Assembly: GCA_036172245.1 (NCBI GenBank)
Contig: JAYWIR010000028.1
Span: 992,001 to 1,056,000 of the forward strand
Length of the DNA: 64,000 nucleotides
DNA from: Raillietiella orientalis
Taxonomy: Eukaryota
Direction of reading: 5' to 3'
A program made the translations under genes and the position numbers. Below are positions 1 to 64,000 of the stretch, one piece after another. Within the stretch, counting starts at the first letter, position 1, and the number at the start of each line of letters is the position of its first letter. Below the pieces are notes generated by a model. It saw nothing but the letters and a program-made list of their open reading frames with translations. It was not told the DNA's origin and did no database searches.

Positions 1-3000
1 CGAGGCTGCGGATGCCTAGCATCCGAATCAGCGCTGGACGGGAGGGGATGTGCGAGGCAGGGAGGTCGCAGAGCGGGCTCCGCCTTCCCGCCCCTTTAGG
101 AAGGGTGGGCGCGGTTTCCGGTGACAACGGAGCGCACCGTGCGGATTTTTTCGTGGGTTTGCCTTTTGACGCTGCTGATCGTGGGGAATGGGGCTCTCTT
201 TCACCTCCTCCTGTTTTTCCCGCAAAGCAACAGCGCATCTTTTCCCTCCCTACGTTCAGTAGGTGCCTCGTGCCGCGGATTGTAGGGGGGGCTTGACACC
301 CTTTCGGGAAGGAGGAGGAGCTTCGCTCCCACCTGTTTCACTTTTGCCTGAGCACCGTGGAGACTGCCCCGTAGTACAGGACCTCCTCCTCTCTCTCCAG
401 AAGGACTAGGGTGGGACCGAGAAGGCGCGTGTCCGGAGAGGACGACGACGACGACCGCGTGGCTTTCTCTCACTCCCGGTTATTACCGGAAGGCATCCTT
501 TCGCGTTTCGACGCTGATGGGAGGGGCCCCACAGCTCCGGGACTTCCGCCTTCAAGCCCGAGCCGCCGCTTTGCGGCATCTTCCCACGCGCGTTTGGCGA
601 GCAAAGCGGGAGGGGAGCGCGGTTTAGCCCCTCCTTTTCCCTCCCTTTCCGGCTCTGTTGAAAGGAAGGAGGCTTCCCTGGGACAGAGGGGGGGACAATC
701 ATGAGGCTCCTTCTGTAGATTCACGCTGCTGCCGCCGCTCCTGAAGTCGGCTAGCGAAGAGTTCTCGGGAGAAAATGGACGGCATTGGGGGATACGTCCT
801 TTCCTTCCCCGGATCTCCCTTCTCCACTCTCCTCCTTGGTCCCGGTTTGGGCATCAGTAACTTGTGCTCTCCATTTTTGAACGAATATAGGGGGAAGGGG
901 TCACCGAGGAGCGGGGTGGGGGTTCGAGGAACCCAGGGATTCGCTAGGACGGGAGGTGAAGAACTGAGGGACGAGGGTGCCCCAGTATTGACCGAGAGTG
1001 GAGTGACCTCCAGGAGCGGGCATGGTCGACAAATACTGAAGGACCCCTTTCTTCCTCCCCCCCCCCCCTACTTCTCTGCCCGCGCGTCTCCTCTAACGTT
1101 TTCGGCGGTGCGTCTTGGCGCTCCGGTCGAAGTCGCCCGATAACGGAACGGGAGGGGGCAGGGGAGCGCGCAGCCAGGGAGTAAGAAGGAGAGAGATGGC
1201 GTGCGCCCGGCCGGGTGTGAGCGCGCGCGGCACCATCCCTCGGGGGGGGGGGATCAGCAGACCACCCGTTCTCCCCTCTCCCGCCCCGTTCCCCTTACTA
1301 TCCCAGCGCGCCAGACCAGAAGTCGCTTCCGTGCGGGTTTCCGCATCCGGGTATTGTCTTCCTCCTCATGCACAGCACTCGCGAGAGCGAGTGGCGGAAC
1401 CAGCAGATGCACTTCCTGTCTTCCCGAAGGCGTCTTCCAGGTTCCCTCGTTGCGCATTCCCTCTCCCTCTCCCAACCCTTTTTCCAGGTCCCGGATGTGC
1501 TTCCTCGGGAGCTTCTTTCTTGATGTTACGCTCGTCGCATACGGGGGGGGGCGCCTGTGCGCCCGCTGGAACTCTCGGGAGGACTGCTGCCGCCGTCACA
1601 GCTCTTGAGCACCCCTGCACCGCGATCCTGTGGGATTCTTGAATCCTGTTCTCTGCCCCTCCCGCATGAACGGGGAACCGAAACAAGTCTGTGGACAGTC
1701 AGCGGCGGATCCTTGCTGGTGCCGGGGAGCAAAAGAGGGGTCGGCAGCGCATCCCTCAGGGTCGGCTGGGAGCTGCGTCGTCGAGGGAATCCCAGCCGCA
1801 GGTCGTGGGGACGTTTCCTGTCCCGTGGTGACGTGACGGTTCGAGGCTGGGAGCATACCGTTACCGCTTGTCGGGTTCGGCGCGGAAGCCCTCCTCCCCC
1901 CTTCCGGCTGGACCGCGCGCGATCAGCGCCGTCGGAGCTTCAAGATCGCGGGGAGTGCACGGGGAAAAAGGCGGCTCGCGGGTGGGCGAAGCTCGGGGTA
2001 AACCCCGTGCTGGTGGTTTGTGGGATGACGCGTGGCTGATGCGCAGCAGGTCCAGGAGCAACTCCATCTCTCGGAGAGCTTCGTCGCGATTTTCAGAATC
2101 ATCCCCGTTTCCGAGTTCCCAAGGCTCGCACCCCGCCGCTCAGCATCTTCGGAGAGCAGAAAGTCCTCTTCTTCTCAGAAAGATGGTGTGCTGCAGCCCT
2201 CCTGCTTCTCTCCCTCGTGGTCACGGCGAGGAAAACCTTTCTCCTGACACTTCCTTGCATCCCCCACGAGCGCTTCCAGAGTTCCTGGATGACACCCCTT
2301 CCTCCCCATGCGTTCGGGAGTTTCGGGTTTACCTGAATCTCTGCTCATCCGTCTTCGACGCACACTTTGTGGGGTCTCACCCGCCGCGTGGGTGCGTTAG
2401 GAGCAACCGCGCCACGTCCCAAAGGAAACGCCTCTTGGAAGCCTCTTGTAATGAGAAGCGCAGCACCCGTTCGCGGCTTCTCATCTGTCTCTCCGCCTCC
2501 CAGGGTTTGCGGATTTGGGGAAGCGGGAGCGGCTGTCGTGACCCACAGCATCGCTTCGTATCAGAGTCATGAGAAGACCTGCTCCCACCTCTCCGATTTC
2601 GAGAGCATCTCCGGAAGGGCAGCTGCCCCCGGACTCAAGGTCGGCAGCCTCCCACGGCGTGGAGGAAACAGGCAAGCAGCCCGTGCGTTCTGGATGTGCC
2701 CACCCGTGACCAAACACGGTCGGGGCATTTGCAAGACACCTTGGAAACGGCTGAGTGCAGACCCACAGTTTCTGGTCTCCAGAAGCAAGCCGGAGACCTT
2801 CAGGCCGCCTGCACTACGCCAGCAACCACAGGCAAGGCGAGCCTCCTCTCCCCCCTGCCAACGGCTAAGATTCCTTCGATGCCGAGCGGGAAGATCGATG
2901 GGCGGGCGACCGCAGAGGCGCGCCCGCCCGACAAAGCGCGTCACCTCCACAAGAAGCCTCGAGGGAGCAAAACACAGATTTTGCCTTCAGCTTTGGGGTG

Positions 3001-3053
3001 CGAAGAGTCGCTCCGAAAGCCCAGGAAGTGTATAACTGGTGGTGCTTCGGCAC

Positions 3054-3617
3054 GCAGAGCAGATGCGCAGCCGGCAAAGGAACCGCGCGCACCACGGGAA
3101 GGGGACATGTGGGTGAACGAGTCGCAGAACGCGTTCACTCACGTGATCTTCATTTGCCGAAGGCAGACGCCTGTCGCTCTGCTCCGCTCTTGCACTTGGA
3201 AGAGGAAGCAGCGTCTCTTCATCTTTACAGCGGTGTCTTGCCGGAGGAGACCTTGGTTGCTGGAGGGGTCGTCGCTTCAAGTTACCGTTTGGGATCCGCT
3301 CTTGTAGAGCAGCATCCATCGAGGCACACCACACCACGTTCCTCCCCGTCCGCTCACCGTCCCATGGCTGCCACGGCATCGGTTCGTTTTCAGGGAGACT
3401 CGGAATTTTCAAGAGGGGTCGCTCGGAATCGCGGTGACTGCGTTCGGACACGCTGCCTCCGTCCTGGCTCCTCCCCTGCGCGACGTCCTCCCTTTCGCGC
3501 TGAACCCACCGCCTTTTTCCAGCCTGGATGGGGACCTCGGGTTCTGCCACCCGTTCAGCTGCGTGTCCCCTTTCCGTGGTGCACACGGTTCCCTCGCCTG
3601 CCGCGCGTGTGCTCTGC
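3054..3617. repeat. Inverted repeat pair (77-bp arms 3054-3130 and 3541-3617, 410-bp spacer); old foldback/MITE-like remnant
   Basis: Ungapped hand alignment of arm 1 with the reverse complement of arm 2 gives 62/77 identities, e.g. GGAACCGcGcGCACCACGGgAAGGGGACA vs GGAACCGtGtGCACCACGGaAAGGGGACA. Confidence 0.85.
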
Positions 3618-5392
3618 ACCCTCGTCTTCCCGACGGCGCGCGCCTTGCGCGCACCGGCAGGGCGGACGGACGAACGACCTCGCAGCGTCCGACCTATTCA
3701 CGGAGCGCCTTCTGCGAACGCAGGAAGCCGGCGGCTCCAGCATCGTCCCAGCTTGGCCGGGCATCCTCTTTCTCCATCGCCTCTCACCTGCGAGCCCGCT
3801 TCTGCGCCTGCGCCGACTGGGGAACTCACGTCGGAAATCCAGGGACGCGCTTCTCGTTGCCTGCGCCTTCCGAGAGGGGTTCGGATAGGTATTCCGGGTC
3901 TCTCTTTCTCTCATGATTCCTTCCTCTCCCCTTCCCCTCTCTCTGTTCCCGAGTTCCGTGTGTGTGTGTATGTGTGTGTTTTTGAAATCTCCCGTCGTTG
4001 AAACCCGGAATCGACGGAGATGCGCTTTTGCACCTCCCTCTCCCTCCTTGCGCGCGCCTCATCTCATCGCATCCAATTTCGCGCCTCATTCAAAAAGTCT
4101 TTCCTCCTCCTCTTTTATTTTCTTCTTTCGCTCTCCTCTTTTCCCATCCGGTTCATTTGCCTCTCCACCTCCGCTCTCAAATTGAAAGGAAGATCAAATT
4201 ACGAATCGGCGGGAGCTCCTGGGCTCCTCCGATTGATGCGAGGTCTCAGAATCCGATCACACGACGCCAGCTTCTTGCTTCTCTCCCTCTGTACCCTCTC
4301 TCCGACGGCATCCTTTCCCTCCATCTCTTCCTCCTTTCAGCCCGCCTCTCCTCTTTGTTGACCCGCGGGCGGAAGCGTTCCTGGTCGCTCTCGTGGCCGG
4401 CGTCCCTCCCGAACGGTGGTGCCTTCAACGGACCCTCTGAGTGATGGTTTCCTCGAGACTTGGCGGTTGGGGCGGACGGAGGAAGCGTCGATAGTCATCT
4501 CTGGCGTTCGCGGAGAGAGTTGTCGGGAGGGCTGCAAGCCGACGACGTCTACAGGGAAAGGGAAGGACTCGTCCCCGAAGCGCCACCCCTGCCCTTGCGA
4601 GCCCATTCGGCAAGGTATGGGCGTCTCATCCTTCCACCCTTTTTGCGCGCTCGCCCGTTTGTTGATGATGGCCTTTTGGCCTTCGTTCCTTGAGGGAGCT
4701 CCACGAGGTCGCCGCATTCGCAGTGGTTTTAGCAAAGGCATCTGTATGTCGAAAGCTAGTCTGGCAACACTGGAGGTCCTTGCGTCGAGGCTCCCGGCAC
4801 TCCAGAGTTGCGGGCAACGCACAGCACGTGTCAAAAGGGACAGGTTTACCCCATCCTTTTAGATGGGTTCCTCCCTTCGCCTCCTCCAAATAGGTGCATT
4901 CGAAGACCGGACCTCCCCACTCCTCGTCACCTGATTCGCGCCTATTAAGAATTTGGACAGTTCGACTGGGGTGGGACCTTTCGCCCTGGCGAGCAAAAGA
5001 CTTTCTGGGCGGGACGTGTGAAGCGAGGCAAACGGAGTCCTCTGTTTCCCAGCCGGCACCACCGCTGCCGCCACGACATGGGAGCCAGATCGGCAATGGC
5101 GCCGCCGAGCAGTCGGTTGCCAAGGGCGTCTCCGCCGACGGTGAAAAGGTGGGATGGGGAAAGATGAGGGAACGAGAAAACAGGAAGAGATGAAACTCTC
5201 AGCCGATAGCTCCCTCTGAACACCTCGTTCTCTCCCGGAAACGTTGGAAAGGCATTTCTGGTGCCGACTGCCAGTTGGGTCGCGCGCGTGCGCGTGAGAG
5301 CCCCTCCCCTTCTTCCCCCTCCCTCCTCATTCCTGGCTTCTCCGAAGCTCCACGCAAGTTATCTCACGTGTCTTTTTTTTCCCCTGTTCCAG

Positions 5393-5464
5393 AGACCTGC
5401 AGGCGAACAACCTGACCACCATCGCATTTTCGGACTTCCGAGGACTGAAGAAGCTGAAAATCCT
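5393..5464 (+). CDS. slit: Slit D1 LRR exon (first LRR): (L)DLQANNLTTIAFSDFRGLKKLKI(L)
   Basis: Acceptor tcttttttttcccctgttccAG (AG 5391-5392) and donor GTGAGT at 5465. Exon is exactly 72 nt, phase 2-2, with an LxLxxNxL LRR pattern closely resembling the first LRR of Slit proteins (LDLQGNNIT...DF). Confidence 0.95.
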
Positions 5465-6941
5465 GTGAGTTGCTGATGCTGTCCCCCATAACTCCTTGGC
5501 TCCCTCTTTCGCCGCGTCGTCGTCGACAGCGTGGCTCCTACCGCCGCTTTGCTCCGAAAATTTCCGGTCTCTTTCGCGGTCCCGGCAGTTCACCGTGGCG
5601 ACCATCTCCGCCGCAATGCTTTCGACCTCCCCTGGGGCAGGATTTTTGTGCCTCCGGACGCCAGAGGACGATGCGGCCACAGTCCTCCTCGAAGGAAATG
5701 ACTTTTCCTGCCTGGGAAAAGCCTCCTCTCTGGAGCGAGGCCCTCAGCCTCCCCCGGTCCAGGGACGCGCCAAACACGCGTCCTATGGGCTTCTCAGGGA
5801 GTGTCCCCATAGCACCGATCCCCGGAAACCCATCCCAGCGGGTGGTTGGTCAGCCGTCACTTGCGATCCCGAAGGATCTCCCGTCTTGCTTTTTCCCTTT
5901 TTCTCCTGCGCTCCTTTCTGTATTAGGAGGAGGAGGGTAGAAGCAGGAAGAGGACGGGGAGAGTGCAAAGGAAAAGGAAGGCTGGAACGCTCGGTCATCT
6001 ATTGGGTAGGATGGGCAGTTGGAGATGTCGTCTGGAATCTCTCCCGAGGTGGTCCGTTTGCTGCCTGTGGCCTCTGTTTCGCCGCTGTCCTCATCCCCCG
6101 TCCACCTCTCTGCTTCATGCCGCCCCCTTTTCCCTCCGTTTTCCCACTCGGCCGCCCATTCCTCTCCCATCACAAGTCGCTACTTCTGCTGGATCTTGGA
6201 AATTCCTGGCAGCTTCTCGAGGTGTTGCTTGTTTTCCCCGTGGAGCGATTCTCCTGATCGTTGCCGGGGCAACCGCTCGAAGAAGGGGCCAACAAAAGCC
6301 TCGGCTGAGAATCTCCTTGTGCGATAGAGAAAAAGGGAGAGGGGAAGCGCGACTCTGGGAGAGGTCTCGTGAAGGATGGGTGATGAGGGAGGAGAAAAAG
6401 GAAGACCTCGAGCTGCTGGACGTGCGACGGAGGGAGGTTTTTCGGGACACCCCTTCTCGGAAATCAGTGCTCCCCTTTGCGCGTTCCAGACCGCCTCCGT
6501 GGAGGCGCCTCCCTAGGGAAAAAGAAGGGTGCTCAGCAACCGTTCTGTCGGCCGCAGGACCGGAGCCTCGGTGGTTGCCCGAGAAGCTGCTGCCTCGTCC
6601 ACTGTGGACGCGCTCTCACGAATGTCGGCACGCTCCCCGCAGAGGGGAGGATCGGATGCCGTTCCTCCTCAACGGCGGTCGCGGTGGCTCGCCGACGTGA
6701 GGCTGCGTGAGAGAGGGAGCGAGGATTAGAACCGGCGTCCTTTTTTTCCGTCGCCGGCAGCAAGGCCCTCCACCAGTTCCTCTGGTGCTCCCGAAAGAGC
6801 CTCGTTTTGTTTCTGCCCCTTTCCTCCGTTTCCCCTCCTCTCCTGACCGTTTTCCCACTCCGACGAGCTCGGTCGCTGCCCCTGCGCAGAACTCGGGAAG
6901 AAAGCCGCTCTCGAGAGAGGAAGAGTTCGTGTGCAAGAAAA

Positions 6942-8740
6942 TGCATACATGCGACGCGACCGAGCTGCGTCTTCCAGGAAGAGTGTCCATAGATTGCGTC
7001 GAAGATGCGTGGCACGGGGAGAAGAACTCGTGTAGGTCCTTAATCCTCGTGTCTCATCCTCTTCTCTCCGAGGCATGGCAAAAAGGCAGTGCCCAACCAA
7101 AAAGGCTGCTGGGAAGTGGGAGCTGGTGGGGACGTCAGAGAGCTCGAACCTCTTCCTGCTGTCTGTTTTTCTTCCCTCCCGAGGGTTCCAGGAATCCTCC
7201 TGCTCTTCGCACTTTGTCGCGAATGTCCTTGAGACTCCGGACTTTTCCGAAGAGGCCACGCCAGTGGTAGCAGAATCATGCCTCAAGAAGGTCACTGCAA
7301 GGACGCTCTTGACCTCATCGAGATACTGACTGCCGTTGACATTCTCCTGCGGGTAACGAGACAGCAGAAAGGGAAGACTTTGGGAAGAGAGAGTATCCAG
7401 TCCACGAGGAACTGGGTCCGTACAAAGGGCCTCAGAAATCCTCTTGCTGCGAACGCGCGAGACCGTTTTCAGAACGAAGACCCGCAGCATCCGCGCGGCT
7501 TGGGGAGCTCGTCGTTTCCCTGGAAACTCCGACGAGAAGATGGCTGCCCCTCCGGAGGAACGTCAGGTTTCGTCGAGAGAGGGCCCGTCCAAGAATCCTA
7601 AGGGCCGGTTGGTTTGCTCCTACGAGACAGGGAAGGTTCCAGTCTCCGCAGCTGTGCTTTCGTGGAGCTCCGGGATGGATTCGCACGAGGAAAGCGCGCC
7701 TGAACTTTGAGATCAGATCGGAGATGCTCACGCGGAGGGTTCAGCCCCTGGTACTCGCGCTCGTGAAGACCAACCGCCAGTCAGCGAAGATCGCTCTCCG
7801 CCTGCGTGCTCCGTCGTCCCTGCGCCCTCTCGACTCGAAGCACCGAAAAGATGGCGCCTATGCCAGTCTTCTGGAAAACACGGTGTCGACCCAGATGAGA
7901 CGAGAGCTGCCTCCGCCACCGCTGCTGCGTTGGCCATTTTCTTTTCAGTTCGGTATTCTTTCGCTCCTCTTTCGCTCATCCCAGCCCGAAGGTACCCCTC
8001 CCGAGTTGCTAGAGTTTCAATCGACAAATGTTCAGTTACCTCCGGGATTTTCAAGATTATGTAATAAGGCTTTCATCTGCTGGAGAGGGGGGGGGGGGGA
8101 GAATCTCCACAATCTCCACGTTTTTCTCATCCCCCCCCCCCCTTCGAGCGCTGCCCGATGCACAGCATCCTTGCATCGCACCGAAGTTCCAGGTTCCCGA
8201 AAATTTCAAGAAAACCCGTAGGTCGTGGGTATGCCATCCCCTTTCTGTCGTGTTGCTCATTGCATCGCAGCATCCCTTAATACCGCTTTGTTTCCTGTGA
8301 CCCAGGATCCCAAGTGTCCCGGAACGAGTGCTGTTGTCGATTCTGGGACTCCCTTAACAACCGGCAAGTGGAGCTCCATTCTCTTTTCTTCCCTTTGCCC
8401 GGACCCTCCAAGGCCACTTTTGGATCTCTCGAGGTGGCATATAAGATGACGATTCGGTCATCCTCCTGCAGCGCCATGCCGGGTCCGAGCTGGAATCGAC
8501 GCCGGGTGGGGGCGGGCTGCAGGCTGTCGCCGGTTTCCAGTTCTTCCCGAAAAGCCTTTTCGGGTGGGCGTTGCCTTTTTGCCGTTCCTCGGCGGGAGAA
8601 GAGAATGAGACGCGAGGAGTCCGGACCTACGCGAGCGCTTCATCTTCCCGTGCCACGTACCTCCGATGCACCCTGTGCGTGCCCTTCCTGGGAGGCGCAG
8701 CTCGCGCTGGCAGGGAGTTCGGCCGCGTCGCACGGATGGA
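6942..8740. repeat. Inverted repeat pair (arms about 6942-7116 and 8543-8740, about 1.4 kb apart)
   Basis: Shared collinear blocks between arm 1 and the reverse complement of arm 2: GAGCTGCG, CCAGGAAG, CGTGGCACGGG, GTAGGTCC, GTCTCAT.CTCTTCTC, GGCAAAAAGGCA, AAAAGGCT. Also visible as similar peptides in ORFs 6726..7490(-) and 8571..9074(+). Confidence 0.85.
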
Positions 8741-10744
8741 CCGGCAGTCGCCGAACCCTCGCGCGCTCGCCGCTGAAGAGGAAGTGGCGCGGCGCTGCCT
8801 TCCCTTGGTCGGGGAGTTCCCTCTTCCTAAAGGGCCGCGCCTCTTCGCGTCGAAGGATCGGGGGCGACCTTCCTTCTCACGTTCCGCTGCAAACATCTTT
8901 TCCTCCAGGGAATTGGCTTCCGTGGCTCGCTGTTGGCCAACGTTCAGGTCACGTTCGTTCTTCCGGAGGTCACATTACAATGTAGTCGTCCGGTCCGATA
9001 ACTGGTTTCGTTGGACGCTTCACAAGAGTTTGGCACTCCTGCTCTCCGCGAAGCAGAGGAGACGACTGCGATAAGAACGTCAGGAAGATCAAAGGAGAAG
9101 TGCGCTTTCCTGCAGTTGTTGTTTTTCCGAGAAAGGTTGCAGCGAGCGCGCAGGAATGGAAAGAAATGGTAAAGGAGGCAGCAGTCGGAAGGACAGCAGC
9201 GGCTCAACAGGTGGGCGTTTGCCTGCTGCAGTCTGGGGCTGCCAGCAGGGTGAAATCCGTGCGGGAACAGGGAGAGATCAGGAGAGATTGCAATTTCGCG
9301 AGAGCAGTGCCTCCTTGCCGACCCTCCACGCTTTGTTAACATTGGCTCCTCGCTCATTATTTCCCACTTCAAGTGCTGTAGAAGGGAAAAGGAGAAGGCC
9401 AAAACGCCAAATGGATGCGAGTGGATTATCCGAGGCGGATAGAGGAAGCGTGTTGGAGCCTACGGGATGGATAAAGGAACGAGAAATTTCCCCACCGGAG
9501 TCGCTGGGAGACGAGACTTCAAGCGGCTGGAAAATCTGGACGTGAGGAGGAGAGCGGGGAAGTCTGCCAGGTCCGTTGAAAGGGAAATTCTAAAAGCTAG
9601 CTGGAGGCGTAGTCTATTTCGGGACGTGCGCGCACTCGTGTAATTAGTGAGTGGCCCACTCCAAATTACCTCGTTAGATCGAAGATACACGCGAAATGGG
9701 GAGATTTTCTGATGAGAAACGATCGAAAATTGAAAATGGGAAATTCCGCAGCTCTCGGGATGCGATCTCGAACTTTAATTTGCCGTTGTTTTCATGCGAC
9801 CGTCCTGACCTCTAACGGAATCCCATGATGTGTGCTGGTAGCCAGCGTTTCTGCACAGCACCGGGACAAATTCCCTGTGCGGGGCAGCCCCTACTCCACG
9901 TGGACAAAAAGCAGGAGGGTCTTCAGCTCCTCCGAGATTTTCATCTTCGTGCGAAAGGAGCGGCTAGTGGCTTGACACGTGTGCACATCCCTTTGGAGGA
10001 AGCATCCCTTTTGGAGGTTTCCTCGCGACTGGAGGTGTCTTCGTGGCACGCTTCCACAAGGCCCTCCGAAATTGCTTTTCCAAGGCTCCCGCGTTCAGAG
10101 GTGGCAGAGGTGGCACGGCTCAAGGACATCTCGGGAAATGTAAGAACCATTTAAAGGTTGTTTCGTGCCTACTGGTGTCGCTGATTTATGTCTCCGTGTT
10201 GCTTTCCAGTAAGTGCAGCAACAACAACGGTGGTCGTGATGATAATAAACGTCTGTCTGCGCTCGTAACCAAAAGCGCGTAAAAATCTTCTCGAGAGTAG
10301 GAAGAGGCTGGCGAGGAAGCCCGATTGGAGCCGAGTTGATGGGAGCGCGTTCGGCGCGGGAAGAGGGAAGGGACTGTCGAGGGACCACGGCTGGACCGGG
10401 GAAGGGAATCCGAAGTGGAAAAGAAGAGGAAAAGTTTCGGGGAGCGTCGAGAACGAATTTCACGAAGGGCGCAGACGGTGGAGAGACTGCTTCTGCCCAC
10501 GGGGAGTGCTTTCCAAGGATGGGTGTTCTCTCCCCTTTGGTCGTCGACCCTTTTGTCTTCTTAGAGGCTCCAGTTTCACACGTTGCGTGTCTTTCTTCTT
10601 CTTCTTCTTGTCATGTGGCCTAAAAGGAAATGACGCAAAGCAGCTGTCGAAAATTTCGCGAGTCGGCGCACCCGCGCTTTTTCCTGCTTTGCCTCCCTTT
10701 GCGCTGATTTTGTGATGTTGCACTGATTTTTGTATCACTTCCAG

Positions 10745-10816
10745 GCAGCTGATGGACAACCAGATCCACACGATAGAAAAGGGTGCATTCGCCGACCTCT
10801 CTTCTATAGAAAGATT
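10745..10816 (+). CDS. slit: Slit D1 LRR exon (second LRR): (L)QLMDNQIHTIEKGAFADLSSIER(L)
   Basis: Acceptor ctgatttttgtatcacttccAG (AG 10743-10744), donor GTGAGT at 10817, 72 nt, in frame with the previous exon. QLxDNQIHTIExxxFxDLxSxERL is characteristic of Slit D1. Confidence 0.96.
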
Positions 10817-13800
10817 GTGAGTGAATTTTTTCCCTTCAGTGAATTTGCTCGCGTCCACGGAGGTTGCATCAACAGATCGCAGGACCAGTTAACCATTGGT
10901 CCAGTCGGCCATTTGAGAGTATTTGGGAGCTTTCGTTTTTGTTTTTTTAATCGAAAACGATCCGGGCTCCGGGGGACGGGGACAAAGGGAGGGTTGATGG
11001 TAGTTCGCCTCGGACAGCCCCTCCGTTTATCCCCGTATACCAGTGTTTTGTTCGCAGCTGGGGATGGGCCGTGGTTTCGAGACGCAGAGAGAGACCAGCT
11101 ACAGAGCTTTGTTCTGGTGGTTTCTGAGACGGGCGTGTGTGTTCTTCAAGCGCCGTGTTCCTATGGGGATAACCATTCCATAAACCCCTCGGAGCAGTGG
11201 ACACTCGACTGTCCCGCCAAAGTGTGTGCTCACTAAGATACAGAAAATGCTCGCAGTCGAGAGTATGTAGGAGCGCCAGACGCGCCCCGAAGAATGTTGG
11301 GGGATACGTGTAAATGTTTTCATTTGTGGCCTTCAAGTGGTGACTCGAAATGGATTTCCGAAACCGCTGTCGGCTGTTTGCGAAAGCTGTGTCGCCATGT
11401 GCCCGAGAATTCCCGCTCCTTAGGAGACTCATTTTCCGAGTCTCCGTGGAAGGAAAGCTTGCAAGAGTTGGGAAATGATCCAGCGCCGGGGACCCCTCGG
11501 TTTATGGCTCAATATCTCCAGGAATGCTCCAGAAATTCTCATTGCGTGTGAAGAAATGCGGCGCGACCGGTTGCGTGGCAACGACGACGCAGATGAAACT
11601 TTCCATCCGTTTCAACGTGCCCGGTCGCCGGACCTGGGAGCTTCCGTGAACGGATTGCCGCGGTCTCCCTCGAACCCGCTCGTGGGCGGATTTATCGAAA
11701 GCTCCATCGCGGTTCAGTCGCCGATCGGTTCCACTCGATGCCAGAGGGAACGAGTGGAGCAAGTGTTTGTTTACTTCCTCTCAACCCTTGCACGTGGAGC
11801 ACGTGAAGTATCAGGGAAAGTGAGAGCGCCTGCGTTCCTCCTGTGAACCCGTGGACGCACGTGAAAACGAGGGCGTTTTCGTCCGGCAGGTCGGCGCACA
11901 TCACCGCGGAAACGGCATCGGGTCATGCGTCCGAGGCACGTCCGCTTCACTCCGAGAAAGAAGAGAAAAAGTGCAAATTCGTAAGAACAAAGGCGGTCGG
12001 TATAATGCATGTAGGGAATTCTCACCGGTCTCTTTAAATCCGGATTGTTATCTGCCTCCGACTGATAAAGATGATGCAACGATTCGCATAAAAGATTCCT
12101 TGCTCGTAACGGAGTAAAAGTGGGGATTAAGCAGTTGTCAGGTATCCAACATCCACTTAAGCTGTCGGCGATTGATCATTAGGCAGGACTTCAGTGACAA
12201 CGGACTTTCAGATTCCGCAAACAACGCCTGACAGTTCAGGGTTGCCCGTGCTGGGAAATGAGAGAATTATCCGTTGCTAACGGCAGTCCAGTTTTCACAA
12301 ATTGATTTAATAAGGAAACTTTCTCGTCGCCTTGACCTTCCGAGTCCTCAGCTTTCGGGCCTCGCTTTCATCGGGCGTGTGCATCCTCTCAGCCGTAGCT
12401 TAATTTCGTCTGCGCACATCCGACTTTTTCTCAGAGGCATCTCGGAGCCAAGCACCAGTCATACCAAGAACCCCTGCTGCTACTCAAACAAACAGGTCTC
12501 ATACCTTTCCATTGATGATGTTTTGCTAGTTACGTACAGTCTTTTTTGTTTTATATATACATATATATCCAAGATGCAGCCTCCTGCTACTACACGTCAA
12601 ACCCAGTTGACGTTGCCATCTTGCTTGCTGATCGGCAGCACGAATTGATCATGTGCTTCGCTGTGCTCTCGTTTGCGGGCGGCCATTTGAGTTTTGGTTG
12701 CACGTGCAAAGTTTCCCGTTGCAGACAACTCGTTTCCACAGAAAAAGTTCCTTCTGCGAGATGCTTCCTTTCGCGGAAAACTTATCAGCCGCTCGGCGGT
12801 CCCCGCGGTTATCAAAACGTAAACACGGATGCTCCTTTGTTTATTGCTTTCTTCGATAATCTTTCCCCCCAAAGTGCAACCCGGGGTTTCTCGACCGGGG
12901 GAAGAAATGGATAACCCGAGGAGAAAATGGTGGCACGCCTTCGTCTCGCTTTCACATCACCCGGGGCCCCCGTCGCAGGAACGCGCGCAAACTAAACATT
13001 CACCCGCATCCCCGTGCTTCTTCCGCTCCAGCACCGATCCTCCGGCAGTCGGTGAAGATTGCTGGGAACGGAAACGAGCGAGCCGGCCAAGTGGTCCGGA
13101 CGGAACTCCCGAAGCTCCAGGAACGTCTCCGGTTATTCGAAATGGAACCCCCCCCCCCCTTCAGGATCCATCCTCGAAACCAAGTAGATCAGCCGGTGGG
13201 AGGATTCTTCTTCGTTGCTAAGCAGCGCCGCGATCGTCTTCTGCGGAAACGGCGCAATGCAAATCTGCGTGCCTTCAAGTTCGGTCGTAAAGTCGTCGTC
13301 CGTCAGCGCGTCACATTCTGTCAATCGCAGCATTTCGCGCGTCGAATATTCCGCTCAGCTCCGGAAACCGCAAAAGAGAAAGAAAAAAAAAAAGGAACAA
13401 AAAAGAAAAAAATCTGGAACCTTCGCCGTAAAGAAGTCTTTTGCTGCTCGTTGCCCACTATCGGCGCGTGAATCGCATTTCGATACGGAATGGTCTTTTT
13501 TTTTTTTTTTTTTCTTCCTTTCTTTTCCCCCATTGAGCTCAGATAAAGTACACAGCAGGCAATGACTCTTTTCCCGGCAATCAATGAGTGCCAGCTATTA
13601 AAACATCCAGAGCAAAGATGTGGATTTCTAGCAGTCACGCCCGGGGAAGTCGTGTTCCCACTGATAACACTTTGTGAAAATATTTGGAAAATTTTTGCAA
13701 AAGTCAACTTCCAGCCAGTTCACGTGAGATGAATTTATCACGACCTGCTGACAGTTATTTCCGGGACGAACTCGTTGTCCTCTAAACAGCGTGTCTGCGA

Positions 13801-13921
13801 AATCGTTGATAAACAGGACGCATTCAGATTAAACATGCGAGATATGTAGGATTTTCCGTGTAAACATTTTGCCTGTTGCTACGAAAGATGTTGGATCCCT
13901 TTTCCCTGTGTGCATACTCAG

Positions 13922-14040
13922 TTGCCATTTCGCGTTGGTGCCTCTTTCTGACTGGCATCCACCCCGACCGCCTCCTCGTCCACGCATTGCATGGATGAAT
14001 GAAGCGAAGCTGCAAGGAGCCGACCGATCGTTACGTCATC
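13922..14040 (+). repeat. Diverged direct repeat, copy 1 (copy 2 at about 15736-15846)
   Basis: Both copies share TTGCCATTTCGCGTTGGTGCCTCTTTCT..TGGCATCCAC...CCTCGTCC.CGCA..GC.TGGATGAA...GCGAA.CTGCAAGGA.CC.ACCGATCG.TACGTCAT. Weaker similarity extends about 60 bp upstream. Confidence 0.9.
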
Positions 14041-15252
14041 AATGCAAAGTCGCATTCCGATCGGGACATCGGCGGCACCGTGAAACCCGCCAGCGCCACT
14101 CCTGGCGCAGAAACGTTCGATCCAAGGACCACGCGTCGGACGGAATCAGCAACGTCTTCCGCGAAAGCGCGCGCAGAGGTCGGAGGAACGCATAGCGAGG
14201 GACCATCCGGATGGGACGCTGGGGAAGGAAGCTCCTCCCGTCTCCTGCACGACGGTTCGCCACCGCGCTCTACGGAAAATGCGAGCGCCACCGACATGCA
14301 AACGGAAGTGCCCTTGTTTGCAGTGGTCTCATCCCACCGGATCTGCAGATGGGAATCAAACACGAACTTCCAGCGGCGCCGCTCGGTTCCGCAGACCTCG
14401 GTTTGCAGTCGCTGCTCAGCAAACACGGAGCTTTCGTGTGCCGAGTAAACGCGTGGGCAGCCGTGATTGCGAATGATGAATGGAAAACGACGAAATTTCG
14501 GAAACTCAAGGCTGAAATGCTAAAGGGCATGTGTGCCCGTGAAGCTTCCGGGACTTCTTCGTGCTGTGGATAATCAGCCACCTGCCAGCAGAGCCAACTT
14601 CAGAGTGTGTGTTTTCAGAAAAGCCCTTCAAGCCTCGGTCCCGAGCGGTCCTCTTGTGAAGGAGGCAATAGGAAGGAACAGCTGTTTGTCTCCTCCGCGG
14701 TGCCGGGATGGCTCGCATCGAGATAAACTTCCATCCCCAGATCGGAAGTAAAAGGAATTCCGCTGCAGCACCGCGGAAACCCATGCCTTGTTGAAGATCG
14801 CAACAGTCTGCAATACTTCATCGGCAGAATCTTCGCTCGAAACGCAAAAGGTGTTTCTCAGTCGGTGCTTGTTGTTTCATAATTCGTGCTGTTGGCTGTT
14901 GTTGTCGAAGCAGACCTGACGTCGACTGCACTCTTTTGTAGAGAGCAGGCAGCAGCTCCTGCGCGCTTCTGTCTCCATAGAAACGCCCGCCAGTTCTGCG
15001 ATAAGTTTTTCCCACCCGCAAGCACTTGGTGGAAGAGAGGAGAGCGTGGTGGTGGTCCCCTCTGCGGTTTCCCATCACGTGAACGGTCCGATCCTGGATG
15101 CTGCGCTGTCAGATCTTGAGCTTTCTTCTTGTCGAGGTGAGAGCGAGCGGGGAGACGATGCCAAGCGGCCAGTCGACTTCTTAAGGAGGAATTCGTGCCC
15201 GCAAGAACAGCTCGCTCCTTCGCGAGTGCTTCCCGAGACGCTTCCAGGATAG

Positions 15253-15254
<2 letters not shown>

Positions 15255-15296
<42 letters not shown>
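15255..15296. repeat. (TA)n microsatellite
   Basis: Long run of alternating AT, directly visible, with TATG variants at the 3' end. Confidence 0.95.
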
Positions 15297-15735
15297 ATTT
15301 ATTTATTTTTTCTTTCAATTTTCGCCGGTTGAAGCAGCAGCAGGAAGAGAGAGAACTCTTCATCGGCTCAGCCTCCTTTGGACTGACGTGGTTTGTACAC
15401 AACGTATTTTCCTCCGGGGATAGCGTAATGGAATCTTTGAATGTGATGGAATTATAGGGTTTTCGGTCGACTCGCTGCCCGTCATGTCGGAACGGCAGCC
15501 AAGAGCTGCGGTATTTATTTTCGGCAAACTTCGCAACCGTCGCTGCAAAACCGTAGCCGTGCTCCAAGGGATTCGTGCTGTGATGGGATGATCACATGCG
15601 CTTCCGAATGGATTCAGCTTGGATGCCGATCTCTCGGAAAAAAGACTGAAACGTGGGGACGATAGATTCCATCCGAAATGCTTTCTCCTGTGGAACGAAA
15701 CTTTTCGATTTCGGATTCCGTTTCCGCCCAGGGAA

Positions 15736-15846
15736 TTGCCATTTCGCGTTGGTGCCTCTTTCTAATTGGCATCCACATTTACCCCTCGTCCGCGCACCGC
15801 GTGGATGAAGCGAAACTGCAAGGAACCAACCGATCGCTACGTCATG
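15736..15846 (+). repeat. Diverged direct repeat, copy 2 (copy 1 at about 13922-14040)
   Basis: 28 consecutive identical bases with copy 1 (TTGCCATTTCGCGTTGGTGCCTCTTTCT), followed by collinear similarity. Confidence 0.9.
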
Positions 15847-18800
15847 AACTGCGTAGTAGGAAGTGTGGGATCCGCTGTACGAAACGCCAGGCACTTGTCT
15901 TCTTCCACCCTTTTCCCATTATTATTGGTCCAGAGACCCATTGCTAGGTGATTCATCTTCGGCTGGTTAGTCATGCAGGTTCCTAATCGATTCCCTGGTA
16001 ATGCTGTTCGGGAGTCTCTCCATCGTGGTCTGCGCCGCGCGGCTGTCGTCCTGAGAACGCCGTTCGTGCATTGCATGCGCCCATTTGGGCGAACGTTCGG
16101 AGACTGCGATGGATGGCGTTTTTTCTTGATTTTACCTTTTTTTTGAGGGGGGGGGGGGTTTGCTTGTTTTTCTTTTTCTGTGCTGATAGTTGCATTCTCT
16201 GGCTGCACCAGAAACCCTTTTTTTTTTCTTCTTTTTCTTCTTCAGAAAAAGCGCCACTACGTTCCCCCCCTGGGCGCTGGGACAGTTGAGAAATGCCAAC
16301 CGGTCCTGTTCACCAGTTTTCGTTCCGTTCCCCGTCCTCCGAGGGAAATTTCGAGGAGAAAGAGAGAAATGTTTTTCGGGGGGAAATTAGGACGGGTCTC
16401 TTCGCTGGACCCTTGCAGTTTTGCGGAATCCACGATCAGCAGAGCGACTCACGAGAGTGGCAATGGAGGATTCCGAGTGTGGTGTTGCAGGGACGCTTTG
16501 CATGTGCCGTCAGTGCTCCTAGTGAGATCCCTGATGAGCGTAGGCCGTCGCCTATGGTTACGTAGAAGCCCGGCGCATCTCCTCCGTTTGGAAGATCGCA
16601 TCCTTGTGCTACGGAGGACGAAGAGCACACACGTAAGCGTGTGTTTCCCCTTCGGGCAGTATTCCTTCTTGCGCGCGAACATCCCACGCCGAAGCAGTGC
16701 GGATTCCAGAAGCTCTTCCCAGCAGAGAGGAGCTTCTTGTGACCAGGCCGACAAGAAGCGGACGCCAGAGCTCCCGCCGCAAACGGTGAAAATGTTGAGA
16801 GGATCAAGGAGCAGGCGTGAGGGAACCTCAAGAAGGGAGCGGCCCGCTCGAATGTCCAGCATTTCCGGAATGCGTACCGAAAACATCCGGATGCGTCTTC
16901 ATGCGAGTAAGTTCAAAATCTCGAGACCGTATCGAGAGGGAGACGATGGGAACCCCATCCGGTTGAACTCCCTCTTCCCGAAGGCTGATGTGATGAGCTG
17001 AGATTCCGAGCAAAACCTCGGCCTGCCCTCCTTGGTCAGCCACCGGCCATGCTCGCGTGCTCAGCACCGAAAAGTGCGAATCACAGGAAAGGAATTCCTG
17101 GCATGGCGACTGCACGCCGATCTCGTGTCGGAGCGGTTTTAATGTTGGGGATGTTTCTGCGTTTGTGGAGAGACGCGGATGCACCACCGGACGCCAAGCA
17201 GAGTTGCCGCTCGGAAGGGCGAGTTGTTGATGGCCACTCAGCGTGTGACCTGGAAAGAGTTGCTGGAGAGCGGGAAAGAGATGAAAGCGCCCGCTTGTTG
17301 GTTGCCTAGGAGACAACTAGGAGAACGGGGGGATCCAAACCCCGTTCTGGTCGCCGAGTGCAGGCAATTCGGATCCAGCATCGCTCGAGAAAAAGACGCG
17401 TTTCCTAGCCTGTCACGGTTGCGAGGCACGTATCCCGGGCTCTCTTGTCGCTTCCTCCCTTCCTCTTCTGTTGACACGTTCCGCGCTGCTAGGATCTTTC
17501 TGGAACCCTTGCGGTCTTGCAGAAACGAAGCAGTTTCTGCTGCGGCAAAAAAACAGTTTCTTGAAGGTGTTGAAAGTGTTGATGCCCAGCGTCAAAAGAA
17601 AGCTCTCTTTTTAATGCGTGGGTTCCAGACGTAAAAGTGGAGGTGCGCACTCAACACGAGCTTCGTTCAGTTCGGGAGAACAAGGACCTCAGTAAATTTG
17701 GAATCAGGAACACGCCAAGCGCCGGGCGAAAGAACCCGTCGGTCCTCATGAACGCCGGCACCGTTCTCACAAGATGGATTCCAGGAGTGAACGGGAATGG
17801 ATCCTTCCTTTTCCCATGACCCAGCTAGGCCATGGATGCATTTTCACAATCGTTCTTGCAAAGTGGCTGCGCCAATTCGTCGTTCCTTTCTAATGCCTAC
17901 AGGAATCTTTGAAATGCGTCACCTCCTCAACCTCATCTCGGTGGAGAGGTCATCATTTACGGAGAGTCCCCAGAGGATCGATGGTCGTGCTTTCTCCGGC
18001 GTGCGCAGCTAGAAACCCCCCAGGCGAGATCTAGGATCTGAGATTTTTCGAAGTACCCCACACTCTTTGCTTACACTCGCACCCCTTCTCTTTCAAGAGC
18101 GCCCATCTCGTAAGGAGGAAAGCTAGAAATCTGCTAGAAATCAGCACTTCCAAAAAACGGAAGAACACGTGAGGTGCGCGCTTCAGTGGTGTCGAACATC
18201 CCCGTCCGCTTCGCTTGTTGCTGCCGAACCTCCGGCGTCGCACCGGGTGCACGTTCCGGAGTGGTGAGAGCACGGGGGCCGCCTCGATAGTGGTCGTGCG
18301 CCGAGCCCACCTGCGCGCGCTCCGGTAACCATCAGCTCGGTCGCTCGGCATTTCCTTTGAAAATCCAGCCTCCCACGTGACTGACGGCCTTTTCTGCTCA
18401 ATTCCTCGGGTGCACCGCCGGTTCTCTCGTCGCTCTCGAACCCACTTTCCCCAACAGGGAAGAGTTGGTCTCCCGACCCGCCTGCCCGGTAAAGACGAGT
18501 CCCGGAGTTCCGACGGAGCCGTGGCTGCTGCCGGGCCGTGCCGCAGACCCCTCGTTTTCGTTCCACGACTGGCGCGCGTTTGCGTCAGACGCCGACGTGC
18601 CGTCTCGTAACGCTCGTGGCCTGCCGCCCCGCGTGCCCGTCGTGTCGTTCGCATCGCTCTCTCTCTCTGCCCGTCCTTCCCTTTTGACCCGTCTGGTCCG
18701 TCGAATCGAGTCCGGGCACAAGCCCTACATTTCATTTCCCCTCATCCCGCTTCTCTTTTTGCGTCTCTCTCTTTTGGAGGGGGGACCTTTTTCGCGGACC

Positions 18801-19454
18801 TTTCTCTCGGAAGACACCCTGCTTGCGCCCTCCCGGTAAAGCGCAGAAAATCATCACTTGCATAGACAAGCTCGAGCCGAGATGAGGGCAAGCAGCACCT
18901 CTCGTTGCCTGCTTTCCCCCCCTCCCCTACTTTCCCCCCCCGGCAGACACGAGCTGCAACGCTGGCGTCCCCACCGCCGAGTCCGAAGATGCGGTTCGCT
19001 TGCGGTCGGTTTTCTCCCCCGGGGGGAGGTAGGAAGACCTTCCGAATCCGTAGAATGGACTTCCTGCTGTCGCTTGCAGAGCCTTCCGGATCCACGCGCC
19101 ATCTACTCAGGGCGCGTTTCCGAGGAGGAGCGGTCCGGGAGCGTTCGCTCGGAAGAGATCAAGGCGCTGGCAGAGATCACCGTTCTCTGACCGTGTCGGA
19201 TAAGAGCGTTCCGGGAATCTCCTCCAAGATAAGGCGGACCAGACAGCTCTGTTTTCTCGGATCTCATCGAGGCAGTGCATCTCCAGCAGTGGGCGTTTCT
19301 CTGAGACCGAGGATTCCGCGATGCGTCTTCGCCAGTGCTGCGTCTCGACCTCTCGACTCGACGACAGTCCCGCTCCCGTCTGAAGTGCTCTCTGCCGTGC
19401 TTTGTCGTCCAGCCGGGTGGTACCGTTTGCCTCCTTAGGGAGGGCTCACAGAGG

Positions 19455-20005
19455 TTTTTTTTTTTTTTTTTTTTTTTAAACACTGTCCATGCCGCCCGAG
19501 GGTGCGTGTAACTCTTCAAGATAGGGGAGGGTACCCCGGAGGGACTCCCGGACAGGATTCGCTCCTGGTTTCCACCTCTGAAGAGAGTTCCGAAGAGACA
19601 CTTCATAATTTCTCTCGGAGAGCGCGCTTTTCTAAAGGAGCAGCGCGCTTCTGACACTCTGGAGAAGCGACCTCCCGAGGGTGGTATCAACCGGCTCTGA
19701 GGTGCTACGCGATGGAAGGCTCTCTCCCCTGAGGGGAGGAGGAACGGCTCCGTCTTCACAACCGGAGGATAACCCCGAGGATGGGATAACCTTTACTTCT
19801 GGAAGGACCCTGGAGGGTCCGCTTCCAATACTGGTCAATCAACGGGGCCATCTACCCGAATGGGCCAACCAGCGTCATCCTGCAGGAGGGAGGGGGGGGG
19901 GGGAGATTGGAAACCCTCGACGCACCCCCCATTTCTTGGCGTCGATCCTTCCCCGGATGGGGTTCGAACCCGCGATGCTTGGTGTCACTTGCGGAGACCA
20001 CCATC
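19455..20005 (-). mobile_element. tRNA-derived SINE-like element, shorter copy with poly(A) tail
   Basis: On the - strand: Pol III B-box GGTTCGAACCC (19960-19970) at the 5' end and an A23 tail (T-run 19455-19477 on +) at the 3' end. Collinear homology along its length with 54862-55716 (TTCGAACCCGCGA.GC.TGGTG.CAC..GCGGA; CTGGAAGGACCC; CGCTCCTG...CCTCTGAAGAGA; GCGTGTAA.TCTTCA.GATAGGG). The A-box appears missing or degraded. Confidence 0.78.
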
Positions 20006-20289
20006 TTCTTTTTTTCCTTTCTTTACTGAAATCTGTGTCGGTCTGTGTCCCTTGGTGGTGTTGAGGCACATTGCCGGTTGGACAGCCTCCTCCGCTCAGC
20101 GATCGCAGGCTCCGGACGCCGTCGGGTTGAGCTGGCAGGAGCCGGGCGCACATCCCCAAACCATTATTTCCCCCGGTGGGAATCCGTCCGGGAGCGCTCT
20201 GTCAAGGGAGAATGCGAAAGGCTGATTGGTTGTTGTTGTTGCCCTTCCGTAACCGGAATGAATAAGCACGGGAATTTTTCTCTTTCCAG

Positions 20290-20361
20290 GAGAATATCAG
20301 GGAATCGCCTGATGCAGGTTCCGGACCACATTTTCAGCAGCCTCCTCCTGCTCTACCGAGT
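20290..20361 (+). CDS. slit: Slit D1 LRR exon (third LRR): (L)RISGNRLMQVPDHIFSSLLLLYR(V)
   Basis: Acceptor tttttctctttccAG (AG 20288-20289), donor GTGAGT at 20362, 72 nt, phase 2-2. Fits the Slit third LRR pattern RLxxNxLxxxPxxxFxxxxxLxRL, though more diverged than its neighbours. Confidence 0.92.
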
Positions 20362-23300
20362 GTGAGTATCGCCTCCACGCGCAGAACCTTTTCCGTGGAA
20401 TATAAGAAGCGCGCTCTTTTCGGAGGCAGGCTAATTGCAACGGCCCATCAGAGAGCCATAAACCCAGGGTTCGAAAGCATCGCGGAGGGAACGCCGGGGC
20501 GCGCGATCCTGCGAATTGCAAGATGGCGCTTCTCCCCGGTGAACTCTTGCCGCATCCGCTTCGTGTTCCGCCCGGTTCCTCTCTGCAGCTTCGTTTTCCC
20601 ATTAAGGCGCTGCTGAATTCGCAGATTAGCGGCACCACCTCAAGAAGTGAATTCGCCTCGTCTGCGTGCGCGCGAAGACGAACGAATCCACACTTCTCCG
20701 CAGCATCCCGTTGCGGGTCGGCGGAACAAGGGGGAAGGGATCTTTGGGAATTTCATCTGTTTTCGAAGACGCGGAGACGAATCGTGGAAATTGTGGAAGA
20801 GGGTTGTCCTTGAAACTCCAAATTGGCACGCGCAGGTGCTTCGAGGTTTGGCTTGCAGCTCGCTCGAGCGACGTGTCAGCCGCGAAATTCGGAGACCCGA
20901 CCGCGGGGCGGCGCTGGCGGCGGCCTCGGAGGGAACATGGCACCGGACCTGGCGCGACGCATCCTTTGCCGCAGTCTCTCTCGAAGGAAGCCCCGAAGGA
21001 TCGTCGGGTCTCGGCGGGCGCCCTCCAAGACTGCTCTCCCAAGTCGGCTCCCGATTGAAAACCTTTCCGCTCGTCGCCAACAGCCCGCCTCTCTCGACAG
21101 ACACCGTCTTCCGTTCTGCTGACGCAGCTGTTCCGGTCGTTGACGGTCGAGGCTTTCTACCCGAAGAACTTCGCCCTCCTCTTCTGTTTACAGTTTACGA
21201 CTTATTCAAAAGGCAGTTACGTGTTAAGGCTTATTGATTATGGACTTCCGCATGCTCCGTGGGCAGCCCCTCTCAAAAAGCAAAAAACCGATCGCCATCG
21301 CACCTCAGAAAAACCGCGTAAAATGTACTGCCAGGTGACCTCGAAGTTTTATGGTGCATCTCGTTTTTGCCTCCTTTCAAAATGCTTCTGTGTTTACTCG
21401 TTCCAAGTGCATGCGCTTTTTTTCCGGCCTTGATCGGGTTTTTCGACCGGGAATCCAGCGTTTCGCACGGGACGATGCTCTTGCTGTTTTGCCCACCTTC
21501 CTGTGGTTGCGCGCAAGAAAACATGGGGTGAGCCACCGCGTGGAATGCAGCTTTGGGGCGAAATGCAGCCGGGTACTTGAGGTGGGCTGGTTTTAAGCTG
21601 CTGCAAATGCTCGAGGAACAAAAAAGTGACCCCGACCAATTTCGAGATGATCGCAATAAAGTCAACGGGATCGCAACTGAAACCCTTGCGCCGCGATCTT
21701 CGCCCTCGTGCGTTCGGATTCCCAGCTGCTGTTGCGCCTTGTGGTCCTTCGATGATCCTTCGCTGCTTCCGAAGAACTCAAAATCGCTCTTAAAAGTCTC
21801 GTTCTACGGACTGGCACCCAGCATCGTGACGTCACCGTGCGCGATTAGCATGGCGGCCCACAATGCAGTTCAAAAACACGGATGGGAGGGGGGAGAGCGA
21901 TTAAAAAGCGGCCCATCGGCTTTCCTTGGAAGCGCGGCCAGACGTGAAGCAGAGTGGTTTTGAGTCGCCCACCCTTCGCGATTTCCCCTCTCTGGGAGCA
22001 CGTTGTGGCAGTCCCGCTGACATGCTCATCTTTGACTGAGAGATGCATTCCGGAGGCTGCGGAACCATGTTCCCCAGTTTCGTAGACGTGGTCTACTCCG
22101 TGCTCGGATGCGACCACGGATTTCACTTCTCTCCCGCGCCGTTCCTTTCCGGAAACGGCACCAGCTTCCGGCCGCCGGGTGGTAGCAGGCGCCACGTTTC
22201 GCGCGCGCTACAAAGTGGCGCGCACCTGACTTCTTCGGACCGAGGTGAACGTGAGTGGCTGTTGTCGAATCCATCAGCTCCGCTCATCTTCTTATGCCAT
22301 CAATCTGAACTTCCTTACCCCACTGACGGCCTGCGCTCCATGTGCTGCCCTTCGAGACCGAGAACGAAGTTTTTCGTGCTCACCGCACTCCGAGGTGCAT
22401 GCATGAGGAACGAACCCATCTATCGGCAGCACGCGTGCTCTTGTAAGCACAGCAACTTCTGCTTACCCTTCCATGCGTTTACTTCGAGTGCTATAAATAA
22501 AAGCGCAGCTTCCGAGGTTTCGGCTGCAAAGGCTCGGACTTCATTCGCGACTTTTCGAAAATCTCTCCAGCAGCAACTCGAGGCAAACAGCTCGCGGTGA
22601 GACGTTGCTTTGCACGAGTGGGACGCACCTAGCCAATTAAGGATAACATTTAGCTGAGCACCCATTCCGGTGCAGCCTCCGTACTCGGAGCCATTTAAAG
22701 GTATTCAGGACCCTGAAAAGAAGCGAGGCATAAGTCTTCCATCCATGTACCTAAGCACTGATGGCAGCAGCAGCAACAGCCGGATACCCACATAAATTTT
22801 ACGCATCACTGAGTTCTTTATTTTCATCTAATGAGTCGTTGATGCTGCTCCGCTGCTGGAGCTTCGTTTGGGAGATTCAGCTCTCTGGAGGCGAAGTGGC
22901 GCCCTCGGGAAGAGGAGGGTTTTCCTTTTTTGTTCCGCGAAATTTGGACCAGGGGACCGTTCCTTATTTGCAGGTGCTCTCGCACAAGTGGGCGAAAGAG
23001 TTTCCGGTGGGCAGTTGCTGATCCTTGCTGAGAAGGGTCGATCTCTTTTCCTGCGTCTGGAGCGGAGGCGTTTCGTGGGTGAACGGATGGGCGAAGCGAG
23101 CATTTCCCATTCATCGGTCGGCAGGGATACGTCCCGCAGGTGGCACGGCCATCCCCGCGGGCCGAGAAGGCAAAGTTCCGGACGCGGTGCCCAACGACGC
23201 GTCGCGCACAGGGCGCTACATTGCAGTAAATAGGGGCATTTGAGGAGGGTGGCAGTCGGTGTCCGGGTTCGAGAGTATCTGGTTGGCAGAAGGGATAACG

Positions 23301-26300
23301 TGGAAGCCCTGCGTGAGCAAGCGCAGGGAAGAAGGGGAGGTGGGGGGGAGGCTGCTCGCAAGCTGCCCTGCCTCAGCGTGCCTCAGCGATCGTTCCGTGG
23401 CGTTTACCCCATGGAACGAGAATTCCCATTTCTTCTTCCCGGTTCCCTTCAGATTCTGATATCCCCATCCGGGGTTTCAGATGAATAGATGAATTTTTGC
23501 ATTTGGAGAAGGACCGACGTGTGCCGCCTTGAAACGAAAGGCGATTGCTAGCCTCATTGGGAGCAGAATTAGGGAGGAGTGGAAGGAAAGAAGGGATGAG
23601 GCCAATAAGCAGGTGGTTCTCTGAGTACTGGCCACCACCAACGCGAACACCGCGATGCTTTCCACGTTGCAGCCACTGTGTTCTCCGACCATCACGGAAG
23701 TGACATCTCGAGGTCATCCAAGAACGAAGCAAAAGGTTGGAATGCCTCCGTGCAGACCTCTTGTTCTCGTTGGTCTACTTCGGGATGGTGCCACACGCTG
23801 ACTGCGTGTTTATCGTGCACACTATGTGTTCACAGGGCGACTGGGGCGGCAATGTGCCGCCATCCAACAGCGCCGGCAGTGTCCTCATCCAGCTTGCCTG
23901 CCGTTCTGAGGAACGAAGGTTCGCGAAGGGAGAGTGGGAATTGCTTTCCGGTTACCATTGCAGGAAGCGGCGAGCATCTCTCGGATTCAAGTGTTGTCAA
24001 CGGAAATTCTCTTCGCTCTGAGGGACCCACGTTGATCTTTTCCCTGACCATAACGACAAAATGATGGGTTGGGCAGCTTAGCTCTCGCCATAATCGAGTT
24101 CATTCATCCGACAATTTCGAGGAGGCGAAAGGGTTGGATTCCTAAGTTGCGTGTATCTCCCGATAAAATTTAAGCATTCGACTCGGTGGGATGCGTTTTT
24201 GTTTTTTGTGTTTTTTTTTTTTCATTTTCAAATAGTAATGATGGACGTGGAGGGCCCTTGCGTCCTTCTGTGCGGGATCCTGAAGTCAGCCGCCACCAGG
24301 GACTAGGAGTTGGCAAGCAGAGAGTTCCGGGCTGGCATCCGCGCGTGTCTCTCGAATGGCCAGGCTCCATGAGACCTGCATGTCAGACCGAGGGGGGAGG
24401 AGAATATGGGCACGTAGGCGCGGAGCCAGAATCAGATAGATTCCCGATCAAGAGAAAAGGCTGTCACAGGGAATGGAGCAGTCGCTGCTCGGCTTGTGGG
24501 TGGGATTCCGATCGGGGGAAGATTCGTAGTCAGCATGAGAGGAATGTGTCCAGGTAATGAGCCATCTGTTGCTCGCTTACTGCGCCCCGCATTTATGCGT
24601 GGCCCATCGTGACGGAATGCCGCTCTTTCGTGGGCTGCTAGTCTTTGGCACGTCTTTTCCTTTGCTTGCACATGGCGCATGGTGCCTCGCAAAATACGCG
24701 TTTCTTCTCCTCCTCCTCGTGCTCGTTTGTGACCTCGTAAGGTCCATGCCTCCTTCAGGTGGATGCGCGCGGACAGTTTTTGCTCAGCTTGCCAAATCTT
24801 TCTCGGATCCATGTTCCACAAACCTGGTGACGAATAAACCCGGTAAGGGAAATCGATTGAACGTCCCTTAGCGCAAGCGGGAGGTGTTGCATAGAGGATG
24901 GCTTCAGCTTGGTAAGATGGAAGTGTTCGGCGAAATCTCTTGGGACCCTGGATTCATCATCAATTTCGTGAGACAAGAACAAACTCGCGATGCAAACTTG
25001 ATGAAAAGAAACGCCGGGGGCTATTTTGTTCCTTTCAGAGGAAAATGCTTTCCAACTAAGAGCTGCAGTTTCTGAAGCCAAACATCAGACACAGCACATA
25101 AGAGCTGATCATCCAGACACGAGAAGCAACCAGGACACCTCGTCGACATGAAACGGGAGCGGCCTTGGTGGCCTGTGTCCAGAGCTAATCGTGTTAGCCA
25201 GGACCAAGCGTTAACGTGGATCGGAGAATTCATTCTGTGGGTGCTCTCATTCTTCACTGCCTACCTCTCGCACCAAGGAACGTGTCTCCAGAACTTGTCT
25301 CACCCTTGGTTCATACCGTGGAGGCTCGCACGAGGTGTACGAACCAGGAAGCAGGCGAGCTGTTTCGTTTGCGTTGTGGCTGGAATTCCAGGTCACTCGT
25401 GTGCGTGCTGCACACGAATGACCGCCGCTCCTCATCATCTTCGGTTAGGAAACAGGGACTGAGAGTGTTCTGTCCTTCGCTCTTCACCGGGAAGCGCAGG
25501 AGTGCTTGCAGACATGCTGCACTTCCCTTCCTTTTCTCCTATTCCTCGACGCCTTTTTTCTGGGAAGGTCGGTCGATCTCTTTCGGAGGACGCGCTCCGA
25601 CTTACTTCGGCAGGGCTCATGCACTAGGAGGACGATGGCAAGGTAGGAAGAGGGGGAGAGAGAGACGTCTGCAAGAGCTCGGCCAACGGCAAAGAGATTT
25701 GAGTTGTTGTTTTTTTTTTTTTTTTTCCTTTCCTAAGGAGGATGAAAATTCCTCGTGCAGATTTATGGTGTTCTTCTGATCGCGCAGTGTCAGCTCTTCG
25801 CGCAAATCCTGGAAAGAAAGAAGGGGAAAAAGAAAAGGAAAAAAAAAAAAAAAAAATTTTTTTTTCGTTACCTCCCAAGGGATTGATTAAACGAGGATAA
25901 TCTTTCGGGATTAGACCCAGGCAGACGTAATCCGATGATGCAAAAAACAAATCTCTTGCTCCGTTCGTTTAGCACGCACTCAGCCCGTGCTTTTGCGACT
26001 ATGCACCCCTCTGCTCTGCGCACGGTGAGTCCCGCTGAGATTCGGTGCTCGACCCCATTGTGACGGGGGAGAAGTTTATCGCCCCGTCTACTGCTGCAGA
26101 GTGCTTAATAATCTGGCAGCTGTCTTCTCCGAACGTTCATCTACTCATCAATCATCATTAATGCGTGCAGCGATGAGATAGGGAGAAAAGCGTTCGATTA
26201 ATCCCCTCGTATTTCCAAATCTTAAGTGGGAAGAATTGGGAAGGGGAGGGGGAGGACGAAAAGGAAGTGAAGGAAAGAAGCCGGAGGACGAACGAAAGAA

Positions 26301-29300
26301 GCCCGAATGGTTTCTATTCGTCCTCCAGGTGACGCACGAGGTCCGTGCAAGTGGTCAATCTATAGGAAGCGGTGCCATCAGTTCCTTGGGGCGTTGCGAG
26401 CTGGGGGTTCCGCAGACGGTGCTGCTGCGGTGCGGCGGCACGTTCGAACTCCCTCTGCGCTCTCCTTCCCGGCATAGAAGCCCCTCGAGAGCGCACCTGC
26501 CCCCTTCCTGAGAGAGGCAGGTGGCAGCGAGTGAGCAGAAGCGCCAGCGTCGTGCACTTTACCGCCTCTTTTCGCGCCGCGGGTGCTCAGATCTGTCCCG
26601 GGGGGATGAGGTTGGGAGCCTCTTTCGACCGCTGGGCGAAGACAGCGGAAGGGGCCGCCGTAACTTTTCGGGGAAGGAAGCGAAATTCTCCGCCTCTCCC
26701 CGAAGAGTTACGGCGACCCCTCCCTATACTCCCCTCCTTCCGCGCGCGGCAGCTGCCTGCCATCTCCTTCAGATCTCCGCTCATCCCCAGCCAGCAGTCC
26801 AGAACGGCTCCTTCCTGAATTCCGACCTCCGGGCGTGCACGATGAGAAGAAACCTTGGCTACGTGCGAACACCTCGAGGGCGCACGAAATTCGGTCGGCC
26901 CGCGGAACGACCCTTTCTCTTTGCCCGCAACAGGCTCCGAGGGGTCCCTGCAGGCTAGTTCGGATTGCCCTCCTCGTGTTGTCCGAAGTGGTGGTTCGCA
27001 GAGATGCGAGCACCGTCGCCACCACGCCCTTGCTCCGCGGCAACGGGAGAACGGGGGGCGCTCCCGGAAGGTGGGGGCTCTTTCCAATCGCCTTCCGTTT
27101 CTGCGGGAGTTGTCTCGCCTCTCCGGCCACGGCCTCCGTTCGACAGGCTCTGGAGCAGCTCTTCTCCTCCCCTCCCCCTTCCTTCCTCTCTCTCTCTTCC
27201 TCCACTTCGGTTGGTGCCTTGAAGATCCAGCCCGCCTCCAAAACGTACCCGGGTGCATCGTCGTCAGGCGTTCCGCGAAACACCCGGTGCTGATGGTTTC
27301 GCCGCTGCTCCGCAACTCGTGCCAGCGCGGCTACCGCCCTTTATAAATCAGTGGGGCGATCGGCGTGACCGCAGTGTTGCCAAGTGATTGCAAGGGTCGA
27401 GTGTTTCTTTCGCCCTTCTATGGAGTGCGGCGAGTTTTTTCACCCTCCCATCCCTCAGGGAGCGCGACTTTCTTCCCTCTCCTTTTTTGGCCGATCGAGT
27501 ATCCCTGGTGCAGCCCAGGAAGGAAGGAGGGGAGGAAGGAAAGGCAGACTTGGTTCCGATTCGCGTTTTTCCAGTCCGTCGAATCGGAGACATTTCTCAA
27601 GACGGGAAGCAACGGGACTGATGAACTGGAATCTATCTGGCCGCGTTGCTGAGGAACCATCAAGCAAGCCTCTGAGTCCCTATGGCAACAGCCTGTTTCA
27701 TTTCTTCCGCTCTTCCATTCCTCCTTCTCCGTTGTTCCTTCTTCCCTCCTCCTCCTCTCCCTCCTACTTTTTTTTTTTCTTTTCCTGGAGAAGAGATTCG
27801 TACCCTGGGGGTAGGGTGACAAAACCTAAGCCGCTGCAGATCAACTGCTTGGGGTCTTCTCACGCGCTGCTTCTGCTTGTGCGAGGACACGCATGCGTTT
27901 TCTGAATCCAGAGCATTCGCAGGACACGCGCTGCAACCGTCGGCAAGAAAGCGTCTCTAAGCGCCCCCAAAGAATTTTCTTTTTCTTTTTATGGTAGTTC
28001 CTGTTGCGATGATTGTTGCTACGCGCCCACCCTACATTCTTCCTTGCAGCATTTCCGGTGCTTCTCTGCGCTCTCATTCGGAAGGAGAAGTGCATGCGAC
28101 CTGCCCGCGCGCCTCTATTTTTTGGGGAAAGGGTCAGGAGAACGCCCCTTTCCGAGGAACGAGGGTGACCTGAAGCACGCCTGAGGAGAGGATCAGGAGG
28201 CAACAGTCGCTAGGAGAGTGAAAGACGAGGGCAAAAAGCGGGAGAGCGCTCCAGTCTTCGTGATTCCGCCGTTCAATCTGCTTCCGTCGTTCTCCATGTT
28301 CTTCCGGGACACTCCTGGCGCGAGTCCACGCGCCTCCCCCTTACAGCCTCTCCCCTTTCGCTCCCACTAGTTGTCGTCATGCGATGCGAGAATTGGCGCC
28401 ACGGTGGTGGGGGTGGGGGGCAGGAAGCGCGCCCTCCTTTTCATCTTCTCCCTCTCTTCTTCTCCCCCTCCCCTTGCAAATCGGCGACGATTCCTCCTCC
28501 CCGTTACAGGCGGCTCCGAGCCGTGCGGAGGATCCCAACCGATCTGGAGAGGCTGGTCGTCATTCCCATGTGGTTTCGTGATGGATCCGAGCTGGCGGTC
28601 CCCGCCGTCTGCCCGTCGCTGCCGCTCGGTTGCCTTGGCTACCCGCTGCTGCTACTCCCCCCCTCCTGGAAGGAAAGCGGAAGTCTGTCCTTGCCTCTGC
28701 TCGCGTCGGTTCCCTGCTCTTCGACTCGCGCTCGCGCGCGTTCTTGTCACTATGACCGACCGACCGACCCGACGCCGCGCTGACCGCGGATGCCGGAGCG
28801 CCCACCCCACTTTCGGGCAATTAACACCGCATCCCAACCATCTTGACCGGTCGCAGTGCGTTTTTGCCGGCTGCTCAGTGCCCCTCCGAAAGTCACTTCA
28901 TTAGAGAAGTCATCGACAGCAACACCTCCTTTTCCTTGACCCCGCTTGCTTGCCCCTTTCCTGGTTCGCCCGAACCGGAAAAGGGATCCTTGCTTCCGGG
29001 AGCCGCGAGAGGAGGACCGCGGGGTCTCTCATGCGTCTCTCTCGGCTGTCGCGGACGGGTCGGCCCTTTGTTCCTTCCGCGGCTACCGATTGCCCTCCGA
29101 GCCTCCTACCTCTTTCCGGAAAGGAAGAGTTTTTTGCGTGTCATCCAAGCGGCTCCCGAGCTCCTTCTCCCAGGCGGTCTCCTGCCGTCATCCTTCGCTC
29201 CTTACGGACTGCCGGGTGCAAGTGGTCTGTGGAGGACCCACCCCCACAAGAAGGAGGAGGGGCTTCGCACGTCACCTCCTTTTTTCGATGGCCTCCCAGA

Positions 29301-32300
29301 GTGTTCAGGTGGTCATTCCTCTTTCCTGCTCTCCTTGCGGGCCTTTCCTGCTGTTTAAACCTTGCGGCAACTTCCGGAGGAGTACCTCCTGCTCGGTCAC
29401 AGTGTAGAGTATCGCCATGTAGGGTTCGCGCCGTCGGGGAGACATGACCATCGAGGGAGCAGTGCTCTCGTTGATGTCCGGACGCGACTAGCGGCGACAG
29501 CCTCCCACAGAGAGACTCCTTCGGCCTTCTCTCCGCCGTCCTCCACCGGCGCGATCTTTGGACCACTTGGATGTGAGTGCCGCCGCGGGAAGCCTCGCTG
29601 CCCGCCTACGGTCTCCCGCGGCTCGCTGTTTTCGTGGGTCCTCCGCTTTAGTAGGGAGGAGGCAGGCAAGGCGAGGGAACGAACGGGTGGGGCGCAAAAT
29701 CTCTTGCGCTCACATCTTCCTCCCGTCCCGTGGGTGCTGCGGGGGCGGAGGGGCGCTTGAGAGGTCAGCTTGAGAGGCGTTCCCGCAAGGAGCGTTGCGA
29801 ACGGGGCAGCCGGTCCACGTTTCGAATCTACATCCGCACACACACATGCCTTTTCTCCTGGTGACCTCCACCTCCCTTCCCCCCTCCCGCACGCGGGCGC
29901 TGGCGCTTTTCCTCAGCTAGCAACCGGATCTTTCGCATCGTGGAAACGGAGCGACTGCTCGAGAGAATGGGGCAGAGGAACCAACCCGCCTTCCCGTCCC
30001 ACCTCTCTGCCTACCTCGGCATCTCCGCGTTCCCTCCACTGACCCTGACCCTGCCAGAGGAAGCGCCCTGTGAAAAAAAATTGCAAGCGGTCGGAGCACC
30101 CGTAGCAGCACTAATGATGGGGGGAGAAAAAAACACGAAGAGAGCGCCGATTCCGCGCAGGAAGCCGGTGGCCGGTGGAAGAAGAAGGGTCGTGTCTGCC
30201 CCTTTGCGTGTTTTCTGGAGGACACCCTCTTTTTGAAGCTGGCGGCAAACTTCCACGAGTGTGCAGATGGGGAAGGAAAAGGGGGAGGGGGGAAGAGACG
30301 AGGTGTGGTCCCCAGGGAGGGACAGGCGAGAGAAAGAGAGAGGCGAAGGAGACTGGGATGCGAGGGAAACTGGGGAGATCAGAGCTCGCGTTCATCGGCT
30401 GGTGACGAACGGGGGAAACGCTGTGTCAGTCCAGGTCACCACCATAGGACCCGTCCCCCATCGTATCCCATCATGTGAAAAAAGTGGTGGTGGTGTTGGG
30501 CGCTCTTACCTTCGTTAGAGAGCAGCGTTCCTGCTCTGCCTTTTCGTGCGGAGGAAAGAACGCGCATCTTCTGCTGCCCGAGTTCCTGGCCAGGTCGAAA
30601 GGTGCTGCGGCCCTCCCCTGCAGTGAGAAACCTGTGCTCGGAGGGATACGGAAGGAATTCGAGAGAGAAGAGGAACACGCCGCTTCGAGTCACCACTGGA
30701 GGTCTCCACAAAACGGACTCCTCTTTTGAAAGTCCTCGGAGTTGCCTCCAGGTTGCCACGGAGACCGCGTTCTCGGGGGGGTTTGCACTGCTCATGAAAG
30801 AAGAGGGCGGTTGTTTCCGTTGCCGAGTGAAGCATCGGCAAGCCACGGTGCGGTGGGTCGTCCTGTCTACGTCTTGTCGAGGTCCCCTTCTTGATATTCG
30901 CGGTCCGCCGCAGCAGAGCAAGCAGCTGCCGTCCGGTGCGCGCGGAACGCCCACCGCGCGTTTCGGTTGGCCACTCGCCTCGACCGCGCGGGATCCTTGT
31001 TCGCGCCTCAACCGAGAGAGGAGCAAAAGTGCGGCTCCGTCATAACCCCGGCTCCTTCCCATCATCCTGTCCCCGGACCCGAGTTCGGGATCCTCGCTCC
31101 AGCGCTTAGATTCCCGAGTGCGCTCTCTGCCGGCGAGGAAGCACTCAGGTAACCCCCTACCTGAGTGCTTTGAGGGACCAGGAAGCTACACGGATTTGCG
31201 GCGGAAATCCTTCTTCCTGGAACTTCCTCCCCACTCCTTCGCTTCTCCCTGGAGGGCTCGCCGCGCGACCTACGCCCTCTGCGGCGGTCGTTTGGAGAGA
31301 AGAGGGAGATGGACCGCAAACCGAGACGGAGGAGGGAAAGGCCGACCTTTTTCTTGCCAGGGGCAAGGCAGCAGGGAAGCAACCGGACCGGGATCGGAAT
31401 ACGTACGTCGTCCCAGAGGAAGAGATGAGCTCACTGGCGCGCGGCAGGCCGGTGGGAAGGGCTGGACGACCTCCCGCGACCGGTTCCAGCGTCCGGTTAC
31501 AGACAGTTCCCTCCATGGAGTGTTTTTCTTGACAAGGAGAAAAGGGTCGGGATCAAAGCTTCCCCAGCTTTTCCCGGTATTCCTATCCCCTACGTGTCGG
31601 GATGCCTCCCGCGTTCCCGCGAGTCGCTCATGAAGCGTGCGGACGGCGTCCCGGAGAGACGGGAAGGGAATTTTTACGGCAAGCTTCCTCCACGCGCCGT
31701 TCCTGTGCCTCCCGTTTTCGAGAAGCGAAATTCGCCGCGTCGCTCGCCACCGCAGCTGCTTCGGCTGGAAGAGGCGGGGGTGGGAAGACTGGCGTAAAAG
31801 CGCGGGTCCAGCTTCCTCTCACATCGCCTCGAGCTCGAAGAGCAGCTGTCCACTCTTCGTAGCTTAACTGTGAACCTGGCTCTCGCCGGAGTGAGCTTCA
31901 GGGACTGTCGCAATCTCTGGAAGCCTCCCGTGCCCGGGAAACCGTATCTTTCGGAAGGTTCGATGGTTCCTCCGAAGAAGAGGACTCCAACTGGTCATCC
32001 TTCACCTTTCATCATCACCCCGATGTCTGCTGAGCGCTGGAATTCGAGAACTGGACCTCTCTCGAGCCTGTCCTTTCGTGAAGTCAAGCCAAGTTGACGC
32101 CAACGTGAACAGGAACACCCTCAAACCAGAGGGAGTGCTGTTGCCTCTTCCGAGCTTCCTCAAAGTCTCTGGTGCGAAAGTTTCATTCCGAACAAGTTGC
32201 TACTAATAGCATCGGTTGCTACGAATCCTCTCTGCCTTCTCGACCGTCGGGAGTTCTTTGCAAGTGGAGTTCCTTATCTGCAGGAGTTTCATGTGGATGC

Positions 32301-33686
32301 GTAGAAGATGCTGCAGAGGTCAAAAGGACTGCTGAGATGCTGCCGATCCCGTGCCCTGGGTGTCGTTCAGCGGATGCACGTGAGGCGCAGATTGGACCCA
32401 CCAAACCCCGGTGTCCGTGCAAACCTCTCGGCGTTTCGAGTCGAGAAATCTTGACCGCTTTCCCCACAGATCGATTAGCTTGCGTGTGTCTTGCCCGGGC
32501 ATCAGATCGTCGCAATCTTGTGCCCTGGCGTCCACGTCAGGAGCAGACAGAATGCTTCCTGACTTTTGTTTCAGCTCGGCATTAAGCGTGGTCACACGAG
32601 CGTCCCGCGTCCTCGTGATTCTCAAGAATGTTATGAAGAAAGAGCTGTTGCACAGAATACTCTTCTTGAGAGAACGTTAAGTCTCAGGGTAATGATGTGC
32701 CTTTGCACGGAACACCTTAAGAGCTATGCTTATGCATGTTACAACCACCCGGACATCATCCAGGCAGGCAGTCCCTGCTTGACGAGCGTTCACCCAGGGC
32801 CAAAACACGTTTGTGTTGATTGCTCTAGAAGACAGCTTGTGCCCTCTATGGAACCGATCACTTACACTTGTACGTAGCACAGCAAATTTCACATGAAGAT
32901 GTGCTGCAAACCGGCAACTGGGTTTAGGGCTGTCGCTAGGATACCCCATTCTCGGTGTGCTACCTCCTTCCAGTGCACGTATTGAACTCAGCGGGATTAC
33001 GAACTGTATGTTTGCTATGAAATTATCAGCATCGCTAAACTGTGCCGCTTGCTTTGGTCAACCATGACTAAGAAATGTGCCTTTAGGTCGTCTCGCGTGC
33101 AAAAAAGATTCTGCATCTCAAGCTGCCCTGTGTGATACACGGATCTGCTGCTACACTGCCTAGAATATTCTTCCTCTTGGAAGGGGAACATCCTGAGCAG
33201 CTCCTCTCTACGTTTCTCTTCAGGAAGAATCGCACTACATCCTCCACGTGGAGCTCCAGGGCTCCTCGCCTTCGCTTCGACGTGTGCCCCACGTCATTGG
33301 GCGAATTAGTTTAGCTGCTGCGGAAGCTGCTGATTTTTTCGATTCTCGAGTCTGTTCCTCTTAACTTTATGGGACCGAAGTTCCCCCCACTCCTCCTTCT
33401 TTCTCGGCGTCCGTGCAACCTCTACTCTTTTTTCGCCCCCCACTCGCTTTGTCAACTTTACTGATTCCATCGGTGGTCATTGCGTCCGTAGTAGTCGATG
33501 TCTCGGAACGGATGCCGGCCTCATTGCCAGACAGATCGATCGCATGGCAAAATGATTGATTTTCATCTTCATTCCCATCTTCACAGCAATATTCTTCTCT
33601 CCGTGAGACCACTTGCCTGTGGAAAGTTGCCACGCTGCTACTGGATTTAATGGTGTTTGGTGCTCCCTATTCGGGACGAAAAGTAA

Positions 33687-33900
33687 TGACGTCAAACCGC
33701 GCACCTCAAGATGGCGCCGCACACGGCTGTGCAACGAGTGGTCGGAGCGTCGTCCATTTTGGTCTGTCCTTCTGTTCCGTACACACAGCGCTCTTGTGTA
33801 CGGCGTCTTCACTTACGCGCTGCATAGGACGCGGAAAAAGGGCAGGCCCACCTGGTGACTCTCATGCTCGCTCGCAGCATTTGCACTTCCGTTCGGTACA
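33687..33900. promoter_or_regulatory. Promoter-like motif cluster inside the long intron
   Basis: TGACGTCA (CRE), CAAGATGGCGCCGC and CCATTTTG (YY1/Pho-like) and CACTTCCG (ETS-like) within about 200 bp, plus a - strand GTAAGT donor at 33811-33816. Motif evidence only. Confidence 0.3.
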
Positions 33901-36552
33901 CGGACGCGGCCCGTGTCGTGGCGAAGAGAGGGAAAGTGCCCACGGCATCACTGTCGTGCGTGCACTTGTGTGTACACTTTCGTCATTAGCAATCGGGTGC
34001 GAGTGCGTTGTGTGCGGGAGTGTAGTTTGTTGGTGCCGCCGATTCGATCAGCGACTTTCGACGTCGGTGGGAAACGACTTGCAGAAACGTTTGGGAAGGT
34101 CTCGGAAGCTGCTGCTGGGAAACAAAAGGTTTCCGCCTTGCGTTGGGGTTCCCATCTTCGCGCTGCCATCTTTTCCCTCTTCGGAAACTTCGCTCCTCCG
34201 CTCCCACGGCCAGCGTCGCTTGCTTGCTGGTCATTGCCGGAAAATTTGTTGATCGCGTCGCGCGTGGGTTATGCCCAAAATATTATATATGCGCTTTCGA
34301 ACGTTTGCTGTGCCGTGTGCACGTTCGCGTGCACACCCTGCGCATTTTTGAAATGCACGCACGCGCGTGTGTATTTGCACGCGAGCATACAGATCTTTCT
34401 CCTACCTGCGTATGCATAATGCATTTCGTTGGTCCGCTTTTGCGGAGCGTTCCTTTGTAAAATTTGTACATGGCGCTGTGTACGCGCTGGATGCGTGCGA
34501 TTTCCCTTCATGGGTGGATACTTCACACCTTTCACTGAGAAGGGGATGGAGAGCTCAATTTTCCCTTTTCTTCTCCTCCACCATCAATATTGTCCCGACG
34601 TGTACGTACATCGAATGTTGAAAATTATGATGGCACTAACGTACGAAGCTCTCTTGTCGGTTTTCGTTCCCCTATTCAGCCGAGGTGTCTGAGTTCACGT
34701 TTTATTTTCTCCATCGGACAGGGAGCGAACGCACATTAAAACATTTCCGTCCTCCCCGAGCAGTTTTTTTTGTCCGACATTGCGGTTTTTATTTCCTCCG
34801 AGCGAATGGGAGCCCTTTAATTAAAACATTGCTGTTCCGGGATCGCTTCTCCCGAAAGCGTACATCGCCTCGTGCTGTGTCCTCACCGTCGCGAGCGAAG
34901 TCTGCCGGCCATAAAAAAAAGTTTGGCACGTCGGGAGCGAGCTGCTCGCAGGAGTCGTTGAAAGAACGTCCCGGGCGCGAAGAAGAAGAGGCGAGCGACT
35001 CCCTCCTGTTCCAGGACCGATCCAGACGATTCTCCACCGTCCTCGGCAGAGCAGGAGCTCCTTGCTGCTGCTGTTCCTTCTGGTGCGTGGCGGAGGAGCG
35101 CCGACGTTTTTCCCGCGGCCACCGGCCGAGCGCGCGCGCCTTGGCGGTCTTCGGAAAAGAGACGCCGCTTTCCTTCCCCGTTATTCCTGCCTCGCAGAAG
35201 CGTGGCTCTGCGTGCATTCCCTTTTCTTCAGCAAACCGCTGGAAGATGGGCAGCGAGGAGAATTGCTCTCATCCATAGTAGCAATTTTTTTTTTTTTTTC
35301 CTAAAAAAATTCACTCTTTGTGGGTTTCTTCCATATTAATAAGTGTCGATTCGGTAAATGAAAACTTAAAGGAGCTTGGTGCTCAGGCGATGAAACCCGA
35401 ATGCCTTTCATCTTCGATGGAAAAATCATCCAAGGTGTACCGAAATTGTTGGACCACTCATGCTAAAGGTGATCTGTATCTCGGGAAGAAAGGACCGGAG
35501 AATCCGACGTTCCAGCCCGGGCTTCTCAGGAGCTGCGGACGCAACATCCTCCGGGTGTCCTATCCAACGCGTGCCCCGATGCAGAGCTGCCTTGGAACAG
35601 GAATTCCTCATCCCTGTTCACTGAGTTCACCATTTCGACAGCTCTAGAATCCCACCATGCAGAGTGTACGTGTCGTCCCATTCGTATGTTCACACGCTCG
35701 CATGTATCGCCCAAGTAAATCCGACTGTACGTTAAGCCTTTGCTGAAAGGATATCCGAACGACTGCATCTCCCATCATTGGGGTGTTGCTCAGGCAGGGG
35801 AAGAACTCCTGGCAGACTTCTTCCATCAAAACGTACGGAAGATGCGACGGAAAGCAGTGCACTTGGCGACACTGTTTTCTGTGCTCCCGCTCTCCCAGCG
35901 CGTGGCTCCAGCAGGAGCTCAGCAAAGCCGGTAAGGTGGCCGAGAACCCCATGCGATCCAGGAGCTTCGGAAGCTCCTGGTCCACGCAGATCGACTGCGA
36001 CCTCTAGGGCTTCCTCTCCCGCCCGGTTGTCCCTGCCCTGTCCAGCGGACGCCACCAGTTGAGGTTACCGACGATGTCCTTTCTTCCCTTCTCTTCGCTT
36101 TGCACATTTTGGTCTCTCTAGAAGATGCGGTTAAAAAAAATTCTTGCCAGAGCAAATCTTCCGAGAGCCTTGAAGTCCGTGAGGTCACAAGGAAATTCCG
36201 TGCGTTAGATCGCGCGTTAAACGCATTCATGGTGTATTTTGCATCCATCAGCAGTCGGATGCTCATGCGTTCAAAGCGGCTGCTTAAACCGAGGTCTTGC
36301 GTGAGAGAAGGAGCAGCAAGAAGAACAGCAGCCAGCTCCTCTCGTGTCCGCTTGGCCGCGTGGACAAAGAGCCGAGGCTTTGTGAAGCTCAGTGAGTCAT
36401 CAGTCGCAGAAAGCGACGATGATGTGTGCAGCGTTCGTGTTGTGTGCACCCGCGCGTCATGCGAGCGGCGCGCCTGCGGTGCGCGCGCCGGATGCTGCGC
36501 CGCTGCTTCCCGGCGGTGCTGGAGGCGTGGGCGGAAACGCAAGCATCGCTGC

Positions 36553-36576
36553 CTGCTGCTGCTGCTGCTGCTGCTG
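36553..36576. repeat. (CTG)8 trinucleotide repeat in a CpG-dense segment
   Basis: ctgctgctgctgctgctgctgctg directly visible. Confidence 0.93.
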
Positions 36577-39500
36577 CGCGTGTGCGGCGCAGCGTTCCGT
36601 CCGGAGCTTCTCAGCGGGTTCGAGGTGTGCGGCGGAAGGAATGGGTCCAAACCAGCAGACGGCGGGGGCGAAGGCAAGGAAAAGGTCGCGATGAACAACA
36701 CTAGGCAAGCCGCGGATCCTGGGCAGCCGCGCTCCCCCCCCCCCCTGCGTGCGTGGCGACGCGAGCAAATGAAACGGAACGGTCGCACTGGACGGCGGAA
36801 GGGATGTGTTGGCCGAACCGGGGAGCCGTAAGCCTGCGGTGACCAGATGAGACTTATCTGCTCATCTGGGAGAGGACGCCGACAGCGTGGAAGTTTCTCG
36901 ACGGCGGAGAGGGTTCGCGCGCGCCGAAAAGGCAGAGGAACACCAGACCACACTTTTTTTCCGCCTGTTAGGCAAAGGGTCAACCCAAAACCCTCATTTG
37001 TCCCAGCTTAGCTGGCGGCATCTGTCTCGGCTGGCCATTATCTTGCGTTATATTGTTCAACGCAAGGGTGTTCCTGGGTAAACTCCCTCAGGGAAGGATG
37101 CGCGTGGGTGTGATCCGAATGTGGCTTTGGAACGTCCCGTCTCCCTGCCTACGTGCTTGAAAACAAACTCGACTCTCCCGGGTCCTCTCCGCTCCTCGGG
37201 GGTTTCCTCGGATCCGTGGCTCCTTCCCTCCTCGTTTTCCCGTCCCGAAGACGTCGGGGATGGCTCGAACGATCGCGCGCGTCGGGTGGGGATTTTCAGC
37301 CCACATTCCTTGCCGTCGCCAGGCTGCGTCGCTCTCCCGCGGATTCCGCTGCTCCTTCGCAAGGGGGAGCTGCCCCTCCTTCCCCGGAGGTAATCCACTC
37401 CCGTCTCTCCCCGATTCCTTCCTCCTCCTCCTCCTCCTCCTCCTCCTGCCCTACTTTTCCGGAGGGGCGAAGCGATCCTTTCGGAAGCGACGACGCGAGC
37501 GTCTCCCGGAGCGGCGGCAGTCCGCGCGCGAACGCCCTGGCTCCGGGAAAAAAAAAAAAAAAAAAAAAATCCACCCTCGTGGGACTCCTGGGAAGAGGAC
37601 GCGCAGCCGTTCTTTCTGTAAAAAGAAAAAAAAAAGGGGGGGGGGGAGGGAAGGGGAGAATTCGCGGTGTTCCAGAAACACGCCTGTTCCTTTCGTCGAT
37701 CGCGTGAGGCGAGAGAGTGCAGGAGCTCTCCTGGTGGGTCATCGCCGCACCGAGGAAAGAGCGAAAGAACGCCTCGTTTTATTCCTCCTTCTCCGTTTTT
37801 TGTTTGTTTGTTTGCGGAGGGGGGAGGTGAGCCCTCTTTGCCCCTTTTTCTTTCTCATGCGTGTCCTCCCTTTATCCCAGCGTCGGCTCCCTTTTGTTTG
37901 GATCCCGGTTCCCATCATCATCCGTTCGTCTTCCCGTCGTCGAACGCACGGGGCTCTCCTGGCGACGACGAACATCTTTGGAAGGGGGGGGGGGGGGGGA
38001 GGGCAGTATCGTGCCAGCAGGCCAAGACGAGAGGAGGCGCGCCGATCCCCTCCGGCCCTCGCCTCGCAAGGATCGCGGGGCTCATCGAGCGAAAAGGCGT
38101 CAGGTAACGTGAGAGATGAGGTACCCGCGGGTTGAATCCACTTGGCGACGGACGACTCGCGGAGGATAATTCGAGAAGAACCCACCGAGCAAAAGGGAAG
38201 AGGGAAAAGTCGTGCGGGCAGAGTAAACAAACGGCACGCCGCTCGCCCGCTGCCTTTTCGCTTCTCTCCTTCCTTCCTTTCCTTTGGCTGTCCGCCGTCG
38301 CGGAGAGAGAAATGCAAAATAATCTCATAAAAAAGAGAGAGAGAGAAAAAAAAAAAAAGCGTAGCGATGTGTGTGCAAGGAAGGAGATGGGGGGACGGAA
38401 AAAAAAAAAAACAAAATCCTGAATCGATCACGCGCTCCACACTCGAGTCGAAAGGAGGACACACACACACAGAAAGCCATCAGCCCAGATGGAAAGTAAA
38501 TCCTTGCGAATCCACCGATTCCGAGGAGGAGGAGGAGGAACGTACTTTGGGGGGGGAGAGCGGAAACTCCTCTCTCCGTGCGTCGGTCGGTCCGTGTTTT
38601 CGTGCCGCCGTGATGCATCGTCTGCATCTGCAAGAGAGGCAGGCGAAGGATGGCGCGCGCCGATTGATGGCAGAGGGTCTCGAATCGGAAATGCCCGAGA
38701 GCGTCGTTACCTTCCTGTCGAACCGGCAGAGGGACCGTCACCGTTAATGAGGGGTCACCTCGGCCTGCGGGGAGCGCGCGCCCAAAAGAGCGGTCCTTCC
38801 TCTACCGCCATCACCTGGGTATTCCGCGCGCCGGGACCCCGTTCCTCTGCTTCCTAACCGAGTGTACATGGACACGCGCCATCCCCCTAGGCTGGCGAAT
38901 CCTCTCTTCCGGGAAGCCGAGCGCGTAGGGCCGCACCAGGGCGCGACGTCGTTAATCCGCTGAGAGGTCGGGAGAATTCCTGTCGGGGCGCGTGCTCCTC
39001 GCCTTTTCCTGCTGGCGCTTGAGAACCGACGAAGGATCGAACCCGCCGCCATCATCACCCGTGCGCACGCTATCGCGGAATGCCAGCCCCCTCCCTCCCT
39101 CCCCCGCTTCCCCACCGCGTGCTCCCGGAAAAGTCGGTCCCCGAAAACCTCGCTGCCAACGAGAGCTCCCCCACCCTCTCAGCGAATCTTCAGGAGGATG
39201 GGAGCAGACGTTCGGAGCAGCGTCCCCCACACCGTTGTTGATGAAAACCGGGTTGCAGTGGGGGGAAAGTCTGTGATAAGAGACGAACCCTTTATTTCTT
39301 CATCTTTCTTGAAAGCAGGGGGGATCCAGGAAGCGGCAAGCGCTGCCGGAAATGCCATTCCTGGAGATTTTTTTTCGCGTCGCCGTCGGAACACGCAGTG
39401 GAAGGAGGTTGCGGCGGTTCTCCGAGCATCTGGCGTCGCACTTACGCGTGCGAACGAGCAATATTGCCGGAGGGGCCTCGGTTCTTGCGATCACGCGGAG

Positions 39501-41000
39501 GGTCCACGCAGCTTCCCCCACCTCCCGGCGAAATTTTCCGCTCCTCCCCATTGATAGGAAGTGGCTTCTCGAGAGCGTAGCCGTTGCAGCGGCTGTGGAA
39601 GGGGAGCAGGTGGGCAGCAGCCGATGTGCCGTGGGAGAAGGGCTGCTTGAATGCGCATCTGAGGATCCAGAGGTGGTCCCGGCAGCTTCCCGCCCGAGAC
39701 CAAACGCTCCCTCCTGAGAGAGCAGCCAGAGATAACGCCCCGGGACCACCTGAACTTTGCCCGAGCTCCTCCTGGGCGTCTCCTCCGGGCGACGACAATA
39801 AAAAATTACGCTCTCCCTATCTTCCCAGAAGGCCGGGGGAGCGGTGAACTTTACGGAAGTGACCCAGGAATCGAAAGCGGGCGATCCTGCTGATGTCGGG
39901 GACCTTGCGATCGGGAAGGCAGGAAGTGTCGGCTCCTTGTAAGATCTGAGAAAGACGAACGGGAATCGCATCTGTTCCCTTCCACGATGCCGCGGGTGCG
40001 TTTCCCATGTGTTTTCCCGCCCTTTCCGTCGGTTTGGTACCGTCGTCTCTCTCCTTTGGGAGCGTCCGTTTCACCTATCCGGAAGATGGCAGGCGTTCCC
40101 GGATCGCAGGTGTTCGGCGTTCAGGAGCGACTTCGAAGCGCAGCAACGGGTAGATCTTGGCGCAGTACTCCGCACATTGGGTTTGCGTCTCCAGCGTGCT
40201 CCCAGCCAGCGCTGCCGAGGGTTACCCCGACGAGGCAGCTTCCCGCAGATCTCTGGAGATCTCTGGAGTCAGATTTTTTTTTCTTCTCTTTGATTTCGGA
40301 AACGGGGAGTGTGCAGACTCATCCAGAGCACACCGTAAGTGTGCGGACGATGTGCATGCAGGTCTTAACGTGCTGCAGATCAAATTCATGCTGGAAGAAA
40401 AGAGGGAGGGAGGATGGCGAAACCAAGTGGCACACGGGACACGACACGAAGCACGAGCAAATGGAGTCTCTAATCAGCATTCGGGGAATGAACCCAAAGC
40501 TGCATCTGGTGCTCCCGGGAGAAGGGGAAAGTACTAATATTGGATGCCGCCTGTCCCCATGAATATTCAGCGACGGCGCCTGGAAGAGCCACGGCAAAAG
40601 GAGGAGAGCAAATGCCAGAGGGCCGGCTCTCCACCTCACCCCCAAAGGAGCGGCTGCCACTGCACGAGAAGCTTTCGTGGGGATATCTTGTGATACCCGG
40701 GATTCGAGGAATAAGGAAGTGTCGGGGGAATTGTGAATTCCCAAGGAGCAGACGGACCACACATCAGAAAGGCAGCGGCGTGCCCCAAAGATGCAGTATT
40801 CCCGGGACGTACTTCGGGAACCTCGAATGCATCATCTCTCGTAATCGAAGAACTTTCTAGAATCACAGCTCCGTCATGAGCAAGCAGGAGGAGGGAAGGA
40901 GAAAATTCTCTTCCTCATTTGCCTGTATCCCCCTCTTTTCGGCATGGGTGAGAATGGGCGTAATGAACAAGTGAACGGACAGCATGTAAAGATGCTTGTG

Positions 41001-41590
41001 TATTATATACCAATTAAGCATCCCAGCGGAGGTTGAATATTCCCGCGTGGACACGGAGAGAGTGGGTGCGCGAGGGGACGTTCATTTGGTCACGCCCTTT
41101 GACCTCAAGACCCATGGGGTAGTGCGACCTCCGCTTTTCCAGGAGAATGGTCTCTTCATTGTTTGTTCTATGGGAGTCGGTGGCGCGGTAGAGAGGAAAA
41201 AGGCACTGAAGGATGCAATAGAGGACCACCTAAACTCAGCGAGTCAAGTCGTAGGCTTGAGGGTGAATGATGAGAGGTCAGGAACGACTCCACACCCGCG
41301 CCAATATCTCTCCTCTGATCTTTACAAGTGGGAGCGTCTGTCAGCGATTGGAAAAGCAGGAAGCGCGGCTCCTTCTAAGGTCCGCGGAAGGCGAACGGGA
41401 ACAAACGGAGAATTCCCGAAGAACACCGATGAGGCGATTCTGGAAACGGCGGAGGTCACACTACCCCATGGGTCTTGGGGTCAAAGGGTGTGACCACATG
41501 AACGCCCGCTCGCGCACACACACTCCCTCCGTGTCCACGTGGGAATATTTAACCTCCGCTGGTATATTTAATAATATTAAATATATAATA
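41001..41590. mobile_element. MITE-like foldback element (about 590 bp) with long terminal inverted repeats
   Basis: Core arms 41023-41142 and 41440-41562 are about 90% identical by hand alignment (CCAGCGGAGGTT.AATATTCCC.CGTGGACACGGAG.GAGTG...CAAGACCCATGGGGTAGTG.GACCTCCGC). Both outer ends read TATTATATA on opposite strands. No transposase recognised. Confidence 0.78.
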
Positions 41591-44500
41591 TTTAACCTTG
41601 CTACTCGCGTGCAAGAAGGTCGCCTTCCCGGATTTCTCTTTCTCGTTTCACTGACCTTTTTTTTCTCACCTCTCGAGAATCACCGATTTGCTGTACTGAG
41701 AGTGCCCTCCCCGCAGCAAAGGGAACGGCCTGTTTCATCCAGTTCCCCGGGAAGAACCTAGCCGGGAGGATGAGCTCTTTGCTGGATGCCGCCGTCTGCA
41801 TCGTTCGCTGCAGAGGCTGTGCTTTCCGACCGGTTCGCATGGAAACAGTGCCGGCGTGTCGTCCCGCCCACCTCCTCGTGCCCCGCGTTATCTCCTTTGC
41901 CCCGTCTCATCCCGAGTCCGAAGGCCCCAGATAATTTTTTGAACCTGACTCCAGAAATCTTTGGAAGCTGATTCCTCGCTGCTAGACAACGCTCAGAGGC
42001 ACTGATCTCCGCTTCCCGTCCACAGCCTCGCCGTGCGTACGAGGAAGGCTGTCGCATCATCCCTGCAACTGCGTCCCTTATGCGAAGTCCGGATTTCCTC
42101 ATCCCTGTGGCTTTCCGGGCTCAATTTTTTTTTCCTCCTGCAGAAACTCTGTTTCGGCGACTTCGAAAGTTTTCGAGAAAGCTAGGCTTCGACTATTACA
42201 CGGGATCACCATTTTCCAGGATCACGCGTTGCAGATGTCCGCGTCATCTCTGGCAGGACGAAGCGCCGCTTTTGACACAGGCAAACTCTTTGCTCGCAAA
42301 GTTTGCTGGTGCCAAAGAGCCAGTTGCCGCCGACGGCGTGACGAGGAGCGCCTGGCATTTCCGAGGGCTGCTGCCGCCAAGCGCTCGAGAAAGTTCTCCC
42401 GGATGATCAGTGAACCACAGGCAGCAGCGGTGCACCGTTTCGGTCCCGCGATCTCTTATCTGAAGACGAGCTCACCCTTCCCTACCACTCCCCTTTTCTT
42501 GAATACGGAGTGCATCCAAAAATCCGAAGAGAGTCCGGAAGACCAGGAAGCTGCAGCAGCGATCCTCCTGGCTGGAACCCACGAATTCGGTCTGTCCGCA
42601 GAGAGGTCTCCTGAGAAAAAAGCGGCAACCGAAGCTCGACTTCCTTCTTTCCTCCCGTGGGGTTCTCGCATCTTGCAGAGGAGCTTTTTCCTTTAGCCGA
42701 ACTACCGTGTACTGTACACCCGCCCTGTGCGCGGTGGAAATGACCTTCCTGCCTCGGGGATCAGCTCTAGGTGGCGAGACGCGTGGGGACTTTTTCGTAC
42801 GGGATGGCGGTTTTCCAATGATGCAGGACAGGATGAGCTGTATCCTGCTTCTTCGGAGCCCGGAAGGGATTCCTATGAAGGAACTGCCTGCTTCGTTTTT
42901 ACCAGAACGCCCCCATGATGAATTCCCAAGGACACCATCTGCGAGACTCCAAGCCAAATGCAAAAAAAGCACGCGGATATCAGCTTTGGGAGGTCAACTA
43001 TGCGAGGGTTTCAGGAGATTCAAAAGCTAACGCTAGGGGTGGGGGGTGGGAGGGAGGGAGAGAAAGGGATCATCACCGAGCGGACGTAAAAGATGTCTCC
43101 GCCTTTCTCCCCCTCTTCCGCTCTTCTCCGTGGCGCCGTCTTCTTGCTGTCCCAGATCCTTTCCTCCTCCGTCAAGGGTCAGGCGACCCCGTTCCCGCTG
43201 TCGACGCGCACCCTCCAGCAGCTTCGCGTGTTTGTCTTGGTTTCCGTCTCTGTCTTTCCCTCCCTCCTTCCCCAAACCGTTTGGCCGGTGTAGCAGATTC
43301 GTGTTCGCCACTCCACTTTTCTCACTCCTGGAGAACGTCAGGAATTCTTCAGGGAGTGCTGGAAAGTCCCGAGCACTAGGATGCTGCGCGATACTGATGC
43401 TTGAGCATATCCGGCTATCCTCTCTGCCTTTCCGCCGACGTGATCCCTCAAGGCGGTTCCCGATCTCCCGAAAAGGGAAGAAGAGAAGTTTGCATCTCCC
43501 TGTGCTCCCCGCAGTGCGCCTCTTCGTCTGAAGCCCTTTCCCGACGTCCTTGCATGCCGGGAGAGGATCCCCCTTCCCCGAGACAAGCCAGCCTTTCGAT
43601 AAACTTGGCGGATCCCGGCGACTCCCGAAGACTGATGGGAATTCCAGGTCACGGGGCGCTGGTCCGTGCAAAGCTCCGAGTTCGTAGAAGTAGAAAAAGA
43701 TGATTCCTTCGGGTCATCGCCTTTAGCTTCCTGTTTTGATGGAGGGAAGAGGATTTCGAGACCACTCCCGCTTCATCTGCTTTCCGTTCGAGAGGGAGAA
43801 TGGGGAAAACCGGCATTTCCCTGCCAAGCTCAGCACCGCACGAATTGGGGAGAGGAGAAATGAGGAAGGAGGGAATTCTTCCGAATATTCCTGGCCCACT
43901 GATTGTGGCCAGGAATCTCTTCGAGTCGTTAGAGTCACAGCGGGAGCACACCCGACAATTCGCAACAATAAATAACAGTTTGCGTTTAGCCTCAGCTGGA
44001 ACCCGTCTTTGGCGAGAGGTCAGAATACCACCGAGGAACTTGCCAGCCAATAGGTGTCAGCTTCTCATCGAAGAAGGGCGAGGACGATGAGGAGGGGGGA
44101 GAGAAAGGAGGGAAGCATTGGTGGTACGCAATATTCGAGCAATCGCTTTTTCCACTTCAGTCACATTAGAGGCACTCGCAGAAGAATCGTCGTGAAAGCA
44201 CGTAGACGATCCTCGCGTCCCGAAGCATTGCAGGCGCCTGTAATATTGGAGAGGGAGAGATGGGAAGGGAAGGGAGATCCCATCGGACGGAATCTGCCGA
44301 ACGCGGGGCAGATCCGACGAGAACCAGGAATACTAGCTATGTTTTCGCGATGAACTGTGTTTTCGTCTCATTTTTGTCCGCTTTCCCTTGTCATATTGGA
44401 TCATCTTGGATCGGGTATCTTTGATAAGCTTTTCGTTCCCCTCTACAGGTATGGGAGATACATGCAATACGATCCCGTAGCGTTTCTTCCTAGGAATCCC

Positions 44501-44647
44501 CCCCCCCTTGTGTTGATCTAAACAGCACGGAAGCTCCTGGTCCCCGGTGTGCTCGTGGTTTGCTGTCAAGGAAAATCCAAGCGGCAGCGATGGCATGTGT
44601 GCTTGCCCGGAGCGCCGACCGAGACGGCGAAGCCTCGTCGGAATGAG

Positions 44648-44841
44648 AATTCTCGTTCCGTTCATTGTTGTGCAGCTTTTCAATTCTCGTTCCGTTCATT
44701 GTTGTGCTGCTTTTCAATACTCGTTCCGTTCATTGTTGTGCTGCTTTTCAATACTCGTTCCGTTCATTGTTGTGCTGCTTTTCAATACTCGTTCCGTTCA
44801 TTGTTGTGCTGCTTTTCAGTTCTCGTTCCGTTCATTGTTGC
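44648..44841. repeat. 34-bp minisatellite, about 5.7 head-to-tail copies (AAT[A/T]CTCGTTCCGTTCATTGTTGTGCTGCTTTTC)
   Basis: Units start at 44648, 44682, 44716, 44750, 44784 and 44818 (partial). They are near-identical and have no spacers. Confidence 0.97.
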
Positions 44842-47800
44842 TATTTTATGTGTGTGTGTCTTTTTGGCATGTTCTCTCCTTTCTTTCATTTTCCTTCAGA
44901 TCTCGTGCCACCGTGATTGATCAGTTCACATTTCATATTAGCAAATTTTTTCGCATGTGACAGTCGAAAAATCACTGCAAAGCGAATGAGCATTCGGGAG
45001 TCTTCCACCAAAACGAATAAAACATTCATTTGGGAGGGGGCAAGGCGCGGCGAAGTAGCAACTGCATGATACAAAGGTGCATGCCAGCAAGTTCAGGAAA
45101 AAAAAAACAAAAACAATCAACAAGGCATGCGGTGTAATGACGAGGTGTGGAAAATGGATTTTGGTGGTTGACTGTGGCAGCAGAGAAACAAGATGATTGC
45201 GGCAGCCGTGCGGAACTTAAGATGTCCATGAGCGACCCGAAGGGGCAAAACAAATTGCGCGCGAGTTCCCAGAAGGTGCACCTTTTTTTTTTTTTTTTTT
45301 TTTTGTCGTGGACTCACCGCCGAGTTCGAAGTGCTCAATCGAAACTGCAGGAGGCGCCGTCTCGTGCATGCCAGAATCTCATGGAAATACGAAATGGCGT
45401 GCCACTTTCGTGGGCGCGCTTCTGAAAAAGCTTCTTTTCACCCTTCGGTGAGCCGGATTAAGAGGTTTGTGTTTTTATGGGAATTCTCCCCATCCCCTCT
45501 TCCCCTATCGCAAACTTCCAAGCGTTTTTCACTGGTGCTGCTGGTGGTTCCTATCTTGTTCCTTGCATCCATCATTCCTTTCTGAGATGAGTTGGATTAG
45601 AAGAGAAGCAGCCATGGATTTCTTGCGTGTGGCTCCATACATCCATTCTAACAGAGCAGAAGGAAAACAAGGTTGCGCCTTTCCCTTCCCGTAGCCTCTG
45701 TTATCGTTCGAATTCGGGTATCAGACCGTGGATTGGTTTAACTTAGAAGACGGATGACCTAAAAATGTGGAGACCTCGTTTCGAGCGGTCTCAGCTAATT
45801 GCATGGCAACCAACTTCTAAAATTACATGGACAACGAAAGGCAACCACGCCGAAGAACTGCAGCGAGTGCAACAAGGGCATCTGTTTTCAGACAGTCTGC
45901 GTCCCGTGAAAGTCAAGAGTGTAAAGGAATCGTGTTTTAGGTCGTCGTCCTGAAGGAAACTCGGAAAGAAAGGTTACGTATTCAGCATATCCGTTTAGCT
46001 CGGCGAAGCATTGAAGTATGTAGCAAAGTCGGCGGTCCTTGAAGAAGCCTCGAAAACCGGAACCAGCTCGTTACGAGATATAGCAATGGTGTCACCGGTA
46101 TGCACGGTGAATTCACAAGGGCGATATCTGGCTTTGTTCCCATTGAGTTTACGCAGAACAGCGAGACTACCGCATGGAGATTCAGGAAGCGAGCGCGGGG
46201 CAACTCTTCTGACATTATGATATCCGGCTCGTCCTGCCTGAAGCCGTTCTGCCTCTGCCTTAAGCCCTTCCCCTCTGTATTTGACCAGCGCCTGTGCCTA
46301 ATTCGTGTAACTAAGAAATACGAGAGCTAGAGTTGTGTAATTCTCAACTCATTTGTGTGAAATGTTTGATCGATATGCCTCCAACGATGTGCGATGTTCC
46401 ATCATTTCACAAACGGAACTCAATATTGTACTCCGCAAGCACATTGCATAGCACATTCTCCATTGTGCATACACGGGTGTCATCTGTGTAGCATCTCGGA
46501 AGTGGTAGACAGGTCATCCCCCCCTTCATCTTTCTACCTTTCCGTCCCACGAAAGACATCTGCAGAAAGATGTCTTTCCTGGAGATGCAAACTCTTGAGA
46601 TTTCAAGAAGTCCTATGGAAAGCTTCTGAGTAGAAGTGTCAACTGCGGGCCTCCTGTTCTTCCTGTCCCTGTGGACAGTCCTGTTCCTCTCTAGCGTGTG
46701 TCGGACTAGAAAGCTTCGATGTGTGCCCTCGGACCTTCAAAGCTGGGGTGAAATCTCAACCAAGATGCACATCTCCAAGCAAATGGCAGTTGAAAAGCGT
46801 TTGCATTAATTCTCGTATTTACACTGCAAGCGCTTTCTGGACCGCTGCTTTCAATCTCTCGTGCAGCTGTTCCCGATTGCGCGCTGCCGTCATTTTTTGA
46901 AATCACGTGTGAAACGGGAACTCGAAAATCATTTTCTGAAATCACCTGAGACACCAAAGGTACTTGCGTCACGCTTCGTTGTTTCCAGCGCGATGCTTCA
47001 CTTTCAGATGCGTTTGTGAGAAGAAACTGTCTCGTGCTGTCCTCCCGTCGCTTTTCCCGATTCTTTTTCTCGCACCGTCCGTGCCCACTCTGAGTATAAC
47101 TCGGAGGTCGCGTGGGGCTGGTTGGTTTCTGCAGCCGTCGGAGCTTGTCGGTCTCCGCGAACACTCCCTCGACACCCGCTTGACCAGCACGCAAGTGACC
47201 GTGTGCGCTCCTCTGCTTTTATCTTTTGAATCCTTTAGGGTTCGTGGAGGAATTCTCGTTCTTCCCCAGAAGCGCTCGTGTAGTGCCCGCGTTTATTAGG
47301 CGGCTGCTCCTTCGTTTTCATCTGGTGACCTCGGGATTTTATTTAAAGAAACTAACAATTGAGGAACTCATCTCCCGAAAGAGACAGAAAGAAGTTTAGC
47401 GGGAATGACCAACAGCATGCATGCCGACTTTTGAGGAAGTCCGGAGCGGGAAGAAGGGGACAACAAATAAATAAAAAGGGAGGGTCTTTGGTTTCAACCA
47501 TTCCTTGCTTTCTAAAACTGGCGCTGGATGGTGGCGATCTCCCTGGCGATTTCTTGCTCCAAGTGGGGCCACCTTGCAGCCGTCCTTATGAAGGTGGCTG
47601 CTAGGTGTCCTCCCTTCGCTGCATCCGAGACTCCAGCACCATCGAAGGGGACGGTGACGATGGCGCGGATGCAGCATGTTGCTGCGATCACGGCGCCTGC
47701 TGGGGAGTCCGCTTCGCGCGAAGAATCTCACCGCAGTGAGTCTATGGCGCTGCCCTCCAGGTGCAAGATCGCTGAAGATACAGTCTCCGCCACGGTTCGT

Positions 47801-50800
47801 GGAGGGCGCCGCAGCCCATCAATAGGTGCGGGAACGATTCGATCCCTCCCCCCCCCCCCTCCTCGTATTCTTGCGTGCTTGCGTGCGTCTTTTTTTTATT
47901 TTTTCTTTAGGGGGGGAGGGCGTGGGGTCCCACTTTTGTTGCGGCGAGCTCCACTCCGGAACGTCTTACGGCGATGCGGACCGACATGCGTGGATTGCTC
48001 TCTCGCGTTATCTCCCACCCCGAAAGCGAGCTTCCTGAATCACGAAGAAATTCTCATTCCCTCCCCCCGAAGCGCTCATGTCGTCGCTCGCGTTGATTAG
48101 GCAGCTGCTCCTCCGTCGGAAGTCTCGGGAGGCCTCCTGCTTCCGGTCGTTCCCGGTTGTGAGTCTCTTACTTGGGATCACGACCCACTCGCAGCTACGG
48201 AACGAAAGCTGCAAAGGAAGGCCGAAAGTCTCCGAGACGACTGACGCGTACGCGCGCCCTTCGAGTCCACTTGGACGAGGCGCAACGGTCCTCGATCGAA
48301 GTGGCAGTAGCCGCGGCAGCATTGCATGACCGCCTGCCCGGTCACATTTCCCCAGAATCAGGTGGGGTGTTCGCTTGCGAGAGGTCGGAGCGGCCGTGCC
48401 CCATGTCTTTCCACGTTCGGGTGCGACAGCGAAGCGGTAAAAAATACATCCTTCTCCGTCCGAGAGCACGTGACTCATTCCAGATGAGTGATGCAGGAAG
48501 TGCTGCTTCTTGAAGGCCGAGGGGAACACTCCGTCGATGCCTTTTTCAATTTCCGATTCTCGAGCCCCCTTGTGAAACGGGAACTCCAATATGAAACACG
48601 TTGGAATTTGGGGATAGAAATCGATAATTTCAGCTGCAGCCGACACTCGTACTTGGCGATTCAAAAGTTGACGCACGGCTCTCGCGACTAGACCGTATCT
48701 CAGGAAACACATCATAACGGTACCATGGAGCTGGAGGTGTGCAACAGACTCCCTCCGCCTCAGGCGACAGATCCGCTCGATTTCAAATTACAGCCGATGC
48801 TGGCGTCGTTTGCAAATGTTTCGGTGGCCTTCAGTACGCCCTGTGAAACCATCGAGTCATCCCGAAGCGTTGTTTAAAGCCGAAGGAGCATCCTCCCTCA
48901 TCTTCATTGTTTTTGTTTTTTTCCGTGCTCTCCCCCGAGCGGTAACGATTTGCTTTCGGTAGTACGACCGGCCTTGATGCTTGCACTTGTTTTTGAGAAG
49001 ATCTGCCCGGGATGCGCAGCCCGCTTCCCTTCCGGCACAGTCGTTCCCAATGAAAGAAGTGACGCCGCTCCAAGTGACATCATCGCACGCATTGATTCGG
49101 GAGCCTTGGGCTGGCTTTTCCGACTTCGCGTTCTCTCCCGACGACGAACCCGTTCTCTGGAGCGAAGAGCGCAAGACGCGACGGTGTCGCAGACTTTGAT
49201 TTACCGTCACTTTTGATGGGAATAGCGCGCAGTTTCTTGTTCCATTAGTGCCGAAACGCGCACGTGTCTTCCCTAAATATTCGTGTTGTAAGGATTTTTC
49301 CTTTTTTTCTCTTTTCATTAATGCGAAGATAAATGGGTAGGGAAAATCCTCTTCTCCCGTCGGAAGGGAAAAAGATGCTGAAAATCTCCTTATTAGAAAG
49401 CAGCGATGCAAGCGCTCATTCAGATCCAGGAAACAGAGTTCAGTGCTGTGGCTGCTCGTCTCTGATGTGGCACAGTGTGAGCTTTGAGCAGCTTTGAGCC
49501 ACTTCCAAAGAGCTACGTCAAACCGAGTATCCTGCTTTACAAAATAGGTTGCGGTTCGTCCAGCTAACCCACGTTTTTTCGGTAAAACTTCTGTGGGAGG
49601 GGGAGGGGGGTCTTGCAGCCCCGCATTCTTTAGAACTAGGAGCAGAGGTTAGGTGAGAGAGACGGAAGCTCCAGGCTGAAGCGCTGAGAGATTGTTTCAA
49701 CTTTTACTAACATTTCGTATTTTCATAGCAAATGGTAATTTTTTTTGGGTTTTCACACGGCGTATACATTCGTCAAACGCACCACATTGGCGCTTGTACA
49801 AAACGTACAATGTCGAACTCGCTCAACAGTTGGCCTTTTCGTGCCTTGGTGTCTTCGTGTGCGGAGAGAAAGAACGCGAGCAAGCAGCCCTCCGCCTCCA
49901 AGAGAAAGCTGCCTTCTTCGTCTGTTGCCGCGCACCACCGATCTTCCCCTCGAGTGGCTGCTGCTTCTCTGTCCGGCAGCGGCCTGCCCGTGCGATCCAC
50001 GAAGTGCCTGGGAGGGCCAGCGAGTAGGGAGCGTTCCCTGCATGCCATACGACCCGGCAGGGATGAAAGTGAGACGAGAATTCTCCCGGACGGAGGGCGC
50101 GTTACGGAGAGCTGTCGGTGGAACCCCGCGTGAAAGACGCGGAAGTCCTGCAGCTCTGGTTTCCTGCACCTCTTCAGGGTGGCAGTCTGTTTTCGAGTGA
50201 CCCCGACAGGTCAAAGGACATCGTTTGCAGGTGGAATGGGTGTGCGGGAGAGGTAAATCTTTAGGGGTTGCGCTCTTGCTGTCGCTTGCAGGAGCGCGCG
50301 TAAGGAAAACGGAAACGTGCTGCGCAGGAAGCGAAAGTGAAAACTCGTGTGTCTCGTGCTTGGAAGAGATTTCAGTTTTCATCTCTCCCTCCCTCTCTCT
50401 CTCTCTCTCTCTCCCTCAAAACAAAAAAAAAATCTGAATCTTTTCGAAGGATGGTGTTTCTCGGTTGAACACTTTTGTGGAATTGTTTCTCTCGTAGTAA
50501 CTTTTAACGAAGCTTTTTCCTTACTGTGTGGACCCTGGTACTCTGGACATGTGTTTTCCAGCTTCCCTCATTTTCACATTTACCGGTCCTGCCGTACTGT
50601 GCCAAGGATTATCACCGTGTGATTTCGAGTACAAGGAACCTGGAATGAGTATCCTTGTTCAGGTTTCTTGTCCCGCTATAGTGGAAGCACGGAAGCTTCA
50701 TGTCATAGCCTCGCGAAAACAGGAATCCTTACCGTTTCCAAGGTGCGAAATGCCCCCAAGATGCCCCCCATGCTTCAATGGGGAAAACAGGCTGCGGAAG

Positions 50801-51771
50801 CTGGCAGTTTTGTGTGTGTGTGTGTGTGTGCTTTCCTTTTCTCAGCAAACGCGCACGAGGCCCAGAAAGAGCGCTCCGTTTCCGTCATGCCTTCTTCAAG
50901 TTTGGAACGAACTGTGTGTGGCGCTTCTGATTCTCTTTCCTCTGTGGAATCGCAGATGAAAAGGCCAAGCCCGAAAAACCTGTTGCTGGAGAAATCTCGG
51001 AGAAGCGGATCGAGGAAGAATACAAGCGCGGGGAGAACGTGTAGCCCAGCCATCAAGCAACAAGCTGCGTTGCTAAGTAGTCCTCCGAACGATCAGCGCA
51101 GAAGTGAGGGATGCTGTGATGGCAGGGGGACAGAAAGTTCTCTTTGGGATCCGATTTTCCTGTTCTTCTCTTTTCTCCTTTCATTCCGGTTCGTCATTGT
51201 CATTGAATGGAAAGAGAAACTGGCATGTTTTGGAAGAGCACTGTAATTTGATTAAACCTACGGTCACTGTAAGGGAATTTCGTCGTCGTCGTCGTCGTTG
51301 TTGTTTATCACCGGTTGCATCTTCTTTTGCAATCGCTTTCAAGGTGCCCCGAAATTGCGAAACTCCCGTGAAGTTAACTCTCATCTTTTTGGATCTGTTC
51401 AGTTATCTAGAAACCAGGCGCAGCAACCGATCTGCTGCTGCTTCTTTAAATGCAATCCAGCGTAAAGGCAAACTGCGATAGACGGCGATCCTATTCTCTC
51501 TCATTCATGTGTTTGCTGCGCATGCGTGGTGAAAAGTTTCACTTCCGCACCTCTTTGCAACAAACAGCAACAAAAATGCTGATGCAGGAACAACGTCGAA
51601 CAATTTTTCCTGCGAACGGACTGCGACTGCCATTTTTTCAGACCTTAATCACAACGAAATCCGTTCGTTGTTGCCGTAGGAACTCAGCATTGTGAGCATT
51701 CCTGCGACTTCATTAATACCAGTAAACGACTTTTTATGTTTTCCTTTTTCAAAAACTGTGTTTCTTTTCAG

Positions 51772-51843
51772 GGATCTCAGTAACAACCAGCTGGGCAGCA
51801 TCGGGAAGAAAATGTTTCGAGGAATGGGATCTGTGAAGATCTT
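51772..51843 (+). CDS. slit: Slit D1 LRR exon (fourth LRR): (V)DLSNNQLGSIGKKMFRGMGSVKI(L)
   Basis: Acceptor tgtgtttcttttcAG (AG 51770-51771), donor GTAAGT at 51844, 72 nt, in frame. Matches the DLSxNQ...G(R/K)(R/K)xF(R/K)G motif of Slit D1. Confidence 0.95.
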
Positions 51844-53946
51844 GTAAGTTGACCATCCCTTTTGGTAAACAGTCTTCTTCACTTACCGTGGTGAGGCCGA
51901 GGCTCCGGTTGGCGAAAGTGTTTACCAAACACATGGAATCCGTGCCACGTTATGGTCCACTACACAGTGGCATGTTGCGCAGCGGAAACCACCTGTAATC
52001 CGTGACAGACGCGTTCCTTCCGCCAGGTGGCTGGCGGGTGGATGTGCCCGTGTTGTGGCACAAAAGTCGAGAAGGATCGTCTGTCCCACGCAGACGAGTT
52101 TGCGAAACGGCCCCTCTACCTGGGAAACCGGGAAACCGATCTGCATCCCGTTTAGCGTTAAGACCGAGCGCTATCCATTCGTTTCGAACACAAAACCGTG
52201 GACAGTGTGAGTGGCAACTGTGGCTACCGTTCATCCGCTCGTGTGGCGAGCGGCGAGACGCAAACTGTGATTCGGATAAAAGATGTAGAGACGCGGGTGA
52301 CGGGTGGAGCGCCATGTTCAGAGACCTGTCGACACTTTAGGACTTTTGGGGGGGGGGGGGGGCCGCTCGTCGAAAAATGGTAGTGGCGCTGTGGAGGTGG
52401 TGTCTGTCACCGGACACTTTGTGGTGTTGCCTTTGGGATGCGTGTATCTGGGAAATTATTGAAACAAAAGAACTGCAAGTGGACCGGAAACTGAGTAGAG
52501 CGCTTTTTCTTCCTCATGACTTGCGTAGGAAAGTGGATCAGACTTCAGGCTCCAAAGAGATGCGCTTCCACACATCCCCTTTCTGCGTGTGTGTAATCCC
52601 TTTGCTTACGAGCATTCTTCCTCGACACGGCTGCTGCTCCTGATGGCCCATCATTGCAGATACCACTGCCGCTGTCGGTTTCCGTCGAAGAAACACCAGG
52701 GCTCACAATACGTTCGGCGTATCCTGCTGCATTCCAGCTTCCTTCAGCTGCAAAAAGATCTGTCCATCTTCTCCTGTCTGATTTCGTAGGAATCTGCACG
52801 CGTGGACTCGGGACTCGAGCAGCGATGATGCTTCACGAAAATTCCTTCGCAATCCTTCTGCATCCTCTGCCTCCGTCCGTCCTATATTTTTGGTCGGGGT
52901 ACATCTGCGTGCTTGTTGGCAATACGTGAGAGAAACATTTGATGGGCCCAAGATATTTGGACCAGTGCCGAGGTTGAACCGCGTAAATGGGAATCGGAGT
53001 CCTGTTTTCATGTTGGTTATGCAGTCTTTTGTTTTCCCATTCGGTTGAGTTTAGCTGGCGCAGTTTTGGGATCCAAGGCTCCGAGGGTCTGTGGTTTCTA
53101 GCAAATGGGCTCCTCGTGGGAGGGGGGGGGAGGGATTTCAATCATCTAAAGTTCTGAAATTTTAGCAACCACGAGGGAGGGGGGGGGAGGGGGTGAATGT
53201 CCAAAACGCAGCTTTCAAAAGACGTTGTGTGTGTGTGTGTTTTGCCTTCGTTTGGCTTCTCTCTGTTTTGTCTTTCGAGCACCGATGAGTCTTTTGAGGT
53301 AGGAAAAAATCTCCGCGGGAAACCCAAGTGGAATTCTCTTGCCAGGGGTGTCGCGTGGATCTGTTTTCCACGTTTTTTTTTTTTTTTCCTCCGTTCTTCT
53401 ACAGCTTCGAAAAATTTTTCGCTTGGCCTCGAGCGTGTCGGACTCGGACCTGGCAGAGTGAAGAAACTTCCAGGAATCTGCAAGCCTTTGGAAACCGTGC
53501 ATCCCAGTCGACGTGCTCCAGGAGTTCTGCTTTCTCGTTGTTTTACTCTCCAAGAAACTTCATCTTTGCAGCTCATCGAGTCGGATTCCGTTTAGAAACA
53601 AAGCAAAGGCAGCTGTCACGAGAAGAATCGGTCGGCTCTCCGTCGAGGAATCGGTCCGCGGCATTCTCATCCATAACGTTTGTGCTGTTCAAGAATGCAT
53701 GTTTGGTCTCGCGAATCGAAGGCTCTTGGAAAACACCAGCAGCTGCCCCGCGGATGACTTGTTGATGACTGCTTTGCGCCCGAAGCGTCACTACGAAACT
53801 GGAATCAGTCCTGTCAGATCTTTCAAATCTCACCGTGCTGAAGAACTTGTTTTGAATGACCTGATCACACGAGTCACTCCGGTGGAGCAAACACGCCGGC
53901 CCCTCGATCCGTGCTTCAAGAAGCATTAGGAAACAGTTCTCCTGCT

Positions 53947-53981
53947 ATAAAAAAAATAAAGTAAAATAAAATAAAATAAAA
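53947..53981. repeat. A-rich (AAAAT)n microsatellite
   Basis: ataaaaaaaataaagtaaaataaaataaaataaaa directly visible. Confidence 0.85.
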
Positions 53982-54861
53982 GAGCAGTAATCCAGCTCTC
54001 GGGCTCGCCGACCAATCCCACCGAAGCGAAGTTGATAGAAGTGTTGATGACGTCCACAGATAGGTAACGTAACCTAATCAAAGTTTAACGAAGCGTGGCC
54101 GTACATGTCCTGACTGATGGAAGAGACTTTGACGGAGTATGAATGGTTCTAATGAGGAGGTGAGGGGAAGTGGCGGTTCTTCCTGGCGCGCTAAATACTC
54201 CGAGTCCAAAGCTGTCAACGGGTTATCATTAAGGTGTTTTGAGAGCTGCAAGTGAAAGCGCGTACCGCAGTGGGCACTGGGATTCCGTACGGCAATGGTA
54301 TTCCTCCTCTGTCAGCGCCGCTGCTCATTTGCATTCTACTCTGCTTGTGAGTCGGTTCCGAGAAGTGGGTTCTTGGCAGACGAACGGGTTACGCCCCAGA
54401 GCCCGTCTCGTAGAATCGAGAGTTTCAGAGATCGAAGACCAAGCTCCCCACCCCATGGCGGTGCCGACAGTTCCCAGTCGCTCGCCGCTGTCCACCAGAC
54501 GTGATTCTCGTGTAATTTCTTCTAAGGATCAGGTTGAGTACGTGAATTGATGTGTGGAACTCTGCCGCGAGACGATCTCTGTTTGCTGCTGTTGCTTCTC
54601 CGAATCAGCTCAGTTTCGAATCGCGGTTCAAGTCCTACGCGTCTCCTCCCCTTTAGCTTTCCAGAATATCGTCATTAGACGATCCTGCTGGAAGGCGGAA
54701 TTCCCGAATCCAACGCAACGTGCTTGCCATTCCTCTTGTCTCCCCTTTGGATGCTTCGGCCTGTTGCGAAAATCAAAGCATACCTCTTGCACGGTTGCAG
54801 CTTTGTGGCGCGGAGGTCTTCACCAAAGCGAGCAGTGGTAACAGCAATGGGGGCAGCTGTA

Positions 54862-55716
54862 TTGTTTCCACGCCCCTCCGCCCGCGGCAACCCGCAGGGG
54901 GGCGTGTAATTCTTCAGGATAGGGATCACCCCGGGATGGGGGTCCGCCCTATGAATCCAGGAAGGGCTCGGAGTCCGTTCTTCTCACGCTTGGGGAGGGA
55001 TCCCCCCGGAAGGGGGGAGGGATCGCACCTCCCACCCTGGTTGTCTCCGAAGGGGAACCCCGAAGGGAATCTCCTTCCTCATTCTCTCCGGAGGGACCCC
55101 CCCGTAATGGGGGGTGGTCCTCTCCATTTCAACTTCTCCGAAGGGAACCCAGAAAGGATCCGCTTCTAGGAATTTCTTCTCCGGAGGGAATCCGCAAGGG
55201 AACCGCTCCTGTTCACTCCTCTGAAGAGAACCCCGGAGGGACGCTTCCTCAGAAGAGGCGCTGCAGCTTCCCGCAGGGAATCGCTCTCGCTTGCTTCCTT
55301 TGTACTCTGTGAAGAGGCGACGACTCGGAAGGACCCCCGCAACAAGAGGGGGTCCGCTCCTTTGAACAACTGGAGAGGTGCCTGTGAAGGCTCCTGCTCC
55401 ATCTTGAAACCGAGGGGTCTCCCGGTGGGGGGGTCCGCTCTCCGTTGTACGACCGAAGTGGGAAGTCCCCACTCCTGGATTCCTGGAAGGACCCGAAGGT
55501 CGACTCCCATTGTTCCGGCCTTCATCGGGGGCCTCCGGGGCTTTATCCACCGCCGGTGCCGCGCCCGAATGTCTCGGCCAAGCAGCGCCATTGCAGGAGA
55601 AACTCGGCACCCGACGACGCAGTGACGTCAGAGTTTCTGCCGGAGTATTCGAACCCGCGACGCGTGGTGCCACACGCGGAAGCCTTAACCACAAGGCCTC
55701 CCACGCGGGCAGTGAA
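54862..55716 (-). mobile_element. tRNA-derived SINE-like element, long copy with internal hairpin array and candidate 8-bp target-site duplication
   Basis: The - strand head (55639-55710) has an A-box-like GGCCTTGTGG with a D-arm (GCCT-TGTGGTTA-AGGC) and a B-box GGTTCGAAT (55647-55655). The element is homologous to 19455-20005. CAGCTGTA flanks both sides (54854-54861 and 55717-55724). Confidence 0.8.
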
Positions 55717-58700
55717 CAGCTGTACAGTTCTGTTTCCCGCCTCCCATCCTACCCACCCCTTCGTCCCCTGTCACCACGAGAAAAGTGCGCCGCCATCACA
55801 TGTCGTTGTCCCGCTTTTCGCTTTGTGGTTTTCCGTCTTCCGCAGCAATCTCAGTTACTTTATCGGTTGCTCAAAAAAGTTTTTTCGGAATTCTCAAGGG
55901 TTGCCGAAAACCACGAGCTCCCTCGCGCGGTCACCCTCCAGCCGCAGCATGCGGTCGCACCTGGCCCGGGGCTTCATTGATCCGTTCCCGTTTGCGGATT
56001 TTCTCATCTTTTGCCACCCATTCGACGGAGGTTCCTTTCTTTCGCCTTTCACCAACTCGAATAAAACAACGTGCCTGAAAGGCATTTCTTCCGGTCTGCG
56101 TCTCCCTTCCTTCTTTCGCTCTTTCCTTCGGCTCAAGAGGATTTTCGCTCTGCAAGTGCTCCTTGCCGCGTTGCCGTACTTGTTCAATAAATCTCTTTTC
56201 GAGAGAACCTTTTCTTCTTCTTTTTTCCTAATCTGTCTTTTTTCCTGGTTCCGTGAAATCGATTCTGTCCGAAACGCTGCTCTCGAAACATCCGCATCAG
56301 TTCGTATTCGTCTGATGAATCGGTATTTTCCGAATAATCAGCCGATCTATTGTACTACCCACGGTGCATACCCAAAGACTTTGATCCTCCCCCAAATTCA
56401 TTGTCCCGGATTTTTGGTGGAAAATGACCAGTTGGTGAATTCTGTCCGCCATGTTCGAATTACAGGCAGAGCAGCGAGTCCTCTCGCCCAGCACGCATTC
56501 TTTTAAAAGCATCTATTTGTGGAATCCGTTCGTAGCATTTGTAGCTTTTAGCTAATCCAAGTGCTTTCGCCTCACCAAGCTGTTAAGGTTGTCGGAATAC
56601 GTTGATGGTTGATCCCAAGGACGTTCTTTGCTCTGCTGCCTGCAGGGCATCAAAGTAATGCGGTCTCTGGCTTGCTTGTTGTCATCGTCAGTATGTCTAG
56701 CATGACTTTTTTCCAATTATTACGCAAAAGTCTTATTACGCATACTCCAGAGATCACAAAGAGTTACGTGTGTTTCCGCAAAACCGAGACTCGTCCCCAA
56801 AGATGGGATTGGAGTATATGAAAAAAAAAAAGAAAAAAAATGTGAGTTTGAAAGAGAGTCATGTTGGATGCAAAGATGCAGATGTTGACTTAGCAAAGCG
56901 CATATTATGGAAGCGTCTTGCGCATGCGTGCTCCGTTTTGCAATCCTTGAAGCACATTGCAAGTTAGGAGGAGGACGTAAAGCCTTCTGGTGCGCGGAGT
57001 TGGCGCAACGGGTGATGAAAATCGTTCGTCGGCAGAAACCCGTCAGGGGATGTTCGGATGTTCTTACAAAATCGCGTAAGCTCTCACCAAACTGTTCGCT
57101 AAGCACCACCGCAGGAAGTGGTCCAGATCACAACCGATAACCCGAAGGAAGACGTTTGCTTTAGTAAACGAGCGTGCTGCAATAACAAGACGCCTTGGAA
57201 CCGAAGGGGAAGCGATGTGTTTTCGTAATGCCACGTGTACCGCCTCCGGGGAAGAAGGACACGCAGAAAAGTTCAGAGGAAGCTGGCGGAAACGCTGGTG
57301 GCTTCCAGGAAACGGTCCTGGTGAGCCCTTCTTTTGCGGAACAAGCCTTCCTGCCGAGTGTGGTTCCTGCTGCTCTTCGGGAGATGATGGGTGTTCAACG
57401 GCTTCCGGAGTCTGGAACTGGTAGCAAAGTTCCCCCCCCCCCCCTCCTGAATGCAAGGCGTGCGAAGAACGAAGACGGCAAAGTGCTGGTGCTGCGGAGT
57501 GATCCACAGGACAGCCTCGTGGTCTAGCAGGCCGGAGTGGTCACGGAGCGCGGTGGGGATTTTCGGCGCCCTGCGTGTTGTCTTCGCCGCGGGGCCGTTT
57601 GCCAGACGTCACTTGCACGGACGATCCTCTCGGGACGCAATTCGGCACGGAACGAATCGCTGCTTTTGACGACGGTCTCGGCGGTCTCGGTGCTCAAGAC
57701 AGTTCCTCGGGACGTTGACGCAATGAAGTGAAAAAGAAGAAAGAGACCAGCAGTTGCTCGGGGAAATGCTCTTTCTTCGGAGCGTTTCGGACAAACGGCG
57801 CCAGAGGATTTGATTTTAATCAGCGGATTCGCTTCCGTCTACAGGTCGATTAATCTGTTGAGGAAGAGCAAGGCGAGATTTACTGAGCGCTTCGATTTGA
57901 GCCAGGCTATCGGAAACGCTTCCCTCCGGATGGTGCATCCCGGACCCTTCGAACGCGAAAGAATTTTTTGCGTGCATGGGTTTTTTCCTTCACTCCCGCT
58001 TGTTTTGAACGCGCTCCCGGCGAGCACCGACTCATCGGATTAATGAGACTCGAGTGTGCGTTCATTAGATTAGGTTTAATTAATTAGCACGGTTTGTCAG
58101 ACGTCAAGGAACGGAGCTCGGAAAGCCCCTGAATCAATAAAGGTCTGATTGCATAGAAATAGGGCTAGGGTTCCCCCCCCCCCCCTCTTTCTGCCTGTGA
58201 GGGCGTGCGTGTGCACGCGTGCACACACGGGTTTCCAATCTCGTGCTCCCAAGGCGCTGCCTGCAACTCCGCCGCCGCCGCGGGAAGCACCGACAAAGCA
58301 TTCGAAGCATCTTGAAGTTCCCTCAGCATGCCGATTATCACGTCATAGTGGTGTGTGTTAGTGTGTGTGTGTGTGTGAGGGGGAGGGGAGGAACAGCAAG
58401 AACAAAAAAGCAACAAAGAGAGAGAGAGTGAGAGAGAGAGAGGAACCATGGAAACGCTCCCTTCTCAAAGCGCCGATCTCGCGCGCGCTTCTCCTCAAAA
58501 ATGGACGCAGGTGTTGCGCGCGCCCGATCTGCGTGTTTCCTTGCGGAGTTCCCAAAGCACACGAAAATTCGTGTTGCCGTTCGCTCGCTCGAGGGATATT
58601 GCTGATTTATCGGTGGAAGGCAGGGACTTCCCCGCCACCGCCGCCGCCCACCCCTTCTCCTCGTCCTCTTCCCTCTCCTCCCCACTCGAGATCGTGAGCC

Positions 58701-59674
58701 TAATTTAATGCTCCTACTGAGAATTCGCCGATTGCATTCGTTTGTGCGGGGGCACGCCGTGGGCGCGCATCGGCTACGCGGAGTGCGCGAGACGCAGAGC
58801 GAGTCCCGAAAATACCTTTCAGTGCCCCTCGCAGCGCCGCTGGCAGTTTTTATTGAAGGGGGCTGGCAAACACACTTTCCTCCGGATGCCGACCGGGAAG
58901 CTGGGACCAGGAGACGAACGGCGCGAACGGGTCTTCTGGAGGTGCCCCAGCGCCGAAGGGCTGCTAAAGATCAGTCCAATCTTCCCGCGGAATCGCAAGC
59001 GCCGGTGTGATGCTGCACCCGAAGGGCCGGGAAGGCTATCTCGGCATCCCACCTGGCTTCCCCGGCGGGGAGCCTAGTAGGTTCTCCGCTCATTCCGTTC
59101 CAGCATCCGTTCCGGAGGCAGAAACGCCCTTCCTGTGGAAGATGGCCGCTTTCCTGTCCCCCGCTGCTCGCTACTTCGCCCGCGATCCACAGGAACGAAG
59201 CAACGGGCAGCGGACGTCGGTCAGATCGTCCAGGGGAGTGGCGACTCCTGCAGGCGCAGGGATGCGATTCTCTCCCTCGCCCAAAAGATGTGCATCCAGA
59301 TGCTCATTCTCCTAAGGCGCGGGAATTCCTGTTCCCGTCCTCCTCCTGTCGTTGAGACAGAAGAAGGACGGGTCACCTAGTCGTCCACTGCTCCGGCACT
59401 CCCTGGCAGCCACAGTGGCGAGTGAGCTTTTCGGGGGTGCCTTGCCTAGTGGACACTGGTACCGGTTCGGTCCGGGAGGACGTCCTGGCTGGGGAGACTC
59501 TGCGCGAAACCTCAGGCTATCCCGCATCTGTGCTTCGAAAGGGACGTTCTGTCGAGCTCTCTGGAGCGCCAGCTGGCTCCGCCGCACCTCGCCTCGGGTC
59601 GTCCGCGCGCGAAATGGCCCTGCGCCGCGCACCATCTCGTCCTGCTCTAGATAATTGCACTCCTTCTCTTCCAG

Positions 59675-59746
59675 GAACCTGGAGAACAACAGACTGACGT
59701 GCATAGACGAAGGTGCCCTGAAGGGGTTGCGCGATCTTGAGACGCT
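59675..59746 (+). CDS. slit: Slit D1 LRR exon (fifth LRR): (L)NLENNRLTCIDEGALKGLRDLET(L)
   Basis: Acceptor ctccttctcttccAG (AG 59673-59674), donor GTGAGT at 59747, 72 nt. Contains the Slit-typical TCIDExAxxGLxDLExL motif. Confidence 0.96.
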
Positions 59747-59830
59747 GTGAGTGCGCCCCCTCCCCTCCCCTCCCCCGCAATCCGCGCGTTTCCTCCCGGA
59801 GACGTCCCCGCGTCTCTCCCCTTCCTCCAG

Positions 59831-60066
59831 GACCCTGAACAACAACGAGCTCTCGTTCCTGCACAAGGACCTCTTCGCCGGGATGAACAAGCTGCGCAAC
59901 GTCAGGCTGGCGGAGAACAGATTCTCCTGTGACTGCTCCCTCGCCTGGATCGTTTCCTGGTCCAGGAGAAACCCTCGGACGATCCAAGGGGGCGTGTGCA
60001 GCTCCCCGGTCAACCTGAAGGGGAGGAATTTCGCCGATCTCCACGAGTCCCACTTGAAGTGCGACG
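59831..60066 (+). CDS. slit: Slit D1 last LRRs plus LRRCT cap: (L)TLNNNELSFLHKDLFAGMNKLRNVRLAENRFSCDCSLAWIVSWSRRNPRTIQGGVCSSPVNLKGRNFADLHESHLKCD
   Basis: Acceptor tctctcccttcctccAG (AG 59829-59830), donor GTAGGA at 60067, 236 nt, phase 2-1. Has the LRRCT cysteine pattern NxFxCDCxLxW...CxSPxxLKGxxxADL...C. This is the real core of ORF 59751..60596. Confidence 0.96.
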
Positions 60067-63000
60067 GTAGGAGGATTCGAGACGCGGGGTTGGGCTCCCT
60101 TTTCGGACGGCGCGGACTCTCTTCCAGCTTCTCTGTCCCCCTTCTCTCGTTCTCTATTTATTTATTTATTTCTCCCTCTCGACCAAAGGGGAAAGAGGAG
60201 AAGGGATCTGGGCGGGTGGCTTCGAGGATTTCGGTTTCAAATGGCGGGAACGCTTCCCTGGACACATTTTCGGAGAGCGAGATTCCCGTTTCCTCCATTC
60301 CCGGTCGCCACGGTTTCCTCCCGTCTTCACAGGTTCTGCACGCGTGCCACCACTACGCAGACCACCTCGCGGGGAAAAGTCTGGAATGTGTCGAACTTTG
60401 CGCTTCACCCCATTCCCCCACCCTGGAACTCAAAAGTCGCGCGCTCCCAGCCTCCTCCCTCCTCCTCCTGCTTTTCTCCCCCACTTTCCGCCTCCTCGTC
60501 TCCGTTCCTGCGACCGGCAGCCAAGCAAAGGAACAGCAGGGCAGGCGGATTCGCCGCCCCCGTCGGCGAAGGCGGGTCAGTGAGATGCCTCGTTAGTTTT
60601 CGCCACTGAGGTTCATGAGCTCGTCGCCAGGGGGTGGTCGTGCAGGTTCTCACCTTCCCACCTTTCCGGCTCCAGGAAAAACGGCTGTCCACATCCACCC
60701 ACCCACCCCGCCTGCGCGGGGACAGGAAGGATGCGCGCTGCGGGTACCATCTTCATGGGATCTTCCTTCACGGCGCCATCTTCTTCCAGCGGGGTCCCCG
60801 CGTTAAGTACGCGCGTCCTCATCTCTCGTACCGAAAGAACATGTTGCTTGTGTTTCTTATGTACTCGCAACTGCGGGTATCTGGGGAATGGGGCCGTTTC
60901 CCCTCGGGCAGCCGGAATGCCCCTTGCGGGATACGCGAAGAGGCTCGCCTTCTGTCCTTCCTCCTCGGTCCCCCCTCTGCCCTCTTCTACCCGGCACCTC
61001 AGTGCTGAAGGACGGACTGGCGCCGTTCGCTGCGGAAAGCGCTCGGCGGCAGTTCTCCGGAAGCCCTGCGGCTGCCCCGCGTTTGCGTCAGCAGGTGACC
61101 CCCGGCGCCTACCTTCTCCCCATCTTTCCGGGAGGCAACTACGCACTCTCCTGCTTCATGCCATGGTGTCCCCGTGCGCTCCTCCTGGCGGCCCTGTCCT
61201 TCCCTCGCTCTAACCACCGTGCCTGAGGGAAGGAAAAGGAGGTTTTCCCGCACCGGCAACCGAGACAGCGCTGCTCCCCCTCCCGCGAGCTGCTGGGGAG
61301 GACGCGCCAAGACAGGGAGCAGCCTCCTTCGCTTTATGCGCTCTTTGCTCTCCGTTGCGCAACGTCACCTGCACTCAGCAAAAAAAAAAAAAAAAAAGGT
61401 TCCAGGAATGAGGCACGCGCTGTTTCTGTTGGCTTTCCGCTCCTCGTTTCCGGATGATCGATGGGCTGGAGGTTCCGCTCATCCATCGTCACAGCCGCAT
61501 GCCCTATTCCTCCTCCTCCTCCCTGCCTGTTCCTCACTTTTTCGTCCTCCTCTTCCCCTCATCCACCACCATTTCTACTCTACGAATGCGGGTTCCTCCT
61601 CGTGCTCGCTCAGCCGGCGTCTCCTGTGCACCGCACCAAGGCGCTCGCGTTCCGAGAGCGTGCACGGTCACGGCCCTGTCGACGCGCGCCATTTTTACTC
61701 CCTGGCCCCACCTTCTCCCCCTTTTCCCATGAAAGGAGGTCGTGGAAGGCGCTCCTCGGCATCGGAGGGAACCCTCACTCCCCCCCCCCCCTCTGACCCA
61801 CCGGGACGCCTCGAGGTCCGGCACCGTGCGCGCCTCCTCTCGTCTCAGTGATCGACCTGTGAGGCGCCGTTGGGTCTTCGCCGGTGTTTCGACCGGCGTG
61901 CAGCTGCTGCTGCTGTCCGCGCCTCTGCCTCCGCCTCTGGAAGATCCCTTCTCACGCTCGTCGGCCATTGGCTCTCAGGAAACTCGATCGTCAGGTTTTT
62001 CCTTGGAGGCAGCGACTGCACCGACTCCGTTCCTCCCAAACGTCCTCTCGTCAGCTACAGCGAAATCCCTCTCTTCCGTTCCTTTTCGTGCCCTCTTCTT
62101 CTCGCTCCTCTCCCCTCCCCCTCTCTGCTTCTTTAGGAGGACCTGACATGGGACCGCCTTTGCTGCGTCCTCAGGGTCTCGAGGGGGTCCATGGCTCCCT
62201 TCGAAAGTTCGTTGCTCTCCTCGTTGAGGTACCAAGCGCACGCTCCGCAATACGTATCTCTTGGCGCGCGCAACCTTGCCCTGGAGCCTATTCTTTAGGA
62301 AGAGAGGGAAATGGAGTTCTTATCGCCTTTTTTTTTGGGGGGGGATCTTCCGCGATGAGCAGGCCGCAGCAGGGACCTTCTCCCTGAGACGAGATTGGCT
62401 GGAGGGCCGAGACACGTGGCTCGCCCCTGCTTGTGACCCGGGAAAATCGCAGAGCTAGAGGATGTGGATGGAGTGGAATGGAGGATGGAAGGCGCGAGGT
62501 CATCCGGACTGGAGCTGTGTTGCTTTTCTCACTGCCGAAGGCTGATTCTTTGAGGAATCCGGTCTGTTGCTTAGCGATGCAGCAGCAGAGCCGCGAGGAG
62601 TTGCGGGGAAGCGGATCCAAGCTTCCCCCACCCCCATTTTTCGTTCCGCACCGCGGGCCTCAGGGCATCCTACCTGCATCCCAACAAGTGAACAAGCTGA
62701 TTAGTTAGGGGCCTTCGAAGAGATGCAGGGTGGCATGCAGGGGCTCGAACCGGTGAGAGGAAGAAGGCTGAGACGAGAACCTCGCAAAAAGCGCCGTATG
62801 CCCAACGCCATGGCCTCGCCGTCCCTTTTGCATCCGCATCCTCCGGAGGCAGTTTTCCCTTCGCGGTAGCCGGGATGAGTCTTCTTGCTGCTGCTTCTGC
62901 CACCATCGCCGGTTTATGGACGTTTCCCGACGATCACCGCGCAGGTCGCCTGTGAGGACCACTAGGGGGCGCGCCTTCAGTCTTTCAGATGTGCGTGGAG

Positions 63001-64000
63001 TAGTCGCAGGGTCTTCCCGGGCGAGCCGAAGTGGCCGACTACGCTGGTCGTGACGCCGGCGCTGCGACTTGGGGAACGCGCGCAAGGAAGGACCCGTGCC
63101 TACGACTCGTGTCCTTCGGGAACGTCTGGTCTTTCCCCGCTCGAACCCAGGAGAGCAAGGAACACCTGAAACAGCCCTCTGGAGTTGCGCAGGTGCTCCC
63201 GAGGGAAACCGGGATCAGGCAGCCGCCGCGGTGTGCGCCTCCTTCATGGATGGCGGAATCGCCTGAAGACCAGGAGCCCAACGGTGGACAGGAGCGAGGG
63301 GAGAGGAGGGGCGTTGGATGCACGAGCGGTTTTATGTGAAACGGGACATCAGTTTCCTGGCGCTTGCGCAGCAAGGTGAACCCCGAGTTCCGCATCTCCG
63401 CGAAAGGCGTGCTGCATCTTCCAGCCTCCTCGCGGAGAGCCCAACGTGCATGTCGTGAAGCGCCTACAAATTTGTGCCTCAAGAACGTGCGCGTGCGCAC
63501 CATTTCCACGCGTGCATAGTGCATAGGTCCAGCAAAACTCCCGGAGTTCCATTTGAACCGTCATTTTCCTTCGTGGTTTCCTATGCACGAGCCCGGCACA
63601 CGTGCACGACGCCCGGGGGAGAGGGAGGGATAGGAGGCTGGGCGGACCAGCGCGTCCTTTCTCCCCAGGAAACAGAACAGTCTTGGAGCTTTCGAAAATG
63701 GGAGAGCCAGAAGGAAGGCGAGGTCGGGAAACCTAAAGTAAAGGAAGCGGATTCCACGCAGCACCTCTTGATGGCGCAGAGTTTTCCCCTCATCAGCGTA
63801 AAGGGGATAACGGCAGTTAGCGGGCAAAGCTGCAGGTCGCTGCCGACGCCGCTCTCCTCGTGGACCTTGCGTTTCAGCAAACTGTCCGCAGGCCAAGAAA
63901 GAAACTTCCGTCTCCTCCAGCCAGAACGAAGGGCGCATCGTAGACGACAGGAGGGAATGCTTCAGAGGGAGACGAGCCCAGAACTGTGCGGAAGAGTGAG

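Follow-up and report, generated by a model that had tools for sequence, protein, structure and literature searches.

SINE-like elements with a tRNA-like head and a body of tandem hairpin-forming units: a dispersed family of variable unit number

SVA elements of hominoids are non-autonomous composite retroposons, the middle of which is a GC-rich tandem repeat of variable number with 35-50-nt units. SVA is not known to possess a tRNA head or to be a Pol III unit, and it ends in a retroviral fragment followed by poly(A). The host of another repeat-bearing retroposon, EhSINE1, is the AT-rich amoeba Entamoeba histolytica. EhSINE1 was described as having conserved ends and one to four internal repeats of 26-27 nt (PMC2996970). 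According to the SINEBase account, SINEs are built of head, body and tail modules, and 175 consensus sequences of 75-662 nt have been collected (PMC3531059). The same account presents the CHRS SINE of cetartiodactyls as a quasi-oligomer, in which a degenerate motif of ~20 nt is repeated more than 10 times and variants differ in the number of repeats (PMC3531059). In stringent-type SINE/LINE pairs, recognition was reported to take place via a 3' stem-loop (PMC5135761).

Here, we describe two copies of an element that shares features with each of these systems. Like SVA, it has a GC-rich middle made of a variable-number tandem repeat, whereas the tRNA-like head that it carries is not known from SVA. 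In its description, it resembles CHRS by a tRNA-like head, a body of tandem degenerate motifs and variants in repeat number (PMC3531059); however, the ~20-nt motif of CHRS contrasts with a ~43-nt unit here, which is itself an inverted repeat folding into a bulged hairpin and is organised in ~90-nt dimers. The quasi-oligomeric character of the CHRS type is evident from homologous units, from a dimer present three times, from unit numbers of ~12-14 versus ~7 in the two copies, and from skips of 52-449 nt in the arrays of further copies. EhSINE1, which depends on a LINE, resembles the element in its conserved 5' and 3' regions, its repeat-driven length variation and its target-site duplications (PMC2996970), but its repeats are shorter (26-27 nt) and few, and a word search of that report for "secondary structure" gave no match. 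The strong stem-loop that ends copy 1 within a conserved tail recalls stringent-type SINEs as they have been summarised (PMC5135761), whereas copy 2 has a weaker stem-loop and a run of 23 A residues (A23). At 847 nt, copy 1 is also longer than all 175 consensus sequences counted in the SINEBase report (PMC3531059).

In word searches confined to openly readable papers, none of the SINEs listed was presented as being built from serial hairpin units. An earlier reading of this DNA, made from the sequence only, had proposed a candidate new SINE class, which is too strong a term, as quasi-oligomeric SINEs with variable internal repeats are already in print (PMC3531059, PMC2996970). We judge that the element would work in the manner of CHRS and EhSINE1; it differs from them in unit size, in the bulged-hairpin nature of the unit, in dimer organisation and in length.

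Anatomy of the two copies and the wider family

The features of both copies in the window, by which we mean the whole 64-kb stretch of DNA analysed, are collected in Table 1. Copy 1 is a non-coding element on the minus strand. Its bounds were set by alignment with copy 2 and by flanking direct repeats, and the 5' bound is consistent with the loss of agreement past 55710 (to 0.53) among contigs of an independent public DNA sequencing run, X1. The tail closes in a terminal stem-loop of -28.9 kcal/mol (54906-54869). The target-site duplications of copy 1 are imperfect: two exactly matching blocks, of 8 and 7 nt, occur in the same order on both sides, and the gap between them is 5 nt larger on the 5' side. 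The marks of insertion are thus divided between the copies, copy 1 having duplications and no A run, and copy 2 having A23 and no duplication that could be found in its flanks. Runs of four or more T residues are absent from the minus strand of both elements (0 in 1380 nt, i.e., 847 + 533 nt), as compared with a window rate of 4.0 per kb and with ~2.1 expected from composition; the plus strand of the elements contains one such run. On reading the element ends by eye, no terminal inverted repeats were noticed. Tandem Repeats Finder reported no array beyond a stretch of 22 nt, because the units are too diverged for it.

Table 1. Coordinates of the two element copies, their hairpin units and the neighbouring gene features in the window
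Feature	Coordinates	Strand	Basis or remark
Copy 1, SINE-like element, 847 nt (head, core, hairpin-unit array, tail)	55716-54870	-	Alignment with copy 2 and flanking direct repeats
Copy 1, degenerate tRNA-like head	~55710-55630	-	Read from letters and predicted hairpins
Copy 1, non-repeat core, ~120 nt, conserved between both copies	55629-55524	-	Pairwise alignment columns ~100-215
Copy 1, array of ~12-14 hairpin-forming units	55523-54919	-	Folding, descriptor scan, unit profile
Copy 1, conserved 3' tail, ~50 nt, terminal stem-loop, no A run	54918-54870	-	Tail alignment, folding
Target-site duplication, 3' side of copy 1, 16 nt	54854-54869		Direct-repeat comparison
Target-site duplication, 5' side of copy 1, 21 nt	55717-55737		Direct-repeat comparison
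Unit	55090-55125	-	Single hairpin, -26.9 kcal/mol
Unit	55140-55166	-	Single hairpin, -10.5 kcal/mol
Unit	55183-55209	-	Single hairpin, -9.5 kcal/mol
Unit	55327-55360	-	Single hairpin, -22.1 kcal/mol
Unit	55372-55400	-	Single hairpin, -14.2 kcal/mol
Unit	55485-55507	-	Single hairpin, -8.0 kcal/mol
Additional copy-1 units	at 55455, 55223, 55049, 54994, 54919	-	
Higher-order repeat, ~90-nt dimer (GAAG unit + GGAG unit), three times	55262-55175, 55174-55083, 55082-54985	-	Alignment
Copy 2, diverged subfamily	20010-19455	-	BLAST, alignment, profiles, folding
Copy 2, head remnant and core (A-box region lost, B box kept)	20010-19831	-	
Copy 2, array of ~7 units	19830-19530	-	
Copy 2, single dimer	19616-19530	-	
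Copy 2, tail	19529-19478	-	
Copy 2, A23 tail	19477-19455	-	
Slit-like exon, LRR + LRRCT	59831-60066	+	AG/GT borders, 82-nt intron before; PDB Slit2, E 3e-13
Putative single-LRR piece	5394-5465		Weak, E 0.17
Putative single-LRR piece	10746-10826		Collinear with fish Slit1
Putative single-LRR piece	51746-51853		Weak, E 0.5

The head had been read as tRNA-like, with A and B boxes, and the two box-like words are indeed found on the minus strand at 55699-55689 and 55655-55645, their starts lying 44 nt apart. Compared by eye with the usual consensus words, the A-box-like word agrees at 7 of 9 specified letters and the B-box-like word at 8 of 9. Between the boxes, one hairpin is D-arm-like and another anticodon-arm-like, the latter with a 6-bp stem (55678-55661). 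Of the T arm only the 5' half survives, the rest of the T stem being gone together with the acceptor. Recognition as a tRNA did not follow: ARAGORN called no tRNA anywhere in the 64-kb window, and Rfam returned no tRNA match for either copy at E<=10. Because tRNA models fail and these parts of the molecule are gone, the predicted promoter function of the head is a by-eye reading. A 22-letter pattern taken from the head matched, in public collections, the variable arm and T arm of a genuine bacterial tRNA-Ser, which fits a tRNA origin of the head without proving it; a second match of the pattern, inside a bacterial coding region, was due to chance.

The second copy that had been placed at 19455-20005 was confirmed, with head, core and tail aligning over 19455-20010. 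In BLAST comparison of copy 1 with copy 2, which concerns the common parts only, identity was 85% in the head, 75% in one pair of units and 89% in the tail. Pairwise alignment showed that the 5' ~200 nt and the tail are conserved, and that copy 1 has ~12-14 units as compared with ~7 in copy 2; between the two copies, 35 kb apart, entire blocks of units are gained or lost, and the common parts diverge by ~15-25%. With a profile of head and core, the copies gave E 1.5e-41 and 3.2e-55, values that follow from its construction, and nothing else in the window scored better than 0.18. The tail profile matched the two copies only, so that neither profile revealed a third copy in the 64 kb (next best E 0.18 and 1.0, respectively). 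The tail pattern had no match in public metagenome contigs or viral contigs.

Members of the family were also recognised in sequencing run X1, in which contigs of at least 80% likeness were counted. There were 107 such contigs, of which 7 resembled the element at 99+%, 11 at 95-99%, 45 at 90-95% and 44 at under 90%; 81 of the 107 matched it only in part, and 0.56 of the matched sequence continues into sequence unlike the window. Ten joints in these contigs skip 52-449 nt within the array, which indicates that other copies differ in unit number. Contig depth in this run is not a measure of copy number, and the family beyond the two full copies is seen through summary tables. The flanks at 54400-54826 and 55742-56200 had no cover in the run, an observation from which we draw nothing further. 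The head-body-tail build by which SINEBase defines SINEs is displayed by two dispersed copies and by the contigs of run X1. Rather than a local oddity, the element represents a dispersed SINE family, with a tandem repeat of variable number as its body. The proposal of a SINE-like retroposon family with a tRNA-like head and a hairpin-array body is supported by common modules, by the duplications of copy 1, by A23, by the 107 contigs and by the lack of T4+ runs on the minus strand.

Hairpin units and their excess folding

Each unit of the array follows a common pattern, consisting of RRAG, a usually lone bulged C, GGAYCC with a C run of variable length, a loop of 4-9 nt, a G run with GGRTCC, and CTYY. 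Units are ~30-48 nt long, and their starts lie 32-48 nt apart, or double that distance where a unit is degraded. The six units first singled out each fold into one hairpin on the minus strand (-8.0 to -26.9 kcal/mol), and at least 10 more fold as hairpins in both copies together. The estimate of roughly a dozen hairpins spaced ~40-50 nt apart is thus borne out by ~12-14 units at the spacing given above. Two descriptions in the sequence-only reading require correction. Upper stems were said to stay paired while changing in length, but they are mismatched in about half of the units; and linkers were said to diverge freely, but the linker after each unit opens with a conserved GGAGA. A profile of ten units, searched against the window, recovered its ten seeds at E<=0.0095 by construction and one further unit at 0.24, with the best score elsewhere being 0.92. 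By sequence comparison, the units are homologous copies of one palindromic unit. Since the consensus unit is an inverted repeat, the hairpin and its one-base asymmetry are inherited by each copy of the unit.

In copy 1, the units are further organised as a ~90-nt dimer, composed of a GAAG unit and a GGAG unit, that occurs three times, and the fourth dimer lies in copy 2. When the four dimers were aligned, mean column identity was 64% and 27 of 104 columns were invariant. The suggestion that adjacent units covary (GGAG/CUCC as against GAAG/CUUC) dissolves into one dimer copied three times: as the GGAG/GAAG alternation is a duplicated dimer, it represents at most one covariation event. The C(UUCG)G loops that had attracted attention are real, two of them in copy 1 (55493 and 55062) and one in copy 2, but they are not clearly special, as just two of the five CTTCGG words of copy 1 form loops. 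In the first unit of the array, copies 1 and 2 have an identical 3' arm, whereas the 5' arm of copy 1 has decayed, and the UUCG loop of that unit is a by-product of this decay. The minus strand of copy 1 contains 19 GGAG words, where the rate of the window would give 8.8, and only 9 CTCC words.

Folding of the array moderately exceeds chance. Local folding with a span of <=50 gave, against 100 dinucleotide shuffles, z scores of -3.59 (minus strand) and -2.63 (plus strand) for the copy-1 array, and of -3.26 and -2.55, respectively, for the copy-2 array under the same span and shuffles, as compared with -1.90 to +4.41 in nine control windows. Global folding of the two strands gave z scores of -2.25 and -2.30. 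A loose descriptor (RRAG, a hairpin and CTYY, at -7 kcal/mol or better) had 118 matches along the minus strand of the whole window, of which 14 fell in the 1.4 kb of both elements and 10 in 54994-55523. Perfect hairpins of at least 6 bp numbered 6 in bin 55001-55500 versus a mean of 1.57 per 500 nt, and three unrelated bins held 11-16. Rfam 15 gave 0 matches at gathering scores over the whole window, and chance-level matches only for both copies at E<=10, the best reaching 20 bits against a threshold of 70. The comparison with known structured RNA families thus produced no covariance-model match for either copy.

Origin of the element and of its matched arms

We consider it probable that the element belongs to a non-autonomous retroposon (SINE) family with a quasi-oligomeric body, in which the hairpins are mostly inherited with the unit. 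Transcription by RNA polymerase III would begin within the degenerate tRNA-like head, at its predicted internal A/B-box promoter, and would continue through the whole element, in which there is no T4 stop on the minus strand. The RNA may then be copied into new sites by the reverse transcriptase of a LINE through target-primed reverse transcription, with the conserved 3' tail and its terminal stem-loop as the likely site of LINE recognition; retroposition would leave target-site duplications and, in some cases, an A tail. The body probably arose when one ~43-nt unit was amplified in tandem, in copy 1 as a ~90-nt dimer to give three copies; the unit itself is an inverted repeat, imperfect and asymmetric by one base (the "bulged C"). 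Unit number may have shifted between copies by slippage, unequal exchange or template switching, which the hairpins themselves would favour. Complementarity of the arms, including the lengths of their C and G runs, could have been kept either by arm-to-arm template switching in DNA or cDNA or by selection on a few transcribed source copies. Pol III transcription, dependence on a LINE and the origin of arm matching are what we infer; the anatomy, the two copies, the duplications, the presence of the family in a second data set, the repeat structure and the excess of local folding are observed. In the open frames of the window, Pfam scans detected no partner LINE, reverse transcriptase or transposon protein domain, and a 281-aa frame had no match in protein searches.

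A rival explanation, which we regard as unlikely, is that the hairpin array has been kept by selection on RNA, the Pol III transcript of source copies, with its repeated bulged hairpins and a single-stranded, GGAG-rich linker after each, acting as a multivalent binding platform for the nucleic-acid-binding protein of the partner LINE or for a host RNA-binding protein. Both copies show excess local structure as this explanation would have it, but the two strands fold equally well: summed over 16 units, free energy was -222.3 kcal/mol on the minus strand versus -222.8 on the plus strand, and the asymmetry in G·U pairs (10 among 171 pairs on the minus strand versus 5 among 159 on the plus strand) is weak and not decisive. 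At the second basal pair, a hand tally on the minus strand gave 5 G-C, 4 A-U, 3 G·U and 0 A·C (one-sided Fisher p 0.07), which leans towards RNA selection, whereas the GGAG/GAAG alternation, as a single duplicated dimer, does not. Several units pair by means of quite different stems, since the divergent units at 55372, 55455, 19617 and 19715 still pair with different stem sequences, yet the mismatched upper stems of about half of the units and the first unit, in which the 5' arm of copy 1 has simply degraded next to an identical 3' arm, tell against such selection. The best sign of co-evolution of the arms is a correlation in run length, measured as the longest C run in each 5' half (2-6) and the longest G run in each 3' half (2-7), with a Spearman coefficient of 0.84 (p 3e-4, n=13 units); because units are related by duplication, few independent events stand behind it. 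Unit 55372 shows one clean change from C-G to G-C relative to the unit consensus. Of the family variants in run X1, 40 were listed and 36 more fall outside the list; 16 of the 40 are located in predicted stems, which take up 54.7% of positions, and of these 16, 6 keep the pair, 10 break it and 0 have a listed change in the partner. Swapping arms between units lowered stability from -13.9 (cognate) to -9.05 kcal/mol, and 0 of 20000 permutations reached the observed sum, although the test is biased in that the units had been picked because they fold. RNAalifold predicted no pairs on a MAFFT alignment of 14 units, in which the 3' arms were out of register, and did no better on a six-unit alignment. 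Purely neutral decay of palindromes does not predict pairing by divergent stems or covariation in the run lengths of the arms. Template switching was reported to be able to create and maintain hairpins, and switching from arm to arm has been published as a way in which such matched changes can arise with no stepwise selection (10.1101/2021.04.15.439925). The inference of selection at the RNA level is therefore not sustained by homologous palindromic units, a copied dimer, equal strands, 10 versus 5 G·U pairs and 40 listed variants among which none is compensating; the multivalent RNA scaffold that was built upon it finds positive support in the matching of arms alone, which a mechanism at the DNA level would also explain. 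A more specific form of RNA selection would treat the array as a selected module with a bulged hairpin and a single-stranded, GGAG-rich linker in each unit, the Pol III transcript with its 7-14 units being a multivalent decoy or packaging signal that captures either of the two proteins named above. The excess of GGAG over CTCC in copy 1 speaks for RNA selection in its broader form. Zinc-knuckle proteins favour GGAG-type words; we hold the specific form to be unlikely. If it were true, unit number would tune the success of retroposition.

The copies might alternatively be retro-pseudogenes of one functional, structured Pol III non-coding RNA gene. Such a gene would account for the promoter-like motif of the head, for the structured body and for the degenerate state of both copies (copy 2 lacks the A-box region, and copy 1 lacks an A tail), but neither copy found a match in Rfam at gathering threshold or at E<=10, and the copies differ by whole unit blocks as well as in their common parts. 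The spread of run X1 contigs from <90% to >99%, with variants in unit number, fits subfamilies with several source copies better, and we hold a single source gene to be very improbable. Still less credible, to the point of being scarcely tenable, is an origin other than retroposition, in which the element would be a broken piece of satellite or minisatellite DNA, or else a DNA transposon or MITE with a tRNA-like part by chance. The body does consist of tandem palindromic units, and some parts of SINEs were reported to seed satellites (PMC10702118); however, defined and asymmetric ends, head at one side and tail at the other, are common to copies 35 kb apart. Long direct target duplications at copy 1 and the A23 tail of copy 2 likewise argue for retroposition, no terminal inverted repeats came to notice when the ends were read by eye, and Tandem Repeats Finder sees just a 22-nt stretch.

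A SINE family with inherited hairpins explains two GC-rich, highly structured intron stretches that could otherwise be mistaken for structured RNA genes; on present evidence, it does not reveal a new class of functional RNA. If the family is undescribed, it would add an invertebrate SINE with an unusually long body and a hairpin-forming unit in higher-order repeats. It would also offer a convenient natural case for asking whether template switching or selection on source copies keeps the arms of palindromic tandem units matched, and whether hairpins drive changes in repeat number during reverse transcription.

Genomic setting

By protein similarity, the DNA is that of a bilaterian animal, and both copies are antisense within introns (~41 kb and ~8 kb) of a Slit-like gene. 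A coccidian parasite, to which base composition had seemed to point, was rejected as host once the exon at 59831-60066 turned out to encode part of a Slit-like protein. Pfam placed LRR_8 and LRRCT on this exon, both below cut-offs, and a word-based search with it found fish Slit1 as the sole relative, at 40% identity. Further pieces with single LRRs (3-4) are collinear with fish Slit1. The best relatives according to HMMER include the Slit proteins of an annelid, mammals, a tick and a termite (a fragment). The composition of the window is characterised by a GC content of ~55%, a CpG observed/expected ratio of 1.00 and a TpA value of 0.41.

Possible origin of the array units

Within the tRNA-like head, the T-arm region (55645-55668) was judged by eye to be similar to the 3' half of the array units, the hairpin-forming tandem repeats in the body of the SINE, together with the linker. 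Similarity was likewise seen by eye between the head-adjoining hairpin of copy 2, the diverged relative (19940-19960), and the last unit of copy 1 (54925-54945). On the basis of these likenesses, the array units may have their origin in the head's 3' part. A search of the window with the unit profile, which was built from ten units, gave no match at either the T-arm region or the copy 2 hairpin.

Other repeats in the window

The window contains 33 homopolymer runs of 10-23 bases each, with all four letters represented, and the long A and T runs among them may be the tails of further retroposons. Three short repeat pairs had no relation to the SINE. A tandem repeat with a period of 34 nt, whose copies are 94-96% identical, occupies 44648-44840; it produced a sub-threshold, spurious Galaxin_repeat Pfam match in one frame.

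Examples of the homopolymer runs, short repeat pairs and Slit-like gene pieces
Feature	Position	Strand	Remark
T22	45283-45304
A22	37548-37569
T18	13496-13513
A18	25839-25856
A18	61380-61397
Repeat pair	8543-8704 / 6961-7116		inverted, 77%
Repeat pair	15736-15848 / 13922-14042		direct, 81%
Repeat pair	41440-41572 / 41013-41142		inverted, 87%
Single-LRR exon	5394-5465	+	weak match, E 0.17
Single-LRR exon	10746-10826	+
Single-LRR exon	51746-51853	+	weak match, E 0.5
Single-LRR exon	59649-59748	+
LRR+LRRCT exon	59831-60066	+

Base composition and the Slit-like host gene

Across the whole window, the dinucleotide signature comprises a CpG o/e of 1.00, TpA of 0.41 and GA/TC of 1.23-1.26, at a GC content of ~55%; such a signature is uncommon among animal genomes and could be of use in placing the host. 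The Slit-like exon pieces, all mutually collinear, delimit introns of ~5, ~41 and ~8 kb and one of 82 nt, and the presence of this gene identifies the host as a bilaterian animal.
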